Shown one piece after another: positions 1-64,000 of a stretch of 64,000 nt of DNA. A model generated the notes under the pieces. It saw only the letters and a list, made by a program, of their open reading frames with translations. It made no database searches and was not told the origin of the DNA. How positions within the stretch are numbered: the stretch's first letter is position 1; each line of letters opens with the position of its first letter. Position numbers and translations under genes: made by a program. Source of the DNA: Patescibacteria group bacterium (lineage in GTDB: Bacteria > Patescibacteriota > Dojkabacteria > GCA-002793355); contig BOKM01000001.1 in NCBI GenBank assembly GCA_016860985.1, positions 463,462 to 527,461 of the forward strand, in the 5' to 3' direction.

Positions 1-1
1 A

Positions 2-697
2 GACCAACATTTGGAGCGTTTTAAAAGCAAGTCGGAGCTTGCGCAGGCTCTTTCAGAAGTTTTTAGTAACAGTAAACCTCAGTCAGTAAAATTCTGCGAC
101 AAGGAAACAATTAATTTAATTGCTCCCTATTATCCAGAAATAAAAGAGATTCGAGTGCCAGAACCACTTACAAACGCGAACATGGTATCACTCTCAGAAA
201 GTAACCAACATAACCTACGATACGCGGTTTCAATTGCAAAGGAACTCGGAGTGCCAGAGGATATACTACACTCTGCAGTACAGAACATAGAACTACCCGA
301 AAGACGGCAACAGATGACCAATCTGTTTGGATTTGAGGCCATAGACGACTCATATAACATTAGCTTTACAACGGCAACCGCAGGAATAAAGGCTGCAAAA
401 GAACTTGCACAACAAAAAAATAAAAAACTGTTAGTAATTACCGCAGGCATTCCAGAATTGGCAAAAAACGAAAAGGATAAGAACAAAGAACTTGGAGTAT
501 TACTCTCTTCACACGCCGACTTTACTATTATCCTTGCAAGTATGTTTGCACAAGAGATAGCAAAAGGGTTTTCGAAAATGGATCACTACGCCATTGTTTC
601 TACGTTGACCGAAACGATTCAATCGGTACTACCTACCTACAATAAAGACGAATGGGTACTTCTTTTGCAGCCAGAGTTGAATGACTTATATTACTAA
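2..697 (+). CDS. murF: UDP-N-acetylmuramoyl-tripeptide--D-alanyl-D-alanine ligase (MurF), C-terminal part; 5' end lies outside the window
   Basis: Mur-ligase C-domain with 'IDDSYNIS' (the MurF DDxYNANP-type signature) and the end of the central domain. No start codon before position 11 in this frame. Lies in a mur/ddl neighbourhood. Confidence 0.75.
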   Translation, partial: DQHLERFKSKSELAQALSEVFSNSKPQSVKFCDKETINLIAPYYPEIKEIRVPEPLTNANMVSLSESNQHNLRYAVSIAKELGVPEDILHSAVQNIELPERRQQMTNLFGFEAIDDSYNISFTTATAGIKAAKELAQQKNKKLLVITAGIPELAKNEKDKNKELGVLLSSHADFTIILASMFAQEIAKGFSKMDHYAIVSTLTETIQSVLPTYNKDEWVLLLQPELNDLYY

Positions 698-1842
698 CTG
701 CCTTTAATAAACTTTTCTACAATATCCGTTGTGTAGTCGATTTCGTAACTCCGTTTTGTTGCAGCATCTTTAATACTTTGCTCAATGGCATCGGTTATTT
801 GCTGCTTAAACTGAATTCCAGTTGCTTCCCACAAGTAAAAGGCAAGAGAGCCAGGAATTGGGTTAATTTCTGTTAGGTAGAGATTATCGTCTTCTGCTGC
901 CATAAAATCTATTCGAACCAAGCCTTTACATCGACATGCGACATATGCCTTTTTCGCAAAATTTTGTATGGTTGTTTTTAGTTGGTCGGAAATCTTTGCT
1001 GGCAGTTCTCTTGTCAAAGAGGCCATTCCACTTCCTCCAGTCTTTTTGGCGCCCTTTTTATATTTGTCCTCAAAGCTTAGGATTTCATCTTTTCCCATTG
1101 GCCTTTCAATTTCGCTAGTTTCAAGTACACCATTTTGCATTCGAACTGAGCAGTTATACTCTACGTATTTGGGTATGAAGGTTTCGATTACCAATTCTGA
1201 ATCAAGATATGACGCCTCAAGCAACATTCTTTTTAAATCGCCTTCGTTGTGAGCAACAGAAATACCAATACTTGAACCTAAATGAGCGGGTTTAATAATT
1301 AGCGGAAGTCCCAACAAAGCGACAGCTTCTTTAGCAATTTGAGCATATCTCTCTCGCAGCGTAAAGGTATCGACACATATTCCAGGAACAGTAGCAATTC
1401 CCGCTTCTTTTACTAACTGCTTGGTAAGTTGCTTGTTCATTGTGAGTACAGAACCTTCTACACCCGATGAGGTAAACGGAATACCGACACTTTCTAATAA
1501 TCCTTGTAAGGCACCACCTTCCCCCAATCCTCCGTGAAAAGCCAGAAAAGCTGCGATTGGATAGATCTTCTGACCAAAGATGCCGCTAAGTTGGATATAT
1601 CCTCCTTTTTCGTCTCTCCCGAACGTTGCATTCTCCCGCCTCTTTTTTAAAAAATCCTTCTTGCTTCCCAGTTCTCCAATAAAGTGGAATTCACCTTTTT
1701 TTGTTACGTAGAGCACTTGAGGAATATACTTTGATTTGTCGAGATGTTCTGCTATTTGTAAGCCAGAAATAATTGAGACTTCGTGCTCAGGAGCAATACC
1801 GCCAAACATAATAAGCACTGAATGCTTTTCTACAGACGCCAT
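694..1842 (-). CDS. ddl: D-alanine--D-alanine ligase
   Basis: ATP-grasp Ddl hallmarks: N-terminal 'VLIMFGGIAPEHEVSIISG', 'LIIKPAHLGSSIGISVA' and 'RIDFMAAEDDNLYLTEINPIPG'. Its 3' end overlaps the murF stop by 4 nt (convergent). Confidence 0.9.
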   Translation of the reverse strand: MASVEKHSVLIMFGGIAPEHEVSIISGLQIAEHLDKSKYIPQVLYVTKKGEFHFIGELGSKKDFLKKRRENATFGRDEKGGYIQLSGIFGQKIYPIAAFLAFHGGLGEGGALQGLLESVGIPFTSSGVEGSVLTMNKQLTKQLVKEAGIATVPGICVDTFTLRERYAQIAKEAVALLGLPLIIKPAHLGSSIGISVAHNEGDLKRMLLEASYLDSELVIETFIPKYVEYNCSVRMQNGVLETSEIERPMGKDEILSFEDKYKKGAKKTGGSGMASLTRELPAKISDQLKTTIQNFAKKAYVACRCKGLVRIDFMAAEDDNLYLTEINPIPGSLAFYLWEATGIQFKQQITDAIEQSIKDAATKRSYEIDYTTDIVEKFIKGS

Positions 1843-1963
1843 GGGGTGGAGATTTTAGCTTAGTATTCAAGTGTACCACACTGCACTATTTTTGAGTTCA
1901 GTACGATACATTGGGCGATTACAAGCTAATCCGCATATTTTTTCTGCATGCTACAATCGAATA

Positions 1964-3355
1964 ATGAAACAATTTCCACAATATGAGGGCAAGAAAGTTC
2001 TAGTATTTGGGCTTGGCCTAAATGATGGAGGACTTGGAATGGTCGATTTTTTTGTAGAGCAAGGCGCAGAAGTAACGATAACCGATGGAAAAACCGAAGA
2101 ACAACTTGCCAGCACACTCGAAAAGCTCAAAGAAAAAGGAGGAACGCTAACCTTTCATCTTGGAGGGCATATTGAAAGTGATTTTACTGATAACGACATT
2201 ATTATTCGTAACCCGGCAATAAAACCAGACAACCCATATCTCAAAATTGCCAAAGAGGCAGGAAAAACGATAGAGATGGAAATGTCCCTCTTTTTTAAAC
2301 TCGCTCCCTGTAAAATCGTAGGAATATCCGGAACAAAGGGGAAGTCAACCACCACAACACTTACCTACCTTATGTTAAAAAAGAAATTCGGCGATTCAGT
2401 TGTACTCGCAGGAAATATAGGCAAGAGTGCGATACGGGAACTACCGAAACTGACAAAAGATAACCTTGTGGTTCTTGAAATGTCGAGTTTTCAGCTAGAT
2501 GCACTTCGTGATGCAAAACTATCTCCCCATGTTTCTCTACTTACAAATATCTACGAAGATCACTTGAATTGGCACAAAGATATGGCTGATTACATCGACT
2601 GCAAGCAGACGATGTTCACTTTTCAAAAAGCAGGCGATATTACCATTTTGAATAGTGATGACCCAAGAGTTCATAATATGGAAAACGCAGCAAAAAAAAC
2701 AGGAGCAAAAGTTGTCACTTTTTCGAGCCAAGAATCAGCCGATTACCAAAGAAAAGAAATGGTGGTTTTTGAACAAAGCAAAGAGCTACTCACACTTGAA
2801 GGAATGATCGTAAATGGCGAGCATAATTTTCAGAATGCACTTGGAGCAATTGCCCTAGCCCGACAGTTTGACGTGACTGTGCCACAAATTTTAGAGGTAC
2901 TTTCAGAATTCACCGGTGTTGACGGAAGAGAACAATTGGTACGAGAAGTAAACGGCATAAAGATTTATAATGATACCACCGCGACCGCGATGGAATCGAT
3001 GTTAGCTGCAATGAACCGCTTTGGGCCACAGTTTCCAAAAAAGATAATAATGATTGCAGGGGGAATGGATAAAGGTATGGATTATTCACAGGTTGCACCT
3101 GTATGGAATACCTACTTAAAAGCGTTAGTTTTATTGGAAGGGACAGCATCTGAAAAAATGGCAACCGTAATGGACTCGAGTACAGTTCCTGTTCACAAAT
3201 ATTTTGGAGTTTTCAAAGACGCAGTAGAAAAGGCCTACTCTCTTGCACAATCTGGGGATATGATTATCCTTTGCCCTGGAGGAACAAGTTTTAATATGTT
3301 TGCAAACGAATTTGACCGCGGCAGACAATTCAACGACTTAGTTAACGCACTCTAA
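1964..3355 (+). CDS. murD: UDP-N-acetylmuramoylalanine--D-glutamate ligase
   Basis: N-terminal Rossmann 'KKVLVFGLGLNDGGLGMVDFFVEQGAEVTITD' followed by the Mur-ligase P-loop 'GISGTKGKSTTTTL'. I chose the ATG at 1964 (MKQFPQYEGKKVLVFGLG) over the longer ORF from 1871. Confidence 0.9.
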   Translation: MKQFPQYEGKKVLVFGLGLNDGGLGMVDFFVEQGAEVTITDGKTEEQLASTLEKLKEKGGTLTFHLGGHIESDFTDNDIIIRNPAIKPDNPYLKIAKEAGKTIEMEMSLFFKLAPCKIVGISGTKGKSTTTTLTYLMLKKKFGDSVVLAGNIGKSAIRELPKLTKDNLVVLEMSSFQLDALRDAKLSPHVSLLTNIYEDHLNWHKDMADYIDCKQTMFTFQKAGDITILNSDDPRVHNMENAAKKTGAKVVTFSSQESADYQRKEMVVFEQSKELLTLEGMIVNGEHNFQNALGAIALARQFDVTVPQILEVLSEFTGVDGREQLVREVNGIKIYNDTTATAMESMLAAMNRFGPQFPKKIIMIAGGMDKGMDYSQVAPVWNTYLKALVLLEGTASEKMATVMDSSTVPVHKYFGVFKDAVEKAYSLAQSGDMIILCPGGTSFNMFANEFDRGRQFNDLVNAL

Positions 3356-3358
3356 ACC

Positions 3359-4726
3359 ATGCATCTAACTCAACAGCAACTATCTGATACATTTAGCAGC
3401 ATTAGAAAAGTCCACTTTATTGGGATTACATCTCCGTTCTGTAGCTTCTCGGCAAGTTACCTCCTTTCAAAAGGTATAACCGTTACCGCTTCGGAAGCGA
3501 ATCAGGATTCAGAGGCCGCACAAAAATGGATTGAAAAGGGGATACTCTTCAAAGGCGGTCATTCTGCCGAATATATTCATGAGGATATTGATTTGGTCGT
3601 TTTTCCAAATGGAATTATTCCTGGAAATCCAGAAGTTGAAAAAACGCAAGAGAGTGGACTTCCTTACGTGTTGGTACAAGAATTGCTCGGTATTATCAGT
3701 CAACAATACAAGACAATTGCAATTGCGGGAACACACGGAAAAACAACGACTACCGCACTCGTTATCTGGTTACTGCACAAAACGATAGGAACACCAAACT
3801 TTATAGTCGGAGATGCAAAAGATAAAATAGCAGAATTAGGAACGAACTGGGAATCTCACCCAGAAAGTGAATACTTAGTAATCGAAGCGTGTGAGTACAA
3901 AAAACAATTTCTTGCCAGAGCCCCCCGTCCATACATTTCGGTAATAACGCATATCGATTTGGATCATACTGATTTCTACCCTAATCAGAGCAGTTACAAT
4001 CAAGCCTTCACAGAGTTTCTATCACACACTACCAATACCATTATTATCGATGATGCAAAGAAAAACGAGAAGGAGGTACTCAGCAATCTTCCCAAGGATA
4101 TAGCGGTAGTATCAACTGCGAATTTGAAAAAAGAGCTCGGTACAATTGAGTCAACTCACTTATTTGGTCATCATAATCAAGAAAATCTTATACGGGCGGC
4201 TGGCGTGGCTAAGGTAATTGGAATCTCCAAGATAGAAGCACTCAAAGCACTTTCACAATTTCCTGGGATTTCTTCCCGTTTTGAATATAAGGGAACAACG
4301 AAACAAGGCACACTTGTTTACAAAGATTTTGCGCATAACCCGCAAAAGATAACGGCCTGTTTGCAAGGCGCCAAAGAGGCCTATCCTAACAAAAAACTTG
4401 TTGTCGTTTACCAACCGCATAACCATGAGCGAACCAAAACGTTTGAAACAGAACTTATCAATTCTCTAAAGCAAGCAGACGTTCTTATCGTCCCAAACAT
4501 TTATTCTTTACGCGAAAGCGCCGATGAACGGGCACTTATATCTGCATCTACATTTGTCCGAAACATTCAAAAAAAATATCCTAACAAAGAAGTATTTTTT
4601 ACTGATGAGTTAGGTGTTTACCCTAAAACGCTTCAAAAGCTAACCACATTCAGCAATCCAAATAATCTGATACTTATTGTAAGCGCAGGTGATGTCGACA
4701 AAATTATTCCGGATCTACTCGGCTGA
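3359..4726 (+). CDS. murC: UDP-N-acetylmuramate--L-alanine ligase
   Basis: MurC N-domain 'HFIGITSPFCSFSASYLLSKGITVTASE' and the P-loop 'IAIAGTHGKTTTTALV'. Starts 4 nt after the murD stop. Confidence 0.9.
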   Translation: MHLTQQQLSDTFSSIRKVHFIGITSPFCSFSASYLLSKGITVTASEANQDSEAAQKWIEKGILFKGGHSAEYIHEDIDLVVFPNGIIPGNPEVEKTQESGLPYVLVQELLGIISQQYKTIAIAGTHGKTTTTALVIWLLHKTIGTPNFIVGDAKDKIAELGTNWESHPESEYLVIEACEYKKQFLARAPRPYISVITHIDLDHTDFYPNQSSYNQAFTEFLSHTTNTIIIDDAKKNEKEVLSNLPKDIAVVSTANLKKELGTIESTHLFGHHNQENLIRAAGVAKVIGISKIEALKALSQFPGISSRFEYKGTTKQGTLVYKDFAHNPQKITACLQGAKEAYPNKKLVVVYQPHNHERTKTFETELINSLKQADVLIVPNIYSLRESADERALISASTFVRNIQKKYPNKEVFFTDELGVYPKTLQKLTTFSNPNNLILIVSAGDVDKIIPDLLG

Positions 4727-5776
4727 TTGGCGCTTAGGTAGTTCGGTTTTCGCTTTTGATTCTTTAGCCGTTGTGCTTTGTTTCTGATTTACCTCAACTT
4801 TCGTAGTTTTTGGTGCAACAGCAAGCCATATTCCTACTACAAACAATAGAAGTGCAACAACGCCTAAATACGAGCCTTGTTGAGCGATTGGAGAGCCAAG
4901 TGTTGTTTGAATAAGTTCGCTCATGGAACCTATCCCCTTACCAAAACCCAGTAAGAGTAAACTCGCAAGCCCAATCGTGCCACCTGTTGCAAAAAAAGCT
5001 GCTACACGTGGGGTAAAGAGAAGCAGAAGTAACATTATAGAGACTACAATTGCGAGCCAAACCATAAGGATTCCTTTATCTAAAAAGGACTTGAGCGAAA
5101 GAAAACGCTGCCTATCCATTTCTGTTGCATTAGAATCGGAGGTTATTCCCTTTACTAGTACTTCGTTGATTTGCGGAAGCTTCATGTACTCTTTGGCTGC
5201 TGCCTCATATGTTGCACGAGATGGAGTTCCAAATGCACAAGGGACTTCCAAAAAATCTTGGGGAGAAATTTTACCAAGCTCTTTGATTTGTGCCGGAGTA
5301 CACGCTTCCAGTGCATCGTACCGAAGTTTGAGGACTGAAACTGCGAGATCTAATTGTTCGGCTGGTGTTCCGCCTGGTTTATACTTCCAAACGAGGGTTG
5401 GAGATTCACCATCTAGCCATGTATAGAAACCCGCCGCATTTGTTTTAAGGTTTTCACCGACAGACTCGGGAGAAAGAATCTTTCTGACGGTTATTCCGAG
5501 GGGAGAACTTTTATTGGCAGCTAACTGCAACGCCTCTTTTAACATGGGGTCGTCAATCGCTGTCGAAGACGAAGCACTTTCAAGTAATCCATTTACAAAG
5601 GCTTCGACTGAGTCTTTATCAGAAGCAAACGCATTAATCCATGCAAGTCCACTCTCTTTTTTGAAGAGTTCTTGCCCTGCAATCGAAAGTGGAATCGTCA
5701 CCACTACCGCGACAATTAAGGACATTCCCAGAAACAAACCTAACAACCAACGCATAATTGCAAAAAGTGTATTCAT
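4715..5776 (-). CDS. hypothetical integral membrane protein
   Basis: N-terminal TM helix, a ~200-aa soluble middle region and several C-terminal TM helices. No recognisable catalytic motif. Its 3' end overlaps the murC stop (convergent). Confidence 0.5.
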   Translation of the reverse strand: MNTLFAIMRWLLGLFLGMSLIVAVVVTIPLSIAGQELFKKESGLAWINAFASDKDSVEAFVNGLLESASSSTAIDDPMLKEALQLAANKSSPLGITVRKILSPESVGENLKTNAAGFYTWLDGESPTLVWKYKPGGTPAEQLDLAVSVLKLRYDALEACTPAQIKELGKISPQDFLEVPCAFGTPSRATYEAAAKEYMKLPQINEVLVKGITSDSNATEMDRQRFLSLKSFLDKGILMVWLAIVVSIMLLLLLFTPRVAAFFATGGTIGLASLLLLGFGKGIGSMSELIQTTLGSPIAQQGSYLGVVALLLFVVGIWLAVAPKTTKVEVNQKQSTTAKESKAKTELPKRQSAE

Positions 5777-5827
5777 GTATCAGTGTAACAAATAATCAAA
5801 AACCTGCAAATTTGTTACAATTGCAAA

Positions 5828-6559
5828 GTGGCTAAACCTCTTATCACAATAGTTACCTGCACAAAGAATCAAGGGAAATATTTACCAGAGTTATTACAAT
5901 CGCTTACCACACAGCAAAAAAAGAACTTTGAGCATGTGATCATCGACGGTTTCAGCTCAGACGATACTGTTTCCCTACTAAATAAGTATAAAAAAGAAAA
6001 CGAAACTGCTTTTCCGATACATATCCATCAATTTCCTCCGTTAGGTATTGCTGATGCTATGAACAAAGGTATTCTTCACTCACACGGCGACTGGATAATC
6101 ATAATTCACGGAGATGACTATCTTATCAGCGAGAAAGCGACTGATGTAATAGAAAAAGCAGTAAAAATGAACACTCAATCAGAATGGATTGTTGCTAATA
6201 CGACTCGAAAGTTGTGGGGAATTCGATACACGACCAAAACATTTTTACTAAAGCCAATCTTATTTCGATTGCTCCCCGTCTACAACTTTTTAAACCATCA
6301 GAACATGATTATGAGGCGTGATTTATTCCTAAAATATGGTGGATTTCGAACCGATTTCAAAATCAATATGGATTATGAGTACTACCTACGCCTTTTGCAC
6401 CACGGAGTGATGCCTGCTGCTTTTGACGGGGAGTTTTCAGTCTTTCGAAGGCATGAATCGAGTGCCTCAGCAATGCGAGAAAATCAAGCAACCGTTGTTG
6501 AAGAATTCATAAAACTAAAGCGACAGTACAAGAATACAGTGAAATGGGGCAAAAGATGA
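5828..6559 (+). CDS. family 2 glycosyltransferase
   Basis: 'LITIVTCTKNQGKYLPELLQSL' plus 'HVIIDGFSSDDT' (DxD-type) are typical GT-A/GT2 features. Starts with GTG, preceded by TACAAT 6 nt upstream. Confidence 0.75.
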   Translation: MAKPLITIVTCTKNQGKYLPELLQSLTTQQKKNFEHVIIDGFSSDDTVSLLNKYKKENETAFPIHIHQFPPLGIADAMNKGILHSHGDWIIIIHGDDYLISEKATDVIEKAVKMNTQSEWIVANTTRKLWGIRYTTKTFLLKPILFRLLPVYNFLNHQNMIMRRDLFLKYGGFRTDFKINMDYEYYLRLLHHGVMPAAFDGEFSVFRRHESSASAMRENQATVVEEFIKLKRQYKNTVKWGKR

Positions 6560-6572
6560 TAAGATACCGAAC

Positions 6573-7517
6573 ATGACTCACCTTTCAGGAGAAACTGTCG
6601 CTACTCCACGAGCAACTTCTCAAGAAACAATCAGCAAACGACATGCACTTCCAGATGTTGCGGCACAATTTGCCGACCTAGAAGTTTCTTACGTGCACAC
6701 TCAAAACCGCAATACGTTTGTGCAGTATCGACTTGCCGAGAGTAACCCAGCAACAGCAGAAAACGTAGTACTCGCATTAAACGGAGGTGGAAATAATCCA
6801 TTGCACAACTTTGCACCTTTCGCAAAAAATATCTTGCAATCCGATGCGAACGTCACACGCTTTGTAGCGATGTATTATCCATTACACTACGAAGAACGTA
6901 ACGACGGTAGTGTTTTTGATATTCCAAAAACCATGGAGGATTTAGCTCAAGCGCGCGAACTACTCAATTTACCGCCAAAAGCGCGTATTCATCTTACTGG
7001 TTTAAGCCTGAGTGCCGATCAACTTATTGCCAGCATTGTCGGAGGACAATTACCACAAGAACAGTTTGCCTCCGTAACGCTACTCAGCCCTCTTGCAATC
7101 TTCCCAGAAGGAGAAAAGCATACAAAAGAACTACTCGCTCACTTTGTAGGTGAATCAATGGCGGCAAGAATGCGTGACCGAATAATTGCTACTATCGATG
7201 ATGTTACAAGAGCTTTTGAACTGCCACCGAACATGAAATATTTAGCAGAAACAATAGAACAATTTTTTGAGCAAATGCATCATTACCTAGCAAACCCTAT
7301 TGAACCTGTGAGTAAGATCCCACGTATTACCATGAAATGGGCGACCAAACGGGAGATACTCACCCAAGAAAGGAGAATGCAACTCGCTGCTTTATTAACC
7401 CCATTCACAGATCAACTACAACTCTCTCAGGAATTAATCCCAGGTCGTCACGGTGCGTCTATGCAACCGAAATACTGGAACGATTATTCGAGAGCAGTTA
7501 TCGAAGGTATTAGTTGA
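6573..7517 (+). CDS. hypothetical protein (possible alpha/beta-fold hydrolase, weak)
   Basis: Only a weak 'LALNGGGNN' and a 'HLTGLSLSAD' nucleophile-elbow-like segment. No confident family assignment. Confidence 0.4.
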   Translation: MTHLSGETVATPRATSQETISKRHALPDVAAQFADLEVSYVHTQNRNTFVQYRLAESNPATAENVVLALNGGGNNPLHNFAPFAKNILQSDANVTRFVAMYYPLHYEERNDGSVFDIPKTMEDLAQARELLNLPPKARIHLTGLSLSADQLIASIVGGQLPQEQFASVTLLSPLAIFPEGEKHTKELLAHFVGESMAARMRDRIIATIDDVTRAFELPPNMKYLAETIEQFFEQMHHYLANPIEPVSKIPRITMKWATKREILTQERRMQLAALLTPFTDQLQLSQELIPGRHGASMQPKYWNDYSRAVIEGIS

Positions 7518-8229
7518 TTTCGACTGGGTTTCCGGCGAAGTAGAGCTTCCCTTTTGTAATAACTAAAGCATCTTCGGGTCTAAGGGCAAAACCTTTTACC
7601 CCTTTTGGTAGAAGCTTTTCGACAGCCGGCAGCAGATTATCTTCAAAGTGAGGGTATACTTCAAAATTAACCAACCCTAATGGCTTAAAGTTCATTACCT
7701 GCGGATCACTCTCACCAATAAAGTTAGCTGCCCAATGCGTTGAAGTCGATACGCACATTGCGCCTGCGCTAAAGCCTACGAAGGGCTTACCTTTCTTAAC
7801 AATTTCTACTAAATTTTCCCGAATTCCTGCCTCATCAACTGCATGAAGTAACCTAGAAACAAGCCCTCCACTCATACATATCACATCGCACGTCTCCAAC
7901 GAGCGCAGCAGTATCTCTTTTGGCCACTTTTCTAAATCAAGTTGCTTGAGATACATGTTATTTATGGTCGTAAACTCTTGTAGGTACACATAACTCATGT
8001 CTGCACGTGCTTGATCCAGTCCACCATTCGGAATCAAGACGACTTTTTTATCATCAAGAGAACCACCAAGCATCTTCTCAAGCATTGGCTTCAAAGATTT
8101 AAATAGGTGTTCGGAAGGTAGAATCATATTGAGCGTTTCATCAGGATATGCTCCAATTTCCCTTACAGGCGAGTCTACCGAAAATACCTCTTTGAAGGCT
8201 GCTTTTCCTTTAAATTTGGAATACGACAT
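7510..8229 (-). CDS. peptidase S51 (dipeptidase E / cyanophycinase-like) family protein
   Basis: Class-I glutamine-amidotransferase-like fold with the S51 'ICMSGGLVSRLL' nucleophile region and 'KKVVLIPNGG'. Confidence 0.65.
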   Translation of the reverse strand: MSYSKFKGKAAFKEVFSVDSPVREIGAYPDETLNMILPSEHLFKSLKPMLEKMLGGSLDDKKVVLIPNGGLDQARADMSYVYLQEFTTINNMYLKQLDLEKWPKEILLRSLETCDVICMSGGLVSRLLHAVDEAGIRENLVEIVKKGKPFVGFSAGAMCVSTSTHWAANFIGESDPQVMNFKPLGLVNFEVYPHFEDNLLPAVEKLLPKGVKGFALRPEDALVITKGKLYFAGNPVEIN

Positions 8230-8250
8230 ACACGAAGTATAGCATCACAA

Positions 8251-8811
8251 TTACCTATTTTCCCCAAAGCTCAATCGTTCGCTCGCATTCATATCAATAC
8301 CTTTTGCAGCATATAATTTTGCAATATCGTAATCACCAACATCTTTTCCTTGCAAACCAAGTAACGCTAACCCTTCGTTTACTTTCTCTTTAGAGTTACT
8401 TTCTATCTCTAAGTACGTTTCAAGTTTTGGCCAGGTGCACAGACTAAACTCAATGTCGTTATAGTGAAAAATATGTATTTTCTTCTCTTGATACATAGAA
8501 CGATAAAAGAAGCCAAGTTTTTCGAGAATCTCGGTCGTTTTTTTGAAATCGGAGACTTCTACTTCGATTTCTGTTGTACTTCCAACGGATTCATCATCTG
8601 CCGGTTTATATTTGTAGGTCATTTTGGTAACACCGTTTTCTTGGCGAACTCGAACCCATTTCGTGCCTTCGGTTTTCATATCAAAAAGCATTCGGTATTC
8701 TAAATATTCTGGAGTCTCCTGTGCATTAAGCTCACGCAACTTTGCAATAATTTCGGAAGGATTGATATCGAGAACTTTTGTTTCATATTCGATGTGATTC
8801 ATAATTAGCAT
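8251..8811 (-). CDS. CYTH-domain protein (class IV adenylate cyclase / triphosphate tunnel metalloenzyme family)
   Basis: N-terminal 'IEYETKVLDINPSEIIAKL' (the CYTH ExExK-type opening strand) and size (~186 aa) fit CyaB/CYTH. Confidence 0.7.
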   Translation of the reverse strand: MLIMNHIEYETKVLDINPSEIIAKLRELNAQETPEYLEYRMLFDMKTEGTKWVRVRQENGVTKMTYKYKPADDESVGSTTEIEVEVSDFKKTTEILEKLGFFYRSMYQEKKIHIFHYNDIEFSLCTWPKLETYLEIESNSKEKVNEGLALLGLQGKDVGDYDIAKLYAAKGIDMNASERLSFGENR

Positions 8812-9164
8812 TATGATTTGTTCTTGATTTTCATCAGCGGGTGATTAGCCGCCTCTTTCATTGCCGAGAAATGTGACTCTTCGAGATCAATATCGTAATG
8901 TCGTGCAATTCGAACAAGCATTAGAAAAATATCGGAAAGTTCATCACCAATTTTACTTTTTGTTGCGTTAAACTCTTTGACTGTATCTCTTCCCGCCATA
9001 TAGTACCCTTCGGCAGCTAGGATCATTTTGCTTAATTCTCCAACCTGCTTCATAAGTTCGAGTGTCGCGCCCTCAGCTCCCCACGGTCGTTTTTCCACTT
9101 TTTCAAATGCATCTATCAACACATGTGATGCAGAAATAACCTCTTGAAATGTTTTTGATTGCAT
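8811..9164 (-). CDS. MazG-like nucleoside triphosphate pyrophosphohydrolase
   Basis: All-alpha NTP-PPase pattern 'ELMKQVGELSKMI...EFNATKSKIGDELSDIFLMLVRIARHYDIDLEE' with an EExxE/D-type metal site. Start moved to the internal Met (MQSKTF). Its stop overlaps the CYTH start. Confidence 0.65.
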   Translation of the reverse strand: MQSKTFQEVISASHVLIDAFEKVEKRPWGAEGATLELMKQVGELSKMILAAEGYYMAGRDTVKEFNATKSKIGDELSDIFLMLVRIARHYDIDLEESHFSAMKEAANHPLMKIKNKS

Positions 9165-9232
9165 AAAGGATTGTACTACAAACCATGAATGCAACACGAT
9201 ATTCCAACAATACCAAGTCACCGACATCAGCT

Positions 9233-10291
9233 TCAAGCCAAGCTTGGAAGTGGAATCAAATGTTTAAGTAATTTCCCTTTCTTAAATACCAATTTTCCGC
9301 TAGATGATACTACTCGATCAAAGAATGTGAATAACTCTTGAGGGAGTTTGACAGTACAGAATGGGTTTTCAATTAACACGTACTCCCTATTCCACGGTGA
9401 ATCAGGACCGATATCTTTGAAAAACAATACGGCACTAACTCGTGTTCCCTTTGACGCTGTAAAAATTGGGTCCAAACCAAAAGTCCTCTCACCAAACAGA
9501 GTTATCTTTGCTTCCATTGGCAATTCAACAGCCCAGTCCTCTAGATTAACTGCAATTATAAATGGAGCTTCGATGCTGTATGCGGAAGCTTTTGTCCGAA
9601 TGGTCTTCTGAAATCGAATAAACGGATCATTTCCTATCCAATTCGTTTCTACACCTGTCGAACAAACGAACCTTGTTCTTTTTGGTTCCGTCTTCTTTAG
9701 AAACTTGATTTCAATTTTCCAATCGTCTTGGGTGTACATTATCTGTTCGCTTCCGACATCCATAGCAGTAATACATTGTTTTCTCACTTCAGACACTTTA
9801 ATTGGTGTACTCCCTTTGTTTTGTGTTTCTAACCATCCAAAGAACAGAGTATCTTGCAATGTATTGTTGAGGTAATCAACAAGCTCGTTGAATAATTTAT
9901 CGGATAATTTTTCAGTAGAACTATCGACTGACGAGGTTGCGCACTCGATGTACACCTTTGATTTTCCTCTTGTTGCACAGAAATCAGGAGTTTGACCACT
10001 ACCGACAGAGGGTTCAACTTCAACTGCAAAACCTGTACTAATCAATAATTCTCGAACAAAGAGCTCGAAAAATGCTGGCTTCATATGAGTACGAAATTGA
10101 GAAATGAACCTCTTCTTCAAAGGTTCCGGGTATGTTGAAAACCATTTTTCGAATAGTAGTCTTCTTTGCTCAACCTCAACTCTCGATGATTGATTGTAAA
10201 ACGTGAAGAGATCTTCGGTATACTTCATTGGCCCAGTACGGATTCTAGGAATTTGATCAAAAAGGGTTGGCATATTGGACCAATTGTTCAA
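9233..10291 (-). CDS. hypothetical protein
   Basis: 352-aa ORF with no confident family. A short 'DDWKIEIK' segment is the only nuclease-like hint. The annotated start is 3 nt from the tmRNA 3' end, so the true start may be a downstream Met. Confidence 0.45.
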   Translation of the reverse strand: MNNWSNMPTLFDQIPRIRTGPMKYTEDLFTFYNQSSRVEVEQRRLLFEKWFSTYPEPLKKRFISQFRTHMKPAFFELFVRELLISTGFAVEVEPSVGSGQTPDFCATRGKSKVYIECATSSVDSSTEKLSDKLFNELVDYLNNTLQDTLFFGWLETQNKGSTPIKVSEVRKQCITAMDVGSEQIMYTQDDWKIEIKFLKKTEPKRTRFVCSTGVETNWIGNDPFIRFQKTIRTKASAYSIEAPFIIAVNLEDWAVELPMEAKITLFGERTFGLDPIFTASKGTRVSAVLFFKDIGPDSPWNREYVLIENPFCTVKLPQELFTFFDRVVSSSGKLVFKKGKLLKHLIPLPSLA

Positions 10292-10293
10292 AG

Positions 10294-10699
10294 TGGAGGT
10301 GAGGGGAATCGAACCCCTGTTCAGCTATTCTAAAAAAGAAGTTTCTCCCAAAACAGTCTGAGTTGTTTACGAGATTATGCCTAAAAATCAGACAAAAAAG
10401 CATAACCCGCCCACACAAATACGATTCTGGCAACTCAGCGGAACTAGCGGCCAGTCGGCATGAACTTTCTTACTCCTGGCTCTCCGCTTGTCATGCGAAG
10501 GAGGAAAAGCCAGTTACGTCGAAATTAGACGTATGAGAATTGCATTGCTGGAGAAACAGCTTTGAGGGCTGAGTTCACGAACGATGCGATTTTCTCAGAA
10601 AGGGTTTGTTTGGCACTTTATGTGCTTTGATAGTTTAACGGGATATCAGCCCGTTTGGCTACTTCTTTCAACGAACAACCGTCTAAACCGATCACCCCC
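10294..10699 (-). ncRNA. ssrA: transfer-messenger RNA (tmRNA, SsrA)
   Basis: Minus-strand RNA starts 5'-GGGGGUGAUCGGUUUAGACGG (cf. E. coli GGGGCUGAUUCUGGAUUCGACGG). It ends ...CAGGGGUUCGAUUCCCCUCACCUCCA, with a T-arm GGTTCGATTCCCC. The 7-bp acceptor stem GGGGGUG/CACCUCC carries the G3:U70 alanine identity pair. Length is ~406 nt. The 3' CCA is not encoded. The tag reading frame was not resolved. Confidence 0.8.
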
Positions 10700-10740
10700 G
10701 GTTACGGAATAATGAATTATATCATTTTTCTGGGGTAAAA

Positions 10741-10749
10741 TGCTATAAT
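10741..10749 (+). promoter_or_regulatory. extended -10 element (TGcTATAAT) in the divergent tmRNA / ZIP-transporter intergenic region
   Basis: TGnTATAAT lies 23 nt upstream of the ZIP transporter ATG. On the opposite strand, a TATAAT sits ~16 nt upstream of the tmRNA 5' end. Confidence 0.35.
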
Positions 10750-10772
10750 ACCCATTATTTGACAACTATTAC

Positions 10773-11513
10773 ATGTCACCCTTTTGGCAAGCATTGTCGG
10801 GCATTCTCATCATCAGTTTTATACCTGTAGTTGGTGTTATAAGTCTGTGGCTCTCAAAAAAAACGCTGTCCCGTTATACGCATTTATTAGTGAGTTTTGC
10901 TGTAGGTGCACTTTTAGGAAATGCAATTATTCATCTACTCCCCGAAGTGTTTACAGAAGCAGAGAGAACCGAGATTGTACCCTTTCTCGTTATTGCTGGC
11001 ATACTTCTTTTCTATCTTTTGGAACAATTCCTGCGTTGGCACCATAGTCACGAACAACCCGAAACAGCAAAAGCACAATCAATCGCGACGATGAGCATTT
11101 TTGGCGATTCTGTTCATAACTTTCTTGATGGGCTTCTTATTGCCGGAAGTTTTATTGTTGATCCTCGTTTAGGGTGGTCTACCGTATTGGCAGTAATTCT
11201 TCACGAAATCCCACAGGAAATCGCGGACATAGGCATTCTTTTCTATGCAAAATGGCCTACTAAAAAAATACTCATTGCAAATATACTTTCAGGATTAATC
11301 GCTGGAGCCGGTGTTTTGGTCGGATTCATCGCAAATAATACATTTGAGGCGTTTGCGCCGTACTCGCTTGCTCTTACTGCAGGAGGGTTTATTTATATCG
11401 CGTGTACCGATCTTATTCCAGACCTTCACCAACACGGGGCAGAATCAACAAAAGAACGGCTAATCCAATTCTGTATGCTTCTTCTTGGATTAGGGCTTTT
11501 TGCGATACTCTAG
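10773..11513 (+). CDS. zupT: ZIP-family metal (zinc) transporter
   Basis: ZIP signatures 'HNFLDGLLIAGSF' and 'HEIPQEIADIGIL' with multiple TM helices. Confidence 0.85.
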   Translation: MSPFWQALSGILIISFIPVVGVISLWLSKKTLSRYTHLLVSFAVGALLGNAIIHLLPEVFTEAERTEIVPFLVIAGILLFYLLEQFLRWHHSHEQPETAKAQSIATMSIFGDSVHNFLDGLLIAGSFIVDPRLGWSTVLAVILHEIPQEIADIGILFYAKWPTKKILIANILSGLIAGAGVLVGFIANNTFEAFAPYSLALTAGGFIYIACTDLIPDLHQHGAESTKERLIQFCMLLLGLGLFAIL

Positions 11514-11522
11514 CCGACAAAC

Positions 11523-14498
11523 TTATTCAGTGAGTCGGACAATCACATCTTCATTCCGTACAATGGTCTTGACCCACTTATCACCTTCCAACACAAATTC
11601 CTGCTCCCGAAGAAGCTGCTCAGAAATGAGTGAGTTATTTGCTCTCGTCACTATAACTCTAACTACTTCTGGTTCGTACCCAGATTGTTTAAAAAGCGAG
11701 AGTTGCTGTGGAATTGTAGTCATTGTGAATTCCAGAGTAACGGGCTTTGTTTCCTGAATTGCGATAACGGTTTCGCCAAGCAAATAGGGCACCTCTTTTG
11801 AGGTTTTATAAAACATTGGCTGCTTTGTATAACCTGAAGATTGCAAATAACTGAACTCTTGCGGCACATATACCCTTTGCACATTCACGTATTTACCCTC
11901 TGGATATCCCTCGCTTTTACTTTCGTTTGTATAAAGCATTGTCATTGTGGCCTTTTTGGTAACTTCATTCACAATAATATCTGTTGAGCGCTTTATATAT
12001 CGGTTAGCTTTGTTTCCTCCCCAATTCCAATCTACAGCGAACAGTGCACGCTGCTCCGGCAGAATTTTTCTGTATGTGTCGTAATAATCAAGCACGCGAG
12101 AACGAACTTCGTTGTTTGTGGAGTACACCATTATCGAACGTTGAGCGATTGCGTTCAGTAGAACTGTGATAATCTGCTGCTTTTGAGCTGCAGGAGCATT
12201 TGCCATTTTTTCCAAGAATTTTGGCATAAAGGTTGCAACTGCCTTTGTTTTTTCTTGCGATCCAGGCACAAATTCGGAATGTAAAACCCCGACCTTATCG
12301 TAAAGATTCGCTGCGTTTACCTCGCCAAGATTCTCTATCTCCACTCCTCCAATTACAGACAGAATATTTTTAACTACCTGAAAGGTCAATGAGATTGTAA
12401 CGTCATTCGCGTTTGAGACGCTCGCTTGCTTCATTAATTCGGTAACTTGAGAAGATACTTCGGACATTTCTGGACTCCAGTTACTTAGTGATGCTTTAAC
12501 TGTTTTGACACCTAGAGCTTTTTGCATATCAATCGGTGCAGGAACTCCAGAAATCAAGCCATCTACGTTATAAATGTCGTTGACGATAAGTTGTCGAACT
12601 TGCCCATTTTCGATTCCGAGCAAAGCATAGTTAGTAAACCACCCTCCAGTCGAGCGCAATTCTGTTTCGTTTTGAATCATGAGAAAGTAATTTCTTCTTT
12701 CTTTGTATCCAAGTAGGTATGGAATAAGATCGTAGGATTTTGCTACTTCTTCGATTGCAGCTGTATAGCCTGCTGATAACTCTTTAATTTTGTACACGTA
12801 ATTGCGAACAGGAGATGGAAAATCTAAAGGATTGAGGCGCTGAATTCTTGAGTTCCCAATTTTTGCATCTTGTACAGCCTGAGTAACGGCTGTTTGTTTT
12901 GCCATAATTTGGTCAATCTCTGTAAAGTAGTCGCGCGACACTGTACCAGCAGGGTTATTAGGAGAAACCTCGCTAAAGCCCTTTAAAATTGCAATCGCAG
13001 GGGCAAGAGAGTCAAGTGTGGTAGCACCACTTTCAACAAGAGATTTTGCACCATACAAGGCATTAGCGCCATTTTCGTAGAGTGCAGCTGAAGCTGGAAT
13101 ATATTTATAGTAACCAACAGCTTTATAGTCAGAAATCAAGCCATCCATCAAATCGGGTAACTCTGATGCATAGTTCTTAAGATTTTGCGATTCAAGAGAG
13201 GCAACATCTCGAGAGAGTACACTCGCGATTCTTCCCATCTTATAAATAGTCACACCAGCATGCACATATGGTGTTGCCACAAAAAATACAAGAATAAAGA
13301 CGACAAGTGCAATAATTTGCTTTGCTTTTGCATCTTTTTGAACCTGAGACTTTTTCTTTGTACGAGGTTTTGTAAACGAAAGCACAAAGAGTACAGGTTC
13401 TAATACTAATTTTTTGTAGAGCAAGGCAAAGAGACTTTCAGAAGTATTACCAAAACTCTTCGAAACGGGCTGCTGTTTTTCAGTTGCTGGCGGCTGGGGT
13501 GCTACTCCCGCTACTGGCTTCCAAGGAACATTAAGTTGCGTTGCCATTGCATCAACTGTTTCTGCTAGTGCTTGTTCTAACGGAATTTGAGGTTCCCACC
13601 CAAGGCTCAATACAGAAGGAGCTAAACAAATTTCTTTAAGATGAGCAACCTTATCATGATCAGGCAATACTTCGTTGAAAACCACTTGCTTCTCTTCTGA
13701 GGTAAGCTCGAGTAATTGGTAGGCCAAACTTAGTGAAGTAAAGGGGTGATTATACGCAGCAAGGTAAGTTTTCCCTTTTGCCTCGGGCGAAAAAGCAGCT
13801 TTCAACACGGCATATACGGCATCTTCGGTATGAACCAAAAAGTTCTGCTGCATTCCATCGCCAAAAACGTTGATTTTGCTTCGCACAAGTACTTCTCGAA
13901 CTAAGCGGGCGGTATAGGTTGGCGATGCTAAATCAGAATCGTGACCAATAAGTTCACCAATTCTAACGATTCTAGCATTTACATTGTTTCTTTCGACATA
14001 TTCTTGGACCAACGATTCTGCATATTTTTGAATTTGTATATTCGACTCAGGAATTGCCTCCAAGAACTGACTAATATATCCAGAAGTAATGAGTGTAAAC
14101 GTTGCTTCAAAAGAAACCGTTAACTTCATGTACGCATCAATTCGGTTGGACTCCCTAATAAATTCTTTATGATCAATTTTGTCGATTTCCATACTTTCTG
14201 CAAGAACTTCAGGGTACGAGCTACCAGCAGAAAGTTGGGCAAGAAAATAATAGACGTAGTCAATCTTTTTGAACTTACCAATATTCTTAAAGGTACTTTC
14301 AGAATCCATAAATAAACAATCAGACCGGTTCAACAAGTCGCCGAGTAGCTGTCGTTTTCCTGGATTCAGTTTATCGATCAACAATAGACGGCTTCCCTGT
14401 TCCAATAGAATTCGTGCCAGTTTTATTGCAACTGGGTTCGCAATATTGACCAGTACGGTAATCGGTGCAGATGATTTTGTAAATTGGTCGATTGTCAT
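11523..14498 (-). CDS. large membrane protein: N-terminal NAD-dependent epimerase/dehydratase-like domain fused to a C-terminal DUF4012-type domain
   Basis: Residues ~1-330 resemble the SDR/epimerase fold but the glycine motif is degenerate (VLVNIANPVAIKLARIL). A single TM helix follows (IIALVVFILVFFVATPYV). The ~550-aa C-terminal domain (YFLMIQNETELRSTGGWFTNYALLG...) is recalled as DUF4012. Confidence 0.55.
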   Translation of the reverse strand: MTIDQFTKSSAPITVLVNIANPVAIKLARILLEQGSRLLLIDKLNPGKRQLLGDLLNRSDCLFMDSESTFKNIGKFKKIDYVYYFLAQLSAGSSYPEVLAESMEIDKIDHKEFIRESNRIDAYMKLTVSFEATFTLITSGYISQFLEAIPESNIQIQKYAESLVQEYVERNNVNARIVRIGELIGHDSDLASPTYTARLVREVLVRSKINVFGDGMQQNFLVHTEDAVYAVLKAAFSPEAKGKTYLAAYNHPFTSLSLAYQLLELTSEEKQVVFNEVLPDHDKVAHLKEICLAPSVLSLGWEPQIPLEQALAETVDAMATQLNVPWKPVAGVAPQPPATEKQQPVSKSFGNTSESLFALLYKKLVLEPVLFVLSFTKPRTKKKSQVQKDAKAKQIIALVVFILVFFVATPYVHAGVTIYKMGRIASVLSRDVASLESQNLKNYASELPDLMDGLISDYKAVGYYKYIPASAALYENGANALYGAKSLVESGATTLDSLAPAIAILKGFSEVSPNNPAGTVSRDYFTEIDQIMAKQTAVTQAVQDAKIGNSRIQRLNPLDFPSPVRNYVYKIKELSAGYTAAIEEVAKSYDLIPYLLGYKERRNYFLMIQNETELRSTGGWFTNYALLGIENGQVRQLIVNDIYNVDGLISGVPAPIDMQKALGVKTVKASLSNWSPEMSEVSSQVTELMKQASVSNANDVTISLTFQVVKNILSVIGGVEIENLGEVNAANLYDKVGVLHSEFVPGSQEKTKAVATFMPKFLEKMANAPAAQKQQIITVLLNAIAQRSIMVYSTNNEVRSRVLDYYDTYRKILPEQRALFAVDWNWGGNKANRYIKRSTDIIVNEVTKKATMTMLYTNESKSEGYPEGKYVNVQRVYVPQEFSYLQSSGYTKQPMFYKTSKEVPYLLGETVIAIQETKPVTLEFTMTTIPQQLSLFKQSGYEPEVVRVIVTRANNSLISEQLLREQEFVLEGDKWVKTIVRNEDVIVRLTE

Positions 14499-15265
14499 TA
14501 TTTTTCGAGATTCAGTTGATATTGATACAATTTTGATTCGATTGTAATTAATTTGTCGTCTACGACTGTAATATCAAGGAGCACCGGTTTATAGCCCACC
14601 TTTTCAAGAAGAAGTTGGTGTACTCCGGCAGGGATATTTTCGTTTATATACGGCGTCGTTCCAACTTGCTTTCCATCTACAGATACAGATACGCCCTGTG
14701 GCAATGCTTTTACAATTAACTGAGCATCTTCGGGTGACCTGTCTTGTGCAGAAATAATTGTATAACTAAAAAGGCTTGAGTCAGGAGCAATGTTCGTTTT
14801 TATAATTGTTGTATTTCCTGGAAATATTTCAAAGCCAAGCGATTGCTCTTTAAAATAATTATTCACGTTATCAACCGCTTGGATAGTAAGCGTGTGCTTA
14901 CCTGCTGGAATATTCTCTCCAGTGAAGGGGGTCTGTCCAAGTGTTTTGCCATCTAGTTGCAGCTGCGTACGAACATATTCAGAAGACACAATCAGCGTGC
15001 CATTCCCTTCTTGAATGGGTGCGAATAATTTTCGTACCGGATCAAGCACGCCACTCACACTAACTAAAACGACGAGCGCAAAAGCAAGAAGAGCAACCTT
15101 TAAACCATATTGTACGAACTTGATACCTTTTCTTGATGCAACACGCGTGGGATAAAGCCCAGCTTCGATTGATTCTGTTACCTGCTTTTGTTGCTGAACT
15201 TTGTAGGTCATTACTCGCTGTTCAGGGACTGATTCTTTTTTTTTGCGTGAACGAAAGAGAGGCAT
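14498..15265 (-). CDS. PEGA-domain protein, membrane anchored
   Basis: One TM helix followed by two PEGA repeats ('IPAGKHTLTIQA', 'IPAGVHQLLLEKVGYKP'). The start overlaps the stop of the upstream DUF4012 gene. Confidence 0.65.
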   Translation of the reverse strand: MPLFRSRKKKESVPEQRVMTYKVQQQKQVTESIEAGLYPTRVASRKGIKFVQYGLKVALLAFALVVLVSVSGVLDPVRKLFAPIQEGNGTLIVSSEYVRTQLQLDGKTLGQTPFTGENIPAGKHTLTIQAVDNVNNYFKEQSLGFEIFPGNTTIIKTNIAPDSSLFSYTIISAQDRSPEDAQLIVKALPQGVSVSVDGKQVGTTPYINENIPAGVHQLLLEKVGYKPVLLDITVVDDKLITIESKLYQYQLNLEK

Positions 15266-15357
15266 GAGTCAGTATAGCATTATATTGGGCAAAATATAAA
15301 GAAATCCTCTTTATAGTATAGTTGCGATTGGCCACATGTGTGCTTTGAAATGGGGAG

Positions 15358-16689
15358 TTATTTTTTAATCTGTGCACGAAAATCCTGTTCCATCACTTTC
15401 TTTCGATATTTGTTGGCAAAACGATGGGCTTCATCTCTAAGTTCACGCAAATGGAGGTAGCCAATATTTGATTTTTCAACTTTTGTGACTCGCCACTTAC
15501 CCTCGACCTTTTTTAGAAAAAAGTCATTTGGTTTAAAGATTCCTACGATAGGGACATTCTCAAATGGAGTACCTTTGACGGCATCAATAACAGCACCTAC
15601 TTGCCCCTTTCCACCATCGATCAGAAGCAAATCGGGTAATCGCCAGGCTCGCTTGATTCTTCGGCCTAGAATTTCTTTCATCATCCAAAAGTCCGAAATA
15701 CCTGTTGTATATTTAATTCTGAATTTTCGGTACTGATCTTTAGCTAGCTTTCCGCCCTCGCTCACAACCATAGAGCCTACAGTCCATTTTTCCATGATAT
15801 TTGAGATATCGTAGCATTCTATTCGTTCGGCGGAAGGAAGTTCCAAAAATTGCGCTATATCGTCAGCCCGCCGTTTGTACACATCCACCAAGAGGTTCGG
15901 GTTATCAACATACTGGTCAGGAAGAATACTCGCGGTTTCCAATTGATGTAACTTCGAAAGTGTATCTCTAATTTCTTTTGCTTTCTCGTAATCCTCGGTT
16001 TGCGCAAGCATCCTCATCTCTTTCTCTAGCTCCTCGATTGCGGTGGAATATCCTTTTTTTAGAAACATTTCTAAACCAAGAATATTCTTTCTATTTTCCT
16101 GATATTTAGCGATATCTCCACAGGCGCCGGTGCACAAACCAATATGCGCGTACATACAAGCTCGGTGCTGTTTTAATGATTGAGTAAGCTTGGTTTTAGG
16201 ATATTCACAATGAGGGTAAATTCGTCTTAAATGCTTTAGTACTTGGATGACGAGCGAACCATCAGGAAAAGGACCGTAAAAACGAGTCCTTTTCAAACTC
16301 CTTCCATGAACACCAAAAATTTTTGAAAATGTGTATTTCTTACCTTCGAATAAAACATCAAAATCTTGCACCGCAATATATTTATATGACTTATCGTCTT
16401 TTAACGAGATATTATAGTGTGGTTTATACCGTTTAATGAGCTCTGCTTCAAGTAAGAAGGCCTCGATTTCGGAGCGGACTTGAATAATATCGAGGTCAAC
16501 AATCTGCGACACAAGCGCTTCGGTTTTGGGACCTTTGTATGTATCTACGAAATAACTTGAAACACGATTTTTTAAGTTTTTTGCTTTACCAACATAAATA
16601 ATTTTCCGCTTTTCGTTGTAGTAAAGGTAACACCCTGCGGTGGTTGGAAGGTTGGCTAATTTTTTTTGGAGTTTTATTGAGAGTACCAC
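15358..16689 (-). CDS. uvrC: excinuclease ABC subunit C (short form lacking the C-terminal HhH domain)
   Basis: GIY-YIG 'GCYLYYNEKRKIIYVGKAKNLKNRVSSYF', a UVR motif (EDYEKAKEIRDTLSKLHQLE) and an RNaseH-like endonuclease region. At 443 aa, no (HhH)2 tail is present. Confidence 0.85.
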   Translation of the reverse strand: MVLSIKLQKKLANLPTTAGCYLYYNEKRKIIYVGKAKNLKNRVSSYFVDTYKGPKTEALVSQIVDLDIIQVRSEIEAFLLEAELIKRYKPHYNISLKDDKSYKYIAVQDFDVLFEGKKYTFSKIFGVHGRSLKRTRFYGPFPDGSLVIQVLKHLRRIYPHCEYPKTKLTQSLKQHRACMYAHIGLCTGACGDIAKYQENRKNILGLEMFLKKGYSTAIEELEKEMRMLAQTEDYEKAKEIRDTLSKLHQLETASILPDQYVDNPNLLVDVYKRRADDIAQFLELPSAERIECYDISNIMEKWTVGSMVVSEGGKLAKDQYRKFRIKYTTGISDFWMMKEILGRRIKRAWRLPDLLLIDGGKGQVGAVIDAVKGTPFENVPIVGIFKPNDFFLKKVEGKWRVTKVEKSNIGYLHLRELRDEAHRFANKYRKKVMEQDFRAQIKK

Positions 16690-16715
16690 AGAGAATTATA
16701 CTATTTCTCAATTGT

Positions 16716-16994
16716 TTACGAATCTTCGAGTTCTTGCTTGGCTGCTTCCCAATCCATGTTTGGAGTGACTGTGATTTGCAGACTCGTTCCATCGGCATTC
16801 AGTTGCCTTACATCAGTGACAACTTTACAAATTCTGTGTGCAAACTGACAACCCACACATCCCTGATCAGCAAGCACTTTATCTATTGCTGCTGCTTCAT
16901 CGGGAAGAAAGGGTGGTTCTCCTATTCCGACTCGATGAGTATTTTCTTCATTCTCACACGGCATTTTTTCTAAAATTTCCCATTCAGTAGCCAT
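16716..16994 (-). CDS. small hypothetical protein with a C-x32-C-x2-C-x6-C motif
   Basis: 92-aa acidic ORF wedged between uvrA and uvrC on the same strand. Cys at positions 13, 46, 49 and 56 could bind Zn or an Fe-S cluster. Confidence 0.4.
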   Translation of the reverse strand: MATEWEILEKMPCENEENTHRVGIGEPPFLPDEAAAIDKVLADQGCVGCQFAHRICKVVTDVRQLNADGTSLQITVTPNMDWEAAKQELEDS

Positions 16995-16997
16995 GTT

Positions 16998-19900
16998 TTA
17001 CTCCGCAATATCTAACTCTTTAAGCATCTTACCCGTCCAACTCCTTGGATTTCGTCTAATGTCACCTATTGTGCCTGTCGCTACGATTTCTCCACCACCA
17101 GTTCCACCTTCGGGACCTAAATCGATGAGATAGTCAGCTTCCGCGATAAAGTCGAGGTTATGTTCAATTACAAAAACACTATTCCCTGTCGCAACTAAGG
17201 TTTTTAATACTGCTACCAGTTTCTCAATATCTGCAAAATGCAGACCAGTAGTTGGTTCATCAAGGATGTAGATTGTTTTACCTGTCGAACGCCTTCCAAG
17301 TTCTGCTGATAACTTCACTCTTTGTGCCTCTCCACCCGACAACATTGGGGCTGGCTCTCCAAGCTTCAAATAGCCAAGCCCTACTTGCTGAAGCATTTCG
17401 AATTTTTCTCGAATCATCGAGATTTCTGAAAAGAAAGCAGCAGCTTCATCTACCGACATATCCAACACATCTGCAATATTCTTTCCTTTGTACAACACTT
17501 CTAGAACCTCAGACACATATCGCTTACCGTGACAAACATCACAGTCAATATACACATCGGGCATAAACTGCATTTCGATCTTTATCTTACCCTCTCCTTT
17601 ACAGGCTTCACAACGACCACCTTTCAGGTTGAAACTAAAGCGACTTGCGGTGTAACCTCGCACTTTGGAATCCTTTGTTTGAGCAAAAAGTTCTCGAATA
17701 TCGTCGAAAACCTTTGTGTATGTTGCAGGATTACTTCTTGGTGTTCTACCAATTGGCGACTGATCAATGTAAAGGAGCTTGTCAATAACATCCGATACGT
17801 ATAGGTTTCTGTATTCTGTGTCGGGGCTATCTGTTCTCAGACCAAGAGTCTTTTTGATAGCAGGCAACAAGGTTTCCACCACAAGGGAGCTCTTTCCTGA
17901 ACCTGAAACACCAGTTATTGCAACAAATTTTCCGAGCGGAAACTTAACCGTTACATCTTTTAGATTGTGTGTTTTTGCCCCAGAAAGCTCTAAATACCGG
18001 TCAGCTACGCGCATTCGGGCATGTGACGCAAGAGCATCGTTTAATTTTTTGTTCTTACCAAGCCCTAACTTCACGAGTTTTTCGACTTCTTTTGCAATTG
18101 TTTTCTTACCAGCTAAGTACGGGCCAGTTACAGATTCGGGGTTGTCCATAATCTCTTTTGGCGTACCCATAGCAACGATTTTTCCTCCACGATCTCCTGC
18201 ACCCTTACCAAAATCAAGTACAAGATCTGCATTCATCATGGTATCTCTGTCGTGCTCAACAACGATCACAGTATTTCCCAAATCACGAAGATGCTTTAAT
18301 GTCGCGATTAATCGATGTTGATCTCGTGCATGCAGCCCAATCGAAGGTTCATCTAGTACGTAAATTACCCCCGAAAGGCCTGTTCCAATCTGACTCGCAA
18401 GGCGAATTCGCTGTGCTTCTCCACCAGAAAGCGTAGTTGCAGTTCTACTCACGGTTAAGTATTCAAGCCCCACGTCTAATAGAAATTGCGAACGAAGGAG
18501 GATTTCTCGAATTACTGGTTGTGCAATTGTCTGAGCTTTTGAATCAAATTCTTTAATAAATCCCTTGGTCTCATCTGTAAACTCTTTGATGGTTAAATCG
18601 CAAAGCTGGGAGATATTTAGATTATTAATGGTTACCGCAAGCACAATATCTTTAAGCCTTGTTCCTTTACAAGTTGGGCACGTAACCGTACTCATAAACT
18701 TCTCAATTTCGGTTCGAATAAAATCTGAATTTGTTTCTTTATACCTGCGCTCTAAGTTCGGAATTATCCCCTCGTATTTGGCATGAAGCGAGCGTTCTGT
18801 TCCGTCTTGGCTCGAAAAGTACGTTACTTTGTACTTTTGATCTCCCGTTCCGTAAAGAATCAGGTGTAATTTACCCTCAGTAAGCATACTCACTGGCGTA
18901 TGAATCGAAATAGTGTGTGCATCACAGACTAGTTCAAGCAACCTTCTAAAGTAAGAATCTCTCTCAAGCATTTTTGCGTACGGCATGATGCCACCTGCAA
19001 GTATCGAACGCTTTCCGTCGATAATTCCCTCTGTTGATATCTTCTTTATAACGCCAAGTCCATCACATTCAGGGCAGGCACCGTGTGGGGAATTAAAGGA
19101 AAAATCTCTAGGTTCAAGATCAGGAACAGAAATACCGCATTTTTTACAACTTTTGGTAACGCTATAATCGTGGGAAAGTACTGAGGTTGGACGAGCAGGT
19201 ATTCCCGGTTGTGGATCTCTTATTTCTAAAATTCGAACAAAGGTTGGTTGAATTTTAAGTGCGGCCTCAACTGATTGAAATATTCTTGAGCGCATTTCTT
19301 TTAGCGCTTCTTCTGAATCAAAGAGCGTTTTGCTCACACTTAAGGTGTCGACTACTACTTCTATTTCGTGTTGCTTGTACTTGTCGAGCTGTGGCAACAT
19401 TAATTTCAAGTCAATATATTCACCATCAACTCGAACAACATTCCACCCCTGTTTTCGCAAGTTCATAAATACCTGCTCATATTCACCTTTTCTTCCAGAA
19501 ATTGGAACTGCGGTAATCATAAAGCGGAACCCAAATTTTTGAGTATTTTTATCGTTTTCGTATTCGCGTTTTATCTTCTGCAATAAACCATCTACTACCT
19601 GGTCAATTGTTTGGGAGGTAAGTACCGCCCCACATTGTGGACAATGCGCAACACCGACTCTCGCGTACAACAATCGTAGGTAATCATAGATCTCGGTGAT
19701 TGTACCAACAGTCGAACGAGGATTATGTGATACCGTTTTCTGGTCAATAGCTATAGAGGGTGACAATCCTTCAATTTTATCGACATCTGGCTTACGTAGT
19801 TCACCCAAGAATTGCCTTGCATATGCAGATAAGCTCTCCACATATTTTCGCTGGCCTTCGGCATAAATGGTATCCATTGCAAGTGAGCTCTTGCCAGACC

Positions 19901-20000
19901 CCGACAAGCCAGTAAAAACAATCAACTTGTTTTTTGGGATATCGACGTCAATATTCTTGAGATTGTTCTCGCGCGCACCGCGAATCGAGAGAAAGTCCAT
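16998..20000 (-). CDS. uvrA: excinuclease ABC subunit A
   Basis: Two ABC ATPase modules ('GLSGSGKSSLAMDTIYAEGQRKYVESLSAYARQFLG' and 'GVSGSGKSSLV'), zinc-finger Cys pairs and a length of 1000 aa. Confidence 0.95.
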   Translation of the reverse strand: MDFLSIRGARENNLKNIDVDIPKNKLIVFTGLSGSGKSSLAMDTIYAEGQRKYVESLSAYARQFLGELRKPDVDKIEGLSPSIAIDQKTVSHNPRSTVGTITEIYDYLRLLYARVGVAHCPQCGAVLTSQTIDQVVDGLLQKIKREYENDKNTQKFGFRFMITAVPISGRKGEYEQVFMNLRKQGWNVVRVDGEYIDLKLMLPQLDKYKQHEIEVVVDTLSVSKTLFDSEEALKEMRSRIFQSVEAALKIQPTFVRILEIRDPQPGIPARPTSVLSHDYSVTKSCKKCGISVPDLEPRDFSFNSPHGACPECDGLGVIKKISTEGIIDGKRSILAGGIMPYAKMLERDSYFRRLLELVCDAHTISIHTPVSMLTEGKLHLILYGTGDQKYKVTYFSSQDGTERSLHAKYEGIIPNLERRYKETNSDFIRTEIEKFMSTVTCPTCKGTRLKDIVLAVTINNLNISQLCDLTIKEFTDETKGFIKEFDSKAQTIAQPVIREILLRSQFLLDVGLEYLTVSRTATTLSGGEAQRIRLASQIGTGLSGVIYVLDEPSIGLHARDQHRLIATLKHLRDLGNTVIVVEHDRDTMMNADLVLDFGKGAGDRGGKIVAMGTPKEIMDNPESVTGPYLAGKKTIAKEVEKLVKLGLGKNKKLNDALASHARMRVADRYLELSGAKTHNLKDVTVKFPLGKFVAITGVSGSGKSSLVVETLLPAIKKTLGLRTDSPDTEYRNLYVSDVIDKLLYIDQSPIGRTPRSNPATYTKVFDDIRELFAQTKDSKVRGYTASRFSFNLKGGRCEACKGEGKIKIEMQFMPDVYIDCDVCHGKRYVSEVLEVLYKGKNIADVLDMSVDEAAAFFSEISMIREKFEMLQQVGLGYLKLGEPAPMLSGGEAQRVKLSAELGRRSTGKTIYILDEPTTGLHFADIEKLVAVLKTLVATGNSVFVIEHNLDFIAEADYLIDLGPEGGTGGGEIVATGTIGDIRRNPRSWTGKMLKELDIAE

Positions 20001-20045
20001 GAAGAGTATTATACAGGATTGTTCGAAAAAATGGAACTTATAACC

Positions 20046-20675
20046 TTATTGGACTCCGGCCTTCTTTAGCTTTGTAATCACAAAATATGTTAATGGTGTT
20101 GCCACTACTTCATATACTACTTTTACGACCCATTGAGTAAGAACCATCGTTACGATTTGTGCCGATGCTAATAGTCCTCCAAATGCGATCCCCAGAAATA
20201 AGATTGTATCTACACCTTCACCGAGCACCGTTGAGGAGATAGTTCTCAACCACAAAAACCTGCCCTTGGTCAATTCCTTGATTTTGTGCATGCTCCAAGC
20301 GTTTAAAAGAGAGCCTCCCAAATAGCCGGAAAATGAAGCAACGAGGATTCTCGGTGCTACACCTAAAATAGCATCAAAGCTGAGCTGTAAATCCCAAAAA
20401 GGAGCAGCAGGCAAGGCTTGGGCAGCAGCGATGGCAAGCACCACAATAAAGTTTGCAACAAAACCAAGTAGAATTGCGAATTTTGCTTTCTGAAATCCAA
20501 ATATCTCCGTCATTACATCTCCAATGATGTAACTTAATGGGAAAACTACTATACCAGCAGGAAGAAAAACGCCACCAAGTCCCACAATTTTTACAGCAAT
20601 TATATTGGCAGCAATCAGACAGGCAATAAATAAAGAGGTCAACCCAACAAAATAACCTGAATACATAATTTGCAA
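20046..20675 (-). CDS. yhhQ: queuosine-precursor (preQ0/preQ1) transporter, YhhQ/DUF165 (VUT) family
   Basis: ~209 aa with 6 TM helices and the YhhQ-like pattern 'IAANIIAVKIV...FPLSYIIGDVMTEIFG...FVANFIV'. TTG start. Divergent from the TGT-like operon. Confidence 0.75.
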   Translation of the reverse strand: MQIMYSGYFVGLTSLFIACLIAANIIAVKIVGLGGVFLPAGIVVFPLSYIIGDVMTEIFGFQKAKFAILLGFVANFIVVLAIAAAQALPAAPFWDLQLSFDAILGVAPRILVASFSGYLGGSLLNAWSMHKIKELTKGRFLWLRTISSTVLGEGVDTILFLGIAFGGLLASAQIVTMVLTQWVVKVVYEVVATPLTYFVITKLKKAGVQ

Positions 20676-20728
20676 TCAAATTTATCTTTCTACCGATGAT
20701 ACATTAAGTTAGGCCCCCCCTCAATAGC

Positions 20729-20757
20729 TTGACTATGGGACCGCACTTCTTTAAAAT
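20729..20757 (+). promoter_or_regulatory. sigma70-like promoter (TTGACT-17 nt-TAAAAT) ending 5 nt before the ATG at 20763 (leaderless)
   Basis: TTGACT at 20729-20734, 17-nt spacer, TAAAAT at 20752-20757, ATG at 20763. No Shine-Dalgarno sequence. Confidence 0.5.
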
Positions 20758-20762
20758 AACGC

Positions 20763-21545
20763 ATGCGCCTTGCGATTATTGCACCAAATGCATATCTGCA
20801 GGATTTTTCAGCTTTTCATAACAACTCATACCATCTTGTTCTTGCACATCGATTCAACTCCGAGCCCGAATACCGTAGTTTTTACATTGAGCAAAGAAAG
20901 AAGACTCACAGTTTTATAATTCTTGATAACGGAGCTTGCGAACTCGGAGAGTCGATTAACAATGGCACACTACTAGAAACTGCCAGTGTCCTTCGTCCTG
21001 ACGTACTTGTTCTTCCCGACGTCTTGCATCAAAGTCAAGCAACAATTGCCAGAACAGAGAAATTCATTGAGTCCTATAAACACCAGAACAAAATAAAGTG
21101 CAAATTGATGGCAGTTGTACAGGGCAAAACAAGAAAGGAGTGGCTCTCAACATTATCTTCCTTTACCTCTAATCCATATATCGATATGATTGGGATTTCG
21201 AGTACAAACGCCGTATACCCGAAGACAAAAAACTACTATACCAGAATCAAAACACTTAGGTATTTGCATCAAAGACAACTTATAGGGAAGAAAAAAATTC
21301 ATATGCTCGGGTTAGATGACTCTGGACACTTCGAATTACGTCATTTCTCAAAATATTCCTTCATCGAAGGAGCAGATTCTAGCGCTCCAGTAGTTCATGG
21401 AGCAAAAGGGATAAAAATTTACAAGAACAAGCGTTACGAAAAGATTCGAACGTATCTACCAAGCGATGCAATCCTCACGAAGGAGCAGGTATTAGCAGTA
21501 AAAGCTAATCTGCAAGTATTTTTTGACATGGCTTCACATGAATAG
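20763..21545 (+). CDS. TGT-like (tRNA/DNA-guanine transglycosylase-like, DpdA-like) minimal TIM-barrel protein, putative
   Basis: Four collinear matches to TGT motifs with TGT-like spacing: 'FIILDNGACE' (cf. ILTDSGGFQ, catalytic Asp), 'LMAVVQGK' (cf. FGIIQGS), 'IHMLGLDD' (cf. LMGVGKPDD) and 'GADSSAPV' (cf. FDCVMPTR). 260 aa, with no CxCxxC...H zinc subdomain. Confidence 0.45.
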   Translation: MRLAIIAPNAYLQDFSAFHNNSYHLVLAHRFNSEPEYRSFYIEQRKKTHSFIILDNGACELGESINNGTLLETASVLRPDVLVLPDVLHQSQATIARTEKFIESYKHQNKIKCKLMAVVQGKTRKEWLSTLSSFTSNPYIDMIGISSTNAVYPKTKNYYTRIKTLRYLHQRQLIGKKKIHMLGLDDSGHFELRHFSKYSFIEGADSSAPVVHGAKGIKIYKNKRYEKIRTYLPSDAILTKEQVLAVKANLQVFFDMASHE

Positions 21546-23292
21546 AAAAATATTTGTATCGGGCGAAGGTGCTCGAGGAGCAGGAAAAACCTCTACGTTA
21601 AATGTTCTACTGCAAGAATCTACGACTCCCACTGCTGTTAACAGGGTAGCCCCAAACATACCTACAGAGCACCTTCTTCTGATTGACACTCATAAAGCGA
21701 CAAGCCCGTTTCACAAGAGAGCGCTCGAAATACATAAACAGTGGGAAGAAGCCGTCAAAACCCCAGGTGAAGGTGCAGAGCGATTATCATGGAAAAAGTT
21801 TGAGCTCGGAATACTACAGCTACGGTATGAATCCGACAGCTATCACGACGCAACTAGCAAAGCGGAGCAAATTTTTCTCGATAGAGATATTGATACAGCT
21901 GTCGTATACTCTGCAGCAGAGATTATTTTATCCAATCCTCACAAATACGATTCGGTACGTTCGCATATTGCGCTACTACACAATCTATGGCAGAAAGTAT
22001 ATTCAGTATGCCAGACAAACGACTGGGACGTGAGCACTTTTCCACACCTTGATACCGAAGATGATGTCTTATCATTAGTTGATTTTTTAAAACAACAACC
22101 CTTAAGGGATATACCCACTAATACCTTTTACTTCTTTACAAAAGATAAGACTGAATCACTAAAAAGGAGCCACACTTTACGTATAGACACTGCACTCGAA
22201 TACAATCTCACCGTAGTACAGCAAGCAACACAAGATATTATCCAACCATTGTACCTCTATTCCTTTCTCATCCGAAAACAATTATTCCCTGAGGCGCAAG
22301 TTCATTATCTCTCTTCAGATGCGCACAACATCAAAGAGCTCGCGAATTTGGTAAAACTACATGTTAATACGACGACGCTTGAGGTTCCAGGCGCAGACCA
22401 TATCCCCGTTAAGCTACGAATACCTTTTAACAAAGACCACTCCCTACCCTCATCCATTGAGACGCTTAGCCAAGTAATATTCGAAAGCACTGTTGGATCA
22501 ACCTTCCCAAGCAAACGAGAAGTACACATTAATGGAGAATCAAATTGTGTTTACAACAATAAGGCACTGTACGAATACGCATCATTACTAGGACTTGGCC
22601 ACATTGAATTCGTCCAAATTCAACGAGAGACATTCTCTGAAACTTGTCCTGTCCACTGGGCGTGTATTGAGTGGCTTACTCCCCAAAGAGATACTGCACG
22701 AATAATTGATCTGACACCTTTTAGAATTAAGCCCTACATTTCCCAACCTTGTAAAGTTACACACAATGGGGATACATACCAACTGACCTCGCTCACACAA
22801 CAGCCTATTGAATTTACTCAAGTAAAGAAAGAAACGTCATTAATTCCAGAAAGAGCCATGGAATTCGCCTATAACGTTGAATATACTTTCCAGGAAGAAT
22901 CGTTACAAGCATTAACACGTGAGGGATATGAATTGTTAGGCCAATCAAACAACGAATCGCAGAATATATTTTTAACTATTAGGTTAGGAAGATTGTTGCA
23001 GAAACAGGAACGCATCCAAGAGGCAGTCGAATTGCTTGAGCGAGCAGTGACCACTTTCCCGCAAAATCTTATACTTGCCAGGGAAGTTGCAAAGTATGTC
23101 ATTGATGGGTACATTAAATTCGTACCACCGTATTTTTATACTTACCTCAGTAACGCAAACCAGATTCTTGAACGAACTACCCAAACAATGCGAGAACATG
23201 ATATTGATGAAACTGAAATCAATGCGTATTATGAGTATAGGAAATTTATTCCACATGCACTTAAGTTAATCACCGAAGAACATGAAAGTTGA
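21538..23292 (+). CDS. P-loop nucleoside/nucleotide-kinase-like domain fused to a ~400-aa uncharacterised Cys-containing, partly TPR-like C-terminal domain
   Basis: N-terminus 'KIFVSGEGARGAGKTST' is a dNK/thymidylate-kinase-type Walker A, followed by 'LDRDIDTAVVY'. The C-terminal region contains 'CVYNN', 'CPVHWACIEW', 'PCKVTHNGDTYQ' and a helical repeat (LERAVTTFPQNLILAREVAKYV). The ATG at 21538 overlaps the upstream stop by 8 nt; the track start is a TTG at 21523. Confidence 0.5.
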   Translation: MNRKIFVSGEGARGAGKTSTLNVLLQESTTPTAVNRVAPNIPTEHLLLIDTHKATSPFHKRALEIHKQWEEAVKTPGEGAERLSWKKFELGILQLRYESDSYHDATSKAEQIFLDRDIDTAVVYSAAEIILSNPHKYDSVRSHIALLHNLWQKVYSVCQTNDWDVSTFPHLDTEDDVLSLVDFLKQQPLRDIPTNTFYFFTKDKTESLKRSHTLRIDTALEYNLTVVQQATQDIIQPLYLYSFLIRKQLFPEAQVHYLSSDAHNIKELANLVKLHVNTTTLEVPGADHIPVKLRIPFNKDHSLPSSIETLSQVIFESTVGSTFPSKREVHINGESNCVYNNKALYEYASLLGLGHIEFVQIQRETFSETCPVHWACIEWLTPQRDTARIIDLTPFRIKPYISQPCKVTHNGDTYQLTSLTQQPIEFTQVKKETSLIPERAMEFAYNVEYTFQEESLQALTREGYELLGQSNNESQNIFLTIRLGRLLQKQERIQEAVELLERAVTTFPQNLILAREVAKYVIDGYIKFVPPYFYTYLSNANQILERTTQTMREHDIDETEINAYYEYRKFIPHALKLITEEHES

Positions 23293-23794
23293 TCAAGCAA
23301 AACTTGGAGTAGGTACAATCTGTTACCTACACTCAAACGACTCTTACTTACTAGGCGAAAAAAAGTACGGTGGCGCACAAGGTAAAGTTAATGGGTTTGG
23401 TGGCAAGATCGAAACGACAGACCAATCAATCTATGATGCAGTTAAGAGGGAATTTCGTGAAGAAACATCAATCCAACTCAACGCACCCAAGTATTGTGGC
23501 ATTATCGAAATTTTTAAGAACGAGACGAGAAAAGCAATTTTTTATCTGTTTAAAGCAGATGACTTTATCGGCCAACCTCAAGAATCTGAGGAGATGAAAG
23601 TGTACTGGGTGAAAAATACTGAGGTCCCTTTCGAAAAAATGTGGGCATCAGATGCATTATGGCTTCCACTCTTTCTTAAAAATGACAATATACGTGTAAA
23701 ACTTTATTTTCAGGAAGGCAATGACAAAGCAGATCGAATGGAAGTAACCTTTAATGCGACTCTAGATGAAACATATCACGAAAACTTTATCTAA
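23282..23794 (+). CDS. Nudix hydrolase
   Basis: Nudix box 'GGKIETTDQSIYDAVKREFREETSI' (GX5EX7REUXEEXGU-like). 170 aa. The start overlaps the upstream stop (ATGAAAGTTGA). Confidence 0.75.
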   Translation: MKVDQAKLGVGTICYLHSNDSYLLGEKKYGGAQGKVNGFGGKIETTDQSIYDAVKREFREETSIQLNAPKYCGIIEIFKNETRKAIFYLFKADDFIGQPQESEEMKVYWVKNTEVPFEKMWASDALWLPLFLKNDNIRVKLYFQEGNDKADRMEVTFNATLDETYHENFI

Positions 23795-24668
23795 GGTTCC
23801 ATCCTATTTGATAGAAACTATTGAGAAGGAATCTATTCCCTACCTCGAGCAAGTTCGTGTAAAGGAATATTCTAAACGTCTTCCACCACTTGAAGGGCAA
23901 AGAGTTGCAGTAATCCCTTGGAGTGGTGGGTTAGACTCAACAACCAGTCTTATCATGGCGATAGAAGCAGGCATCTCAATCAGGACCATATTTCTGAATT
24001 ACGGACAACCTTACATAAAGAAAGAATTGCTCGCAACCAATAAGTTAGAAAAACTGATACGCGCAAAATATCCGGAAGCAGATTGGACCGAGCATTACAT
24101 AGTCGATGTGAGCTTCATAGACCAGCTTGTGAAATCGAAATTCAACGGAGAATGGGGACATATTTTCCCAATGCGTAACTTTCTCATCCTTGAAGAATCA
24201 GCCGCGATAGCACAACCAAATAGATACACAGAAGTTTGGTTTAGCAGTGTGCAAGGAGAAATGCCTTATTCAGGAGGAGACAAGAGTGTGGTATTTCTCA
24301 CCTATATGAAAGAAATTTTTGGAAAACGGAATATTAATTTAACCACGCCGCTCGTCGGCCTCACAAAGGCAGATATGGTTCAATGGGCTATTGCCCAACT
24401 AGATAGGTTCCGTATTATTCGACATACGATATCCTGCTTCAACGGAGAAGGAGATTCCCACTGTGGTGAATGTCAAGCTTGTTTCAATCGTGCAGTAGCA
24501 TTTTTCGCTGCAAATCAACTCCCACTTAGCGGAGTCCCTTACCACAAAAACGCATTGCAAAATTTTGGAGAAAATTATATTCGTAAACTTGCTAAAGAAA
24601 GTTATTACTCCCCAACAAGAAGAAGCCAGTTACAGCAGTTCATAAACTTTATAAGCCAACAAACATGA
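23766..24668 (+). CDS. QueC-family PP-loop ATPase (7-cyano-7-deazaguanine synthase homologue) with a ~50-aa N-terminal extension
   Basis: Collinear with B. subtilis QueC: PP-loop 'VAVIPWSGGLDSTT' (SGGxDS), 'NYGQ' (cf. DYGQRH), 'PMRNFLIL' (cf. PGRNLLFL) and a C-terminal zinc site 'SCFNGEGDSHCGECQAC' (cf. CYNG...GCGECPAC). Confidence 0.8.
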   Translation: MKHITKTLSKVPSYLIETIEKESIPYLEQVRVKEYSKRLPPLEGQRVAVIPWSGGLDSTTSLIMAIEAGISIRTIFLNYGQPYIKKELLATNKLEKLIRAKYPEADWTEHYIVDVSFIDQLVKSKFNGEWGHIFPMRNFLILEESAAIAQPNRYTEVWFSSVQGEMPYSGGDKSVVFLTYMKEIFGKRNINLTTPLVGLTKADMVQWAIAQLDRFRIIRHTISCFNGEGDSHCGECQACFNRAVAFFAANQLPLSGVPYHKNALQNFGENYIRKLAKESYYSPTRRSQLQQFINFISQQT

Positions 24669-25534
24669 TTAGCTTTGTTATACCCTCTTATCAGCGAGCA
24701 GACGGTGCAATCTTTATGATACTTAATTTGTTGCACCAAACAGTTTTCACAAAATATCCAACAGAACTAATACTGTCTATTGATGAAACTGATACCCAAA
24801 AAGAATTGTATGCAAACTACATCATTCAAGCAAAAAAAATTGCGCAAGAAATCGTACCTGCATGTAACATATCACTCCTGGTTAATCAGACAAAAGGCTT
24901 AGTCGCAGCAAAGAATAACGCTGTGCGAGCTTCTAAATACGAGTTCATCATGATGCTCGATGATGATCTTGCTGCAGTAGATAATTACGTTGAAGCCTTG
25001 TTAGCCGACATGAAGGCTGCCCCTTCAGTAGGTGCTATTTCAGGATTTATAGTTTCATACCTTTCTGCTATATCTCACACTCAACCCTCCGATTTCATTG
25101 AAGAGGTACCTAAGGAATCGCATCTACAGACACTAAAACTGGACTCCAACAATGGTGCTTGGAGAACATTTTTCGGCAAGAAAGAGCAGGTCATGGATTG
25201 GAGTAGAATCAATAAGAATATTCCTTCTACGGTTCGCTATACCATGGACTATTTTGTCAATTCGTATCTCTTTAGAAGAAGCGCATACAACAAAATAGGT
25301 GGATACTCAAATGATTTAAATTCTAAGACATCTGCCCACGAGGAGGTCGATTTCACTTATAGAATGAGAAAAGCTGGCTACCAACTTCTTTTTAATCCAT
25401 TTGTCCAGATGTGGCATATTACCGTCGGCCACGGAGGTATCTACAAAGGAGCAGATTACAATGAGAGTAAAGAAATCTTAGAAAAAGAGTATAAAGAAAG
25501 TATACCTCTATTTGTTCAGTCGATTTCCAGGTAG
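24665..25534 (+). CDS. family 2 glycosyltransferase
   Basis: 'ISFVIPSYQRADG' N-terminal GT-A start and the 'FIMMLDDDL' DxD motif. ATGA overlap with the QueC-like stop. Confidence 0.7.
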   Translation: MISFVIPSYQRADGAIFMILNLLHQTVFTKYPTELILSIDETDTQKELYANYIIQAKKIAQEIVPACNISLLVNQTKGLVAAKNNAVRASKYEFIMMLDDDLAAVDNYVEALLADMKAAPSVGAISGFIVSYLSAISHTQPSDFIEEVPKESHLQTLKLDSNNGAWRTFFGKKEQVMDWSRINKNIPSTVRYTMDYFVNSYLFRRSAYNKIGGYSNDLNSKTSAHEEVDFTYRMRKAGYQLLFNPFVQMWHITVGHGGIYKGADYNESKEILEKEYKESIPLFVQSISR

Positions 25535-25577
25535 AATCCTTGCCCTCAAGCTGTTTCCGTGTTAAACTCGCGCAAAG

Positions 25578-26372
25578 ATGAAATCCCCGTATGTTCAGGG
25601 TTTGAAACAGGGGTTCGCCGAACTTTCAGTCTACTCTCTCGATTTCCTGTTTGGGTTATTCCAAGCAGTTGCGCTTGTCGGCTTTGAAATACTCCTGTGG
25701 ACTTTTGTCCTCCCTGCTGATAACCAAACTGCCCTATTTGAACGCACCTCTTATTTTTTGCTAGCCAATGGCATTGCCTTGGTAATCGGAGGTGCCCGAT
25801 ATCGCTTTGCCAGAGATTTATCACTCGTCATCAAAGAGGGAACGTTGTCGCACTACCTTCTTAAACCGATTAATCCTGTACTTTACATCTATTCAGAACA
25901 TGTTGGAGGAAAAGGACCAGATTTTATGATCGGATTAATTTTTATAATCATGGGAACTTTGTGGATACCGACCTTTACGCTCGTTAAGCTACCATTGTTG
26001 TTGATAACGCTGGCTGCAGCTCTCATAAATACAATCTCACTAAACGTTATCGCAGGGGCTGTAGCCTTTTGGACAACCGAGGCAAACGGTATTAAGAATG
26101 CCTTTGCGCAAACAACGCGATTATTTAACGGACAGCAAGTTCCCATCAATCTTTTCATGGAAATGATCAGTCCTTTTTGGGCGCAATTCTTGTATATTCT
26201 CCCCTTCGCAAGTGTTGCATATACGCCAACGCACATAGTTATTGCCAAAACATTCGACGCAATAGATTTTAGATTTATCATCGCTTCGATTATCTGGGCG
26301 TTCATTCTCCCGTTACTCGCAACACTAATTTGGAATAGAGGACTCAAACGATATGAGGGGACTGGTCTCTAA
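25578..26372 (+). CDS. ABC-2-type transporter permease (6 TM)
   Basis: 264-aa polytopic membrane protein. First of two permeases preceding an ABC ATPase in the same operon. Confidence 0.55.
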   Translation: MKSPYVQGLKQGFAELSVYSLDFLFGLFQAVALVGFEILLWTFVLPADNQTALFERTSYFLLANGIALVIGGARYRFARDLSLVIKEGTLSHYLLKPINPVLYIYSEHVGGKGPDFMIGLIFIIMGTLWIPTFTLVKLPLLLITLAAALINTISLNVIAGAVAFWTTEANGIKNAFAQTTRLFNGQQVPINLFMEMISPFWAQFLYILPFASVAYTPTHIVIAKTFDAIDFRFIIASIIWAFILPLLATLIWNRGLKRYEGTGL

Positions 26373-27171
26373 CCTACGATTCTACTTTCGAGTACTTGCA
26401 AAAAAGATTTTGTTTGCCTGGCAGATAGAAACGGCTTACGCAGGGAACACGATAGGTGAGCTTTTTTCAACCATTTTTTACAACATTACCTTTATTATTT
26501 TTATCGATATTGTACTGCGAAAATATAAGCTGCTCGCTGGCTACTCTTTCAACGATATGCTGGTACTTGTTTTTGTGACACAGATTGTATTCTATACAGG
26601 ACTAACTATTACTTACGATAGCATGTCAAAATTCGTACAATCTGTAAGAGATGGTATTTTTGATACGTACCTTCTCAAACCGATGTCTGTTTTCTTTCAA
26701 GTGATGACCTTAAGCATCAGGCCGTTTTCTGGGCTGTTCTTTTCTGTTCCACCATTGCTAATTTATGTAGTGCTCATCATTAAAAATCAAGCATTTCATC
26801 CCGAACCTTTTGGGCTAACGGTTGGCTTACTTGGAATGTTGGTTGGGATTCTCTACCTTCATTTTTATCGATTTACGTTTGCGATGTTCGTGTTTAAAAC
26901 AAAACAGGTAAAAAACCTACTCAAAACACTTGACCTACTTGGGGATGCTGGATCTTTTCCCTACGAGGCTTATGTTGAACCGTTTAGAACAATTGTCTTT
27001 TTTATTGCGCCATTTCTTGCTGCGGCTGCCATTCCTGCAACCTACTTCTTAAACAAAACGACTTCTCTTTGGCCATTTGTTATTCAGATTGGACTCATGC
27101 TATTTTTTATGACTACTGCACTACTTTTATGGAGAAAAGGATTAAAAGAATATGAATCAATTTCATCTTAA
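26353..27171 (+). CDS. ABC-2-type transporter permease (6 TM)
   Basis: 272-aa polytopic membrane protein. The start overlaps the previous permease stop. Confidence 0.55.
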   Translation: MRGLVSNLRFYFRVLAKKILFAWQIETAYAGNTIGELFSTIFYNITFIIFIDIVLRKYKLLAGYSFNDMLVLVFVTQIVFYTGLTITYDSMSKFVQSVRDGIFDTYLLKPMSVFFQVMTLSIRPFSGLFFSVPPLLIYVVLIIKNQAFHPEPFGLTVGLLGMLVGILYLHFYRFTFAMFVFKTKQVKNLLKTLDLLGDAGSFPYEAYVEPFRTIVFFIAPFLAAAAIPATYFLNKTTSLWPFVIQIGLMLFFMTTALLLWRKGLKEYESISS

Positions 27172-27186
27172 TTATTCACCCCTATT

Positions 27187-28170
27187 ATGAAACCAGTTAT
27201 CACTACACAAAACCTCAAAAAGGATTTTCTTGTTCCTGCACGACAGTCATTTTGGCAAAGACTGTTTACTCCAAAATACGAAGAAGTCACGGCTGTCGAC
27301 AACATTTCTTTTCACATTATGGAAGGCGAATCTGTTGCACTTCTTGGACCGAATGGCGCGGGCAAAACAACAACCATGAAAATGATGACCGGCATACTTT
27401 ATCCAACAGCCGGAAGTTGCAATGTGCTTGGATACAACCCTAATAAACGCAACCCTGCGATGCTTAAAAACATTGGCTTTGTAATGGGCAATAAAAGCAC
27501 GCTTTCTATGGACCTTTCCCCTATGCAAAACTACGAGCTTAACAGAGTTATTTACGATATTGATGCCACAAGATTTTATAACACGATAGACGAACTTGGG
27601 GAACTTCTTGAGGTAAAAGATCATTTATATAAACAAACACGAAAACTCTCGCTTGGACAAAGAATGAAAGCGGAAATGATAAACTCGATACTACACAGAC
27701 CGAAGATTCTCTTTCTAGACGAACCGACCATTGGACTAGACATCTCCTCTCAGAACAATATTCGCACATTTCTTAAAAAAGTTAACAAAGAGCTAGGAAC
27801 GACGATTATCCTTACGAGCCACAATATGGAAGATATTTCACAAGTTTCTGAAAGAGTACTTATAATCAATCAAGGCAAACTCGTTTACGACAACTCTCTC
27901 GAAATGCTGAAGCGGACTTTTTCAACAAAAAAATACATCAAGGTTATTGTTACAACAAAAGGAAACTCCCGCTCCTTTGAGAAAAAGTTTAAGCCATTTG
28001 GTGACATTGTCAGCTCTGGTAAAGATTTCGTGACGCTCGAAATTGATAAAAACAGACAGGCACCCATTATTGCAGCAATACTCAACATGGAGCACGTTCA
28101 TGATATCGATATTGAGGGGGTACCACTCACAAAAATCATAGAATCGATTTTCAAGAAAAAACTTGATTAG
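27187..28170 (+). CDS. ABC transporter ATP-binding protein with a C-terminal accessory (DUF4162-like) domain
   Basis: Walker A 'GPNGAGKTTTMKMM', signature 'LSLGQRMK', Walker B 'ILFLDEPTIGLD' and H-loop 'TSHNMED'. The C-terminal ~100-aa extension is typical of ABC-2 exporter ATPases. Confidence 0.9.
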   Translation: MKPVITTQNLKKDFLVPARQSFWQRLFTPKYEEVTAVDNISFHIMEGESVALLGPNGAGKTTTMKMMTGILYPTAGSCNVLGYNPNKRNPAMLKNIGFVMGNKSTLSMDLSPMQNYELNRVIYDIDATRFYNTIDELGELLEVKDHLYKQTRKLSLGQRMKAEMINSILHRPKILFLDEPTIGLDISSQNNIRTFLKKVNKELGTTIILTSHNMEDISQVSERVLIINQGKLVYDNSLEMLKRTFSTKKYIKVIVTTKGNSRSFEKKFKPFGDIVSSGKDFVTLEIDKNRQAPIIAAILNMEHVHDIDIEGVPLTKIIESIFKKKLD

Positions 28171-28178
28171 GTTACGTA

Positions 28179-28991
28179 TTACTTTGTTACTTGCAGTGTT
28201 TTCATAACCGAATCACAAATGGCGATGTACGACGCATCGATTGAACAATACGCACTAAACCAAATGTCCTTATTGTAGGTTAAGGCGGGTGAAGCACAAG
28301 GCGATGTAGTCGCATCAGAAATAACAGGTTCTGTGCACTCTTTCCCACTCGAGAGAGAAGAAGGCGTCACATACGCAACAGCAAAGCTGTAGCTACCCGA
28401 ATTACCAAATACCTTTTTAGAACGAACTCTTTTTAAATCCTTAATTGATGAACTCACATTGGTTAGTGATGAGTAACCCTGAATTTCATACAACTCATAA
28501 GGGAGGTTAAACGCCATAAAGGCCTTCGTTCCCTTTCGTAAGAGAATGCCATTCCAGGTCCCAATTTTTGTTTCTGATACCGTCACATCTGCCGGCAATT
28601 TCATAGTAAAAGTGAGTGTAAAACTACCCTCCCACTCTTTAATTTTGGCCGTCTTTGTTACTGTAGATGCGGTGGCAGTCGGGGTTGGCGTTGAGGTTGC
28701 AGAAGGTGTTGGAGATTCTGTTGGTGTATCAGAAACCGAAGGAGTCACACTCTCGGTTGGGGTAGGTGTGACGGTCACAGTAGGAGTTGGAGTCAATGGT
28801 GTTGGTGTTTTTTGTTTGCCGGCATAAAAGCCCAAAGCGGAGGCGAGTGCAATAAGCGCGACTACTAGGCCAATTATCAATCCTTTTGATAATGACTGCG
28901 ATTGCACTTGAGGCTCAATCTGCGGCTGGCTATCTAACTGAACGCCTTCTGCATTTGCTTCAGGCATATTTGTTGGCTGTGAAATTTCCAT
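28179..28991 (-). CDS. membrane-anchored surface protein with a Pro/Thr-rich linker
   Basis: TM anchor (LIIGLVVALIALASALGFYAG), then 'TPTPLTPTPTVTVTPTPTESVTPSVSDTPTESPTPSATSTPTPTATAS', then a globular C-terminal domain. Start moved to the internal Met (MEISQ); the track ORF extends to 29060. Confidence 0.5.
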   Translation of the reverse strand: MEISQPTNMPEANAEGVQLDSQPQIEPQVQSQSLSKGLIIGLVVALIALASALGFYAGKQKTPTPLTPTPTVTVTPTPTESVTPSVSDTPTESPTPSATSTPTPTATASTVTKTAKIKEWEGSFTLTFTMKLPADVTVSETKIGTWNGILLRKGTKAFMAFNLPYELYEIQGYSSLTNVSSSIKDLKRVRSKKVFGNSGSYSFAVAYVTPSSLSSGKECTEPVISDATTSPCASPALTYNKDIWFSAYCSIDASYIAICDSVMKTLQVTK

Positions 28992-29003
28992 AATGAAGAG
29001 TAG

Positions 29004-29053
29004 CGCGAATTTTCGAATCTGTAAAATGAAATGCCTCTGGCGAAAATTCGCGC
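29004..29053. promoter_or_regulatory. perfect 13-bp inverted repeat GCGCGAATTTTCG-(24 nt)-CGAAAATTCGCGC immediately upstream of the tyrS -10 element
   Basis: Arms at 29004-29016 and 29041-29053. An extended -10 TGTATAAT follows at 29060-29067, with the tyrS ATG at 29073. Confidence 0.35.
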
Positions 29054-29072
29054 AAAACATGTATAATCTACC

Positions 29073-30425
29073 ATGTCAAACTTATCAGTAGACGAGCGAA
29101 TTGCTCTCATAAAATCCATCACCGAAAATGGTGGAGAGTTCATCGGCGAAGATGAACTAGAAAAGGTCCTTACCTCTGGAGAGCAACTCTATACGTACGA
29201 TGGGTTCGAACCCTCTGGCCAAATGCATATTGCACAAGGAATTATCCGCGCAATTAACGTTAATAAGATGATTGACGCTGGCTTCACTTTTAGAATGTGG
29301 GTAGCTGACTGGTTCGGTTATTTGAATAACAAAATGGGCGGCGATTTAGAGAAAATAAAAACTGTTGGTCGCTATTTTGTTGAGATTTGGAAAGCAAGCG
29401 GCATGAATCTTGATAAAACAGAATTCCTTTGGACCTCAGATTTTGTTGGCCAGCGATGGTACTGGGAATTGGTTATGAAGATAGCCAAGGCAGTTACCCT
29501 CAAACGTGCGCTTAGAACAACTGCAATTATGGGGCGGACCGAAAGTGACGATCTTTCCGCTGGTCAAATCTTTTATCCGTGCATGCAAATTGCTGACATA
29601 TTCGGTGTTATGAATGCGCAAGTTACACAACTTGGGCTTGATCAGCAAAAAGTAAACGTTCTTGCTCGAGAAATAGGAGAAGAATTAGGTTACTGGAAAC
29701 CCGTAATTGTGAGCCATGGTATGTTGCAAGGATTGCAAAAGCCAGAAGACAAAAAACGAACAGTTATCTCAACCAACAATTTTATGGCTCAAGAACTGAT
29801 TTACAAAGGGAGTAAAGCTTCTATTGTAGTTCAAGGAAGAGAAGAAAACTGCATAACCCTCAGTTTTGTTAATACAAAACAAGACGTACTACGAACCGAA
29901 GATGTGTCCACAGAAAAAAGTATAAAGTACTTCGATTTGCAGATTACATTACACACCAATGGCGAGCTCGAAATACTCGAGAATACTCCAGAAAGAATGA
30001 TATCCATGAAGATGAGTAAATCAAAACCAGACACCGCCATCTTTATGACCGACACCTCAGAAGAAGTTCAGCGCAAAATTATGAAGGCATACTGTCCAGA
30101 AGGAATAATCGACGACAATCCCGTACTTGATTATTGCAAACAAATCATTTTTAACGCTCACTATCTAAAACGCGAAAATCCACTTCTGAAAGACGGGGTG
30201 TTCGAGATTAAGCGAAAACCAGAGTTCGGTGGAGATATCACCTTTGCATCGTATCAGGTACTTGAAAAAGCATATGCAGATAAACAAGTGTACCCACTTG
30301 ATCTAAAGAATACCGTTATTGAGTACTTGAATGCATTATTGCAACCAGTACGAGATCATTTTGAAAACAATGCCGAGGCAAAAGCACTTCTTGAACAGGT
30401 GCGTAGCTTTCAAGTATCACGCTAA
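29073..30425 (+). CDS. tyrS: tyrosyl-tRNA synthetase, archaeal/eukaryal type
   Basis: Collinear with M. jannaschii TyrRS: 'DGFEPSGQMHIAQ' (cf. IGFEPSGKIHLGH), 'AGFTFRMWVADWFGYLN', 'FYPCMQIADI', the KMSKS loop 'MKMSKSK', 'KAYCPEG' and 'KRKPEFGGDITFASY'. An ~88-aa insertion precedes KMSKS. Confidence 0.9.
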   Translation: MSNLSVDERIALIKSITENGGEFIGEDELEKVLTSGEQLYTYDGFEPSGQMHIAQGIIRAINVNKMIDAGFTFRMWVADWFGYLNNKMGGDLEKIKTVGRYFVEIWKASGMNLDKTEFLWTSDFVGQRWYWELVMKIAKAVTLKRALRTTAIMGRTESDDLSAGQIFYPCMQIADIFGVMNAQVTQLGLDQQKVNVLAREIGEELGYWKPVIVSHGMLQGLQKPEDKKRTVISTNNFMAQELIYKGSKASIVVQGREENCITLSFVNTKQDVLRTEDVSTEKSIKYFDLQITLHTNGELEILENTPERMISMKMSKSKPDTAIFMTDTSEEVQRKIMKAYCPEGIIDDNPVLDYCKQIIFNAHYLKRENPLLKDGVFEIKRKPEFGGDITFASYQVLEKAYADKQVYPLDLKNTVIEYLNALLQPVRDHFENNAEAKALLEQVRSFQVSR

Positions 30426-31180
30426 TCCTGTGGATAGATGCATTCGAGTATCGTTGCAAAAAGTACTTTGGTCATGGGACTGTGCAATAAGGGAAGTACG
30501 TCTTCTAACCTGCCATTTCCAACAATAGGGCCATTATCCTCGCATAATCGGGGGTAAAGTATTTCGCACCGTTGCATTGCTGCAACTTCATCTTGCGCCA
30601 CATCTTTTTGATCGTACGCGGAGAATAGCTCCATCACATTTGATGTGCGCAAAAGATTATTAAGTCCAACTGCGAATTTGTCTCCCTGCTTTGCTTTCTC
30701 ACGTACTTCCTGTTGCAACGACTGCTGAACGAACATCGCCCGCGAACTAACAGAATCTCTTAGAGCAATCATTAATAATTTACCTTTTTTTTCGTCTACA
30801 AATCTTTTTGGGTGTTCGGGTAGAAACAACTGCCCCGCAAGTTTGTCGATATAAGCCAGAGGAGCTCCCATTATTCGTAGCTCATCTTTTAGGTTGGAAT
30901 TCCATGATTTAGGCAATAACAAGACAATATCAAACAACACTCCTACTCGTCCTCGGGTTCTTAGGAGTTTATCTAGTTCATACTTAACTCCCCAACTCAA
31001 TTTCTTCTTTTGTGTTTCCTGGCTGAAAATTCTTTGAAAACTCGTTAAGGTAGGCACAGAATCCCATTTTGTAAGTACGCCCTTTGTATCCATTTCCGCC
31101 GCAATGGTTTGAATATCACTTAAGGCGCCACAATCCGAGGCATATCCTCTTGCGCGCTCGTCTCGGTAATAATGAAACAT
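30422..31180 (-). CDS. hypothetical protein (possible Cys-containing nuclease-like fold)
   Basis: 252 aa. One N-terminal Cys (DCG) and three C-terminal Cys (RCEILYPRLCED...ECIYP) are reminiscent of Cas4/AddB-type 1+3 Cys sets, but no clear D...ExK motif is present. Confidence 0.35.
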   Translation of the reverse strand: MFHYYRDERARGYASDCGALSDIQTIAAEMDTKGVLTKWDSVPTLTSFQRIFSQETQKKKLSWGVKYELDKLLRTRGRVGVLFDIVLLLPKSWNSNLKDELRIMGAPLAYIDKLAGQLFLPEHPKRFVDEKKGKLLMIALRDSVSSRAMFVQQSLQQEVREKAKQGDKFAVGLNNLLRTSNVMELFSAYDQKDVAQDEVAAMQRCEILYPRLCEDNGPIVGNGRLEDVLPLLHSPMTKVLFATILECIYPQD

Positions 31181-31202
31181 TACACAATTATACTATAAGC
31201 CA

Positions 31203-33257
31203 CTAGCTTTTAAGATTTTTTATAAGTTCACGTAGTTCAATTGCTTTTTCAAAATTCAGGGACATCGCTTCTTTCTTCATCTCTTTTGTTAACCAATCAA
31301 TTGTGGATTTTTGCTCTTTTTTGGGCATAGTGCGGTACGAAGCAGTCATAATTTCGATATCTTTCCCAAGCATTGTATGGATCTTCTTCTCGCGTGCTAC
31401 ATCTGTTTCTTCTTCAATTTTTGGCAATATACGTTCTCTGATTGCTTTGTGGATAGATTGTGGAGTAATTCCCATCTTCTGGTTATACTCTAACTGTGCC
31501 TTTCGGCGTCTTTCTACTTCAAAGAGCGCTTCTTGCATACTGTGAGTTGTATGGTTCGCGTACAAAATGACTCGTCCTTCTACGTGCCTTGCTGCTCTCC
31601 CCATTGTTTGGATTAAACTTGTTCTGGAGCGCAAAAAACCTTCTTTATCCGCATCAAGAATTGCAACCAACGAAACTTCCGGCAAGTCCAAGCCTTCACG
31701 CAACAGGTTAATTCCTACCAAAACATCGTAATTACCTGCTCTTAGGTCAGAAAGAATATCAGTTCTGTCCATCGTATCGATATCAGAGTGCAAGTAGGTC
31801 ACCCTTACTCCACCTTCTTTTAGATACTCAGACAAGTCTTCTGCCATCCGTTTTGTCATTGTGGTAACCAGTACGCGTTCTTTTTTGGCAATTGTCGTTT
31901 TAATTTCAGTTACCAAATCCTGGATCTGATTTTCGGCAGGACGTACCTCAACAACCGGATCAACGATGCCTGTAGGTCTAATGAGTTGCTCTGCAACGTT
32001 CTCTTTTCCTGCTTTTTCCATTTCATATTCTTCCGGTGTTGCCGAGAGAAACACTGTATACCCCATTCGGTCTTCGAATTCAGGAAACCGCAAGGGTCTG
32101 TTCTCTTTTGCCGAAGGAAGGCGAAAGCCATAGTCTATAAGATTTTGCTTTCTTGCTTGGTCACCATTGTACATGCCTCTGATCTGAGGAACAGTCATAT
32201 GTGATTCATCAATAACCAGCAAGTAGTCTTTTGGAAAATAGTCCATTAGTGAATATGGCGGGTCACCAAGCTGTCGGCCATCAAAGTAATAGGAGTAGTT
32301 TTCAATGCCTTTGCAATATCCAATTTCGCGAATCATTTCTAAATCATATTGAACCTTTTGCTTTAATCGGTGAGCTTCTATCAATTTTCCTTGAGATTCG
32401 AACTCTTTAACTCGTTTTGCCGTATCTTGTTGTATCCTTTCTATTGCTTGCTGCTGAAGTGCCTCGTCCATTACATAGTGCTTCGCGGGGTACAAGACTA
32501 CTTTTTTAATCGCTTCGCCTTCTGTTTCTAGCAACATGTCGATATAGTACGAATAGTCTGTGATAACTGCTCCATCTATTGGGTTAAATAGCTCTAAAGA
32601 AGAAACCTCGTCACCCAAGTATGTGACTCGAACACCAATATCTGCATATGAAATGTAAATATCAACAGAATTACCCCTAATTCGAAAGGTTCCTCTTTTA
32701 AAGTCGATATCGTTTCGTTCATAATACAAGTTGACTAACTGTGCTTGCAGCTTTTGTGGACCATTTCCTTTTCCAACTTCAACCAGTGCCATCGCATTTT
32801 TATACGTTTTTGGTGAACCAAGGTTGTAAATTGCCGATACTGACGCGATAACAATTGCATCCTCTCTTGTCATTAATGCAGTAGTTGCAGCCAGTCGGAG
32901 TTTATCAATTTCTTCATTAATATCCGAGTCTTTTTCAATATACAAGTCACGCTGAGGAATATACGCCTCTGGTTGATAGTAGTCGTAGTAACTAACGAAG
33001 TAATGAACAGCATTTTTAGGAAAAAACTCTTTAAACTCTTGGTACAACTGCGCCGCGAGTGTCTTGTTGTGAGAAATAATCAGGGTCGGTTTTTGAACAC
33101 GCTGAATAAGATTTGCCACTGTAAAGGTTTTTCCGCTACCAGTCACTCCGAGTAATACTTGTGAATGTTGACCGTTACCGACTCCTGCAACTAGTTTTTC
33201 TATTGCCGTAGGCTGGTCACCCATCGGACTATATTGTGCAGAGAGTTGGAACTTCAT
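31203..33257 (-). CDS. uvrB: excinuclease ABC subunit B
   Basis: 'PMGDQPTAIEKLVAGVGNGQHSQVLLGVTGSGKTFTVANLIQ', helicase motifs and the C-terminal UVR domain 'NFEKAIELRELIKNLK'. Confidence 0.95.
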   Translation of the reverse strand: MKFQLSAQYSPMGDQPTAIEKLVAGVGNGQHSQVLLGVTGSGKTFTVANLIQRVQKPTLIISHNKTLAAQLYQEFKEFFPKNAVHYFVSYYDYYQPEAYIPQRDLYIEKDSDINEEIDKLRLAATTALMTREDAIVIASVSAIYNLGSPKTYKNAMALVEVGKGNGPQKLQAQLVNLYYERNDIDFKRGTFRIRGNSVDIYISYADIGVRVTYLGDEVSSLELFNPIDGAVITDYSYYIDMLLETEGEAIKKVVLYPAKHYVMDEALQQQAIERIQQDTAKRVKEFESQGKLIEAHRLKQKVQYDLEMIREIGYCKGIENYSYYFDGRQLGDPPYSLMDYFPKDYLLVIDESHMTVPQIRGMYNGDQARKQNLIDYGFRLPSAKENRPLRFPEFEDRMGYTVFLSATPEEYEMEKAGKENVAEQLIRPTGIVDPVVEVRPAENQIQDLVTEIKTTIAKKERVLVTTMTKRMAEDLSEYLKEGGVRVTYLHSDIDTMDRTDILSDLRAGNYDVLVGINLLREGLDLPEVSLVAILDADKEGFLRSRTSLIQTMGRAARHVEGRVILYANHTTHSMQEALFEVERRRKAQLEYNQKMGITPQSIHKAIRERILPKIEEETDVAREKKIHTMLGKDIEIMTASYRTMPKKEQKSTIDWLTKEMKKEAMSLNFEKAIELRELIKNLKS

Positions 33258-33288
33258 ACTGAATTATAGCGCAAAAGTGGGAATTTCC

Positions 33289-34050
33289 CTATTTTTTGCC
33301 CGTGTACTTTACTATCTTTCCTGTTCTCCACGCTTCTTCGAGATCCTTTGCACCAGTCATGCCACTACCTATATGTGCCATCTCTTGAGCTTCTCTGTAT
33401 CCTTGACGAGCTACGAGCCCAACTGCCAATCCACCTACAATACCCAATGGATTTAAACCAGTAGCCAACCCTCCGATGATTCCAGATAACATGACAAAGT
33501 CAGTGTCTGCACGCAATTTATCATGCTGAAATAGTGTTAATACCACCACACCAAACCTCTCCACTCCTGATTCAATCCGTTCCTTAATCGTTGGACGTGG
33601 CGCACTTTTCTGGATCCGACCTGTTTTTAGTGCTCTTGCGAGCATTGTAATTCCTGAAACATTAATATCTCTATCGTCTGGCCGAGTTATTTCGCGAACA
33701 GCGTTACCAACAAGAGGAGACACAAGAATCCCAAGCGCCGCCCCAGTTATTGGATTCGACGAAATAAGCCCAAGTGCCACTGCGGAAGCGAGATCTTCAT
33801 GAACATTCCGATTCGTAAGCATAGTCAAAAAAACGGCACCCGCTTTTTCTAATTGGTCAACAATGGCTTTTCCAACTTTGGTGGAGTCTAGTTTTTTAAC
33901 CAATGGGTCCGCAAGTTCCGTCACCTTTCTCTCAAAAGCACCCATTTTCGGCTGTTTCTTGACCGGACGAGCTGCATAATGCTCGACATATTGAAATGTC
34001 CTCCCGTTCGGTGCAACCCTAACTGGTTCTTTTGAAGGTTCAGTTGCCAT
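33289..34050 (-). CDS. hypothetical protein, Gly/Ala-rich amphipathic C-terminal half
   Basis: 253-aa ORF with no family assignment. C-terminal glycine-zipper-like segments (GIIGGLATGLNPLGIVGGLAVGLVA). Confidence 0.4.
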   Translation of the reverse strand: MATEPSKEPVRVAPNGRTFQYVEHYAARPVKKQPKMGAFERKVTELADPLVKKLDSTKVGKAIVDQLEKAGAVFLTMLTNRNVHEDLASAVALGLISSNPITGAALGILVSPLVGNAVREITRPDDRDINVSGITMLARALKTGRIQKSAPRPTIKERIESGVERFGVVVLTLFQHDKLRADTDFVMLSGIIGGLATGLNPLGIVGGLAVGLVARQGYREAQEMAHIGSGMTGAKDLEEAWRTGKIVKYTGKK

Positions 34051-34055
34051 ATTTA

Positions 34056-34403
34056 CTATTCTTCTTTTAATGCAAGATAAATTTCATGTCCCTTTTTTAC
34101 TAACTCTTCTTCAAGTGCTTGGGCATAGGAAACCTGCTCTTCTGCAGTGAGTGTCTTGAACTTTTGTGCAAAGACCTCAGCTACTAAGGAAGTTTGTTTA
34201 TCAGTATCTTTTGTTTGTTCAAGAATCTTTTCAACTAGTTGATATTCCTGAGGTGTGTTAAAAAGCATTTTTTCTGCATAAACAAACAGATGCATAATCA
34301 AGCGCTTTGTAATTTCTTCATATTCTTCAGGAAGTAAATCAGGCAAAAGCTTTTCTAAGGCCTGTCGGATTACTTCTGCAGAAATAACAGAGGTAGTTTC
34401 CAT
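34056..34403 (-). CDS. small acidic hypothetical protein
   Basis: 115-aa ORF, helical, Glu-rich. Confidence 0.4.
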   Translation of the reverse strand: METTSVISAEVIRQALEKLLPDLLPEEYEEITKRLIMHLFVYAEKMLFNTPQEYQLVEKILEQTKDTDKQTSLVAEVFAQKFKTLTAEEQVSYAQALEEELVKKGHEIYLALKEE

Positions 34404-34438
34404 CTGTAATTATACACCTTTAAGAGACATCGTGTCGA

Positions 34439-35812
34439 TTACCCAGCCTTCTTTGGCCTTCGAGCAACATTTACATATCGCGCTCCAACAAAAGCGAATA
34501 CTCCAATAGCATACAGCGTACCCCCAATGTATAGCAGCACATCGTCAGCAAAACCGGTTTCACTTGGAGTGTGAGTAACAGAAGGAGTTCTTGTGCCAGT
34601 TGTTGTTGGAGGTACCGTAGTTGTTGGAGGAGGGGGGAAGTTGCATGTGTAACTAGTATTGGTACAATCGTCACTTGTGTACTGACACCCAGAAGGAAGT
34701 GGAACCCTTGTACACTGAGGAGTTATCGAAGGGGTTGTTGTTCCAGTACTTGAGACTGTTGGCGTTGAGGTTGGAGTTGGGGAACCGGTGTTTGTTGGTG
34801 TCGGTGTCCTCGATGTTGTCGGAGTAGGAGTTCTTGTTGCCGTTGGACTTGGAGTACGTGTCGCTGTTGGTGAGGGAGTTCGAGTTGCTGTCGGAGTAGG
34901 AGTTCTTGTTGCGGTGGGGGTAGGGGTAACAGTATTTGTTGTTGCATCACAGTAAAAACTGCCACTCGTGCCCTTAACAACTGCTCCAGGAGCACAACAA
35001 TCTTTGATAACATCTGTAGAGGAAGCATTCAAACATTTTCTCCCAATGGCGTTAGCAACCCACTCATTTCTACAATCAAGTCCCGTCCCAAAATTTGCAC
35101 AAGAGGTATTTGAGCAAGTGTTTTTTGGATGCGAACCATAATCATTGCAATACGCCTTTGTTGGGGTTGGGACTGGGGTTGTTGGACCAATGATCACACA
35201 TGCGGTTCCGGCGCTGTTAATCACCTGCCCTGAGGGGCAACAATCAAATATTTGATCATATGTCGACCTACTTACACATTTTACATTCGATGCTCCTGAT
35301 AAAGATTTCGATGCACAATAACGGCCACTTGGGCACGTTGCATTTGTACATGAATTTTTGGCGTGATTTCCATAGCTACTGCAATACCCAGAACTTGGTG
35401 TAGGGGTGGGGGTAGGAGTTCGAGTTGGTGTTGGCGTAGCAGTTGGTGTTGTACCGGGGCAAACTCCAGAAGCAGATGGTGCTCCGTTGCGACAGCAGTC
35501 GACTATCTGATCCTGTTCTCCTATTATTCTACATTTTGTTACATACCCAGTCCCACTCAATGCACGTGATGCACATTTGTTCCCAAGATTTCCCGTTCCA
35601 AGTGCTGTAGTACACGATGTGTTATTACATGTACCTGAAGAATATGTTCCATAATTATTACAAAAGCCCGCCGCTTCCGAACCTGGCTCCCACAATTTTC
35701 TTCCTGGATCGGAAAGTAAAAAACCTGTCACGCCCAATACAATTAACCCAGCGATTGCAAAAATGATAGTTGGCAACTGTTTCATCCGATTCTTGGAGGC
35801 AAGTTTTTTCAT
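34439..35812 (-). CDS. membrane-anchored Cys-rich modular surface protein with a (TPTATRTPSP)n linker
   Basis: N-terminal signal/TM. Three ~65-aa Cys-rich modules share the pattern C-x-x-YG-x-x-x-K/G-x-x-C-x-N-T/A-S/T-C...KC...DCC. A Thr/Pro-rich repeat tract and a C-terminal TM anchor (LLYIGGTLYAIGVFAFVG-ARYVNVARRPKK) follow. Confidence 0.6.
   Translation of the reverse strand: MKKLASKNRMKQLPTIIFAIAGLIVLGVTGFLLSDPGRKLWEPGSEAAGFCNNYGTYSSGTCNNTSCTTALGTGNLGNKCASRALSGTGYVTKCRIIGEQDQIVDCCRNGAPSASGVCPGTTPTATPTPTRTPTPTPTPSSGYCSSYGNHAKNSCTNATCPSGRYCASKSLSGASNVKCVSRSTYDQIFDCCPSGQVINSAGTACVIIGPTTPVPTPTKAYCNDYGSHPKNTCSNTSCANFGTGLDCRNEWVANAIGRKCLNASSTDVIKDCCAPGAVVKGTSGSFYCDATTNTVTPTPTATRTPTPTATRTPSPTATRTPSPTATRTPTPTTSRTPTPTNTGSPTPTSTPTVSSTGTTTPSITPQCTRVPLPSGCQYTSDDCTNTSYTCNFPPPPTTTVPPTTTGTRTPSVTHTPSETGFADDVLLYIGGTLYAIGVFAFVGARYVNVARRPKKAG
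34765..34945. repeat. imperfect tandem 24-bp coding repeats encoding (T-A-T-R-T-P-S/T-P)n
   Basis: Repeated ACTCGAACTCC(C/T)... units on the complementary strand produce the spurious antisense ORFs 34471-34674 and 34723-35028. Confidence 0.5.
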
Positions 35813-35849
35813 ATCTACATTCTATCCCAATCGTTTTAAGACGTCAAAA

Positions 35850-37064
35850 TCATGTGCCTACCAAAATCAACTCCTCCTCCGCTCTTGTGACGCCAGTATA
35901 TAACCAGCGCCTCCATTCGTCATCGCTCATTTTAGCGAAACGTTCTTCAAAGAGAACAACACGTTTTGCTTGGCTTCCTTGGGCTTTATGCACGGTAAGC
36001 GCATAACCATAATCAAAAAGATCAAATTGTCGAGTAATAGATCGGTCTTTCGTAAAATTCATCGCTGCTGGGGCGTGAAATTGAGCTGCTAATACGTCCC
36101 CTCGGAATGGGTAATCTTCTCCGTCTAGCCGAGCTTCGATAAAATAATTACCATCGTCTCGCATATCGACTGTTTCTACAGTACCCAACATCCCATTATA
36201 AATCTGAGCAGTGTGATTATTCCGTAAACAGATGACTCTATCGCGAGGCTTTGGAATATCAGTTTCATAACCCCGCTGTTTTCGAATATATTTATTCAAA
36301 TCGACGCGCGTTTTGTTGTAACCGCAAAGAAGCATTGTTTCTGCGTTATAACTTTCAAGAATGGTACCAATTTGCTCTCTAGCCTCTGGATCATACCTAT
36401 TCACCTTCTTGACGCGTTCTCCATATTTGCCGATTGGAATATTCCCTTCTGTTCGTGCCATAAGCGAAACCATAATAATTGGATTCCCTTCATTTTGCCT
36501 ATGAATCTTTTCAAGTTTAATTTGTGGTTCTTGCATTAAGTTGAAATTTCCACGAACTGGAGGAAGTTGCCCATGGTCTCCGACTGCCACGATAGGAATA
36601 CCGTAAGATTGAATATCAAACCAAATATTTTCATCGACCATAGAGGCCTCATCTATAACGATTAAGTCGGCCTTTATCTCCTTTCTCCTTTCCCATCCTA
36701 TAATTTCTTCTGTTTTTGTGTCAGTTACGGGTGAATACATTAGGGAATGGATTGTTCCGACAGAATCGATAATTTTCAGCGCATTATGAATTTTTAACCG
36801 TTGCTGCAAAACTCTAGCTGCTTTTCCGGTGTAACTACAAAAAGCAACTTTTGTTAAGTCAGAAAGTTTTGAGAGTTCTTTTCTAAATTCTGCTAGTACA
36901 GTTGTTTTTCCTGTTCCGGCATAACCACCTACCGTAATGTAAGGTGCCCTTTGAACAGAGGTATTCCAATCTAACAAAGCCTCAAGGACTTTTCTTTGAT
37001 CTTCGGATAACTGGAATTCTGCCATGTGCGAGTATAGCAAGGTCGTAAAGGTATTTGGTTTCAC
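35850..37064 (-). CDS. RecD/PIF1-like ATP-dependent DNA helicase (short form)
   Basis: Walker A 'VGGYAGTGKTT', 'IVIDEASMVD' (Walker B), 'VGDHGQLPPV' and a C-terminal UvrD_C_2-like 'ALTVHKAQGSQ'. Confidence 0.75.
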   Translation of the reverse strand: MKPNTFTTLLYSHMAEFQLSEDQRKVLEALLDWNTSVQRAPYITVGGYAGTGKTTVLAEFRKELSKLSDLTKVAFCSYTGKAARVLQQRLKIHNALKIIDSVGTIHSLMYSPVTDTKTEEIIGWERRKEIKADLIVIDEASMVDENIWFDIQSYGIPIVAVGDHGQLPPVRGNFNLMQEPQIKLEKIHRQNEGNPIIMVSLMARTEGNIPIGKYGERVKKVNRYDPEAREQIGTILESYNAETMLLCGYNKTRVDLNKYIRKQRGYETDIPKPRDRVICLRNNHTAQIYNGMLGTVETVDMRDDGNYFIEARLDGEDYPFRGDVLAAQFHAPAAMNFTKDRSITRQFDLFDYGYALTVHKAQGSQAKRVVLFEERFAKMSDDEWRRWLYTGVTRAEEELILVGT

Positions 37065-37097
37065 GGACTCTCACAATATAAGCTATAATTTGCCATC

Positions 37098-38060
37098 ATG
37101 TTAACAGTTGGTAACCTCCTCAAAAAAGCTAGAGAGCACTCAGGCAAGCACATTGAAGAGATTGCACAGATTATAAAAATCAAACCCGAGTATCTTAATA
37201 AGATTGAACAGAACGACTTTTCTTCGTTTAACTCGTCAACTTTTGTAAAAGGTTTCATCAGAAGTTACGCCGCCTTTCTTGGACTTGATGCAGAGAATAT
37301 CGTGGCACTGTTTCGCAGGCAAATTGGGGAAGAAGATGTTCCTTTAAAAGCAAAAAAAACGCTAATAAAGCAGCAAAGCATCGTTATTTCTCCGACTTCA
37401 ATTATGTCGGTTGCAATTATTTTATTCTTTGTTGCAGTATTTGGATTTTTAATCAGTCAATTCTATCGATTACAACAGCCACCAGTATTAAAAATAGTAC
37501 AGCCAAGCACAGAGATCACAACATCTGACTCACCAAACTTTGAAATTAAAGGTCTCACAGAAGAAAACACTATAGTTACGGTAAATGAAACGCAACTACA
37601 ACTTCGCGAAGATAATACTTTTTCACTCGCCGTAGAATTAAAAGAAGGTGACAATACGTTTACATTCAATGCGTGGAAGAAAAATATTGAAGGCAAGCAT
37701 GCGACGCAAATTGTTACCATTCTCTATAATCCAAGGGGTAATTCATCCCCATCAGTTACACCAACTGAAGGAGCATCGACAAGTAATAACAATGGACAGG
37801 ACCTTCAAGTAGAGTTTACGCTTAGTGACCAAGCTTGGATTCAAATCGTAAGCGACGATACACAAAAGGCTGTTGGCGTAAAAAACAAAGGATATGTTCT
37901 GAACTTTACCGCAAAAAAGATGATTGAAATAACGACAGGAAAGCCAGCAGTATCTGCAATCAAACTAAACGGAAAACCAACCTCCTGGAGACTAAAGAAT
38001 GGCGTTGGCTCGCTTGTTTGCGCGTACAGTACAGAAATCAACGACTGGAAGTGTAATTAA
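37098..38060 (+). CDS. rodZ: RodZ-like cytoskeleton protein (HTH_XRE + TM + DUF4115)
   Basis: N-terminal HTH 'LGNLLKKAREHSGKHIEEIAQIIKIKPEYLNKIEQNDF', a single TM helix and a C-terminal DUF4115-like beta domain (QAWIQIVSDD...SAIKLNGKP). Confidence 0.7.
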   Translation: MLTVGNLLKKAREHSGKHIEEIAQIIKIKPEYLNKIEQNDFSSFNSSTFVKGFIRSYAAFLGLDAENIVALFRRQIGEEDVPLKAKKTLIKQQSIVISPTSIMSVAIILFFVAVFGFLISQFYRLQQPPVLKIVQPSTEITTSDSPNFEIKGLTEENTIVTVNETQLQLREDNTFSLAVELKEGDNTFTFNAWKKNIEGKHATQIVTILYNPRGNSSPSVTPTEGASTSNNNGQDLQVEFTLSDQAWIQIVSDDTQKAVGVKNKGYVLNFTAKKMIEITTGKPAVSAIKLNGKPTSWRLKNGVGSLVCAYSTEINDWKCN

Positions 38061-38066
38061 CCAACG

Positions 38067-39866
38067 CTATACTGCAAAGTTTCCAACTTCTGCCTCTGTT
38101 ACTTCTGCAAGATCTTCTCCTTTCATGGTAATTGAACATGTCTGCATACCTGCGTTAAACGACACCTGTTCGAGTTGCGCAATAGCGCTATCCATGTACA
38201 CTTTCATGCCCAAAAGATTGCCAAAAGGAGGGACTCCCCCAACTTTAATACCATAGGTCGCGAGAATGTTCTCTGGCTTCTCAAACTCTGCTTTTTCTCC
38301 AATGGCGGCAGTTACTGCTTCAAAGGATATTTTTTTATCGCCTGGAATAACTACCATAACCGGAGTATTGGTCTTTTTTCCAGAAAGAATAAGCGCCTTT
38401 GCTCCATTAGAGAGAGATGTTCCTCGAAGCGCTGCGGCCTCTTCACTTGTTCGCACAGCTTCGTGTTCAGAAAATTCGTATGCAACTGCACGGCTATCAA
38501 GTATTTTTTTAATTTTTGCCACAACTTCCTTATCAGAACCAAGCTTTTCCTTGATTCTATTTGCACCTGCGATTCTCTTGAGATCAGAAGGGAATAAGGT
38601 TGCCTCTCGGATATTTTGCAAGTTGAACAACTTCATGGTTAATCGCTCAAGTCCAAAAGAAAATCCTGCCTCTGAAGGCATTCCGTATTTAAAGGCTTGG
38701 AAATAGTGCTCGTAATACGCTTCAGACAAGCCTTGCTCTTTAAATCTTTCGAAAAGCTTTTCGTATTCGTGGATACGATGGGTACCTGAAAGCATTTCAA
38801 GACCTCTAAACTCAAGGTCAAAGCTAAGAGATTCCGAAGCTTCTTCTGGGTTATCCCATGTATAAAAGTTTTTGTTGCTTTTAAAGTTTACAACCCACAG
38901 AAAATCTGAACCTTTTTCCTCTAATGCCCACTTGCTAATCTCACGCTCGTCTTCCGGATCGAGGTCTAACTCCTCTCGTTCTGCTGACTTTCCGATTCTT
39001 CTTTCTATAATCTCCAAAGCTTCTCGAACTTTTATTTTCGGAAATCGACCATTTGGTAATTTGGGAAGCTCAACCCCATACAAGGCGAACACATCTTTTG
39101 AGGTCTCCACTACACCATCAACAATATGTCGAATAACATTTTCAGCAATCTGCATGGCCTCGTCGTAATTATCAATAAAGCCCATCTCCGCATCCATTTG
39201 CGTGAGTTCCATTATGTGGCGGGTAGTATTATGCTTCTCTGCTCGAAAAACGGGACCGACACAGAAAGCGCGTTCAAAGGCTGTAACCATAATTTGCTTA
39301 TAAACCTGTGGCGACTGCGCCAAATATGCTTTTCCTTCAAAGTAGTTCACTTCAAAAACACTTGCACCACTTTCAGACGGAGCACTCATAATTACCGGTG
39401 ACTTAAATTCGGTAAAACCTTGAGAGCGTAGAGATTCCGCAAACTTTTGTAAAATAACCGCTTGTACTTTAAAAATTGCTTGTTTTTTAAGATTTCTTAG
39501 CACCAAAGGTCTGTAATCCAACTCTGTGTCGATATTGACATCAATTGATTTTTTGTTGTACGAAACCGGTGGAACTTCCTTAATTGGGACCTTTATTTCG
39601 ACCGTAGGGTTAACTACTTCAACACCAATATCTGTTGAGTCAGTTTTTTTTACCGTTCCCACAACACGAACAACACTTCCGGGTTGCAACGACGCTAATT
39701 CTTTTAACGTATCTTTATTATCAACAACTACCTGAACTAAGCCACCTCGATCACGAACAATCAAGAAACCGAGTTTGCCTAACTCACGAAAGTTATGAAG
39801 CCACCCATCAAGGCGTACTTCTTTGCTCTCATATCCAGAGAGCTCTGTTGAAATAATACGTTCCAT
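38067..39866 (-). CDS. aspS: aspartyl-tRNA synthetase (archaeal type) fused to a C-terminal YbaK/ProX-type aminoacyl-tRNA deacylase domain
   Basis: Residues ~1-440 form a class II AspRS: N-terminal OB fold, 'AQSPQVYKQIMV' (QSPQ), motif 2 'GPVFRAEKHNTTRH' and motif 3 'GFSFGLERLTMKL'. Residues ~450-599 are collinear with E. coli YbaK: 'AYEFSEHE' (cf. IHTYEHD), 'GIKVGGVPPFG' (cf. GYLVGGISPLG) and 'VSFNAGMQTCSITMKGEDLAEV' (cf. [22 protein letters not shown]). A TATAAT lies 5 nt upstream of the ATG. Confidence 0.85.
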   Translation of the reverse strand: MERIISTELSGYESKEVRLDGWLHNFRELGKLGFLIVRDRGGLVQVVVDNKDTLKELASLQPGSVVRVVGTVKKTDSTDIGVEVVNPTVEIKVPIKEVPPVSYNKKSIDVNIDTELDYRPLVLRNLKKQAIFKVQAVILQKFAESLRSQGFTEFKSPVIMSAPSESGASVFEVNYFEGKAYLAQSPQVYKQIMVTAFERAFCVGPVFRAEKHNTTRHIMELTQMDAEMGFIDNYDEAMQIAENVIRHIVDGVVETSKDVFALYGVELPKLPNGRFPKIKVREALEIIERRIGKSAEREELDLDPEDEREISKWALEEKGSDFLWVVNFKSNKNFYTWDNPEEASESLSFDLEFRGLEMLSGTHRIHEYEKLFERFKEQGLSEAYYEHYFQAFKYGMPSEAGFSFGLERLTMKLFNLQNIREATLFPSDLKRIAGANRIKEKLGSDKEVVAKIKKILDSRAVAYEFSEHEAVRTSEEAAALRGTSLSNGAKALILSGKKTNTPVMVVIPGDKKISFEAVTAAIGEKAEFEKPENILATYGIKVGGVPPFGNLLGMKVYMDSAIAQLEQVSFNAGMQTCSITMKGEDLAEVTEAEVGNFAV

Positions 39867-40024
39867 GGGGAATTATAACGCAACACAATCGAGAATGAAA
39901 TAAACGTTGACCTGCCCACTGCCGCACGAAGTCGTATAATACGAGTATGGTTTATCATTCAGCAACAAAAGAGAATTGCGAACTCGTACTCCCTCCCTTA
40001 TCACTTAACTAAAAACCTTTTCAG

Positions 40025-40765
40025 TTGAATCAGCCAAAATTCGGTGCAAAATATAGTATGGAGACAATTAAACTACACTATTTTCAAAAAGAGTTATTAA
40101 AGAAACTCACACTTTCTGCCAAAGGACTTCGGTTCAACGAACTACTGATCGAAGGACTGGAAAGTGAGCACATGAATTACCATCTACAAAAACTTATTGA
40201 GTTCGAGCTGGTACAGAAACAAGAGCAATACTATCAACTAACAGATGAAGGAAAAGACTACTCGAATCAGCTTGATGACAATGTCGACGTTGTCGAAAAA
40301 CAGCCAAAGACATCGGTTCTGCTGGTAGTTGTTCGATACAACAAAGAAAAGAAAGAGGAAGAATACCTTGTGAATAAACGACTACGCCAACCATATTACG
40401 GAAAGGTAGGATTACTCACAGGGAAAGTCCGTTTCGGTGAATCTTTGGAACAAGCAGTCAAGAGAGAACTCTACGAAGAATCAGGGCTTTCTGCCGGGTT
40501 AGTAAAACTACTCAGCATTTATCACAAAATACGAACAAAAGGTGTGGAAACCGTTCAAGATGTAATCTTTTACAGGCATTTAGTCACAGAAATTTCTGGA
40601 GACCTCATCACTAAAACTGCGTTTCAAGAAAATTTTTGGGCAACTGCAAAAGAGCTGCAACAAAGAGACGATCGATACGATACCTTTCAGTTGAAATCAA
40701 CCGAGGCATACTTACAAGATATGCTCACGTACACAGAGGACATAGGAGTTGCAAAAGATTTTTAA
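40025..40765 (+). CDS. Nudix hydrolase with an N-terminal winged-helix domain
   Basis: Nudix box 'GKVRFGESLEQAVKRELYEESGL'. The N-terminal ~90 aa are predicted wHTH (LLKKLTLSAKGLRFNELL). Confidence 0.7.
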   Translation: MNQPKFGAKYSMETIKLHYFQKELLKKLTLSAKGLRFNELLIEGLESEHMNYHLQKLIEFELVQKQEQYYQLTDEGKDYSNQLDDNVDVVEKQPKTSVLLVVVRYNKEKKEEEYLVNKRLRQPYYGKVGLLTGKVRFGESLEQAVKRELYEESGLSAGLVKLLSIYHKIRTKGVETVQDVIFYRHLVTEISGDLITKTAFQENFWATAKELQQRDDRYDTFQLKSTEAYLQDMLTYTEDIGVAKDF

Positions 40766-41541
40766 ATAGCTAGATCAACAAGCAATGCTTTGTGGTCACT
40801 AATTGGAACTTTGAACATTCGCTTCCGTACGATTTTCATTCCTTCTGGGATAAGTATATGATCAAGTTGCTGGTGAAATGGGTAATTGGTCGTTTTAAGG
40901 TGTGCAAAGGGATTTTGTAGGTGATAGTCTTTCACGATTTTGTTTACTTCTTTTCGCTCATCATAAAAGTAATCACCCAATGTGTAACCACATGCCCATC
41001 CGGCAATTATTTTAAACATCATGTCGCTTACAATGTTGAAATCACCACAAAAGATAGTCCTTCCGTCGGCAAAGCGCTGAAGCATCTTAGTTAACTGACT
41101 TATTCTAACTCGTGGACCGCAGGCAGTAGAAAGATGTAGGTTAACTACTCTGTATTTCTCGCCATTTCGACGAAATGTGGTCACAAGGCCCTCGTGCCGC
41201 TCGCGTAATTTTGCAACTTTTTGATAGATAAATGCCCACGGCACAGCTATAGGTGAATCATAGTATCGTGCCTTCTCAACAGAGATAATACTCTGAGCAC
41301 TTCTCACGCCGGTTGTGACAAAACCCGTTTGCCCTCCGATATGTTGATAGTCAGCAACTTGTCCAGTCTTGTATCCAAGCTTGGTAAGATGATCAATTCT
41401 TGACTGCAAAACCTCTTGCAGACAGACAATATCGGGCAATCTTCGGTGAGTCATACGTAAGGCAAGCTTCCCAAACGGATTTTTTCTTCCGACATTCAGA
41501 CTTACAATTCGTAACGGTTTTTGTTCCATAGCAATAGACAC
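40762..41541 (-). CDS. endonuclease/exonuclease/phosphatase (EEP) family nuclease, ExoIII/AP-endonuclease-like
   Basis: 'LRIVSLNV...PDIVCLQEV' N-terminal EEP motif and the C-terminal 'SDHKALLVDL' (cf. ExoIII SDHAPV). Confidence 0.6.
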   Translation of the reverse strand: MSIAMEQKPLRIVSLNVGRKNPFGKLALRMTHRRLPDIVCLQEVLQSRIDHLTKLGYKTGQVADYQHIGGQTGFVTTGVRSAQSIISVEKARYYDSPIAVPWAFIYQKVAKLRERHEGLVTTFRRNGEKYRVVNLHLSTACGPRVRISQLTKMLQRFADGRTIFCGDFNIVSDMMFKIIAGWACGYTLGDYFYDERKEVNKIVKDYHLQNPFAHLKTTNYPFHQQLDHILIPEGMKIVRKRMFKVPISDHKALLVDLAI

Positions 41542-41546
41542 CGATT

Positions 41547-42359
41547 TTACCGTGGCTGAAAGAGATTTTCCAGCTTGTTAACAAAAGACGCAGCGTTTTT
41601 TGCAGAAAAACCAAAGCGCAGCCAGATACCTATTGAAAATACGAATACCGCAAAAAGGAACTCAACCCTGCCGTACGTCCAAAGAAGAGAGATAAAGGCA
41701 AGGAACAAAAAAAAGTTCCCAAAAACGCTTAAGCCCCTAGATGAGTAATTGCCAATCAAAAAAGTACGCTTCCTCCCTCCTTGTAGTTTTCCCAACTGTT
41801 TTTCTGCATGTAAAAAGCATGCAACAAAATACATCAGCGACAAAAAAGGAAGATAAGGGAGAAGTGTTGTAATTGCAACCCCACACAAAGAAAGTGCGGT
41901 AAGGTACTTAATAGGATGAGTGAAAGAAATAAACAGCAACTCAAGATACGGAACACCTTTCATTGCCCAAGAGTAAAATATATTAATTCCAAGAAGGAGC
42001 AGCATGTATCCAAGCATTTGCAAGGAAAACCACCCAACATACCCTAATGTAACCGCAATTAATACAACTGCTGCAAACGTTGCTGTTTTTCGGTTTAATC
42101 TATTAGAAGCAATCAATCTAGACTTGTTATGGTAATCTCTTCGATCTCCTTTGTAATCGGCTATGTCATTCAGCAAATACACTGCCCCATAAAAAAGTAG
42201 ATAGGCGAAAACTGCAACCGTATGCTTCCAATCAAATTGTGAATGACTCCAAAACAGGGCGAGTCCAATAAAAAAACTGGGATGAGAAGTAAATATTCGT
42301 TCTGGCTTTAAGGCAGGAAGTAACAAACCTACTTGCGTCATATTCGAACGATAACACAA
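41547..42359 (-). CDS. UbiA-family prenyltransferase
   Basis: First Asp-rich motif 'YLLNDIADYKGDRRD' and a polytopic membrane topology. Confidence 0.65.
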   Translation of the reverse strand: MCYRSNMTQVGLLLPALKPERIFTSHPSFFIGLALFWSHSQFDWKHTVAVFAYLLFYGAVYLLNDIADYKGDRRDYHNKSRLIASNRLNRKTATFAAVVLIAVTLGYVGWFSLQMLGYMLLLLGINIFYSWAMKGVPYLELLFISFTHPIKYLTALSLCGVAITTLLPYLPFLSLMYFVACFLHAEKQLGKLQGGRKRTFLIGNYSSRGLSVFGNFFLFLAFISLLWTYGRVEFLFAVFVFSIGIWLRFGFSAKNAASFVNKLENLFQPR

Positions 42360-42377
42360 CCGCTATAATACGTACAT

Positions 42378-43025
42378 ATGCAAAAGGTTACCATCTACGA
42401 GCTCTACGATATTCTGGAACGCGCGACCAAAGGGTTTCCAGAACCACTTGCCGAACACGTATTTCATTGGACAAAATCACCCTTTTTCACCCTTGTATCC
42501 ACAGTACTTTCAGCTCGAACAAAAGATAGCCTTACAATTACAAAACTCCCCGATTTATGGAGCACTGCGAAAACTCCGCTCGAGTTTTCGCAGCTCACCA
42601 CAGAACGACTCGAGCCAATGCTCCGCCCCATCGGTTTTTACAAAACGAAGGCACATCATTTAATCGACCTCGGAGCGATTGTTCACCAGCAATACAACGA
42701 TGTCGTCCCTTCTAATATGGAAGATTTACTTAAACTTCCAGGAGTTGGAAGAAAAACGGCGAATTTGCAGCTTTCTGTTGTTAATAATATTCCTGCAATT
42801 TGTGTTGATACTCATGTTCACCGCATCATGAATCACATTGGGTACGTTAAAACCAATACTCCTGAACAAACGGAATTTGCGCTACGAAAAAAACTTCCTA
42901 TGGATTTATGGAACAAAACTAACTACCTTCTTGTACTCACTGGGCAAAATCTAGCAAATCACATTCAGATTAAAGATCCCAACAACATACTAAACACCTA
43001 CGAGCTTATCGAGCGAGTCCGCTAA
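42378..43025 (+). CDS. nth: endonuclease III-like HhH-GPD DNA glycosylase lacking the [4Fe-4S] Cys cluster
   Basis: HhH-GPD 'LLKLPGVGRKTANLQLSVV' plus 'VDTHVHRIMNHIG' (catalytic Lys/Asp region). No C-x6-C-x2-C-x5-C tail. Confidence 0.75.
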   Translation: MQKVTIYELYDILERATKGFPEPLAEHVFHWTKSPFFTLVSTVLSARTKDSLTITKLPDLWSTAKTPLEFSQLTTERLEPMLRPIGFYKTKAHHLIDLGAIVHQQYNDVVPSNMEDLLKLPGVGRKTANLQLSVVNNIPAICVDTHVHRIMNHIGYVKTNTPEQTEFALRKKLPMDLWNKTNYLLVLTGQNLANHIQIKDPNNILNTYELIERVR

Positions 43026-43938
43026 AAAGCGCGACTCCTGCCACCAACAACGATAACAAGAGCAAGAGAAAGAGCACAAGACCTAGCCGGTGATGCAAAA
43101 AGAAAGCAAACCCATCTTCGGCAATATCCTTTCTGTTTTCTGCAAAGCACATATATTCATGCACTACTAACAAAACGAGAAAGTACAGGACATCCGTATA
43201 GACCAAAGGCAACGCGACCACCGACATTGCAAGAAAATAAAATATTACGGATACCATCATAAAAAAAGTCATGAGAAATTTCAGTGCACGAGGTGAGTAT
43301 TTCTTAATTACAGGTCGAGCCGCAACATTATTAACCGCGACTTCGGCAAGTCGTTGAACGGTAAGTATAAAAAGGAATAGTGCCATAACCGCACCAACCA
43401 AAAACCAATTCACTGCGACTCCAAGAAGAAAAAAACCGGAAGCGGCACGAATCCCCGCAAATAATGCGACAAAAACAATATCAACATACGGAATATGCTT
43501 TATGTAGTAGGTGTAAAGCAAGTTTAACAACACATACCCAAACAAAAGAGCCGTAAATTGGACATTTGCAAGTAACCCCACTAAAACAAGAACCAAACCT
43601 GAAAGTAGTACCATAAGGCTCGCGACCTCAAAAGGAGTAAGTACACCAGAAGCGAGTGGTCGCAACTTTTTTACAGGGTGTTGTCTATCGCGTTCTATAT
43701 CGCCAAGGTCGTTAATGATGTAAACTATACTACTCGACAATGCAAACGCGATTGCTCCTGCAAGAACTAAACTAAAAGAACCTACCGATTGATGTTGCAG
43801 AAAAAGGAGAACAGAAAAGACAAGAAGGGCCTTATACCACTGATGCCAGCGAAGTTGCCTAAGAATATCGTACGTTTTTACGAAAAGTTGCATTTTATTG
43901 ATATAAAATATACTACTCTCGTTTTCACGACAGTACAA
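43006..43938 (-). CDS. UbiA-family prenyltransferase (second paralogue)
   Basis: 'YIINDLGDIERDRQHPVKKLRPLASG' is the canonical NDxxDxxxD...RP(L)xSG motif. Its 3' end overlaps the nth-like gene (convergent). Its 5' end overlaps the PAP2 gene (divergent). Confidence 0.7.
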   Translation of the reverse strand: MYCRENESSIFYINKMQLFVKTYDILRQLRWHQWYKALLVFSVLLFLQHQSVGSFSLVLAGAIAFALSSSIVYIINDLGDIERDRQHPVKKLRPLASGVLTPFEVASLMVLLSGLVLVLVGLLANVQFTALLFGYVLLNLLYTYYIKHIPYVDIVFVALFAGIRAASGFFLLGVAVNWFLVGAVMALFLFILTVQRLAEVAVNNVAARPVIKKYSPRALKFLMTFFMMVSVIFYFLAMSVVALPLVYTDVLYFLVLLVVHEYMCFAENRKDIAEDGFAFFLHHRLGLVLFLLLLLSLLVAGVALFSGLAR

Positions 43939-44385
43939 AAGTATACCTTTCTTCGCATAGCGAGTAAAGTTATTGCCGAAATCTCCAATGGGCCAGCACT
44001 TCCCTTGTTTTTAATTCTCTATTGGTTATACGGTAATCCATCTGCATTTACGTTCTCTGCGTACATAATTTTTTGGGTTCTATACCACGAATTCGGAGTA
44101 AAAGAGCTCTTTCAGCGAAGTCGCCCAGATACAGCCGGGCAGCAAAAAGGGTTTTCCTTTCCCTCTTCCCACTCTTTCGCCTCTGGATTAATACTCACCA
44201 GTTGTATCTTCTTTTCACTTCCCTACGAACCAATAATAATGGCTTTTGCGGTACTCAACGCGATTAATCGACCTGCGATTGGCGTACATTATATCGCTGA
44301 TGTAGTTGCAGGCCTCTCACTTGGGGTAATCGCGGGCTTAGGCTGGCCGTTTATCCTAGAAATTGCAAGGGTAGCTCTACCGTAA
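43843..44385 (+). CDS. PAP2-family (type 2 phosphatidic acid / polyprenyl-pyrophosphate) phosphatase
   Basis: PAP2 tripartite motif 'QRSRPD' ... 'PSSHS' ... 'NRPAIGVHYIADV'. Start uncertain (track ORF from 43789; I chose the internal Met). Confidence 0.65.
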   Translation: MPAKLPKNIVRFYEKLHFIDIKYTTLVFTTVQKYTFLRIASKVIAEISNGPALPLFLILYWLYGNPSAFTFSAYIIFWVLYHEFGVKELFQRSRPDTAGQQKGFSFPSSHSFASGLILTSCIFFSLPYEPIIMAFAVLNAINRPAIGVHYIADVVAGLSLGVIAGLGWPFILEIARVALP

Positions 44386-45856
44386 TTACCTGTTTTCCAG
44401 ACTCCACTACGACTTCGTCTGCTTTGTAAGCCATAGACATCCCGACTGGATCAAAGAAAGGCATAAAAAGAACAACCGTATCCTTTGCAGATGATTCTGC
44501 GAATTTCTCAATTGTGGAAGCCAGACGTCGAGGGTCTTTCGGTTTAGCAAATAACACCCCAAAGGTTATGTCACCGCGCTCAAACACAATATCGACCTTA
44601 TGACCTGAATAATTCTGCCAATAGGTAATTTGGGGCACGTGTGCCAAAAGACTAAAGCCAGAGAGCATCGTACTTAACAGCCATGTTCCAACAATTCTTG
44701 AATAGGTATCTGGCCTGAGCATCTCTTGCATCGACGTCACATACGATAAATTGTTCAGAATTCCGGAATCAAGATAGTACATCACCACACTTTTAGTTGC
44801 ATCTTCATCCCCCCCACTTGTTAAGGGATATACCTTTTTGATCAAATAAGTGTTTTCGAGCAAATCGAGATATTTGTACAAACTTGGACGAGAAATACCA
44901 ACATCCTTGCTCACTTGATTGATATTAAGCGTAGAACCGTTTTGCTGCGCAAAAGACTGCAAACTGAGCCCAAACAATTCCAAATCAAGGTTACGGGCTA
45001 ACGTCCCAATTTCTTTTTCCATATACACGTCAATATAGTTTTTGATCATTCGAACACGTTCCTCAATAGTACTCGTAATTACGCGCGGAAGCCCACCATA
45101 AAAAAGCGTTTCGACCACACTGGCAGTTGCTTCTCTCACTATTGGTGCCAATTGTCGGTGATATTCAGGAAATTTTTGTTCGAAGTATTGCTTTATTTCA
45201 GAAAAGATTTCTTCTTTTGACTTACTCGCCGAGAGTTGCGAGAGTATTGAATCCGCAGAAGAATCAGCTGCTTCCCCACCTGAAATCGAGTCAACTTTCT
45301 GTATAAGGTCAAGAAAGAAGTGTTGCCGAACGCCTGTTTTTGCCTGCAACAACTCGCTATACACAAAGGGATAAACGTTAATATACTCCACTCTACCGGC
45401 AAGAGTTTCACTTGCAACAGAGGTAATTGATATTGCAGAAGACCCAGAGAGTACAAATTTTACATGCTCACTATTTGCATCAAAAATCTGCTTAATCCAG
45501 TCAAAAAGGGAAGGCATTTTTTGCACTTCATCTATAAAAATGAAAACTCGTTGCTCTGTCTTTTCGAGCGTTTCTCCCAACGATAATTCGATATCTTTTT
45601 GAATAAAGCGAATATCTTTTTTTAGTGCGCTTCGTAGCTGCAAATCATCCAAAATATAGGTAAAAACATTTCTGGCAAGAACAATTCCACCGGCCTCTTT
45701 GTTTTTCTCCTGCTCTTGAAGCTCAACTTTTGCCTGTGCTTGTTGCATTAAAGTCGTCTTTCCCACCTGTCGTGGACCAATTACCATTGTTATCAAGCCT
45801 GAAGAAATTGACTTTTCTAACCGTTCTTCTACAAATCGTGTGATATAACCTTTCAT
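44351..45856 (-). CDS. AAA+ ATPase of the AAA_14/DUF4143 family
   Basis: Walker A 'MVIGPRQVGKTTLM', Walker B 'VFIFIDEVQK' and a C-terminal DUF4143-like domain. Start set at the internal Met (MKGYITRF). Confidence 0.7.
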   Translation of the reverse strand: MKGYITRFVEERLEKSISSGLITMVIGPRQVGKTTLMQQAQAKVELQEQEKNKEAGGIVLARNVFTYILDDLQLRSALKKDIRFIQKDIELSLGETLEKTEQRVFIFIDEVQKMPSLFDWIKQIFDANSEHVKFVLSGSSAISITSVASETLAGRVEYINVYPFVYSELLQAKTGVRQHFFLDLIQKVDSISGGEAADSSADSILSQLSASKSKEEIFSEIKQYFEQKFPEYHRQLAPIVREATASVVETLFYGGLPRVITSTIEERVRMIKNYIDVYMEKEIGTLARNLDLELFGLSLQSFAQQNGSTLNINQVSKDVGISRPSLYKYLDLLENTYLIKKVYPLTSGGDEDATKSVVMYYLDSGILNNLSYVTSMQEMLRPDTYSRIVGTWLLSTMLSGFSLLAHVPQITYWQNYSGHKVDIVFERGDITFGVLFAKPKDPRRLASTIEKFAESSAKDTVVLFMPFFDPVGMSMAYKADEVVVESGKQVITVELPLQFLG

Positions 45857-45899
45857 ACAAAGAATGTAACAGGTGTTTACAAATTTAGCAAGAACTTTG

Positions 45900-46382
45900 C
45901 TAGTAACCAGTACAAGGAATCTGAACACTCCGGCTTACGGTTCCACCTGCAGCAACCGCGCTACTTGCCCCAATACCCTTAGAATTTCCAACTTTTTTAC
46001 CATATGCATCGTAGGCTGTTACGGTTTGAATTGCCATTGCTCGCCCTTTGTACGTTGTTTTTAACTGGTGAGTAAAGCTACTCGGAACGGCAGTCTTTTT
46101 GAATGAGGTTGTGGAGGAACCCCATTGAACGGATGTACTATCGGCATTAACCCATTTTGAATACACGGTGTAGGAAGCTATTTTCGAATTGCATCCAGTT
46201 TTGTTCAGGGTAGGTTTAACTTGCACATTATAGTAATACGTTGTTGCAGCCTCTGGTTCTACCTCAAATAAAGGATTTTGCACCACATACACTAGTCCAA
46301 ACATAGCGACAACCGACACAAATACGCCAAGAAACAACTTCAAGCTATTTTTCTTTGTAAAAGTGAATGTTTTTGCTTTCAT
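45900..46382 (-). CDS. secreted/anchored hypothetical protein
   Basis: N-terminal TM/signal (LKLFLGVFVSVVAMFGLVYV) followed by a beta-rich ~120-aa domain. Confidence 0.4.
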   Translation of the reverse strand: MKAKTFTFTKKNSLKLFLGVFVSVVAMFGLVYVVQNPLFEVEPEAATTYYYNVQVKPTLNKTGCNSKIASYTVYSKWVNADSTSVQWGSSTTSFKKTAVPSSFTHQLKTTYKGRAMAIQTVTAYDAYGKKVGNSKGIGASSAVAAGGTVSRSVQIPCTGY

Positions 46383-46418
46383 ATATCATTATACACTTCT
46401 CTTTTAATCTCCCGTTTT

Positions 46419-47972
46419 TTGCATTACAATGGGCATATGAAACAGTCCCGAGCAAAAATTTTGCTCTTTTTATTACTCTCCGCAATTGCGATTCCGCTCA
46501 CAATAGTCGCATTACAACGCTTTAACATCTTTAATCCAAACGCAGCGGGTGCAACACCAGAACTTGTAATCATTTCGAACCTTACCGATGTCACTGCCTC
46601 AATTTCCTGGACTTCTGGAGAATCCGCAACACTCACAAACCTCCATTGGGGAGAGTCCACCTTACTGGGTAATGTTGAATCTGATTTGCGCGATAAACGT
46701 GACAAAACGACCAAATTGCGCACCACTCATTACGTGCAACTCACAGGATTACAGCCCAATACAACCTATTACTATCGAATAATTTCGGGCGAAACGACAT
46801 ACCCCGCAGAAGACCAGCCTCCTGCTACCTTTAAAACACTGGCTAGATCGTCAGCTACCCAACCGCTTTCGCTTACCGCCTACGGAGATATTGAAACACA
46901 AGAAGAAGACGTCGTTGTTATCGCCTATATTCCAGGAAAAACCGCCTATGCCGGAATTATTCCCCTCTCCACGGTACTCAACGACGATGGTACATGGCTA
47001 CTCAATGTTGCCTCCGCACGGAATACCGACGGAACTTATGTAGATCCAGCCGAGAATGGAGAGATTGCCCTACTTACCATTGGAGCCCAAGGAAAAGGCT
47101 CAATAAAAACATATTCAATTGCAGACAGCCCGCTCTCTTTAAACGCAACTGCAACACTAACACAAAGCGGACTAGACTCCATACTTCTTTCTGCGCCTAT
47201 CACCACGACTCCTACACCTACCAATACTCCAACCACCACGACCAAACCACGACAAGACGTTCCCCTCAGACCTCCAGGCTCAACAGTAACAGTTACACCC
47301 ACGACCTCAGGTACTGTGACTCCAACACCGACGACCACCATTCCACAATCAAATATTTCAAAGAGCCAACTCCTGGCATCTTTTGCCTCGCCTTCAGTAT
47401 CAAACGTGACCGACAGCTCACTTAGTATCATGTTTCTTACCACCACAAAAATTGTTGGAACTTTAAACTGGGGCACGAGTTCAACTTCGCTCACATCAAA
47501 CCGCCTTGATGACCGAGATACCTCGGCAGCAACCGCTCGATACATCCACCACTACACACTAACGGGACTTACAGCCAACAAACAGTACTTCTTTAAACCA
47601 ACCGCCGACCCAACAACTCGTACCTTTACAACTCCAGCCAAAATCGCGACGCCTTCGGGGCAAACCATTATTACCGGTAGTCTTACAAATGGGTCGGGAG
47701 AATGCTTAGTAAGAACTCAAATCCAGCGAAATTCGGTCTATTCTTCTGTAATAACGACCTTACCAAACTCGCTCAACTCATGGGCAGTAAATGTAATGCC
47801 TGTTCGAACTGCTGCACTTGATACCTTTATGATACCAGTCGCAACCGACACAGTACTTACAAACGCGTTTTGCTTTGAATCTAATGGCGATGTGTACTAC
47901 CAAGCAGATGCCACAACGGTACAACAAGCTGTAACAAGCGGGATTTCAATGACTTTGGTTAAACTTCAGTAG
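46419..47972 (+). CDS. secreted protein with two FN3/purple-acid-phosphatase-N-like beta domains and a Thr/Pro-rich linker
   Basis: Signal/TM (ILLFLLLSAIAIPLTIVAL). 'NLTDVTASISWTSGESATLTNLHWGES...LQPNTTYYYRI' and 'SNVTDSSLSIMFLTTT...LTANKQYFFKP' are fibronectin-III-like. Linker 'TTTPTPTNTPTTTTKP...TVTPTPTTT'. Confidence 0.55.
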   Translation: MHYNGHMKQSRAKILLFLLLSAIAIPLTIVALQRFNIFNPNAAGATPELVIISNLTDVTASISWTSGESATLTNLHWGESTLLGNVESDLRDKRDKTTKLRTTHYVQLTGLQPNTTYYYRIISGETTYPAEDQPPATFKTLARSSATQPLSLTAYGDIETQEEDVVVIAYIPGKTAYAGIIPLSTVLNDDGTWLLNVASARNTDGTYVDPAENGEIALLTIGAQGKGSIKTYSIADSPLSLNATATLTQSGLDSILLSAPITTTPTPTNTPTTTTKPRQDVPLRPPGSTVTVTPTTSGTVTPTPTTTIPQSNISKSQLLASFASPSVSNVTDSSLSIMFLTTTKIVGTLNWGTSSTSLTSNRLDDRDTSAATARYIHHYTLTGLTANKQYFFKPTADPTTRTFTTPAKIATPSGQTIITGSLTNGSGECLVRTQIQRNSVYSSVITTLPNSLNSWAVNVMPVRTAALDTFMIPVATDTVLTNAFCFESNGDVYYQADATTVQQAVTSGISMTLVKLQ

Positions 47973-48666
47973 TGGCAACAACACGCTGCTCATACTGTTT
48001 TCGAGGATAGAGATACCATCCGATACCTGCAATAACAACCGCAACACCTACAATAATTCGAGGATCAACGCCAAGATTATCTGGTGGTTTTGGAGTCGGA
48101 GTCGCAATACTGTTTACGACAGAATAAGCCCCATCTTGAGGTGCAGTCATAATAAAGGTTGGAGGGCTGTTTGAGTCTTTAATACCAGACATACCATCTG
48201 CTTCGCGACCATTAAACATAAACGAAAGATCGGCAGTACCAGTTTTTTTTGCTTTAAATGTAACACGCGCAAACATGTTTCCCGCCGTTGTGATTTCTGG
48301 GTATGGACATGAGGTTTCTCCGGTAGAAATGCCGGTAATCATCAACTGCCCTTCTTCGTTATCGGCTATGTAGTTATCTTCGTCTGTTGGGTAGTTACAA
48401 AATAGACTTCCTGCCTCTACAGCTTGCGGAATTTCGAGCATAGTTGGATCAAAAACCAGGATTGCGCGTGCGTAGCTGATTTGCTTATTCGCCGTTGCTT
48501 TAAGATTGATTACCACATCAAACGACGTGTTTTTTACGACTGTTTTTGTCTTTGGAGATAACGCAAACGTAACCGTTGCACTTTGCGCAGCCACAGGGAG
48601 TATCCCCAAAGAAGCCACATAAAGTACAAACATTAAAATTGAGAAAAATCGTATGCACCAGTTCAT
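47959..48666 (-). CDS. secreted cohesin/Ig-like domain protein with a C-terminal TM anchor
   Basis: Signal peptide, beta-sandwich-like 'TVTFALSPKTKTVVKNTSFDVVINLKATANKQISYARAILVFDP', and a C-terminal 'IIVGVAVVIAGIGWYLY' anchor. Confidence 0.45.
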   Translation of the reverse strand: MNWCIRFFSILMFVLYVASLGILPVAAQSATVTFALSPKTKTVVKNTSFDVVINLKATANKQISYARAILVFDPTMLEIPQAVEAGSLFCNYPTDEDNYIADNEEGQLMITGISTGETSCPYPEITTAGNMFARVTFKAKKTGTADLSFMFNGREADGMSGIKDSNSPPTFIMTAPQDGAYSVVNSIATPTPKPPDNLGVDPRIIVGVAVVIAGIGWYLYPRKQYEQRVVATTEV

Positions 48667-48713
48667 ATCTGCATTATAGTAGCACGACCACGCAATACAT
48701 GCTACATTCAGTC

Positions 48714-49565
48714 ATGCCATTTCAAATGAAGAAACAATTTGGCCAACATTTTTTGCGGCAAGTTCCCAAGGAAGTTCTTTTTCCACTTGATGTGCTCGAA
48801 CAGCGCCAGTCTCTGCAAAAGAATACCTCCATCACTATTTATGAAATTGGACCTGGAAGCGGCGTGGTCACTCAAGCCGTTGTGCAGCAACTTCTCCCCT
48901 TCTCACACCTTTCGATAACCTACGAAGTCGTTGATATCGACCTTGAAGCAATACAAACTACCAAAGAACTTATCGCCGGCATGGCTCTACCAAAACGTTT
49001 CAAATTCATTTATACCCACAAAGACGTGCTAAAGCACTCGCCAACCGCGGTTGACAAAGCAGAATTTATCTACATATTTGGTTCACTGCCTTACAATATT
49101 TCCAAGAAAATTGTAAACGCTACCAAACATTTTTCTATAAAACTCTCTCAAAAAAGTGTACTGCTGCCTTCTCGCTTTATTATTCAAAAAGAGGTTGCAG
49201 AAGATTATGTTTCGGCGCCACCGAGCGCAGCTTTTTTGGGCGCCGACCTCTCTCTTTTTGCGGATTATCGGAAAATCACAAAGAAATTACCTCCAGGAGC
49301 TTTTTTTCCACCTCCAAAGGTCGAAAGTGCCGTGCTTGAGATAGGGTGGAAGTCTCTAAAAAATACCGAAGGTGATAAAGCTCTGGAGTTAGCCAAAGTG
49401 ATTCGCCAAGGATTTATCGCAAAAAGAAAGGTTATTGGTTCTGTATTTAAAAATCGGATTAGCGAAAAAAAGAAGACGCCGACGCTTGAACATCTCATGC
49501 ACCTTCGTGCTCACGAGGTGTCTCTTGCCGAATGGGAGTTGATTTTTCACTCACTTGGTAAATAG
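48714..49565 (+). CDS. rsmA: 16S rRNA (adenine1518/1519-N6)-dimethyltransferase KsgA/RsmA
   Basis: N-terminal 'KKQFGQHFL' KsgA signature and the SAM motif 'IYEIGPGSGVVT'. Start set at the Met giving MPFQMKKQFGQHFL. Confidence 0.85.
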   Translation: MPFQMKKQFGQHFLRQVPKEVLFPLDVLEQRQSLQKNTSITIYEIGPGSGVVTQAVVQQLLPFSHLSITYEVVDIDLEAIQTTKELIAGMALPKRFKFIYTHKDVLKHSPTAVDKAEFIYIFGSLPYNISKKIVNATKHFSIKLSQKSVLLPSRFIIQKEVAEDYVSAPPSAAFLGADLSLFADYRKITKKLPPGAFFPPPKVESAVLEIGWKSLKNTEGDKALELAKVIRQGFIAKRKVIGSVFKNRISEKKKTPTLEHLMHLRAHEVSLAEWELIFHSLGK

Positions 49566-49575
49566 CCGGGATTCA

Positions 49576-50004
49576 TTATGCAATAAATTTCTTCATCACC
49601 ACGAGTGCAGCGTACACAATCTGTTCATTGTCACCATAAACCTGTAATCCTTCATGCACAACTTCGTTACGCATATGGTGAAATTGCTTAAGAACTCTGA
49701 ATTGGTCGTATGTGAGAGTGTTTCTTTCAAGGGCGGAACGCAATTGTTGCTTCACACTTGAATCTTTTAGTCCGTAATTCCACAGAATTTGAGAAAGCAC
49801 TCGGTCTGCAGAGATGGTTAACTTATGAAGTCGAAGACGTTTTTTCTCTAAATCCTTTTCGGTATGAGCAATAAAATACTCGTCGATCAAACCTTTTACT
49901 GCTACTTCAAGGTACTTTGTATTGGGGTTAAGCCTTTTGGGAATAACGACCGCTGCAAGATAAATAAACAAAAGTAACAACGCAGCAAGAATATAGTAGA
50001 ACAT
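49576..50004 (-). CDS. membrane-anchored HEPN-domain protein (HepT/DUF86-like)
   Basis: N-terminal TM helix (YYILAALLLLFIYLAAVVI). The C-terminal 'HHMRNEVVHEGLQVY' matches the HepT R-N-x-x-x-H-x-Y motif. Confidence 0.5.
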   Translation of the reverse strand: MFYYILAALLLLFIYLAAVVIPKRLNPNTKYLEVAVKGLIDEYFIAHTEKDLEKKRLRLHKLTISADRVLSQILWNYGLKDSSVKQQLRSALERNTLTYDQFRVLKQFHHMRNEVVHEGLQVYGDNEQIVYAALVVMKKFIA

Positions 50005-50046
50005 GATTTTATTATAGCCGTCTATCCGATGTTTGTCACAAAGAGT

Positions 50047-50769
50047 CTAGCTCCCGCCAAAGCGTCGCTGCCTTTCGTAATATTCACCCACAACTTCCTT
50101 TAATTTTTGCTTCGTAAGATCTGGAAAGTTTATCGGAAGAAAACAAAGCTCTGCGTATCCCGATTGATAGGCCATAAACCCAGAAGTTCGTTGTTCTCCG
50201 GAGGTTCTGATAATAAAGTCTGGATTAGGAACTCCCTTTGTATCGAGGTATTCGGAGAACATATCTGTTGTAATGTCATCCGGCTGCAATTTACCAGCCT
50301 GAACATCCTCGATGATTTGTTTTGTTGCCCTTACCACTTCGTCTTGCCCACCGTAATCAAGCCCGACAATGTAGTGCCACTCTGTAAAATGCGCGGTGTC
50401 TTTTTCTAGCTGGGTTAAACCTTCAAGCAAATCAGGTGCGAGTCGATCCTTTCTACCAATGTGGCGAAAGTTAATCTTGTATTTGATAATGTCATCGCGT
50501 TTTTTCTTTATAAAATCTCGAAAAAGATTCATTAATTGCTCGACTTCTTCTGGACCGCGCTTCCAATTTTCCGTTGAAAATCCCCACATTGAAAGGTAGG
50601 GAATTCCGAGTTCTTGGCATGCTTCAAGTATTCCTTGGATATTTTCGGCTCCTCTGCGATGCCCCTCCCATGTTGGAAGCCCTTTCGCACGTGCCCAGCG
50701 TCTATCGCCATCGGGCATAATAACAAGGTGCTTTAAAGGAATCACCTGTTCTTCTTTATTTTCAAGCAT
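50047..50769 (-). CDS. uppS: undecaprenyl-diphosphate synthase (cis-prenyltransferase)
   Basis: 'HLVIMPDGDRRWARAKG', 'MWGFSTENWKR' and the C-terminal 'RRFGG'. Start set to the internal Met; the track ORF extends to 50817. Confidence 0.85.
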   Translation of the reverse strand: MLENKEEQVIPLKHLVIMPDGDRRWARAKGLPTWEGHRRGAENIQGILEACQELGIPYLSMWGFSTENWKRGPEEVEQLMNLFRDFIKKKRDDIIKYKINFRHIGRKDRLAPDLLEGLTQLEKDTAHFTEWHYIVGLDYGGQDEVVRATKQIIEDVQAGKLQPDDITTDMFSEYLDTKGVPNPDFIIRTSGEQRTSGFMAYQSGYAELCFLPINFPDLTKQKLKEVVGEYYERQRRFGGS

Positions 50770-50852
50770 GACATTTTTTGTAGATTTATACTGGATGCCA
50801 GTCAAGTAGAGTACCATATAAACGCGAAAAAGGCACCATTACCAACAGTAAG

Positions 50853-52673
50853 CTAGATTCCTTTTAACTCATCGACGGTTGTTGCCTGTTCCGCCTTCTT
50901 TTCCCTGAATTTTTTAAACCTTGGAAAGCGAAGTGCATAACCTGAAGAATGAAGGGGGCTTTTGGTTATTTCGTCTGCTTCGACTTCTACTACAAGCGAG
51001 GGCAATAAATAAACATCTGGAGTGAGCGACTTAGGAATAACTACATTATCCAGTTTTCTATCGGTCTTTACCTCGTCACAGGCTGCTTTAATGATTTTCC
51101 ATTGCTCGTGTGTAACCCCCGTGCCTATTTTTGTTACGGTTAGGTACTCATCTGTCTCTCGGTTATAAACAGCAGCAAGCAGTGCACCGATACCAAATTG
51201 GGCGAGTTTTCCTTCTCCGCGATAATAACCTACCAAAACGATATCAACCGTATCTGCGAGTTCTTTTTTCATCGCTTTTTTATATTTTAACCAATCAAAG
51301 TTACGCGTTCCTGGAGTATAAATAGATGACGTATCCTTAAAAATGACTCCCTCTAAACCCTCTGCCACATATTCAAGGAAAAGTTTTTCCGCCTCAGCAA
51401 CATCTTTTGGATAATGAATTGGAGTTTTAACAATTGTACGTTGAACCTCCTGATTTTCGTCGAGAAAAGTTAAGAGTTCTTTTCGAACTGAAAGTGATTT
51501 GTCCATCAAATTTTCATTATTTACCAAAAGAATATCAAAAGAGAAGACTTTAACAGGAACTTCGTTTGCTGCACCTTCTACCCCGTGTTTCCGCTTGCGA
51601 GTCATTGTTTGTTGGAAAGGAAGATACTCCTGAACGATATCATTGTAACCGATGACTTCACCATCGAGCACAATGGATTCAACAGAGACACCGTGCTTTT
51701 TTTCATACTGCAGTGGAAGCTTCTTTGCTGCTTCTACGACTTCGGGGAACATTTCGGTCATATTTTCGAGATTGCGGGAAAAAAGCATAACTGAGTAATC
51801 CTCTTTTTCATTCTGTTCTGGTTGAGAAAAAAGGCTAAGATTCGCTTCTTTTGACTTATCTTCGTGTGAAAAGTATGGTTGCCAAACTCTTTCTGCATAG
51901 ACGTTTTCAAGAACCTTTTCTTTGAATACGTGGAGTTGTATTCGCAAACCGTCATATTTTGGCTCTTCAATTGGCTCTGGAATTCTTTTGTAGATAGACT
52001 CGATTGAATCTTCACGTTCAACCAGCTTTGCTGAGACAGGAATTCCTGGTGAAAATACTGATCGTTCCGGGGCTGCTTCGCCATACTTTAGAGAGAGATA
52101 CACTGTATGCCCAATATCTGAACAATTCGCAAACAGCTTTTTTAGCTCGTCATTTTTTGTCCCCTGTAATGCGCCGAGTGCCTCAAGTATGGTTCTTTCG
52201 CTTGCTCCAAGCCGAAGTTTGCTGTTCACAATTCGCAGTGTATACTTGCCCGCTAGAGGTGAGCATCTTTTTAGCAGATTAATTAGTAATTCTTGTTTCT
52301 TTGCCTGTGAGCCTGTCCCTTTGGTTTTTGCAACATCCCACAAGAGAGAGTAGTAGTCGAGTAGGGTAAGGTCAGTCTCTTGTTTTGGTGCGTAGGCCTC
52401 CCATACTGAACCGATATCACCATATGTGGTTAAATCTTGCACAACATCTTTACCCAAGAGTGTTTCGACAACAGTTCGCAACGTTTTATCAGACAATTGA
52501 AACTCAACCGCAATAAATTCAGGGACAATTCTTCCTATTATCAAATATGCCGTAATTGCACCTTCTTCAGGGGTTGCCTGACGGAAATAATCAGTTAAAA
52601 GGGCCTGCATTTCGAGTCTTTTTGGTGTTTTCTCAATTGCCGAAAATAATTCCATTACTGTTGTCAGTTGCAT
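50853..52673 (-). CDS. ATP-dependent DNA ligase (archaeal/eukaryal LigB-type)
   Basis: Adenylation motif I 'EPKYDGLRIQLHV' (KxDG), downstream OB-domain motifs and a length of ~606 aa. Start chosen at an internal Met. Confidence 0.85.
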   Translation of the reverse strand: MQLTTVMELFSAIEKTPKRLEMQALLTDYFRQATPEEGAITAYLIIGRIVPEFIAVEFQLSDKTLRTVVETLLGKDVVQDLTTYGDIGSVWEAYAPKQETDLTLLDYYSLLWDVAKTKGTGSQAKKQELLINLLKRCSPLAGKYTLRIVNSKLRLGASERTILEALGALQGTKNDELKKLFANCSDIGHTVYLSLKYGEAAPERSVFSPGIPVSAKLVEREDSIESIYKRIPEPIEEPKYDGLRIQLHVFKEKVLENVYAERVWQPYFSHEDKSKEANLSLFSQPEQNEKEDYSVMLFSRNLENMTEMFPEVVEAAKKLPLQYEKKHGVSVESIVLDGEVIGYNDIVQEYLPFQQTMTRKRKHGVEGAANEVPVKVFSFDILLVNNENLMDKSLSVRKELLTFLDENQEVQRTIVKTPIHYPKDVAEAEKLFLEYVAEGLEGVIFKDTSSIYTPGTRNFDWLKYKKAMKKELADTVDIVLVGYYRGEGKLAQFGIGALLAAVYNRETDEYLTVTKIGTGVTHEQWKIIKAACDEVKTDRKLDNVVIPKSLTPDVYLLPSLVVEVEADEITKSPLHSSGYALRFPRFKKFREKKAEQATTVDELKGI

Positions 52674-52749
52674 ACAGGATTGTACCACTAGCAGCCGAAA
52701 TTGCCGTAGTATTTTACTTACACACTGCCACGTTATATAATTACTCAGT

Positions 52750-52946
52750 ACGCATTGACCCAGCAATCACTGGTGAGCGTCAGGAAGAAATGCACATTAG
52801 CATTGTAGAACCTGTCGGCGACCTCCGAACCAACTGGTTAAGCCATTTAGGCTAAGGGATACAAAAACGTATCTGAACGAGGGTGGTACCGTGAGCTAAA
52901 TCACTCACCCCTCTATAGGGATTTGCATTAATTTACTATAGAGGCC
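52750..52946 (+). promoter_or_regulatory. T-box leader (translational type) upstream of ileS
   Basis: Conserved T-box sequence 'AACGAGGGTGGTACCGTGAG' at ~52876-52895 (consensus AGGGUGGNACCGCG with the UGGN bulge). Antisequestrator arms are GAGGG/CCCTC and GTGAG/CTCAC. A mutually exclusive 9-bp helix CCTCTATAG (52909-52918) / CTATAGAGG (52935-52943) sequesters the SD 'AGAGG', 7 nt before the ATG at 52947. A candidate AUC specifier lies in a CAAUCA loop at ~52764-52769. Confidence 0.55.
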
Positions 52947-55883
52947 ATGGCACACAACGAATTTACACTCCCGAATGTCCGCAATTTTTACACTGACGTC
53001 GAACAACCTATTCTATCGTTTTGGAAAGAGAACAAAATCTTCGAAAAATCAGTAGATCAGCGCAGTGACAAGGATCGATTTGTATTCTACGACGGTCCTC
53101 CCTTTGTTACTGGTTTACCCCATTATGGGCACTTGCTTGCGAGCGTACTCAAAGACATCGTCCCTCGTTACCAAACAATGAAAGGCAAGAAAGTCGAGAG
53201 ACTCTGGGGTTGGGATTGTCACGGCATTCCAATTGAAGAGATGGTCGAAAGAAAATACAAAACAAAGAACCGAAGAGAAATCGAATCACGGGTTGGCATC
53301 AAAGAGTTTATAGAAGCCTGTGCGTCATATGTCACCGATGTTTCGGGAGAATGGGAGTGGTATATCGACAGAATCGCGCGCTGGGTCGATATGAAAAAAC
53401 CATACAGAACAATGGACCTTTCCTACATGGAAACAGTGATGTGGGTGTTTAAGCAATTCTACGAAAAAGGGTTAGTCTATAAAGGAAAACGCGTTTCTTT
53501 GTACTGCACCCGCTGTGGTACGCCTCTCTCAAACTTTGAAATCGCTATGGACAACTCGTACCGAGACCTTGAAGATCCTTCAGTATTTGTGAAATTCCCC
53601 GTCAAAGATGAAAAGAATACCTACATACTCGCATGGACAACAACACCATGGACTCTTCCGGCAAACAGTGCGTTGGTAGTTAATCAAGAGGCAGATTATG
53701 TAAAAGTAAAATCCGGCACCGATTCTATGTACCTTGCAAAAGCTCTCGTAGAAAAAGTCTTTAAAGATTTAGAATACACGGTAGAAGACGAAGTAAAAGG
53801 AGCAGCATTGATTGGGCTACATTACGAACCATTATTCAACTACTTTACTGCAGGGGAGCATGATTATCAGGTTTATCACGCAGATTTTGTCAGCATGGAA
53901 GAAGGTACAGGAATAATCCACATGGCTCCTGGATTTGGTGAGGACGACACTGCGCTCGGAAAGCAAATCGGGTTATCCATGCACGAAACAATCGACGACG
54001 AAGGAAGGCTTATACCCGAAGTTACTGATTATGCAGGCAAGTACTTTAAAGAAGCCGATCCATTTATCTCCGAAGACTTAACAAAGCGAGGTCTTATGCT
54101 AAAAGCGGAGCGAATCGTTCACAGTTATCCTATCTGTCACCGATGCAAAACACCTCTTGTTTATAAAGCACAGGACTCTTGGTATGTGAATATCCAGCAA
54201 ATTAAGGACCAACTCTACAAAAACAACGAAAATATCAACTGGATTCCAGAACATATCAAACACGGAAGATTTGAAGATGCGATTAAAACCTTCCCAGATT
54301 GGGGTATTTCAAGAACTCGTTATTGGGCAACTCCGATGCCAATTTGGGAATGTGACTCCTGTGACCACCAGGAAGTGTTAGGCTCAGTAGCAGAAATTGA
54401 AGAGCGATCAGGCAAAAAAGTTACAGACCTTCATCGTCCATACATAGATGAGCATACGTACGCTTGTAAAAAGTGTGAGAAAGGAACAATGAAGCGTGTC
54501 GCAGAGGTTGTTGATAGCTGGTTGGAATCAGCCTCCATGCCGTTTGCGCAATTCCACTATCCCTTTGAAAACAAAGAAAAGTTTGAAGCCAACTTCCCCG
54601 GTGATTTTATTACCGAATACGTGGGGCAAACGAGAGCTTGGTTTAACGTGATGCACGTGGTTTCAACTATACTTTTCGGTACAAATGCCTTCAACAATGT
54701 AATCTGCACAGGCGTTATCAAAGGAACCGATGGCCAAAAAATGAGTAAAAGCCTTGGCAACTACCCAGACCCTCGAGGTGTTATCGAAAAATACGGTGGC
54801 GACGCATTCAGACTCTATATTGCAGGAAGCGTATTACCATTAGGTGAGGACTTGAACGTTTCTGAAGAATCAATATCTGCCCCCGGAAAAGAGATTCTCA
54901 TGCCACTAATGAATACATACAAGTACTTTGCGTTATACGCCAATCAACATACCTTTGCTTTTGACCAAAATGCAAAATCGGAGCATGTACTCGATAGGTG
55001 GATTCTTGCACGTGTTAATTCTGTTGTTAGAACAATAGATTCAATGATTGCCGGATATACACTTCCAAAGGCAATTGCAGAGATTAAGCCCCTTGTAGAC
55101 GACATTTCCACTTGGTACATCCGAAGATCCCGAGATCGTTTTGTTGAGGGTGATAACAATGCATTGCAAACGTTATATCAAGTACTTCTTCTTGTGGTTA
55201 CCGCAATAGCACCAATCTCACCGTTTATAGCAGAGTATCTTTACCAAGAGTTAAAACGTGCGTTACCTACAGACCTTCAACAGGAATCAGTGCACCTACT
55301 CCTTTTCCCGTCACTTGCAGAGCAAACTGCAGAAGAACAATCAGTCCTAGCAACAATGGAACTTGCACGAAAGGCTGCATCGCTTGGGCAAAGTATTCGA
55401 GTAGAAAAAGCAATTGCACTCAAACAACCGCTTAGCCAAATGTTAGTTAATACAAAGGAGAAGCTCACAGCAGAATACCTAGACCTTTTATCAGAAGAGC
55501 TTAATGTTCAGGAGACACTCGCCGTGACCGAATTAACAGAAAAAGAGTTTTTGGCGGTTAAGAAAGATCAAGGAATAGAAGTCGGCTTAAATCTCGAAAT
55601 TACACCAGAACTTGCAGAAAAAGGGTTACTTCGCGAAGTGACAAGAGCGATCCAAGCCTCAAGAAAGAATGCTTCTCTCCAAATCGGGCAACATGCAAAG
55701 GTGCGAATTTTCACAGAAAGTACCGCAATCAAGGAACTTGTTGCAAAATACGGCACAGAGCTAAAGCAGGGAACACTCCTCGAAAGCATCGATACCGTTC
55801 AGCAACCACTTGGTGAAAACGCATTTACAGCAGCTGTAGGGCCACAGAAAGAGCAATTATCCATTGAAGTCACGCCACTTTAG
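52947..55883 (+). CDS. ileS: isoleucyl-tRNA synthetase, type 2 (archaeal/eukaryal-like)
   Basis: 'FYDGPPFVTGLPHYGHLLAS' (HIGH), 'KMSKSLGN', a CP1 editing region and a length of 978 aa without a bacterial C-terminal Zn domain. Confidence 0.95.
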   Translation: MAHNEFTLPNVRNFYTDVEQPILSFWKENKIFEKSVDQRSDKDRFVFYDGPPFVTGLPHYGHLLASVLKDIVPRYQTMKGKKVERLWGWDCHGIPIEEMVERKYKTKNRREIESRVGIKEFIEACASYVTDVSGEWEWYIDRIARWVDMKKPYRTMDLSYMETVMWVFKQFYEKGLVYKGKRVSLYCTRCGTPLSNFEIAMDNSYRDLEDPSVFVKFPVKDEKNTYILAWTTTPWTLPANSALVVNQEADYVKVKSGTDSMYLAKALVEKVFKDLEYTVEDEVKGAALIGLHYEPLFNYFTAGEHDYQVYHADFVSMEEGTGIIHMAPGFGEDDTALGKQIGLSMHETIDDEGRLIPEVTDYAGKYFKEADPFISEDLTKRGLMLKAERIVHSYPICHRCKTPLVYKAQDSWYVNIQQIKDQLYKNNENINWIPEHIKHGRFEDAIKTFPDWGISRTRYWATPMPIWECDSCDHQEVLGSVAEIEERSGKKVTDLHRPYIDEHTYACKKCEKGTMKRVAEVVDSWLESASMPFAQFHYPFENKEKFEANFPGDFITEYVGQTRAWFNVMHVVSTILFGTNAFNNVICTGVIKGTDGQKMSKSLGNYPDPRGVIEKYGGDAFRLYIAGSVLPLGEDLNVSEESISAPGKEILMPLMNTYKYFALYANQHTFAFDQNAKSEHVLDRWILARVNSVVRTIDSMIAGYTLPKAIAEIKPLVDDISTWYIRRSRDRFVEGDNNALQTLYQVLLLVVTAIAPISPFIAEYLYQELKRALPTDLQQESVHLLLFPSLAEQTAEEQSVLATMELARKAASLGQSIRVEKAIALKQPLSQMLVNTKEKLTAEYLDLLSEELNVQETLAVTELTEKEFLAVKKDQGIEVGLNLEITPELAEKGLLREVTRAIQASRKNASLQIGQHAKVRIFTESTAIKELVAKYGTELKQGTLLESIDTVQQPLGENAFTAAVGPQKEQLSIEVTPL

Positions 55884-56700
55884 CGAAAGAGAACCGAAAA
55901 AGGGGTACTGAAGCTAAAAATAAGCGAACCGACTGATCTTTTGACAACGTATCAAGCATTACGGTTGTTGTTGCTCCGGTTGTAATTACATCATCTACGA
56001 CAATCACTACCTCTGGAGCGAGTGAGATGAGGTTGGGGACTTGAAAAGCATTGAGGGAATATTCACTGTTTAGCGTTAACAACCGCTGTTGTCGGGTTTT
56101 TTTTGCTTGCGCTATGCTGCCTTCACGTTTTTTCAGAATTTCTTGCGAAATATAACAATTACATGCAAAGTTATCGCGAAGATATCTTCCGAGCAGAATC
56201 GCTAATTCTCGCGCGGGCGAAAAACCTCGTTCAGTATATTTATTGCGTGACATAGGGACCGGAAGGAGCAGTATTCTCAAGTCTTTCCATTTTTCGAAGC
56301 ATGAAACAATGTAATTAAACGGATCTAGCCGAAAGTACGACTGAATCATCAAGGCAATCTCATTAAAAAGATGATAACAACCCTTGTATTTATAGGTGGA
56401 GAGAAGATATTTTACAGTTTTTGCATACTCAAAGCAAGAAATCGTCTGGGCATAAGTTAATCGTTTTGTCTGACATATCGAATGAAGCAACCCTTTTTCC
56501 GAGAATTGATTGCATTCAGCACAGGAGGGAGTGGAAAAAAGAAATTGCTCTGCGCATGTACAACAAAGAGGGTACACTTCGTGGTTACAAGCAGCACAAG
56601 TAAAAAGCCCACAGTTTCGTGAAACAAAATACGATATTCGAGAAAAAAGATTTTCTGTGTACAAATTGTATTCAGACAGCAGGGCAAAATCTTTTCTCAC
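55870..56700 (-). CDS. comFC: ComF-family protein (ComFC-like phosphoribosyltransferase-fold protein with an N-terminal zinc finger)
   Basis: N-terminal Cys cluster 'CGLFTCAACNHEV...CCTCAEQ...CAEC' and the C-terminal PRTase motif 'VVIVVDDVITTGATT'. Confidence 0.75.
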   Translation of the reverse strand: MRKDFALLSEYNLYTENLFSRISYFVSRNCGLFTCAACNHEVYPLCCTCAEQFLFSTPSCAECNQFSEKGLLHSICQTKRLTYAQTISCFEYAKTVKYLLSTYKYKGCYHLFNEIALMIQSYFRLDPFNYIVSCFEKWKDLRILLLPVPMSRNKYTERGFSPARELAILLGRYLRDNFACNCYISQEILKKREGSIAQAKKTRQQRLLTLNSEYSLNAFQVPNLISLAPEVVIVVDDVITTGATTTVMLDTLSKDQSVRLFLASVPLFRFSFAKVA

Positions 56701-56727
56701 ACAAAGAATATATAGCCCAAATTATGA

Positions 56728-57408
56728 CTATGTTCTCTTTTTTAGCAAAAAATACTGAAAACTCCTCCCTTTTCGAATCCATTTTTGGTGAAAATGCGTG
56801 ATAGGGAGCCCAAACTTGGGCGCTTCATACACACCATCCTCGACAGAGTATTTCGTGGTGACTTCATTCGCCTGACTGGCTATAAACTTGCTGTAATCGT
56901 CCCAATCTGTGGCAATAAGTATTTCACCATTTGATTTGAGATAGGGATATACTTTTTCAAAAAATTCTTTGGTAATTGGTCTTCGTTTGGCATGCTTTTT
57001 CTTGTGCCAAGGGTCGGGAAAGAGAATCACAATTCGAGAAATTGAATCCGGAGCATAATGCAAATCGAGTGACTCGTATCCGCTTCCTTTATAGACAAAA
57101 ACGTCAGAGCGTTTACGAATTTTACGTTTTGTAAGCAAGTAAAAACGTGCCTTAATTTCATACCCGACAGTAACGGACCTTGCAGAATCATTTGCTAAAA
57201 GCACCTCTCCGTGTCCTGAGCCAATTTCAACTTGCAGTGACCTCCCTTGAGCTATTGCACTCCAGTTTACTGGCGAAGGAAGTTTTTGATACTCAATATT
57301 CTTAAGTTTTTCAACAGTTGGTCTAAAGAAAAAGCTTTGAATTCTCTTGGTGATACGTTTAAACACATCTCTACTTGTTTTTTTGAGTAACCACCAATTT
57401 CTTTTCAC
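56728..57408 (-). CDS. trmB: tRNA (guanine46-N7)-methyltransferase
   Basis: 'LQVEIGSGHGEVLL' SAM motif and the TrmB signature 'ILFPDPWHKKKHAKRRP'. GTG start. Confidence 0.85.
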   Translation of the reverse strand: MKRNWWLLKKTSRDVFKRITKRIQSFFFRPTVEKLKNIEYQKLPSPVNWSAIAQGRSLQVEIGSGHGEVLLANDSARSVTVGYEIKARFYLLTKRKIRKRSDVFVYKGSGYESLDLHYAPDSISRIVILFPDPWHKKKHAKRRPITKEFFEKVYPYLKSNGEILIATDWDDYSKFIASQANEVTTKYSVEDGVYEAPKFGLPITHFHQKWIRKGRSFQYFLLKKRT

Positions 57409-57459
57409 AATATCGTGCTATAATTGAATTGTTAGATTATATCGCATTATTGGGCAACA

Positions 57460-58665
57460 ATGAATAACCGACGCGAAGATTTTCCCTTACTAAAACGGCA
57501 CCTTAATGGTTTTCCACTTATTTACTTTGATAATGCTGCGACCTCACTAAAACCAAAACAAGTGATTTCTGCGATAAGCTCCCATTACGAAACACTTGGC
57601 GGAAATCCAGGCAGAGGAACACACGAGCTGGCATTTGAAACTTCGAAAAAAATAGCGCAAACCAGGCAACTCATTCTCCGCTTCCTAAATGCAGATGACT
57701 CTTATACGGTACTTTTTACAAAAAACGCGACAGAAGGGTTTAACCTTGTCGCACAATCTATAGGCAAAGATCCTGCGATTAATGCTGTAATCACGACCGA
57801 ACTTGAGCACCATTCTAACCTCGTTCCTTGGCTGCAATATGTAAAAGACAAAAAGATAGTTGTGGTTCCCATAAGTTCCGATGGACTCCTGAAAGAAGAA
57901 ATTATTGAACAAACACTTAAAAATGAAAAAGGTAGCGACCTGCTTGCAATAACACTCGCCTCCAACGTAACTGGTCAAACGATCTCATTCGACAAAATCC
58001 TTCCCATGGCACGTGCAAAAAACGATGTCGTCCTTGTTGACGCAACACAGGCTATTGGGCATAAGAAAATTAGCTTAAACGATACCCCTTTCGATTTTCT
58101 TGTTGCTTCAGGTCATAAAATGTTTGGACCAGAGGGGATTGGTTTTGTGGTTCTAAAAAAACTGCATCTCCCCCGTATGATTCCGCTTTTATATGGTGGA
58201 GGAGCAATTAAAACAGTGTCTACTCAAAGCTTTAAACTCCTCGAGGACTTAGAGAAATTTGAAGCAGGGACTCCCCACTCAGCGGGTATAAGCGGACTTC
58301 ATGCTGCCATTACCTACATTCAAGAGATTGGGATAGACGCTATATATGCCTACGAATCTGAACTAAAAGAATACCTTATCCAAAAGCTTACAAAGCTTCC
58401 GAGTTGTCGCGTTTTAGGAGAAAACGTACCACATGGAAGCCCAATATGTAGCTTTGTTCACGAAACACTCCACCCACACGATATTGCAGAATATCTGAAT
58501 GAACACGGCGTTGCTGTAAGGGCAGGGCTACACTGTGCAGAACCATTACATAAAGCACTCAAGGTGCAGGGAAGTACCAGATTAAGTCTTTCTATCGCAA
58601 ATACAAAAGAAGAAATTGATTATGTTATTTCATTGTTAACAGCATGCTTTCAGAAATACGCATAA
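57460..58665 (+). CDS. sufS: cysteine desulfurase (SufS/CsdA-like, class V aminotransferase)
   Basis: 'IYFDNAATSLKP', the PLP lysine in 'SGHKMFGPEGIGF' and the catalytic Cys in 'RAGLHCAEPLH'. Confidence 0.85.
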   Translation: MNNRREDFPLLKRHLNGFPLIYFDNAATSLKPKQVISAISSHYETLGGNPGRGTHELAFETSKKIAQTRQLILRFLNADDSYTVLFTKNATEGFNLVAQSIGKDPAINAVITTELEHHSNLVPWLQYVKDKKIVVVPISSDGLLKEEIIEQTLKNEKGSDLLAITLASNVTGQTISFDKILPMARAKNDVVLVDATQAIGHKKISLNDTPFDFLVASGHKMFGPEGIGFVVLKKLHLPRMIPLLYGGGAIKTVSTQSFKLLEDLEKFEAGTPHSAGISGLHAAITYIQEIGIDAIYAYESELKEYLIQKLTKLPSCRVLGENVPHGSPICSFVHETLHPHDIAEYLNEHGVAVRAGLHCAEPLHKALKVQGSTRLSLSIANTKEEIDYVISLLTACFQKYA

Positions 58666-58682
58666 AACCACGCCTCCCGAGG

Positions 58683-59267
58683 ATGATAACAAAATCAATT
58701 AAAGAGGTAATTGGTTTAATCGTCCTTTTTATAATTGGTAGTATATTGCTACTCCAGCTTCCTACCCAACAGCCTGCACCTTACGAGGATACCTACAAAT
58801 ATTTAAGCAGTACAGGCCAACTATACCAAGATGTCGCGATTGCAAAGGAAAAGAACTTAGAAAAAGTGTATGTAGAAGAAATTACAGACGGAGACACTAT
58901 AAAAGTTACTCGAGCAGATGGTTCCAAAGCAATAATCAGATATATCGGCATTGATACCCCAGAGATTAAACACAGAGAAGGTGAAATAAATGAGAAGTAC
59001 GGGCAAGAAGCAACTAGTGTCAATGCGTGGTTGGTATATAACAAAGAAGTATATCTGCAAAAGGATGCTGCAGAAACGGACAAATATGGAAGACTACTTC
59101 GTTATGTTTACCTTGAAGACGGCACTATGGTTAACTACGTGTTAATTCGTTTGGGCTATGCAACTATCATGACCATTCCACCGAATGTTGCTTTTCAGCA
59201 ACAATTTTATGCAGCACAGGAGCTTGCAAAAACGGAAGGGCGCAACCTTTTCGCACCAACAGAATAA
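58683..59267 (+). CDS. thermonuclease (staphylococcal nuclease / SNase-like) with an N-terminal TM anchor
   Basis: 'EITDGDTIKVT', 'IRYIGIDTPE' and 'DKYGRLLRYVYLEDG' are SNase active-site motifs. Start uncertain: the track ORF begins at 58644, overlapping the sufS end. Confidence 0.8.
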   Translation: MITKSIKEVIGLIVLFIIGSILLLQLPTQQPAPYEDTYKYLSSTGQLYQDVAIAKEKNLEKVYVEEITDGDTIKVTRADGSKAIIRYIGIDTPEIKHREGEINEKYGQEATSVNAWLVYNKEVYLQKDAAETDKYGRLLRYVYLEDGTMVNYVLIRLGYATIMTIPPNVAFQQQFYAAQELAKTEGRNLFAPTE

Positions 59268-59306
59268 CCAGCTGAGTCGATGAAAATAGTGTTATAATGA
59301 TTCAAA

Positions 59307-59453
59307 ATGCTCGGATTTTTGAGAAAAAATGATGTATTGCTCTTCTGGACTGCGTTTGTGATACTTTCATTCATTTGTTACGGAGGGTTCACTTACATGT
59401 TTAGCAGGTATTCACCTCCAACCGAAGCGGAACTTATTTTGAAAATCAAATAA
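59307..59453 (+). CDS. possible small membrane protein (48 aa) translationally coupled to murJ
   Basis: ORF MLGFLRKNDVLLFWTAFVILSFICYGGFTYMFSRYSPPTEAELILKIK is below the track's length cutoff. A TATAAT lies 8 nt upstream of its ATG. Its stop overlaps the murJ start (TAATG). Confidence 0.3.
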   Translation: MLGFLRKNDVLLFWTAFVILSFICYGGFTYMFSRYSPPTEAELILKIK

Positions 59454-61225
59454 TGACTATCGCCTCACTTAAAGAGAAAATATCACACTTTGAATCCAAG
59501 CTGATTTCAATTTCTATTTTGATCGGGAGCTTGTCAATTATTAGTAAACTCCTTGGTTTCTTTAAAGTTCACCTTATTGCCCGACTTTTTGGTACAAGCA
59601 AAGAGAGTGACATTTTCTATGCCGCCTTTGCTCTCCCTGATCTTGTTTTTGCATTGCTTGTTGTTGGAACAGTTAACGCAGCGCTTGTGCCGATTTTCAT
59701 CAAAATTATTAAAAAGAAAGAAGATAAAACGTTACATACAACCCTAAATACCGTTATTACACTGCTTTTTGTAACAATGTTGGTGCTTTTGGGGACGCTT
59801 TATTTTCTAATGCCCTCGATAACTTCTTGGATATTTTCCAGCAAAGAAGTATTAAAAGCTTTTGACCTAAGCTTAGATCTTCCTAGAGGGAGCAACGAGT
59901 ACTATCAAAACCTATTTGTTAACCTTTCACGATTAATGTTGGTTTCGCCCTTACTCCTTTCGGTAAGCAGTGTATTTGGGGCATATTTGCAAGCCCATAA
60001 ACGCTTTATTTCCACCGCGATAGCCCCTTTAATGTATAACATTGGAATTGTTATCGGCATTGCCTTTTTCGTGAAGTTCGCGCCACAGTATGGAGTATAT
60101 GCGTTAAGTTATTCAGTTCTTATCGGCACAATGCTGCACTTTATTACGCAGTTAATCGGAGTATTAAACCTGCACGATAACGATTTTTCCTGGTCTTTTT
60201 CAGTCAATTCCTACGTCAAAGATATTGCGAAACTTTCTCTTCCTAGAATTTTTGGCTTAGCAGTCGAGCAAACTGCTATTATGTTCAACACCTTTTGGGG
60301 TTTTACTCTTGGAACTGGGGCGCTTTCTGTGTTCAAATTTGCAAGTACCCTTTATCTAGTACCGGTAGACCTGTTGTCTGGTACCTTTTTGCAATTGGTT
60401 TTTCCACGATTAAACGAGCGAGCGCACGAAGATGACAATTACCGCTCGCTTAACAAGCTCTACTGGAGGACTCTTATATTGTTAGTGCTTATTGCACTGC
60501 CAATTATTATTCTTTTTATTGTACTTCGACTCCCTATTGTACGTCTTGTGCTTGGGGCAGGTCGTTTTACATGGACCGCAACACTCGTAACTAGTTTTAC
60601 ACTCGCGTTCTTTACACCGGCAATTCTTTTACAAGCGTTAGCTGCCCTAAACATTAGGACTTTTTATGCAATTAACAACACTAAAACACCGCTTGTCATC
60701 AGTATTGTTGGAGTAGTATTAAATATTCTTTTTAGCATTGGCTTTACAAACTTCTTCTCGCATTCAACTCAGATAAAAGCTCTTTCTTTAGGGAATCTTG
60801 TAAACCTTCAATCCATTGAACAGTTGTTAAGCTGGTTTACCACAAGAGGCGACTCGTTTGGTGCAGTTGCAGGTTTAGCTTTTGGTATTTCTGTGGGCCT
60901 GTTTGTTGAGGTTGCAGTGAGTTTTTGGCTCCTTTCTCGTAAAACAAAATTGTGGCAACACGCAAAAGCAGAACAAAAGCCAATTACTTCGATTAAGACG
61001 ATGGTATTTGCATCGATTGTGACGCTGCTTATTACCTACGGAATGTATAAGATTGCAGATATTGGCATTGACACAAGTAGAGCGCTGGGCGTCTTAACCG
61101 TCGGTGCCTTTACCAGTATTCCTTGTTTAATTGTCTATGGCTACCTTACACGCTATGTGTGGAATGATTATGTGCACATATCAAAGATAAAAGAAAAGGT
61201 TTCGAAAATTTTCAAGAGAAAATAA
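59453..61225 (+). CDS. murJ: lipid II flippase MurJ (MviN)
   Basis: N-terminal 'ISISILIGSLSIISKLLGFFKVHLIARLFGTSKESDIFYAAFALPDLVFALLVVGTVNAALVPIF' is a classic MurJ. ~14 TM helices, 590 aa. Confidence 0.85.
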   Translation: MTIASLKEKISHFESKLISISILIGSLSIISKLLGFFKVHLIARLFGTSKESDIFYAAFALPDLVFALLVVGTVNAALVPIFIKIIKKKEDKTLHTTLNTVITLLFVTMLVLLGTLYFLMPSITSWIFSSKEVLKAFDLSLDLPRGSNEYYQNLFVNLSRLMLVSPLLLSVSSVFGAYLQAHKRFISTAIAPLMYNIGIVIGIAFFVKFAPQYGVYALSYSVLIGTMLHFITQLIGVLNLHDNDFSWSFSVNSYVKDIAKLSLPRIFGLAVEQTAIMFNTFWGFTLGTGALSVFKFASTLYLVPVDLLSGTFLQLVFPRLNERAHEDDNYRSLNKLYWRTLILLVLIALPIIILFIVLRLPIVRLVLGAGRFTWTATLVTSFTLAFFTPAILLQALAALNIRTFYAINNTKTPLVISIVGVVLNILFSIGFTNFFSHSTQIKALSLGNLVNLQSIEQLLSWFTTRGDSFGAVAGLAFGISVGLFVEVAVSFWLLSRKTKLWQHAKAEQKPITSIKTMVFASIVTLLITYGMYKIADIGIDTSRALGVLTVGAFTSIPCLIVYGYLTRYVWNDYVHISKIKEKVSKIFKRK

Positions 61226-61258
61226 ACTGATCACTGAACGGCACACTCTTTTGGTAAC

Positions 61259-62413
61259 TTAGAAACAATCCGAGTAAATCGCCCTCATCTGTTCTTCGTT
61301 CAGTGGAATTTCTCCCATTGGGTCACGATTAACGGCCTTTTCCACAAGCTTCGCAACCTCAGTAGAGGAGATTCCCCATTCAGAAAAGGTCATTTTGACA
61401 CCCAAACTCTCAAAAAATTCACTTGTCTTGTTTATGGCTTGTTGCGCTACTTCCTCGTTTGTACCTGACAATCCCCATACACGACGCCCATATTGTGCCA
61501 TTTTAGCGAGTTTTTGAGTCAACCCAATATGCTTCATCCACCGTGGCGTAATTACCGCTAAACCAGCTGCATGGGGAATATCATAAAAGCCACTAACAAC
61601 ATGCTCTAATTCGTGCGTAGCCCAGTCTTGGCCAACACCAGAGCCGATCAGATTATTAAGCGCCATTGAAGCAGCAAACGCAATATTCGCACGTGCGGAA
61701 TAGGAGGTAGGTTCTTTCAGCACTACTGGCCCCCATTCGATTAGGGTTAACATGAGCCCTTCTGCGAACCTGTCCTGCACTGTTGCATGTTCAGTTTGAT
61801 TAATATATTGCTCCAATATATGTGAAAACGTATCAATTACCCCATATGCAGATTGATCGACAGGCAGAGAATACTGAAACTCAGGATTCACAATTGAAAA
61901 GACGGGATTGACCTTTACAGTGGAAAAATAGTCTTTCTCGTTTGTTTCCCATTTTGTAATAACCGAACCGCCGTTTACCTCAGAAGCCGTTGCAGAAATC
62001 GTAAGTACTGTTGCCAAAGGAATAATTTTTGCTGCAATTTTTTCGCCTTTTGTCGCGATTACATCCCATGCGTCACCATCATAATAGGTAGCTGCAGCAA
62101 TAAGTTTAGAGCCATCTATCGTACTTCCTCCACCAACAGCAAGAATAATATCTGGCTGAAATTCTTTTGCTTGGGCGATAGCTTTTCGCAAGGTCTCAAC
62201 ACGTGGATTTGGCTCAATTCCGCCAAACTCTTGTACGTCAAAATCAGTGAGTTGCTGCATCACTTTGTCGTAGATACCATTCTTTTTAATACTTCCACCA
62301 CCGTAGGTTACAAAAACTTTTTTGCCAATCTTTGCTGTCTCGCTTGCTAATGAGTCGAGTGCGTTTTTACCAAAAATGTAATTTGTTGGATTATAAAATG
62401 AGAAATCTTCCAT
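61259..62413 (-). CDS. iron-containing (group III) alcohol dehydrogenase
   Basis: 'KVFVTYGGGSIKKNGIYDKV', 'ILAVGGGSTIDGSK' (GGGS) and His-rich metal-site motifs downstream. Confidence 0.85.
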   Translation of the reverse strand: MEDFSFYNPTNYIFGKNALDSLASETAKIGKKVFVTYGGGSIKKNGIYDKVMQQLTDFDVQEFGGIEPNPRVETLRKAIAQAKEFQPDIILAVGGGSTIDGSKLIAAATYYDGDAWDVIATKGEKIAAKIIPLATVLTISATASEVNGGSVITKWETNEKDYFSTVKVNPVFSIVNPEFQYSLPVDQSAYGVIDTFSHILEQYINQTEHATVQDRFAEGLMLTLIEWGPVVLKEPTSYSARANIAFAASMALNNLIGSGVGQDWATHELEHVVSGFYDIPHAAGLAVITPRWMKHIGLTQKLAKMAQYGRRVWGLSGTNEEVAQQAINKTSEFFESLGVKMTFSEWGISSTEVAKLVEKAVNRDPMGEIPLNEEQMRAIYSDCF

Positions 62414-62434
62414 TATTCGTATGAATAAGTTTAT

Positions 62435-64000
62435 TTATGACTCATCAAAAGCATCGACTTCATCAATACTTGTAACGAGGACCTCTCGTGGTTTACTCCC
62501 ATTTGGACCACCCACGACTCCAATTTTTTCCATTAAGTCGATATAACGCGCAGCTCGATTAAAACCAATCTGCAAAAAACGCTGAATAGTTGAAGCAGAA
62601 CCTTTTTGTTGCTGAATTACGAGCTCAACCGCTCTTCTGAATAAAGGGTCGCTCTTTATCTCTGCGCCATAATCTCCGTCGCCTTGGCCACCCGCGCCGC
62701 CGCCTGCAGCATTAAAGTTCTCGATACCAGCGAGATACCATGTCTCTTGCCCTGGATCGAGTAATCTTGCTTGATCACGAATAGCTTTTGTAACCTTATT
62801 TACCTCATCTGTACCTACAAAAGCGCCTTGTAACCTTCGGATTTTTGCGTTATCAGGTGTTTTTACCAACATATCACCCTTTCCAATAAGTGTTTCTGCA
62901 CCTTGTTGGTCAATGATTACACGAGAATCAACCCCTTGTGATACAGCAAGAGAAATTCGTGCGGGAATGTTTGCCTTAATAAGTCCGGTAATAACATTTA
63001 CGCTTGGCCTTTGCGTTGCAAGAATCAAGTGAATTCCGGTCGCACGTGCAAGCTGGGCAAGTCGAACAATCTTGTTTTCTACCTCTTGCTTTTTGGTCAT
63101 CATAAGGTCAGCCATTTCATCTACCACAATAATTATGGTTGGAAGTTTATAACTCGCTTTTTCGTTGAACTCTTCTAGATTTCGCACAACATTATCCTTA
63201 AACAGCTGCAAACGCTTGGTCATTTCTGTAATTGCCCAGTCGAGAGCGTGAACAACGTTGTCCATTTCGTCGATTGCAGGGGTAAGTAAATGCGGGATTC
63301 CATTATATGGCGTCATTTCAACACGCTTTGGGTCAACAAGAATCAAGCGAAGCTCGTCTGGAGTGAACTTCATGAGTAAACCTACCAAAATGGTGTTAAT
63401 TGCTGCAGATTTACCTGTTCCTGTTGCACCCGCTACAAGCACGTGAGGCATACTATAGAGGTCGATAACTACCGATTCATTGCGAATATCGGCACCCAAC
63501 GCCAGTGGAATCTTTTTAGTTTTTCGGGACATTTCGGCAGATTGGATAATTTCGCTAGCTCGAACCATTCTGCCTTTTGTCTTTGGAACTTCAATACCAA
63601 CATACGATGTGTTTGCGATAGATTCAATACGAATATAGTCTGCGGACGCAGATTCTAAGGCAACACCAATATCTCTTGCTAAGCCCTTAACTTTCGAAAG
63701 TCTTGTTCCGGTGGCAAGATTTAACGCGTACTGAACAACCGAAGGACCAGGAAAGACTTTAACAACCCTTGCCTGTATATTGAAACTCGCAAGTGTTTGC
63801 TCGATTTTTTTACTCTTTTCAATCAAATCCGCCTTATCATCAGTACCCGCAACTGGTGGTTCTAAAAGGGAGAGTGGAGGGAGAGCCCAGTTTTCAAAAC
63901 GAGTTGGATACTTCGAGCGAAATTCTTGTTCCAAGTCAGATACCTGAACATTTCCTTCTTCGCCACTTTCAGGGTTACCTTGTAAATCTTTACCATAAGA
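62435..64000 (-). CDS. ftsK: DNA translocase FtsK/SpoIIIE, motor and gamma domains; N-terminal part lies beyond the 3' edge of the window
   Basis: Walker A 'VLVAGATGTGKSAAINTIL', Walker B 'IIVVDEMADLMM', the gamma domain 'LFRRAVELVIQQQKGSASTIQRFLQIGFNRAARYIDLMEKIGV' and its terminus '...GSKPREVL'. The reading frame stays open upstream of the track's TTG 'start' through to position 64000. Confidence 0.9.
   Translation of the reverse strand, partial: SYGKDLQGNPESGEEGNVQVSDLEQEFRSKYPTRFENWALPPLSLLEPPVAGTDDKADLIEKSKKIEQTLASFNIQARVVKVFPGPSVVQYALNLATGTRLSKVKGLARDIGVALESASADYIRIESIANTSYVGIEVPKTKGRMVRASEIIQSAEMSRKTKKIPLALGADIRNESVVIDLYSMPHVLVAGATGTGKSAAINTILVGLLMKFTPDELRLILVDPKRVEMTPYNGIPHLLTPAIDEMDNVVHALDWAITEMTKRLQLFKDNVVRNLEEFNEKASYKLPTIIIVVDEMADLMMTKKQEVENKIVRLAQLARATGIHLILATQRPSVNVITGLIKANIPARISLAVSQGVDSRVIIDQQGAETLIGKGDMLVKTPDNAKIRRLQGAFVGTDEVNKVTKAIRDQARLLDPGQETWYLAGIENFNAAGGGAGGQGDGDYGAEIKSDPLFRRAVELVIQQQKGSASTIQRFLQIGFNRAARYIDLMEKIGVVGGPNGSKPREVLVTSIDEVDAFDES

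What the first reader, a model, noticed from the sequence alone, without database searches (positions are those of the whole stretch)
20046..28170. Tightly coupled TGT-like / kinase-like / Nudix / QueC-like / GT2 / ABC-2 exporter operon beside a YhhQ preQ0/preQ1 transporter: candidate novel 7-deazaguanine system
The strongest candidate for a previously undescribed system in this window. Eight plus-strand genes run from 20763 to 28170. Their junctions overlap by 4-29 nt or are separated by at most 44 nt, so they are very likely one translationally coupled transcript. In order: (1) a 260-aa minimal TGT-fold protein resembling the DNA-guanine transglycosylase DpdA; (2) a thymidylate-kinase/dNK-like P-loop domain fused to a ~400-aa unknown domain; (3) a Nudix hydrolase; (4) a bona fide QueC-family PP-loop/zinc enzyme with an N-terminal extension; (5) a GT2 glycosyltransferase; (6-8) two ABC-2 permeases plus an ATPase. 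A YhhQ/DUF165 transporter is transcribed divergently from the shared promoter region. That family imports preQ0/preQ1 in E. coli. No folE, queD, queE or queF is in the window. QueC plus a TGT paralogue without the rest of the pathway is the signature of phage/bacterial 7-deazaguanine DNA-modification (Dpd-like) modules. Here, though, the usual DpdB-K partners are missing. Instead there is a nucleotide kinase/Nudix pair, which suggests processing at the nucleotide level. There is also a glycosyltransferase plus an exporter, which suggests a glycosylated or exported product. The combination does not match a system I know. The window alone cannot say whether it modifies DNA, tRNA, or makes a deazapurine metabolite.
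Basis: partly seen in the sequence, partly recalled or inferred. Interest (0 to 1): 0.85.

Follow-up and report, generated by a model that had tools for sequence, protein, structure and literature searches.

The report
Patescibacterial five-gene 7-deazaguanine modification cassette
A tiny-genome (Patescibacteria) bacterium carries a rare, tightly conserved five-gene cassette built around a phage-type guanine-swapping enzyme (DpdA3). It most likely installs a further-decorated, possibly sugar-bearing, 7-deazaguanine in the cell's own DNA, and this combination of enzymes was not described in any paper I could search.

Summary
ORF1 is a TGT-fold enzyme of the phage DpdA3 subfamily: TM-score 0.84 to the phiST prototype, and tblastn hits to CP220 and immuto DpdA3. 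ORF2 has a thymidylate-kinase-like N-terminal domain, an orphan middle domain with invariant Cys, His and Asp, and a TPR tail. ORF3 is an MTH1/NUDT1-type Nudix (E 1e-23). ORF4 belongs to the QueC family but lacks part of the canonical QueC signature. ORF5 is a soluble GT2 with weak, consistent similarity to DNA-base glycosyltransferases (TAGT).

ORF1 to ORF5 occur in the same order in 11 Patescibacteria-type lineages. The upstream gene alternates between the importer YhhQ and the CDG-synthesis pair QueD+QueE, so the cassette consumes a free 7-deazaguanine base. The ABC-2 exporter is found only in the window and one 85-88% identical relative. It is not part of the unit.

ORF2 exists only in this cassette: 13 clusters among 1.84 billion. 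No paper I found describes the set.

Best reading (confidence 0.5): a chromosomal DNA hypermodification pathway. The kinase plus MTH1-like Nudix hint at a nucleotide-pool step. The target (DNA or tRNA) and the product are inferred, not shown.

The parts
20046..20675 (-). YhhQ/Vut_1 7-deazaguanine-precursor importer. This is the supply gene of the cassette in this lineage.
   Evidence: PF02592 E 1.9e-49; TIGR00697 118.9 bits against a cut-off of 50.95. It lies next to the cassette in 6 further lineages (L080, L001, L002, L084, L087/88, L089). In L087 it is co-directional and overlaps the ORF1 start by 4 nt. QueD+QueE take its place in L003 and L083.
20676..20762 (.). 87-nt divergent intergenic region. 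No riboswitch was detected.
   Evidence: Rfam E-value scan of 19800-29200 gave 0 matches. A promoter-like TTGACT-17-TAAAAT lies at 20729-20757, but such sites are no more frequent than in shuffles.
20763..21545 (+). ORF1: minimal (260 aa) TGT-fold guanine transglycosylase of the DpdA3 subfamily.
   Evidence: AF2 pLDDT 95.4. Foldseek against PDB: the top 18 matches are all TGT or DpdA 7ui4, best E 3.7e-7. Foldseek against BFVD: the top match is the 259-aa phiST protein, TM 0.84/0.84, E 5.8e-17. tblastn hits CP220 and immuto_2-6A 'DNA guanine transglycosylase'. D55, D86, Q120, H180/G183 and D205 are invariant. Phage relatives sit beside FolE, QueE and QueC.
21538..22140 (+). ORF2 N-terminal domain: thymidylate-kinase-like P-loop phosphotransferase.
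22405..22833 (+). ORF2 middle domain: orphan domain with invariant N-C337, P-x-H373-W and D391 (a possible thiol-enzyme triad).
   Evidence: Invariant columns. Predicted helix starting at the Cys, followed by strands carrying the His and Asp (pLDDT 45-83). No Pfam, PDB or hhalign support for any named fold. The family is restricted to cassette orthologues.
22834..23292 (+). ORF2 C-terminal TPR-like helical repeat domain.
23282..23794 (+). ORF3: MTH1/NUDT1-type Nudix, a predicted modified-purine (d)NTP pyrophosphohydrolase.
   Evidence: phmmer against PDB: 26 NUDT1/MTH1 sequences at E 1e-23 to 1e-18. NGFGGKxE...REFxEET and MWxxDxxW are invariant in 8 orthologues.
23766..24668 (+). ORF4: divergent QueC-family PP-loop/zinc ATP-dependent enzyme.
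   Evidence: PF06508, 85 bits. TIGR00364, 69 bits, is below its cut-off of 150. SGGLDS and C(x)8CxxCxxC are kept. YGQ and PxRN are kept. H39->Y, YPDC->SGGDKS and Y189->F. About 20 aa are deleted, and there are N-terminal (48 aa) and C-terminal (55 aa) extensions. All of this is conserved in 6 orthologues.
24665..25534 (+). ORF5: soluble GT-A (GT2) glycosyltransferase, among the best-conserved members of the cassette.
   Evidence: PF00535 in 7/7 orthologues (best E 4.5e-20). TAGT PF20691 in 6/7 (best E 1.8e-7; 29.8 bits in the window against a cut-off of 27.5). Invariant DDD and EEVDF motifs. phrog_842 'beta-glucosyl-HMC-alpha-glucosyltransferase', E 3e-7. 49-62% identity across lineages.
25578..28170 (+). 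Two ABC-2 permeases plus a DrrA-like ATPase. They are adjacent and co-directional but NOT part of the conserved cassette; they are a lineage-specific neighbour or insertion.
   Evidence: PF06182 twice and PF00005. Present only in the window and its near-identical contigs (L017/L018) and in L080. In L001 the GT2 is followed directly by the homologue of the window's 28179-29060 gene. Absent in L002, L003, L011, L012, L083, L087 and L089.

Best explanation
This is a self-contained, chromosomal five-gene cassette specific to Patescibacteria (CPR). It takes a free 7-deazaguanine base and turns it into a hypermodified 7-deazaguanine in nucleic acid, most probably the cell's own DNA.

Supply (shown by comparative genomics). 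The base is imported by YhhQ, as in this window, or made as 7-carboxy-7-deazaguanine (CDG) by QueD+QueE, which occupy the same upstream position in other lineages.

Insertion (inferred from family membership). The DpdA3-type transglycosylase ORF1 exchanges guanine for the deazaguanine base by the TGT/DpdA double-displacement mechanism. D55 would act as acid/base, D205 as nucleophile, and D86/Q120 would read the base.

Tailoring (inferred).
- The divergent QueC-family enzyme ORF4 uses ATP to activate the 7-carboxyl group and forms an amide or nitrile derivative. Its remodelled pocket suggests a bulkier substrate or a nucleophile other than ammonia.
- The GT2 ORF5 then adds a sugar, as DNA-base glycosyltransferases do on 5-hydroxymethylcytosine (5hmC).

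Nucleotide handling (inferred).
- The MTH1-type Nudix ORF3 hydrolyses a modified purine (d)NTP to the monophosphate.
- The TMK-like domain of ORF2 phosphorylates a (deoxy)nucleoside monophosphate.
- Together they either police the nucleotide pool so that the modified base enters DNA only by the intended route, or form part of the route itself.

The Cys/His/Asp domain of ORF2 is unassigned. Candidate roles are a glutaminase or another acyl/imidoyl-transfer step on the 7-substituent. The ABC-2 exporter next door is unrelated.
For: (1) ORF1 is a DpdA3.
- Structural TM-score 0.84 over the full length to the 259-aa phiST protein. The family prototype CGPG_00065 comes from that phage (PMC10516641).
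- tblastn E 5e-12 to 6e-9 to CP220-group and immuto_2-6A proteins. Those phages have 100% G replacement according to PMC10516641.
- The PDB top hits are all TGT or DpdA.
- Three invariant Asp residues are present, as required in both TGT and DpdA (PMC10164549).

(2) Relatives of ORF1 are embedded in 7-deazaguanine gene sets. FolE lies in 33 of 47 IMG/VR loci, with QueE, QueC and QueD also present. The same holds in JGI contigs and in L005.

(3) ORF1 to ORF5 are collinear in 11 lineages, including MAGs labelled Daviesbacteria and Saccharimonadia. Wherever the contig is long enough, the set is complete.

(4) The upstream gene alternates between YhhQ (7 lineages) and QueD+QueE (2 lineages). Both are alternative sources of a free 7-deazaguanine base.

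(5) The Nudix is MTH1-type. The kinase domain is TMK-like. Both act on purine or deoxynucleotide substrates in their characterised relatives.

(6) The GT2 orthologues consistently touch the DNA-base glycosyltransferase families TAGT and phrog_842.

(7) The cassette's GC content equals that of the surrounding genome, and there is no integrase. It is a stable chromosomal trait, not a prophage.
Against: - No biochemical or analytical data exist for any cassette protein.
- DpdA3 itself has never been reconstituted; the authors report failed attempts in E. coli (PMC10516641). Even its substrate (DNA or nucleotide, and which base) is conjecture.
- ORF1 lacks the large DNA-binding insertion of bacterial DpdA (Ins8, 30% of that protein; PMC10164549). 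No DpdB-like ParB ATPase is present.
- A DNA-level model gives the kinase and the Nudix no necessary role.
- The GT2 scores better against generic polysaccharide GT2 models than against TAGT.
- No acceptor hydroxyl is obvious on CDG, ADG (7-amido-7-deazaguanine) or preQ0.
- No restriction or nuclease partner is visible, so the biological purpose is unknown.
- The isoelectric points of the proteins follow lineage, not function.
Confidence: 0.5

Rival explanations
1. Pre-replicative (nucleotide-pool) route with the logic of the T4 hydroxymethylcytosine (hmC) pathway.
- The MTH1-like Nudix converts dGTP, or a deaza-dGTP, to the monophosphate.
- The minimal DpdA3 swaps the base on the mononucleotide (dGMP + deazaguanine base -> deaza-dGMP + guanine).
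- The TMK-like kinase re-phosphorylates the product.
- The replicative polymerase incorporates it.
- The QueC-like enzyme and the GT2 decorate it before or after incorporation.
For: - All three nucleotide-handling activities are conserved in every cassette, and only this scheme gives each of them a necessary role.
- ORF1 is a bare 260-aa barrel without the nucleic-acid-binding insertions of TGT or DpdA (PMC10164549).
- In phages, DpdA3 lies beside dNTP pyrophosphatases of four different folds. These are MazG in L013, PRA-PH in immuto, HD in CP220 and dUTPase_2 in the L028 group, plus phiST CGPG_00068 (PMC10516641).
- It also lies beside small P-loop kinases in CP220, immuto, L052, Chryseobacterium phage MA9V-3 and L014.
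- DpdA3 phages replace 100% of G, and the ADG nucleoside was seen in infected cytoplasm (PMC10516641).
- A phosphoribosyltransferase recurs next to FolE/DpdA3.
Against: - The kinase and pyrophosphatase association is not general. Most of the 47 viral loci show only replication genes near DpdA3, and MazG-type genes and kinases are common in phage replication modules anyway.
- No TGT-family enzyme is known to act on a mononucleotide.
- MTH1-type enzymes prefer damaged or modified purine dNTPs, which fits pool sanitation as well.
- Depleting dGTP would be costly for a cell.
- The literature's stated view is post-replicative insertion (PMC10516641).
Confidence: 0.2
2. A non-canonical queuosine-like tRNA (or other RNA) modification pathway. 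ORF1 would insert an imported or synthesised 7-deazaguanine into RNA, and the GT2 would glycosylate it, as QTGAL and QTMAN do for queuosine in animals.
For: - YhhQ is the classic queuosine-precursor salvage transporter.
- No canonical tgt or queA is in the window.
- TGT-fold enzymes are ancestrally tRNA enzymes.
- From my own knowledge, glycosylated queuosines exist, and one of the enzymes that makes them belongs to GT2.
Against: - ORF1 groups with DpdA3, whose phage members are linked to fully modified DNA genomes (PMC10516641).
- It lacks the zinc subdomain and the C-terminal RNA-binding parts of TGTs; it is 260 aa against about 375 aa.
- A dNMP-kinase-like domain and an MTH1-type dNTPase fit DNA precursors better than tRNA.
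- Only 64 kb of a ~1.05 Mb genome was examined, so the absence of tgt is not established.
Confidence: 0.1
3. Biosynthesis of a soluble deazapurine nucleoside or glycoside, similar to toyocamycin, tubercidin or huimycin. In this lineage the adjacent ABC-2 transporter would export it.
For: - Glycosyltransferases acting on the free preQ0 scaffold, and QueC homologues acting as amide synthetases, are known in actinomycete clusters (bioRxiv 10.64898/2026.04.15.718813).
- From my own knowledge, a Nudix hydrolase (TubG) works in tubercidin biosynthesis.
- An exporter follows the GT2 in the window, with a 43-nt gap.
Against: - The exporter is missing from 9 of 11 lineages.
- That genome-mining study itself uses the presence of a DpdA as a criterion for excluding secondary metabolism.
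- There is no phosphoribosyltransferase, reductase or other tailoring enzyme typical of those clusters.
- The hosts are organisms with ~1 Mb genomes.
Confidence: 0.08
4. An anti-phage defence module in which the QueC-like and TGT-like proteins attach a deazaguanine to a protein, as Cap9/Cap10 do in type IV CBASS or QatC does in QatABCD. ORF2 would be the target or the effector.
For: - QueC-family enzymes have been repurposed twice for protein carboxy-deazaguanylation (PMC13329287; bioRxiv 10.1101/2025.04.06.647259).
- ORF4 has a remodelled pocket and extensions, like QatC.
- Weak partial hits to QatC and Cap9.
- The Nudix hits a PADLOC candidate family, PDC-S07, at E 9.5e-8.
Against: - No CD-NTase, QatA, QatB or QatD, and no recognisable effector, lies in or next to the cassette.
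- The QatC hit covers only the zinc-ribbon region, at 27 bits against a cut-off of 280.
- ORF1 is structurally closest to DpdA3, TGT and DpdA.
- The cassette sits among housekeeping genes, not in defence islands.
Confidence: 0.05

Closest known systems
Phage DpdA3-based 7-deazaguanine DNA modification (Cellulophaga phage phiST, Campylobacter phage CP220, Flavobacterium phage immuto_2-6A; Cui/Hutinet et al., NAR 2023, PMC10516641)
   Same: - The same transglycosylase subfamily (TM 0.84 to the phiST protein; tblastn hits).
- Dependence on the FolE/QueD/QueE/QueC precursor pathway or on its products.
- Frequent neighbours are an NTP pyrophosphatase and a small kinase.
   Different: - This cassette is cellular and chromosomal, not viral.
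- Its DpdA3 forms a separate clade, 25-31% identical to the phage members. It has ILDNGACE and SAPVVHG where the phage members have ILDNGAYE and SAPVWRGW.
- Its partners are a TMK-like-Cys/His/Asp-TPR fusion, an MTH1-type Nudix, a divergent QueC and a GT2. ORF2 and the GT2 have no meaningful homologue in 50,697 phage records, and ORF2, the Nudix and the GT2 have none in the 47 IMG/VR loci examined.
- DpdL, DpdM and DpdN are absent.
Bacterial Dpd restriction-modification system (DpdA/B/C plus DpdD-K; Salmonella Montevideo; PMC10164549)
   Same: - A chromosomal bacterial system that puts a 7-deazaguanine (preQ0, then ADG) into the cell's own DNA with a TGT-fold enzyme.
- The base comes from the queuosine pathway.
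   Different: - No DpdB ParB-like ATPase, no DpdC, and no DpdD-K restriction genes are present.
- The transglycosylase is the minimal DpdA3 type, which lacks the Ins8 DNA-binding insertion.
- The extra kinase, Nudix, QueC-like and GT2 genes have no counterpart in Dpd.
T-even phage hydroxymethylcytosine pathway (dCTPase gp56, dCMP hydroxymethylase gp42, dNMP kinase gp1, alpha/beta-glucosyltransferases). This comparison rests on my own knowledge.
   Same: The same set of enzyme classes: a dNTP pyrophosphatase, a base-altering enzyme, a dNMP kinase and a DNA glycosyltransferase. It is a functional analogy for how the cassette could work.
   Different: - It concerns a different base (C, not G) and different chemistry (hydroxymethylation, not base exchange).
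- The protein families are different.
- It is viral, and it replaces the base completely.
QueC-family repurposing: Cap9 (type IV CBASS), QatC (QatABCD), and clusters 4 and 5 of PF06508 (PMC13329287)
   Same: ORF4 keeps the SGGxDS loop and the zinc ribbon while remodelling the substrate motifs. This is the pattern seen when QueC is recruited to ligate CDG to something other than ammonia.
   Different: - ORF4 matches none of the described signatures.
- Compared with Cap9, it lacks YxDC.
- Compared with QatC, it keeps YGQ and PxRN and the canonical C(x)8CxxCxxC spacing.
- Its gene neighbourhood (DpdA3, Nudix, GT2) does not appear in that survey.

Membership tests
DpdA family, subfamily DpdA3 | TGT-type (beta/alpha)8 barrel | tested here: met
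   AF2 pLDDT 95.4, pTM 0.92. Foldseek against PDB: ranks 1-18 are all TGT or DpdA 7ui4.
DpdA family, subfamily DpdA3 | Detectable similarity to named DpdA3 members (phiST CGPG_00065, CP220, immuto_2-6A) | tested here: met
   BFVD top hit is the 259-aa phiST protein, TM 0.84/0.84, E 5.8e-17. tblastn to the CP220 group, E 5e-12 to 2e-10, and to immuto 'DNA guanine transglycosylase', E 6e-9. phrog_19058, E 1.5e-16. There is no DUF6610 (DpdA4) hit for ORF1.
DpdA family, subfamily DpdA3 | Three active-site aspartates that are invariant in TGT and DpdA (acid/base, base-binding, nucleophile; PMC10164549) | tested here: met
   D55 (ILDNGA), D86 (LPD) and D205 (DSSAPV) are invariant in 18 sequences. 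They lie at strand ends of the barrel. hhalign places HMLGL...DSSAPV on E. coli TGT YLMGVG...DCVMPT, but that alignment alone is not significant, E 0.53. The mapping of D55 and D86 is by motif only.
DpdA family, subfamily DpdA3 | Genomic association with 7-deazaguanine biosynthesis or salvage genes | tested here: met
   QueD+QueE or YhhQ lie upstream of the cassette. FolE is in 33/47, QueE in 15/47 and QueC in 12/47 viral loci.
DpdA family, subfamily DpdA3 | Guanine/7-deazaguanine exchange in DNA | not testable with these tools
   This needs an enzyme assay or nucleoside LC-MS. It has not yet been shown for any DpdA3 (PMC10516641).
Canonical QueC (preQ0 synthase; PF06508 cluster 1 signature of PMC13329287) | SGGxDS PP-loop and C(x)8CxxCxxC zinc motif | tested here: met
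   WSGGLDS and C-FNGEGDSH-C-GE-C-QA-C are conserved in 6 orthologues.
Canonical QueC (preQ0 synthase; PF06508 cluster 1 signature of PMC13329287) | YxQxHxxE, VPxRN and YPDC motifs, and Y189 (Y35, R99, Y131 and Y189 are experimentally essential) | tested here: not met
   YGQPYxxKE: Y and Q are kept, H is replaced by Y, and the spacing is +1. FPMRN: R is kept. YPDC is replaced by SGGDKS, so Y131 is lost. CYNG is replaced by CFNG, so Y189 becomes F. A ~20-residue segment before PxRN is deleted.
Canonical QueC (preQ0 synthase; PF06508 cluster 1 signature of PMC13329287) | NCBIfam equivalog score | tested here: not met
   TIGR00364: 69.1 bits against a cut-off of 150.3. NF008317: 51 bits against 378.
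Bacterial Dpd R-M system | DpdB (ParB-like ATPase), DpdC and DpdD-K alongside DpdA | tested here: not met
   The PADLOC scan of the five cassette proteins returns only a QueC model, a weak QatC hit and PDC-S07. Neighbours in the 11 lineages are housekeeping genes.
Type IV CBASS (Cap9/Cap10) and QatABCD | CD-NTase plus effector, or QatA/QatB/QatD, next to the QueC-like gene | tested here: not met
   None is in the window or the related loci. The QatC model scores 27 bits against a cut-off of 280, and only over the zinc region.
Thymidylate kinase fold (ORF2 N-terminal domain) | P-loop fEGxxGxGK, DR(Y) motif, PDLTxYLD-type motif | tested here: met
MTH1/NUDT1-type Nudix | Full-length similarity to NUDT1, including the Nudix box and the MW(P)DD..WFP base-binding segment | tested here: met
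   E 9.7e-24 to NUDT1, covering residues 21-142. The motifs are invariant in 8 orthologues, with S/G-D in place of D-D. Substrate was not tested.
Transglutaminase/papain-like thiol enzymes (ORF2 middle domain) | Profile or fold match to a Cys-His-Asp alpha+beta core | tested here: inconclusive
   Invariant C337, H373 and D391, and a matching predicted secondary-structure order. There is no Pfam hit, no PDB profile hit and no hhalign match to E. coli YchA. The model is too poor for a fold search of this domain.
DNA-base glycosyltransferases (TAGT PF20691) | Score above the Pfam gathering threshold; acts on a modified base in DNA | tested here: inconclusive
   29.8 bits against a cut-off of 27.5 in the window. 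6 of 7 orthologues hit at E up to 0.01. The match covers only the N-terminal half, and generic GT2 models score higher.

The most novel reading that the evidence does not exclude
The cassette, and by extension the phage DpdA3 systems, is a pre-replicative pathway. DpdA3 would be a mononucleotide guanine:7-deazaguanine transglycosylase. It would work between a dNTP pyrophosphatase (here MTH1-type) and a dedicated dNMP kinase (here TMK-like), so the modified base reaches DNA through the polymerase. The QueC-like ligase and a DNA glycosyltransferase would then elaborate it into a glycosylated 7-deazaguanine. That would be the first guanine counterpart of the T4 glucosyl-hmC scheme and the first TGT-fold enzyme acting on free nucleotides. 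[quoted passage not shown]
Probability: 0.2. Interest if true: 0.9.

Novelty: new variant of a known kind. Interest (0 to 1): 0.72.

Why it matters
7-Deazaguanine in DNA is so far known from phages and from the bacterial Dpd restriction-modification islands. This cassette would matter for five reasons.

1. It would be the first DpdA3-type system that is a stable chromosomal trait of cells, and specifically of Patescibacteria. These are ultra-small episymbionts whose DNA chemistry is essentially unexplored.

2. It would add four new enzyme types to deazaguanine biology: a kinase-thiol enzyme-TPR fusion found nowhere else, an MTH1-type Nudix, a fourth kind of repurposed QueC, and a glycosyltransferase.

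3. It predicts a new, possibly glycosylated, DNA base.

4. The conserved kinase/Nudix pair offers a concrete way to test whether DpdA3 works on DNA or on nucleotides. This question was left open when DpdA3 could not be reconstituted.

5. Such a modification would affect long-read basecalling, restriction digestion and cloning of Patescibacteria DNA.

Tried and rejected
- **preQ1 or other riboswitch** in the YhhQ/ORF1 intergenic region or anywhere in 19800-29200: no Rfam match at E up to 1.
- **Promoter and terminator scans:** counts equal those of shuffled sequence, so they are uninformative.
- **ORF2 relatives:** a word-index search with the single sequence and with a 7-sequence profile gave only the same 4 proteins. 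No phage homologue. No hit in the JGI metagenome scan. The exhaustive HMM search found 13 clusters, all cassette orthologues.
- **ORF2 structure:** with a 4-sequence alignment the mean pLDDT was 60. That is usable only for the TMK-like and TPR domains.
- **Transglutaminase or papain assignment of the ORF2 middle domain:** Pfam at E up to 10, the PDB profile search and hhalign against E. coli YchA were all negative. I keep it only as a motif-level guess.
- **Direct sequence link of ORF1 to TGT:** phmmer and profile searches against PDB gave nothing. hhalign against E. coli TGT gave E 0.53. The link rests on structure and on DpdA3 homologues.
- **'DpdA3 + kinase + NTP pyrophosphatase is a universal trio':** rejected as a rule. 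Among 47 IMG/VR loci only one has a recognisable AAA_28 kinase, and the commonest neighbours are replication proteins. I keep it as a recurrent, not universal, association.
- **Pairwise BLASTP of the ORF2 kinase domain against the phage AAA_28 kinases:** not significant.
- **Isoelectric point as a proxy for DNA binding:** it tracks lineage, so I dropped it.
- **ABC-2 exporter as part of the system:** rejected on synteny.
- **AFDB50 fold search:** the library was unavailable.

Full report
**1. What is in the sequence**

The window carries, on the plus strand from 20763 to 28170, eight ORFs. The junctions are as follows:
- ORF1/ORF2 overlap by 8 nt, using the ATG at 21538 that the public gene calls use for a 584-aa product. 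From the TTG at 21523 the overlap is 23 nt.
- ORF2/ORF3 overlap by 11 nt, ORF3/ORF4 by 29 nt, and ORF4/ORF5 by 4 nt.
- A 43-nt gap follows, then the first ABC-2 gene.
- The two permease genes overlap by 20 nt, and a 15-nt gap precedes the ATPase gene.

Base composition is flat across the region, at 39-41% G+C. Promoter-like and terminator-like sites are no more frequent than in shuffled sequence, and there is no Rfam match, so no preQ1 riboswitch. The organism is a 'Patescibacteria group bacterium' MAG. NCBI names the five products hypothetical, hypothetical, 8-oxo-dGTP diphosphatase, 7-cyano-7-deazaguanine synthase and GT2 family protein, on a contig of 1,051,512 bp. The flanking genes are uvrA, tyrS and uvrB.

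**2. The individual proteins**

*YhhQ.* It is a full-length Vut_1 protein and passes the NCBIfam 'queuosine precursor transporter' equivalog.

*ORF1 (260 aa).* It has no Pfam or PDB sequence hit. It matches two PHROG families of unknown function. With an 18-sequence alignment it folds as a confident TIM barrel, pLDDT 95.4.
- Against the PDB, the 18 best Foldseek matches are all tRNA-guanine transglycosylases or the DNA preQ0 insertase DpdA (7ui4). Generic aldolase barrels follow only after them.
- Against viral models, the best match is the 259-aa protein of Cellulophaga phage phiST, with TM 0.84 in both directions and E 5.8e-17.
- tblastn finds the CP220-group Campylobacter phage proteins and the 'DNA guanine transglycosylase' of Flavobacterium phage immuto_2-6A.
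- These three phage groups are exactly the ones in which Cui, Hutinet and colleagues defined the subfamily DpdA3 (PMC10516641). ORF1 is therefore a DpdA3.
- Its invariant residues include D55, D86 and D205, together with Q120 and the H-x-L-G-x motif. Three aspartates are invariant and catalytically essential in TGT and DpdA (PMC10164549).
- A profile comparison with E. coli TGT is not significant on its own. It does align HMLGL...DSSAPV with YLMGVG...DCVMPT, the segment that holds the nucleophile.

*ORF2 (584 aa).* It has three parts.
- The last ~150 residues are TPR-like.
- Between them lies a ~140-residue domain with invariant N-C337, P-x-H373-W and D391. The Cys is predicted at the start of a helix that is followed by strands carrying the His and Asp. 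That resembles a papain- or transglutaminase-type thiol enzyme, but every test of that idea was negative.
- An exhaustive HMM search of 1.84 billion cluster representatives with this domain found 13 clusters at E below 1e-10. All are 520-580 aa proteins of the same architecture.

*ORF3.* It is an MTH1/NUDT1-type Nudix, E 1e-23 over residues 21-142. The Nudix box and the MW-x-x-D-x-x-W segment are invariant in eight orthologues.

*ORF4.* It belongs to the QueC family, with 85 bits to PF06508 and the PP-loop and zinc ribbon intact. It fails the QueC equivalog cut-off. I compared it with the canonical signature defined experimentally in 2026 (PMC13329287). It keeps Y35, Q and R99. It has H39->Y, lacks YPDC (so Y131 is lost), has Y189->F, has lost about 20 residues before the PxRN motif, and carries 48-residue N-terminal and 55-residue C-terminal extensions. 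All of this is conserved in six orthologues and absent from the ordinary bacterial and phage QueCs in the same alignment.

*ORF5.* It is a soluble GT-A glycosyltransferase with invariant DDD and EEVDF motifs. Six of seven orthologues also touch the TET-associated (DNA 5hmC) glycosyltransferase family, and the window protein is just above that family's gathering threshold. It also hits the PHROG annotated as beta-glucosyl-HMC-alpha-glucosyltransferase. Generic polysaccharide GT2 models score higher.

*ORFs 6-8.* These are two ABC2_membrane_6 permeases and a DrrA-like ATPase.

**3. Comparative genomics: what belongs together**

Homologues of ORF1 are rare: 18 clusters among 5.8 billion proteins. 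Eight of them form a clade 44-85% identical to ORF1. I examined every contig of that clade that was long enough, two further genomes found by pattern scan (Candidatus Daviesbacteria and Candidatus Saccharimonadia), and two lineages reached through ORF2. All carry ORF1-ORF2-Nudix-QueC-like-GT2 in the same order and orientation.

The lineages are the window, L080, L001, L002, L003, L011, L012, L083, L084, L087/88 and L089. L085 is cut after ORF2. Identities to the window range from 25-30% for ORF2 in the distant lineages to about 50-60% for GT2.

Downstream genes differ everywhere: LGT, DnaJ, an HD protein, a histidine phosphatase and a lycopene cyclase-like gene. The ABC-2 trio occurs only in the window and in L080, which is 85-88% identical. 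In L001, which is otherwise syntenic (uvrA-yhhQ-cassette-tyrS-uvrB), the GT2 is followed directly by the homologue of the window's 28179-29060 gene. The exporter is therefore a lineage-specific neighbour.

The upstream gene is informative.
- It is YhhQ in seven lineages. In L087 YhhQ is co-directional and overlaps ORF1 by 4 nt.
- It is QueD followed by QueE in two lineages (L003, L083).
- There is no related gene upstream in three lineages (L011, L012, L085).

An importer of queuosine precursors and the two enzymes that make CDG are alternative sources of one kind of molecule, a free 7-deazaguanine base. This is the strongest evidence that the cassette consumes such a base.

More distant ORF1 relatives (23-35% identical) are viral. 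FolE lies nearby in 33 of 47 IMG/VR loci, QueE in 15 and QueC in 12, usually inside a replication module with PolA and a DUF3987 primase. ORF2 and the GT2 have no meaningful homologue in the 50,697 phage records, and ORF2, the Nudix and the GT2 have none in those viral loci.

**4. How it most likely works**

*Shown.* ORF1 has the fold and subfamily of DpdA3. The five genes form a conserved unit. That unit is linked to 7-deazaguanine supply.

*Inferred.* DpdA3 exchanges guanine for a deazaguanine base, as other DpdAs do in DNA. Which base it uses is unknown even for the phage enzymes, for which CDG, DG and ADG have been proposed. ORF4 performs ATP-dependent chemistry on the 7-carboxyl group. 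ORF5 adds a sugar. I therefore read the cassette as a chromosomal pathway for a hypermodified, possibly glycosylated, 7-deazaguanine in the cell's DNA (confidence 0.5).

The puzzling members are the MTH1-type Nudix and the TMK-like kinase, which are conserved in every copy. In a purely DNA-level model they can only be pool-sanitising or helper functions. A helper role could be a DpdB-like NTPase, since bacterial DpdA needs the ATPase DpdB.

In a nucleotide-level model the roles would be pyrophosphatase, base exchange on the dNMP, then kinase, then polymerase, then glycosyltransferase. Each gene then has a necessary role, and the scheme mirrors the T4 hmC pathway (a comparison from my own knowledge). 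Several observations speak for this model:
- ORF1 lacks the DNA-binding insertions of DpdA.
- In several phages DpdA3 lies next to dNTP pyrophosphatases of four different folds and next to small kinases (phiST).
- DpdA3 phages reach 100% replacement of G, and ADG nucleoside was seen in infected cells.
- DpdA3 has resisted reconstitution as a DNA enzyme.

Against it:
- The association is not general among the viral loci.
- No TGT-fold enzyme is known to use a mononucleotide.
- MTH1-type enzymes are typically sanitisers.

I give this variant 0.2.

*Other rivals.*
- tRNA modification (0.1). YhhQ and the TGT ancestry favour it. DpdA3 membership and the deoxynucleotide-type partners speak against it.
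- A soluble deazapurine glycoside (0.08). Glycosylation of preQ0 and QueC-like amide synthetases exist in actinomycetes, but the exporter is not conserved.
- A defence module that deazaguanylates a protein (0.05). No CD-NTase or Qat partners are present.

**5. Comparison with the known, and novelty**

The kind of system, 7-deazaguanine modification of DNA by a DpdA, is known. DpdA3 is known from phages.

What I could not find described, in the full-text library or in the 2023-2026 surveys of DpdA, QueC and deazapurine clusters:
- a cellular DpdA3;
- this cassette as a whole;
- the ORF2 family;
- a QueC variant with this signature and neighbourhood;
- a glycosyltransferase tied to a DpdA.

I class it as a new variant of a known kind. 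If the product is a glycosylated deazaguanine, or if the route is pre-replicative, it would be more than that.

**6. Caveats**

- Every functional statement beyond fold and family is inference.
- The ORF2 model is poor.
- The TAGT similarity is marginal.
- Only 64 kb of the genome was seen, so the absence of tgt and the rest of the queuosine pathway is established for the window only.
- One related contig (L002/L010) is labelled Gammaproteobacteria. I suspect mis-binning but did not test it.

Noticed in passing
L013:9405-9710; L009:7222-7746; L008:6814-7845; L028:9057-9824: Phage and prophage DpdA3 genes lie next to (d)NTP pyrophosphatases of four different folds: MazG, PRA-PH/MazG-like, HD fused to a kinase, and dUTPase_2. 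The literature reports the same for phiST. The pattern is recurrent but not universal.
   Followed up: partly
L008:8765-9307; L009:9421-9945; L052:10121-10627; L016:5465-5935; L014:3826-4452: Small P-loop kinases (AAA_28, AAA_18, or a true thymidylate kinase) lie within a few genes of DpdA3 in several phages and MAGs. GenBank annotates two of them as 'thymidylate kinase'.
   Followed up: partly
L009:5783-6178; L069:4609-5013; L079:1387-1755: A small phosphoribosyltransferase recurs beside FolE and DpdA3 in phage-like contigs. It recalls the PRPP-dependent step of toyocamycin and tubercidin biosynthesis, and it is another hint of nucleotide-level chemistry in DpdA3 phages.
   Followed up: no
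L013:8729-9403: A YhhQ transporter gene is encoded inside a phage-type replication module (primase-MCM, QueC, YhhQ, MazG, DpdA3-like, PolA, SNF2) on a Eubacteriales MAG contig. A (pro)phage would thus carry its own deazaguanine importer.
   Followed up: partly
L014:470-4452: A Pirellulales MAG contig carries YhhQ, a DpdA3-like gene, a 146-aa ORF, an HhH-GPD DNA glycosylase, a SAM methyltransferase and a thymidylate kinase in a row. This may be a different cellular DpdA3 arrangement.
   Followed up: no
L087:10944-11576; L083:6178-6789: In some lineages an extra phosphohydrolase follows the GT2 directly: an HD-domain protein in L087/L088 and a histidine phosphatase in L083.
   Followed up: no
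L015:4932-5720 and rows H24-H29: The DpdA3 homologues of Bacillus phages (BSTP/BSP group) are annotated in GenBank as NadR, polynucleotide kinase, integrase or hypothetical. These look like mis-annotations.
   Followed up: no
L002 / L010 (CAYUGO010000011.1): A contig with the Patescibacteria-type cassette belongs to a MAG labelled 'uncultured Gammaproteobacteria'. It is probably a binning or labelling error.
   Followed up: no
window 15358-20000 and 31203-33257: uvrC, uvrA and uvrB all lie within 18 kb, with the cassette inserted between uvrA and tyrS/uvrB. This synteny is shared with L001 and L080. Whether the proximity of a DNA-modification cassette to excision-repair genes means anything is unknown.
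   Followed up: no
window 28179-29060 (-): A 293-aa protein with one predicted membrane-spanning stretch and a long Thr/Pro/Ser-rich linker, with no Pfam family. Its homologue directly follows the GT2 in L001.
   Followed up: no
window 29073-30425 (+): The tyrosyl-tRNA synthetase (450 aa) appears to carry an insertion of roughly 80 residues in the middle of the catalytic domain (around residues 225-305), to judge from its sequence. The same length is seen in L001 and L080.
   Followed up: no

What the first reader, a model, noticed from the sequence alone, without database searches (positions are those of the whole stretch)
20763..21545. Minimal TGT-fold protein lacking the zinc subdomain (DpdA-like?)
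Four TGT motifs are preserved in order and with TGT-like spacing. They include the substrate-Asp motif (ILDNGA vs LTDSGG) and the QG motif (AVVQG vs GIIQG). The protein is only 260 aa and contains no Cys-rich zinc site. That is shorter than bacterial Tgt and arcTGT, and similar to the small phage DpdA-like enzymes. Its position as the first gene of the operon, next to a QueC homologue, supports a guanine-exchange role on DNA or RNA rather than canonical tRNA position 34.
Basis: inference. Interest (0 to 1): 0.6.

Follow-up and report, generated by a model that had tools for sequence, protein, structure and literature searches.

The report
Minimal DpdA3-type transglycosylase in Patescibacteria operon
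The 260-residue protein is a stripped-down relative of the enzymes that swap guanine for 7-deazaguanine bases, of a type known so far only from phages, and here it heads a conserved five-gene operon in ultra-small bacteria that may build a heavily modified guanine for DNA.

Summary
The ORF at 20763-21545 (+) is real, 260 aa, and has no zinc site.

**Family.** It is homologous to the phage DpdA3 subfamily (Flavobacterium phage immuto_2-6A, Campylobacter phage CP220). D55, D86 and D205 are invariant across 120-160 family representatives. D205 aligns with the TGT nucleophile Asp.

**What is new: the context.** The host is a Patescibacteria bacterium. The gene opens an overlapping five-gene operon:
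- DpdA3-like
- thymidylate-kinase-like/Cys-His-Asp/TPR protein
- MutT-like NUDIX
- divergent QueC
- GT2 glycosyltransferase

This order is kept in eight non-redundant loci. Precursor supply varies between a YhhQ transporter and QueD+QueE.

**Mechanism.** A similar trio of NTP hydrolase, DpdA3 and P-loop kinase flanks DpdA3 in the two phages examined whose guanine is 100% replaced. I therefore favour (about 0.45) a T4-like route at the nucleoside or nucleotide level. The published post-replicative DNA-insertion model gets about 0.33. No activity is shown.

The parts
20763..21545 (+). DpdA3-type minimal TGT-fold transglycosylase (260 aa, (beta/alpha)8 barrel, no zinc subdomain). Putative catalytic residues are D55, D86 and D205, plus Q120, H180 and N249.
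21538..23292 (+). 584-aa three-part protein; its ATG at 21538 overlaps the upstream stop by 8 nt. The N-terminal domain is thymidylate-kinase-like (EGxRGxGKT P-loop, invariant D115-R116-D117). The middle domain has invariant N336-C337...H373-W374...D391 and may have a papain/transglutaminase-like topology. The C-terminus is TPR-like and helical.
23282..23794 (+). MutT-like NUDIX hydrolase (170 aa; GGKIE...REFREET box). It overlaps the upstream gene by 11 nt.
23766..24668 (+). Divergent QueC paralogue (300 aa). It keeps SGGLDS, FPxRN and C(x)8CxxCxxC. It replaces canonical YPDC with GGDK and loses the His of YxQxHxxE. It has family-specific N- and C-terminal extensions.
24665..25534 (+). GT-A fold family-2 glycosyltransferase (289 aa), with a secondary match to the TET-associated DNA-base glycosyltransferase family. 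It overlaps the upstream gene by 4 nt.
20046..20675 (-). Divergently transcribed YhhQ/Vut_1 queuosine-precursor transporter, the likely source of the 7-deazaguanine base. In other lineages QueD+QueE take its place.
25578..28170 (+). ABC-2 type transporter (two permeases and an ATPase) directly downstream. It is present only in this lineage and absent from the 55%-identical syntenic locus L007, so it is probably not part of the core module.

Best explanation
The 260-aa protein is a cellular (Patescibacteria) member of the DpdA3 branch of the tRNA-guanine transglycosylase superfamily. It is a bare (beta/alpha)8 barrel that keeps the TGT catalytic constellation: D205 as the ribosyl-accepting nucleophile, with D55 and D86 binding the base and acting as acid/base. 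It has lost the zinc and nucleic-acid-binding add-ons.

I propose that it catalyses guanine to 7-deazaguanine base exchange as the central step of a five-gene pathway, and that the pathway follows phage T4 hypermodification logic at the nucleoside or nucleotide level:
1. The MutT-like NUDIX converts dGTP to dGMP.
2. The DpdA3-like enzyme swaps guanine for a 7-deazaguanine base. The base is imported by YhhQ or made by QueD/QueE, and is tailored by the divergent QueC, an ATP-dependent carboxylate amidating/ligating enzyme.
3. The thymidylate-kinase-like domain re-phosphorylates the modified dNMP so that the polymerase can incorporate it.
4. The GT2 enzyme glycosylates the modified base.

What is shown: the fold, family membership, conservation of the Asp triad, the operon structure and its conservation.
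What is inferred: the base-exchange activity, the identity of the base, the nucleotide (rather than polymer) substrate, every enzymatic step of the neighbours, and DNA as the final destination.

Sub-claim confidences:
- TGT-fold, DpdA3 family: about 0.9.
- 7-deazaguanine base exchange: about 0.75.
- Nucleoside/nucleotide-level substrate: about 0.45.
For: Fold and family: (weak hits to DUF6610/DpdA4, DpdA and TGT are the recurrent Pfam signals among 120 members).

Catalytic residues.

Operon: four successive overlapping gene junctions. The same five genes occur in the same order in 8 non-redundant loci whose DpdA3-like proteins are 35-55% identical. These are the window, L007, L008, L009, L002 (Ca. 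Daviesbacteria), L003 (Saccharimonadia), L068 and L069.

Link to 7-deazaguanine: YhhQ lies next to the module in 4 of the 8 loci, QueD+QueE in 2 and neither in 2. Phage relatives sit beside FolE, QueC, QueD and QueE.

Nucleotide-level clues:
- The N-terminal domain of gene 2 matches mainly thymidylate kinases in the PDB (21 of 27 matches, including the top nine; best E 6e-4) and matches Pfam Thymidylate_kin weakly in 3 of 4 orthologues.
- The NUDIX is MutT-like.
- SurE nucleotidase and a His_Phos_1 phosphatase flank the module in two lineages.
- Campylobacter phage CP220 has an HD-phosphohydrolase+P-loop protein, then DpdA3, then 'thymidylate kinase'.
- Flavobacterium phage immuto_2-6A has an NTP pyrophosphohydrolase, DpdA3 and 'thymidylate kinase' within 2.7 kb.
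- The two phage kinases are homologous to each other (E 4e-16).
- The Patescibacteria clade is the next-nearest relative of these two reference DpdA3 proteins.

Literature:
- DpdA3 phages show 100% G replacement, whereas tested DNA-acting DpdAs reach at most about 30%. The ADG nucleoside was seen in infected cells. DpdA3 activity has never been reconstituted (PMC10516641).
- A modified-dGTP route was originally proposed for Campylobacter phages (PMC6884629).

QueC paralogue: it lacks the Tyr of YPDC, which E. coli QueC needs for preQ0 synthesis (PMC13329287; alignment). The inserted base is therefore probably not plain preQ0.
Against: - No TGT-superfamily enzyme is known to act on free nucleosides or nucleotides (my knowledge).
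- The published view is that DpdA3 inserts the base into DNA after replication.
- In 38 of the 51 non-redundant loci the gene sits beside a family-A DNA polymerase. No P-loop kinase family recurred among the neighbours. MazG-like NTPase clusters were seen in 5 loci each. The trio is therefore not universal.
- bDpdA needs an ATPase partner, DpdB (abstract of PMC10164549, plus my knowledge). The P-loop protein here could play that role on DNA instead of being a kinase.
- The kinase assignment rests on sub-threshold profile hits.
- The structure model of gene 2 is poor (pLDDT 60).
- Global rerouting of dGTP in a free-living cell has no precedent.
- The GT2-to-TAGT similarity is marginal: 29.8 bits against a 27.5 cut-off, over the N-terminal half only.
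Confidence: 0.45

Rival explanations
1. Post-replicative DNA transglycosylase, the current literature model for DpdA3. The protein flips out guanines in double-stranded genomic DNA and replaces them with a 7-deazaguanine base supplied by YhhQ or QueD/E and QueC-like. The P-loop/TPR protein acts as an ATP-dependent helper analogous to DpdB. The GT2 decorates the inserted base. The NUDIX is accessory. The result is an epigenetic self-mark or anti-restriction mark on the Patescibacteria chromosome.
For: The best structural match is the DNA preQ0 insertase DpdA. PMC10516641 assigns DpdA3 this role and calls all 7-deazaguanine DNA modifications post-replicative. Most viral homologues lie next to DNA polymerase and have no P-loop kinase among their neighbours. 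All characterised TGT-superfamily nucleic-acid enzymes act on polymers (my knowledge).
Against: It gives no role to the strictly co-conserved MutT-like NUDIX and thymidylate-kinase-like domain. The protein lacks the zinc subdomain and the extra elements of DpdA and TGT: 260 aa against 413 and 375. Tested DNA-acting DpdAs modify at most about 30% of G, whereas DpdA3 phages reach 100%. DpdA3 could not be shown active in the E. coli DNA-insertion model.
Confidence: 0.33
2. An RNA/tRNA enzyme: a minimal replacement for canonical Tgt. It would insert a salvaged queuosine precursor, or a new glycosylated derivative, into tRNA in reduced-genome Patescibacteria.
For: A YhhQ precursor transporter is adjacent. 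No canonical Tgt is encoded in the 64-kb window. Glycosylated queuosines exist in eukaryotic tRNA (my knowledge).
Against: The closest sequence relatives are phage proteins tied to DNA modification. The MutT-like NUDIX, thymidylate-kinase-like domain and divergent QueC have no place in tRNA-Q synthesis. The tRNA-binding zinc and C-terminal regions are missing. Only 64 kb of a contig of about 1.05 Mb was searched for Tgt, so its absence is unproven.
Confidence: 0.07
3. A small-molecule pathway. The operon would make a free 7-deazapurine nucleoside or nucleotide, possibly glycosylated. The product could be an antiviral or antibiotic nucleotide analogue or a signalling molecule, exported in this lineage by the adjacent ABC-2 transporter and never put into nucleic acid.
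For: The operon combines a kinase-like domain, NUDIX, GT2 and QueC-like protein. An ABC-2 exporter lies directly downstream in the window. 7-deazapurine nucleoside antibiotics and glycosylated preQ0 natural products exist (my knowledge). Phosphatases flank the module in two lineages.
Against: The transporter is absent from the other module-bearing loci. Known 7-deazapurine nucleoside pathways attach the base with a phosphoribosyltransferase, not a TGT-fold enzyme (my knowledge). All phage relatives occur in DNA-replication and DNA-modification contexts.
Confidence: 0.1
4. A protein-deazaguanylation system related to type IV CBASS (Cap9 QueC-like plus Cap10 TGT-like) or QatABCD. The QueC paralogue would ligate a 7-deazaguanine to a protein N-terminus, and the TGT-fold protein would bind or process that conjugate.
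Against: There is no CD-NTase, effector, QatA, QatB or QatD in the operon. PADLOC finds nothing for the TGT-like, P-loop or GT2 proteins. Cap10 scores below DpdA, TGT and ArcTGT and level with generic aldolases. The module sits among housekeeping genes, not in a defence island.
Confidence: 0.05

Closest known systems
Phage DpdA3 subfamily (Cui, Hutinet et al. [quoted passage not shown]
   Same: Same length (about 260 aa), same zinc-less minimal barrel and the same motifs (ILDN, PD, VVQG, DxSxPVVHG). Identity is 26-32% with significant E-values. Both are associated with 7-deazaguanine supply genes, and both have NTP-hydrolase and P-loop-kinase neighbours.
   Different: This protein is encoded on a bacterial chromosome among housekeeping genes, not in a phage. 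It forms a separate tight clade: 172-291 bits within the clade, at most 105 bits to anything else. Its partners are unique: a three-domain kinase-like/Cys-His-Asp/TPR protein, a remodelled QueC and a GT2. DpdA3 itself has no demonstrated activity.
Bacterial DpdA of the Dpd restriction-modification system (PDB 7ui4; PMC10164549)
Bacterial tRNA-guanine transglycosylase Tgt (PF01702; Z. mobilis and E. coli)
   Same: (beta/alpha)8 barrel with six collinear strand-end motifs. The nucleophile Asp and the QG motif align.
   Different: There is no zinc subdomain and no insertion between the first two Asp motifs. The protein is about 115 residues shorter. It is undetectable by the Pfam TGT model. Its genomic context is unrelated to queA, queG or yajC.
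Phage T4 hydroxymethylcytosine pathway (dCTPase gp56, dCMP hydroxymethylase gp42, dNMP kinase gp1, alpha/beta-glucosyltransferases)
   Same: Functional analogy only. Both have the same gene-set logic: dNTP pyrophosphatase, base-modifying enzyme, dedicated dNMP kinase and glycosyltransferase.
   Different: The proteins are unrelated and the target base is different (G, not C). The modifying step here would be base exchange rather than addition. The system is cellular, not viral. The analogy is an inference from my knowledge of T4.

Membership tests
TGT superfamily (tRNA-guanine transglycosylase fold) | (beta/alpha)8 barrel most similar to TGT, ArcTGT or DpdA structures | tested here: met
TGT superfamily (tRNA-guanine transglycosylase fold) | Catalytic nucleophile Asp (E. 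coli D264, Z. mobilis D280) in the D-x-x-x-P motif after the last strand | tested here: met
   D205 (GADSSAPV) aligns with D264 (MFDCVMPT) in three hhalign runs. The alignment statistics are weak (best P 0.0012). D205 is invariant in 160 representatives.
TGT superfamily (tRNA-guanine transglycosylase fold) | Substrate-binding and general acid/base Asp residues (E. coli D89 and D143) | tested here: inconclusive
   D86 aligns with D143 in the global hhalign, but the local run is offset. D55 (ILDNG) against D89 (LTDSGG) rests on motif and strand order only. Both residues are invariant. No structural superposition at residue level was available.
TGT superfamily (tRNA-guanine transglycosylase fold) | Zinc-binding CxCxxC...H subdomain | tested here: not met
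   The protein has only two Cys (C59, C113) and no such motif. E. coli Tgt has CDCYTC...H.
TGT superfamily (tRNA-guanine transglycosylase fold) | Match to Pfam PF01702 at or above the gathering score | tested here: not met
   The window protein gives no hit. Only 2 of 120 family members give weak TGT hits (best E 0.022).
DpdA3 subfamily | Significant sequence homology to the reference DpdA3 proteins of phages with 100% 7-deazaguanine replacement | tested here: met
   BLASTP against immuto26A_65 gives 32% identity over 205 aa, E 3e-23. tblastn against CP220 gp056 gives E 2e-10, and against related Campylobacter phages 5e-12 to 5e-9. PHROG 19058 matches at 1.5e-16 over the full length.
DpdA3 subfamily | Genomic association with 7-deazaguanine synthesis or salvage genes | tested here: met
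   A QueC paralogue lies in the operon and YhhQ is adjacent. Orthologous loci have QueD+QueE.
DpdA3 subfamily | Virus-encoded | tested here: not met
   The gene lies between uvrA and tyrS/uvrB, on sequence that also carries tmRNA and uvrC. The proteins are recorded on a 1.05-Mb contig and annotated in a Patescibacteria MAG. The 55%-identical orthologue is syntenic.
DpdA3 subfamily | Presence of a 7-deazaguanine derivative in the DNA of the carrier | not testable with these tools
   This needs nucleoside LC-MS/MS or long-read signal analysis of the organism's DNA.
Bacterial Dpd system (bDpdA) | DpdB/DpdC partners and a dpdD-K restriction cluster, plus a Pfam DpdA (PF23859) match | tested here: not met
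   The window protein gives no PF23859 hit. The operon partners are kinase-like, NUDIX, QueC-like and GT2. PADLOC finds no Dpd components among the five operon proteins. The rest of the window was not scanned with Dpd models.
Type IV CBASS Cap10 / Cap9 pair | A neighbouring CD-NTase and effector, plus Cap10-type remodelled pocket | tested here: not met

The most novel reading that the evidence does not exclude
A cellular lineage (several classes of Patescibacteria) carries a T4-style pre-replicative hypermodification pathway. A zinc-less TGT-fold enzyme would exchange guanine for a tailored 7-deazaguanine on free deoxynucleosides or deoxynucleotides. A dedicated kinase would feed the product to the replicative polymerase, and a glycosyltransferase would then sugar-coat it. 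A large fraction of genomic G in a bacterium would then be a glycosylated 7-deazaguanine. This would be the first TGT-superfamily enzyme acting on monomers. [quoted passage not shown]
Probability: 0.2. Interest if true: 0.9.

Novelty: new variant of a known kind. Interest (0 to 1): 0.62.

Why it matters
**Untested family.** DpdA3 is the only DpdA branch linked to complete replacement of guanine, and it has never been shown to work in vitro or in E. coli.

**New context.** A chromosomal clade locked into an operon with a dNTP pyrophosphatase, a dNMP-kinase-like domain, a remodelled QueC and a glycosyltransferase has two consequences:
- It extends 7-deazaguanine chemistry beyond phages and the Dpd island into the reduced genomes of Patescibacteria. 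There it may act as an anti-phage or anti-restriction mark that depends on a scavenged precursor.
- It gives a concrete, testable reason to reopen whether these minimal enzymes act on DNA or on the nucleotide pool.

**Possible new base.** The pathway would also predict a new DNA base, a glycosylated or amide-linked 7-deazaguanine.

**Annotation.** The result corrects database annotation. The protein is 'hypothetical' in NCBI, and its phage relatives are variously labelled NadR, polynucleotide kinase or integrase.

Tried and rejected
- **Sequence-only detection failed.**
  - Pfam, NCBIfam and PADLOC gave nothing meaningful for the 260-aa protein.
  - phmmer and two profile searches against PDB sequences found no TGT.
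  - hhalign against E. coli Tgt, alone or with a low-diversity profile of 120 gammaproteobacterial Tgt sequences, gave only weak statistics (probability 0.1-19%). I use these runs only as consistent alignments of D205, D86 and Q120.
It returned only sequences 83-100% identical to E. coli Tgt, so the profile gained little.
- **Gene 2 structure.**
  - The four-sequence model was poor (pLDDT 60).
  - Its Foldseek search gave only insignificant TPR matches.
  - The papain/transglutaminase-like reading of the middle domain therefore rests on the invariant N-C...H-W...D pattern and the predicted helix-then-sheet topology alone. No Pfam model supports it.
- **Isoelectric point as a proxy for nucleic-acid binding.** It was uninformative: the family median is 5.8 and E. 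coli Tgt is 6.0.
- **Riboswitch.** There is no preQ1 or other riboswitch in the 87-nt divergent intergenic region.
- **Promoters and terminators.** The scan was not above shuffled expectation.
- **Viral locus retrieval.** The search for related loci with the 120-sequence alignment failed for lack of a conserved stretch. The 18-sequence alignment worked, but it biases the viral sample towards one sub-branch.
- **Literature.** Crippen et al. 2019 could not be read. Its content is cited second-hand.
- **Rejected readings.** I rejected a prophage or mobile-island origin, because the flanks are syntenic housekeeping genes and GC content is uniform. I rejected the ABC-2 transporter as a core component, because it is absent from the other module loci.
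Full report
**Observation.** The ORF at 20763-21545 (+) exists as described: it starts with ATG and encodes 260 aa. It contains IILDNGACE (53-60), LVLPDV (82-87), MAVVQGK (115-121) and GADSSAPVVHG (202-213). I compared it with E. coli Tgt, fetched and translated here. Two further collinear motifs correspond as well: MIGIS with GYAVGG, and IHMLG with YLMGVG. Six consecutive strand-end motifs therefore appear in TGT order. The protein has two cysteines and no CxCxxC...H zinc motif. An exact copy and an 85%-identical copy exist in public assemblies. A 55%-identical orthologue lies in a syntenic position in another genome. It is a real, conserved gene.

**Family and fold.** Standard sequence models do not recognise the protein: Pfam, NCBIfam, PADLOC, and the PDB by phmmer or by profile. 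PHROGs places it in two phage families of unknown function, phrog_19058 (1.5e-16, full length) and phrog_20335.

A word-indexed search of 5.8 billion proteins found only 18 relatives. An exhaustive HMM search of 1.84 billion cluster representatives found 5093 clusters at E<=1e-3, and the 150 best-scoring are mostly 245-280 aa. Across 120-160 representatives D55, D86, D205 and N249 are invariant. N56, E60, P85, R161, H180 and G183 are at least 90% conserved.

The AlphaFold2 model is confident (pLDDT 95.4, pTM 0.92) and is a (beta/alpha)8 barrel.
- In Foldseek the 18 best hits are all TGT or DpdA.
- Scanning 120 family members one by one against Pfam, the commonest weak hits are DUF6610 (the DpdA4 family), DpdA and TGT.

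[quoted passage not shown] Pairwise BLASTP with the latter gives 32% identity over 205 aa, E 3e-23. These are the reference members of the DpdA3 subfamily defined by Cui, Hutinet and colleagues in 2023 (PMC10516641).

**Catalytic residues.** hhalign against E. coli Tgt has weak statistics but is consistent. D205 aligns with D264, the nucleophile equivalent to Z. mobilis D280, in three runs. D86 aligns with D143 and Q120 with Q190. D55 against D89 was not recovered by alignment, because TGT has a long insertion there, so this pair rests on motif and strand order. I could not obtain a residue-level structural superposition.

**Host and context.** The window carries tmRNA, uvrA, uvrC, uvrB and tyrS. 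The operon's proteins are recorded on a 1.05-Mb contig and are annotated in a 'Patescibacteria group bacterium' MAG, where the 260-aa protein is 'hypothetical'. GC content is uniform. No canonical Tgt is encoded in the 64-kb window; the rest of the genome could not be checked.

The gene is first in a run of five genes whose ends overlap by 8, 11, 29 and 4 nt:

| Gene | Coordinates | Product |
|---|---|---|
| 1 | 20763-21545 | DpdA3-like transglycosylase |
| 2 | 21538-23292 | 584-aa multidomain protein |
| 3 | 23282-23794 | MutT-like NUDIX |
| 4 | 23766-24668 | divergent QueC |
| 5 | 24665-25534 | GT2 glycosyltransferase |

A YhhQ/Vut_1 queuosine-precursor transporter is transcribed divergently upstream.

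**The module is conserved.** The same five genes, in the same order, occur in eight non-redundant loci whose DpdA3-like proteins are 35-55% identical:
- the window
- L007
- L008 (labelled an uncultured Gammaproteobacteria MAG)
- L009
- L002 (Ca. Daviesbacteria)
- L003 (Saccharimonadia)
- L068
- L069

Only the precursor supply changes. YhhQ is present in the window, L007, L008 and L068. QueD+QueE are present in L009 and L069. Neither is adjacent in L002 and L003. A SurE nucleotidase (L068) and a His_Phos_1 phosphatase (L069) flank the module in two lineages. The ABC-2 transporter downstream in the window is absent elsewhere. The six module-type proteins compared by all-against-all BLASTP (the window, L007, L008, L009, L002, L003) form a tight clade. 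They are also the next-best relatives of the two reference phage DpdA3 proteins.

**The partners.**
- *Gene 2, N-terminal domain.* A profile of the orthologues matches mainly thymidylate kinases in the PDB (21 of 27 matches, including the top nine; best E 6e-4). It shares the FEGxxGxGK P-loop and a PDLTFY...LKR segment. Three of four orthologues give sub-threshold Pfam Thymidylate_kin hits. An invariant D-R-D recalls the Tmk DR(Y/H) motif (plus my knowledge).
- *Gene 2, middle region.* It has invariant N336-C337, H373-W374 and D391. The Cys lies at the start of a predicted helix, followed by strands that carry the His and Asp. I read this tentatively as a papain/transglutaminase-like triad.
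- *Gene 2, C-terminus.* It is TPR-like. The structure model as a whole is poor (pLDDT 60).
- *QueC paralogue.* It keeps SGGLDS, FPxRN and the C(x)8CxxCxxC zinc site. It replaces YPDC with GGDK and loses the His of YxQxHxxE. It also carries conserved extensions of about 45 and 50 residues. In E. coli QueC the Tyr of YPDC is needed for preQ0 formation (PMC13329287). This enzyme therefore probably does something other than standard CDG-to-preQ0 conversion. It is retained even where a YhhQ transporter could import preQ0.
- *GT2.* It has a marginal secondary match to the TET-associated DNA-base glycosyltransferase family (29.8 bits against a 27.5 cut-off) and to a PHROG of glucosyl-HMC glucosyltransferases.

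**Mechanism.** All known TGT-family nucleic-acid enzymes exchange a guanine base through a covalent Asp-ribosyl intermediate (my knowledge). The preserved Asp triad and the 7-deazaguanine supply genes make base exchange the likely chemistry here (about 0.75). The open question is the substrate.

The literature assigns DpdA3 to post-replicative insertion into DNA. The same paper reports three things that sit uneasily with that. DpdA3 phages replace 100% of G, against at most about 30% for tested DpdAs. The ADG nucleoside was found in infected cells. DpdA3 could not be shown active in the E. coli model. Earlier, a modified-dGTP route had been proposed for the Campylobacter phages (PMC6884629).

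Three observations made here bear on this:
- The Patescibacteria module always includes a MutT-like NUDIX and a thymidylate-kinase-like domain.
- In CP220, DpdA3 lies between an HD-phosphohydrolase/P-loop fusion and a 'thymidylate kinase'. In immuto_2-6A it lies within 2.7 kb of an NTP pyrophosphohydrolase and a 'thymidylate kinase'. The two phage kinases are homologous to each other (E 4e-16).
- Phosphatases flank the module in two lineages.

This gene set mirrors the T4 logic of dNTP pyrophosphatase, base-modifying enzyme, dNMP kinase and glycosyltransferase. I therefore favour base exchange on a deoxynucleoside or deoxynucleotide, then re-phosphorylation, polymerase incorporation and glycosylation (about 0.45). 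Post-replicative DNA insertion gets about 0.33.

The counter-evidence is substantial:
- No TGT-fold enzyme is known to use monomers.
- 38 of the 51 non-redundant loci, mostly from a pattern-biased IMG/VR sample, place the gene beside a family-A DNA polymerase. No P-loop kinase family recurred among the neighbours, and MazG-like clusters were seen in 5 loci each.
- The P-loop protein could instead be a DpdB-like ATPase helper.
- The kinase assignment is sub-threshold.

tRNA modification, a free nucleoside product, and a Cap9/Cap10-like protein deazaguanylation system are less likely, for the reasons given under the rival explanations.

**Comparison and novelty.** At the protein level this is a new, cellular member of the DpdA3 subfamily, which is known but biochemically uncharacterised. 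It meets the fold, homology and context criteria. It fails the zinc-site and Pfam-threshold criteria of canonical TGT, and it is not virus-encoded. It is not a bDpdA or Dpd-island member, and it is not a Cap10.

At the system level, the five-gene Patescibacteria operon was not found in the literature I could search. No paper combined 7-deazaguanine with Patescibacteria in a relevant way, or DpdA with thymidylate kinase. The recent QueC-family survey does not mention Nudix, glycosyltransferase, DpdA or YhhQ partners. I rate it a new variant of a known kind.

**Verdict.** The added value is threefold: the precise family (DpdA3), the conserved cellular operon, and a testable argument that this minimal branch may work on the nucleotide pool.

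Noticed in passing
window 10291-10699 (-): A complete tmRNA gene (Rfam RF00023, 92 bits). ARAGORN did not report it, and it found no tRNA in the whole 64 kb.
   Followed up: no
window 15358-20000 (-) and 31203-33257 (-); L009 945-5409 and 17398-18225: In the window and in L007 the module sits among nucleotide-excision-repair genes (uvrC, uvrA, and uvrB a few genes downstream). In the unrelated locus L009 it has mutL and uvrB upstream and an OGG glycosylase downstream. This may be conserved Patescibacteria synteny or a functional link to DNA repair.
   Followed up: partly
window 21538-23292, residues about 300-400 of the 584-aa protein: The middle domain has invariant S-x-G-x-x-F-P-S, G-x-x-N-C, P-V-H-W and R-x-x-D-x-x-P-F. 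The Cys starts a predicted helix and the His and Asp lie on the following strands. This is a possible papain/transglutaminase-like Cys-His-Asp enzyme fused to a kinase-like domain. No database model recognises it.
   Followed up: partly
L004 8729-9403 and L005 470-1216: Two contigs that carry no five-gene module encode a Vut_1/YhhQ-type precursor transporter next to their DpdA3. L004 looks phage-derived (QueC, Vut_1, DpdA3, family-A DNA polymerase). L005 is a 5-kb fragment with only Vut_1 and DpdA3 recognised. This suggests a mobile element can carry its own 7-deazaguanine base importer.
   Followed up: no
viral loci L021-L067 (IMG/VR): Recurrent neighbours of viral DpdA3, besides a family-A DNA polymerase with an N-terminal UDG-like region (38 of the 51 non-redundant loci), FolE, QueC, QueD and QueE, are a GARS_A-type ATP-grasp protein (13 loci), GroES (14 loci) and a DUF3987 primase/helicase (20 loci). 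The ATP-grasp enzyme could be another tailoring ligase for a 7-deazaguanine carboxylate.
   Followed up: no
L019 5932-6720 (Bacillus phage BSTP12) and relatives BSTP5, BSTP10: DpdA3-like genes of Bacillus phages are annotated in GenBank as 'NadR trifunctional protein', 'polynucleotide kinase' or 'integrase/recombinase'. These appear to be mis-annotations of a transglycosylase-fold protein that lies directly upstream of DNA polymerase I.
   Followed up: partly
window 25578-28170 (+): An ABC-2 type transporter (two ABC2_membrane_6 permeases and an ATPase) follows the GT2 gene after a 43-nt gap, in this lineage only. Whether it exports a product of the operon is unknown.
   Followed up: partly
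window 20729-20757 (+): The best promoter-like match upstream of the operon (TTGACT-17-TAAAAT, 10 of 12) ends only 5 nt before the ATG at 20763. That would imply a nearly leaderless transcript. The scan as a whole was not above shuffled expectation, and no riboswitch was found in the 87-nt divergent intergenic region.
   Followed up: partly
window 11523-15265 (-): A 991-aa DUF4012 protein with a weak epimerase match, followed by a 255-aa PEGA-domain protein. The pair is conserved in the syntenic locus L007. They are probably cell-envelope proteins unrelated to the finding.
   Followed up: no
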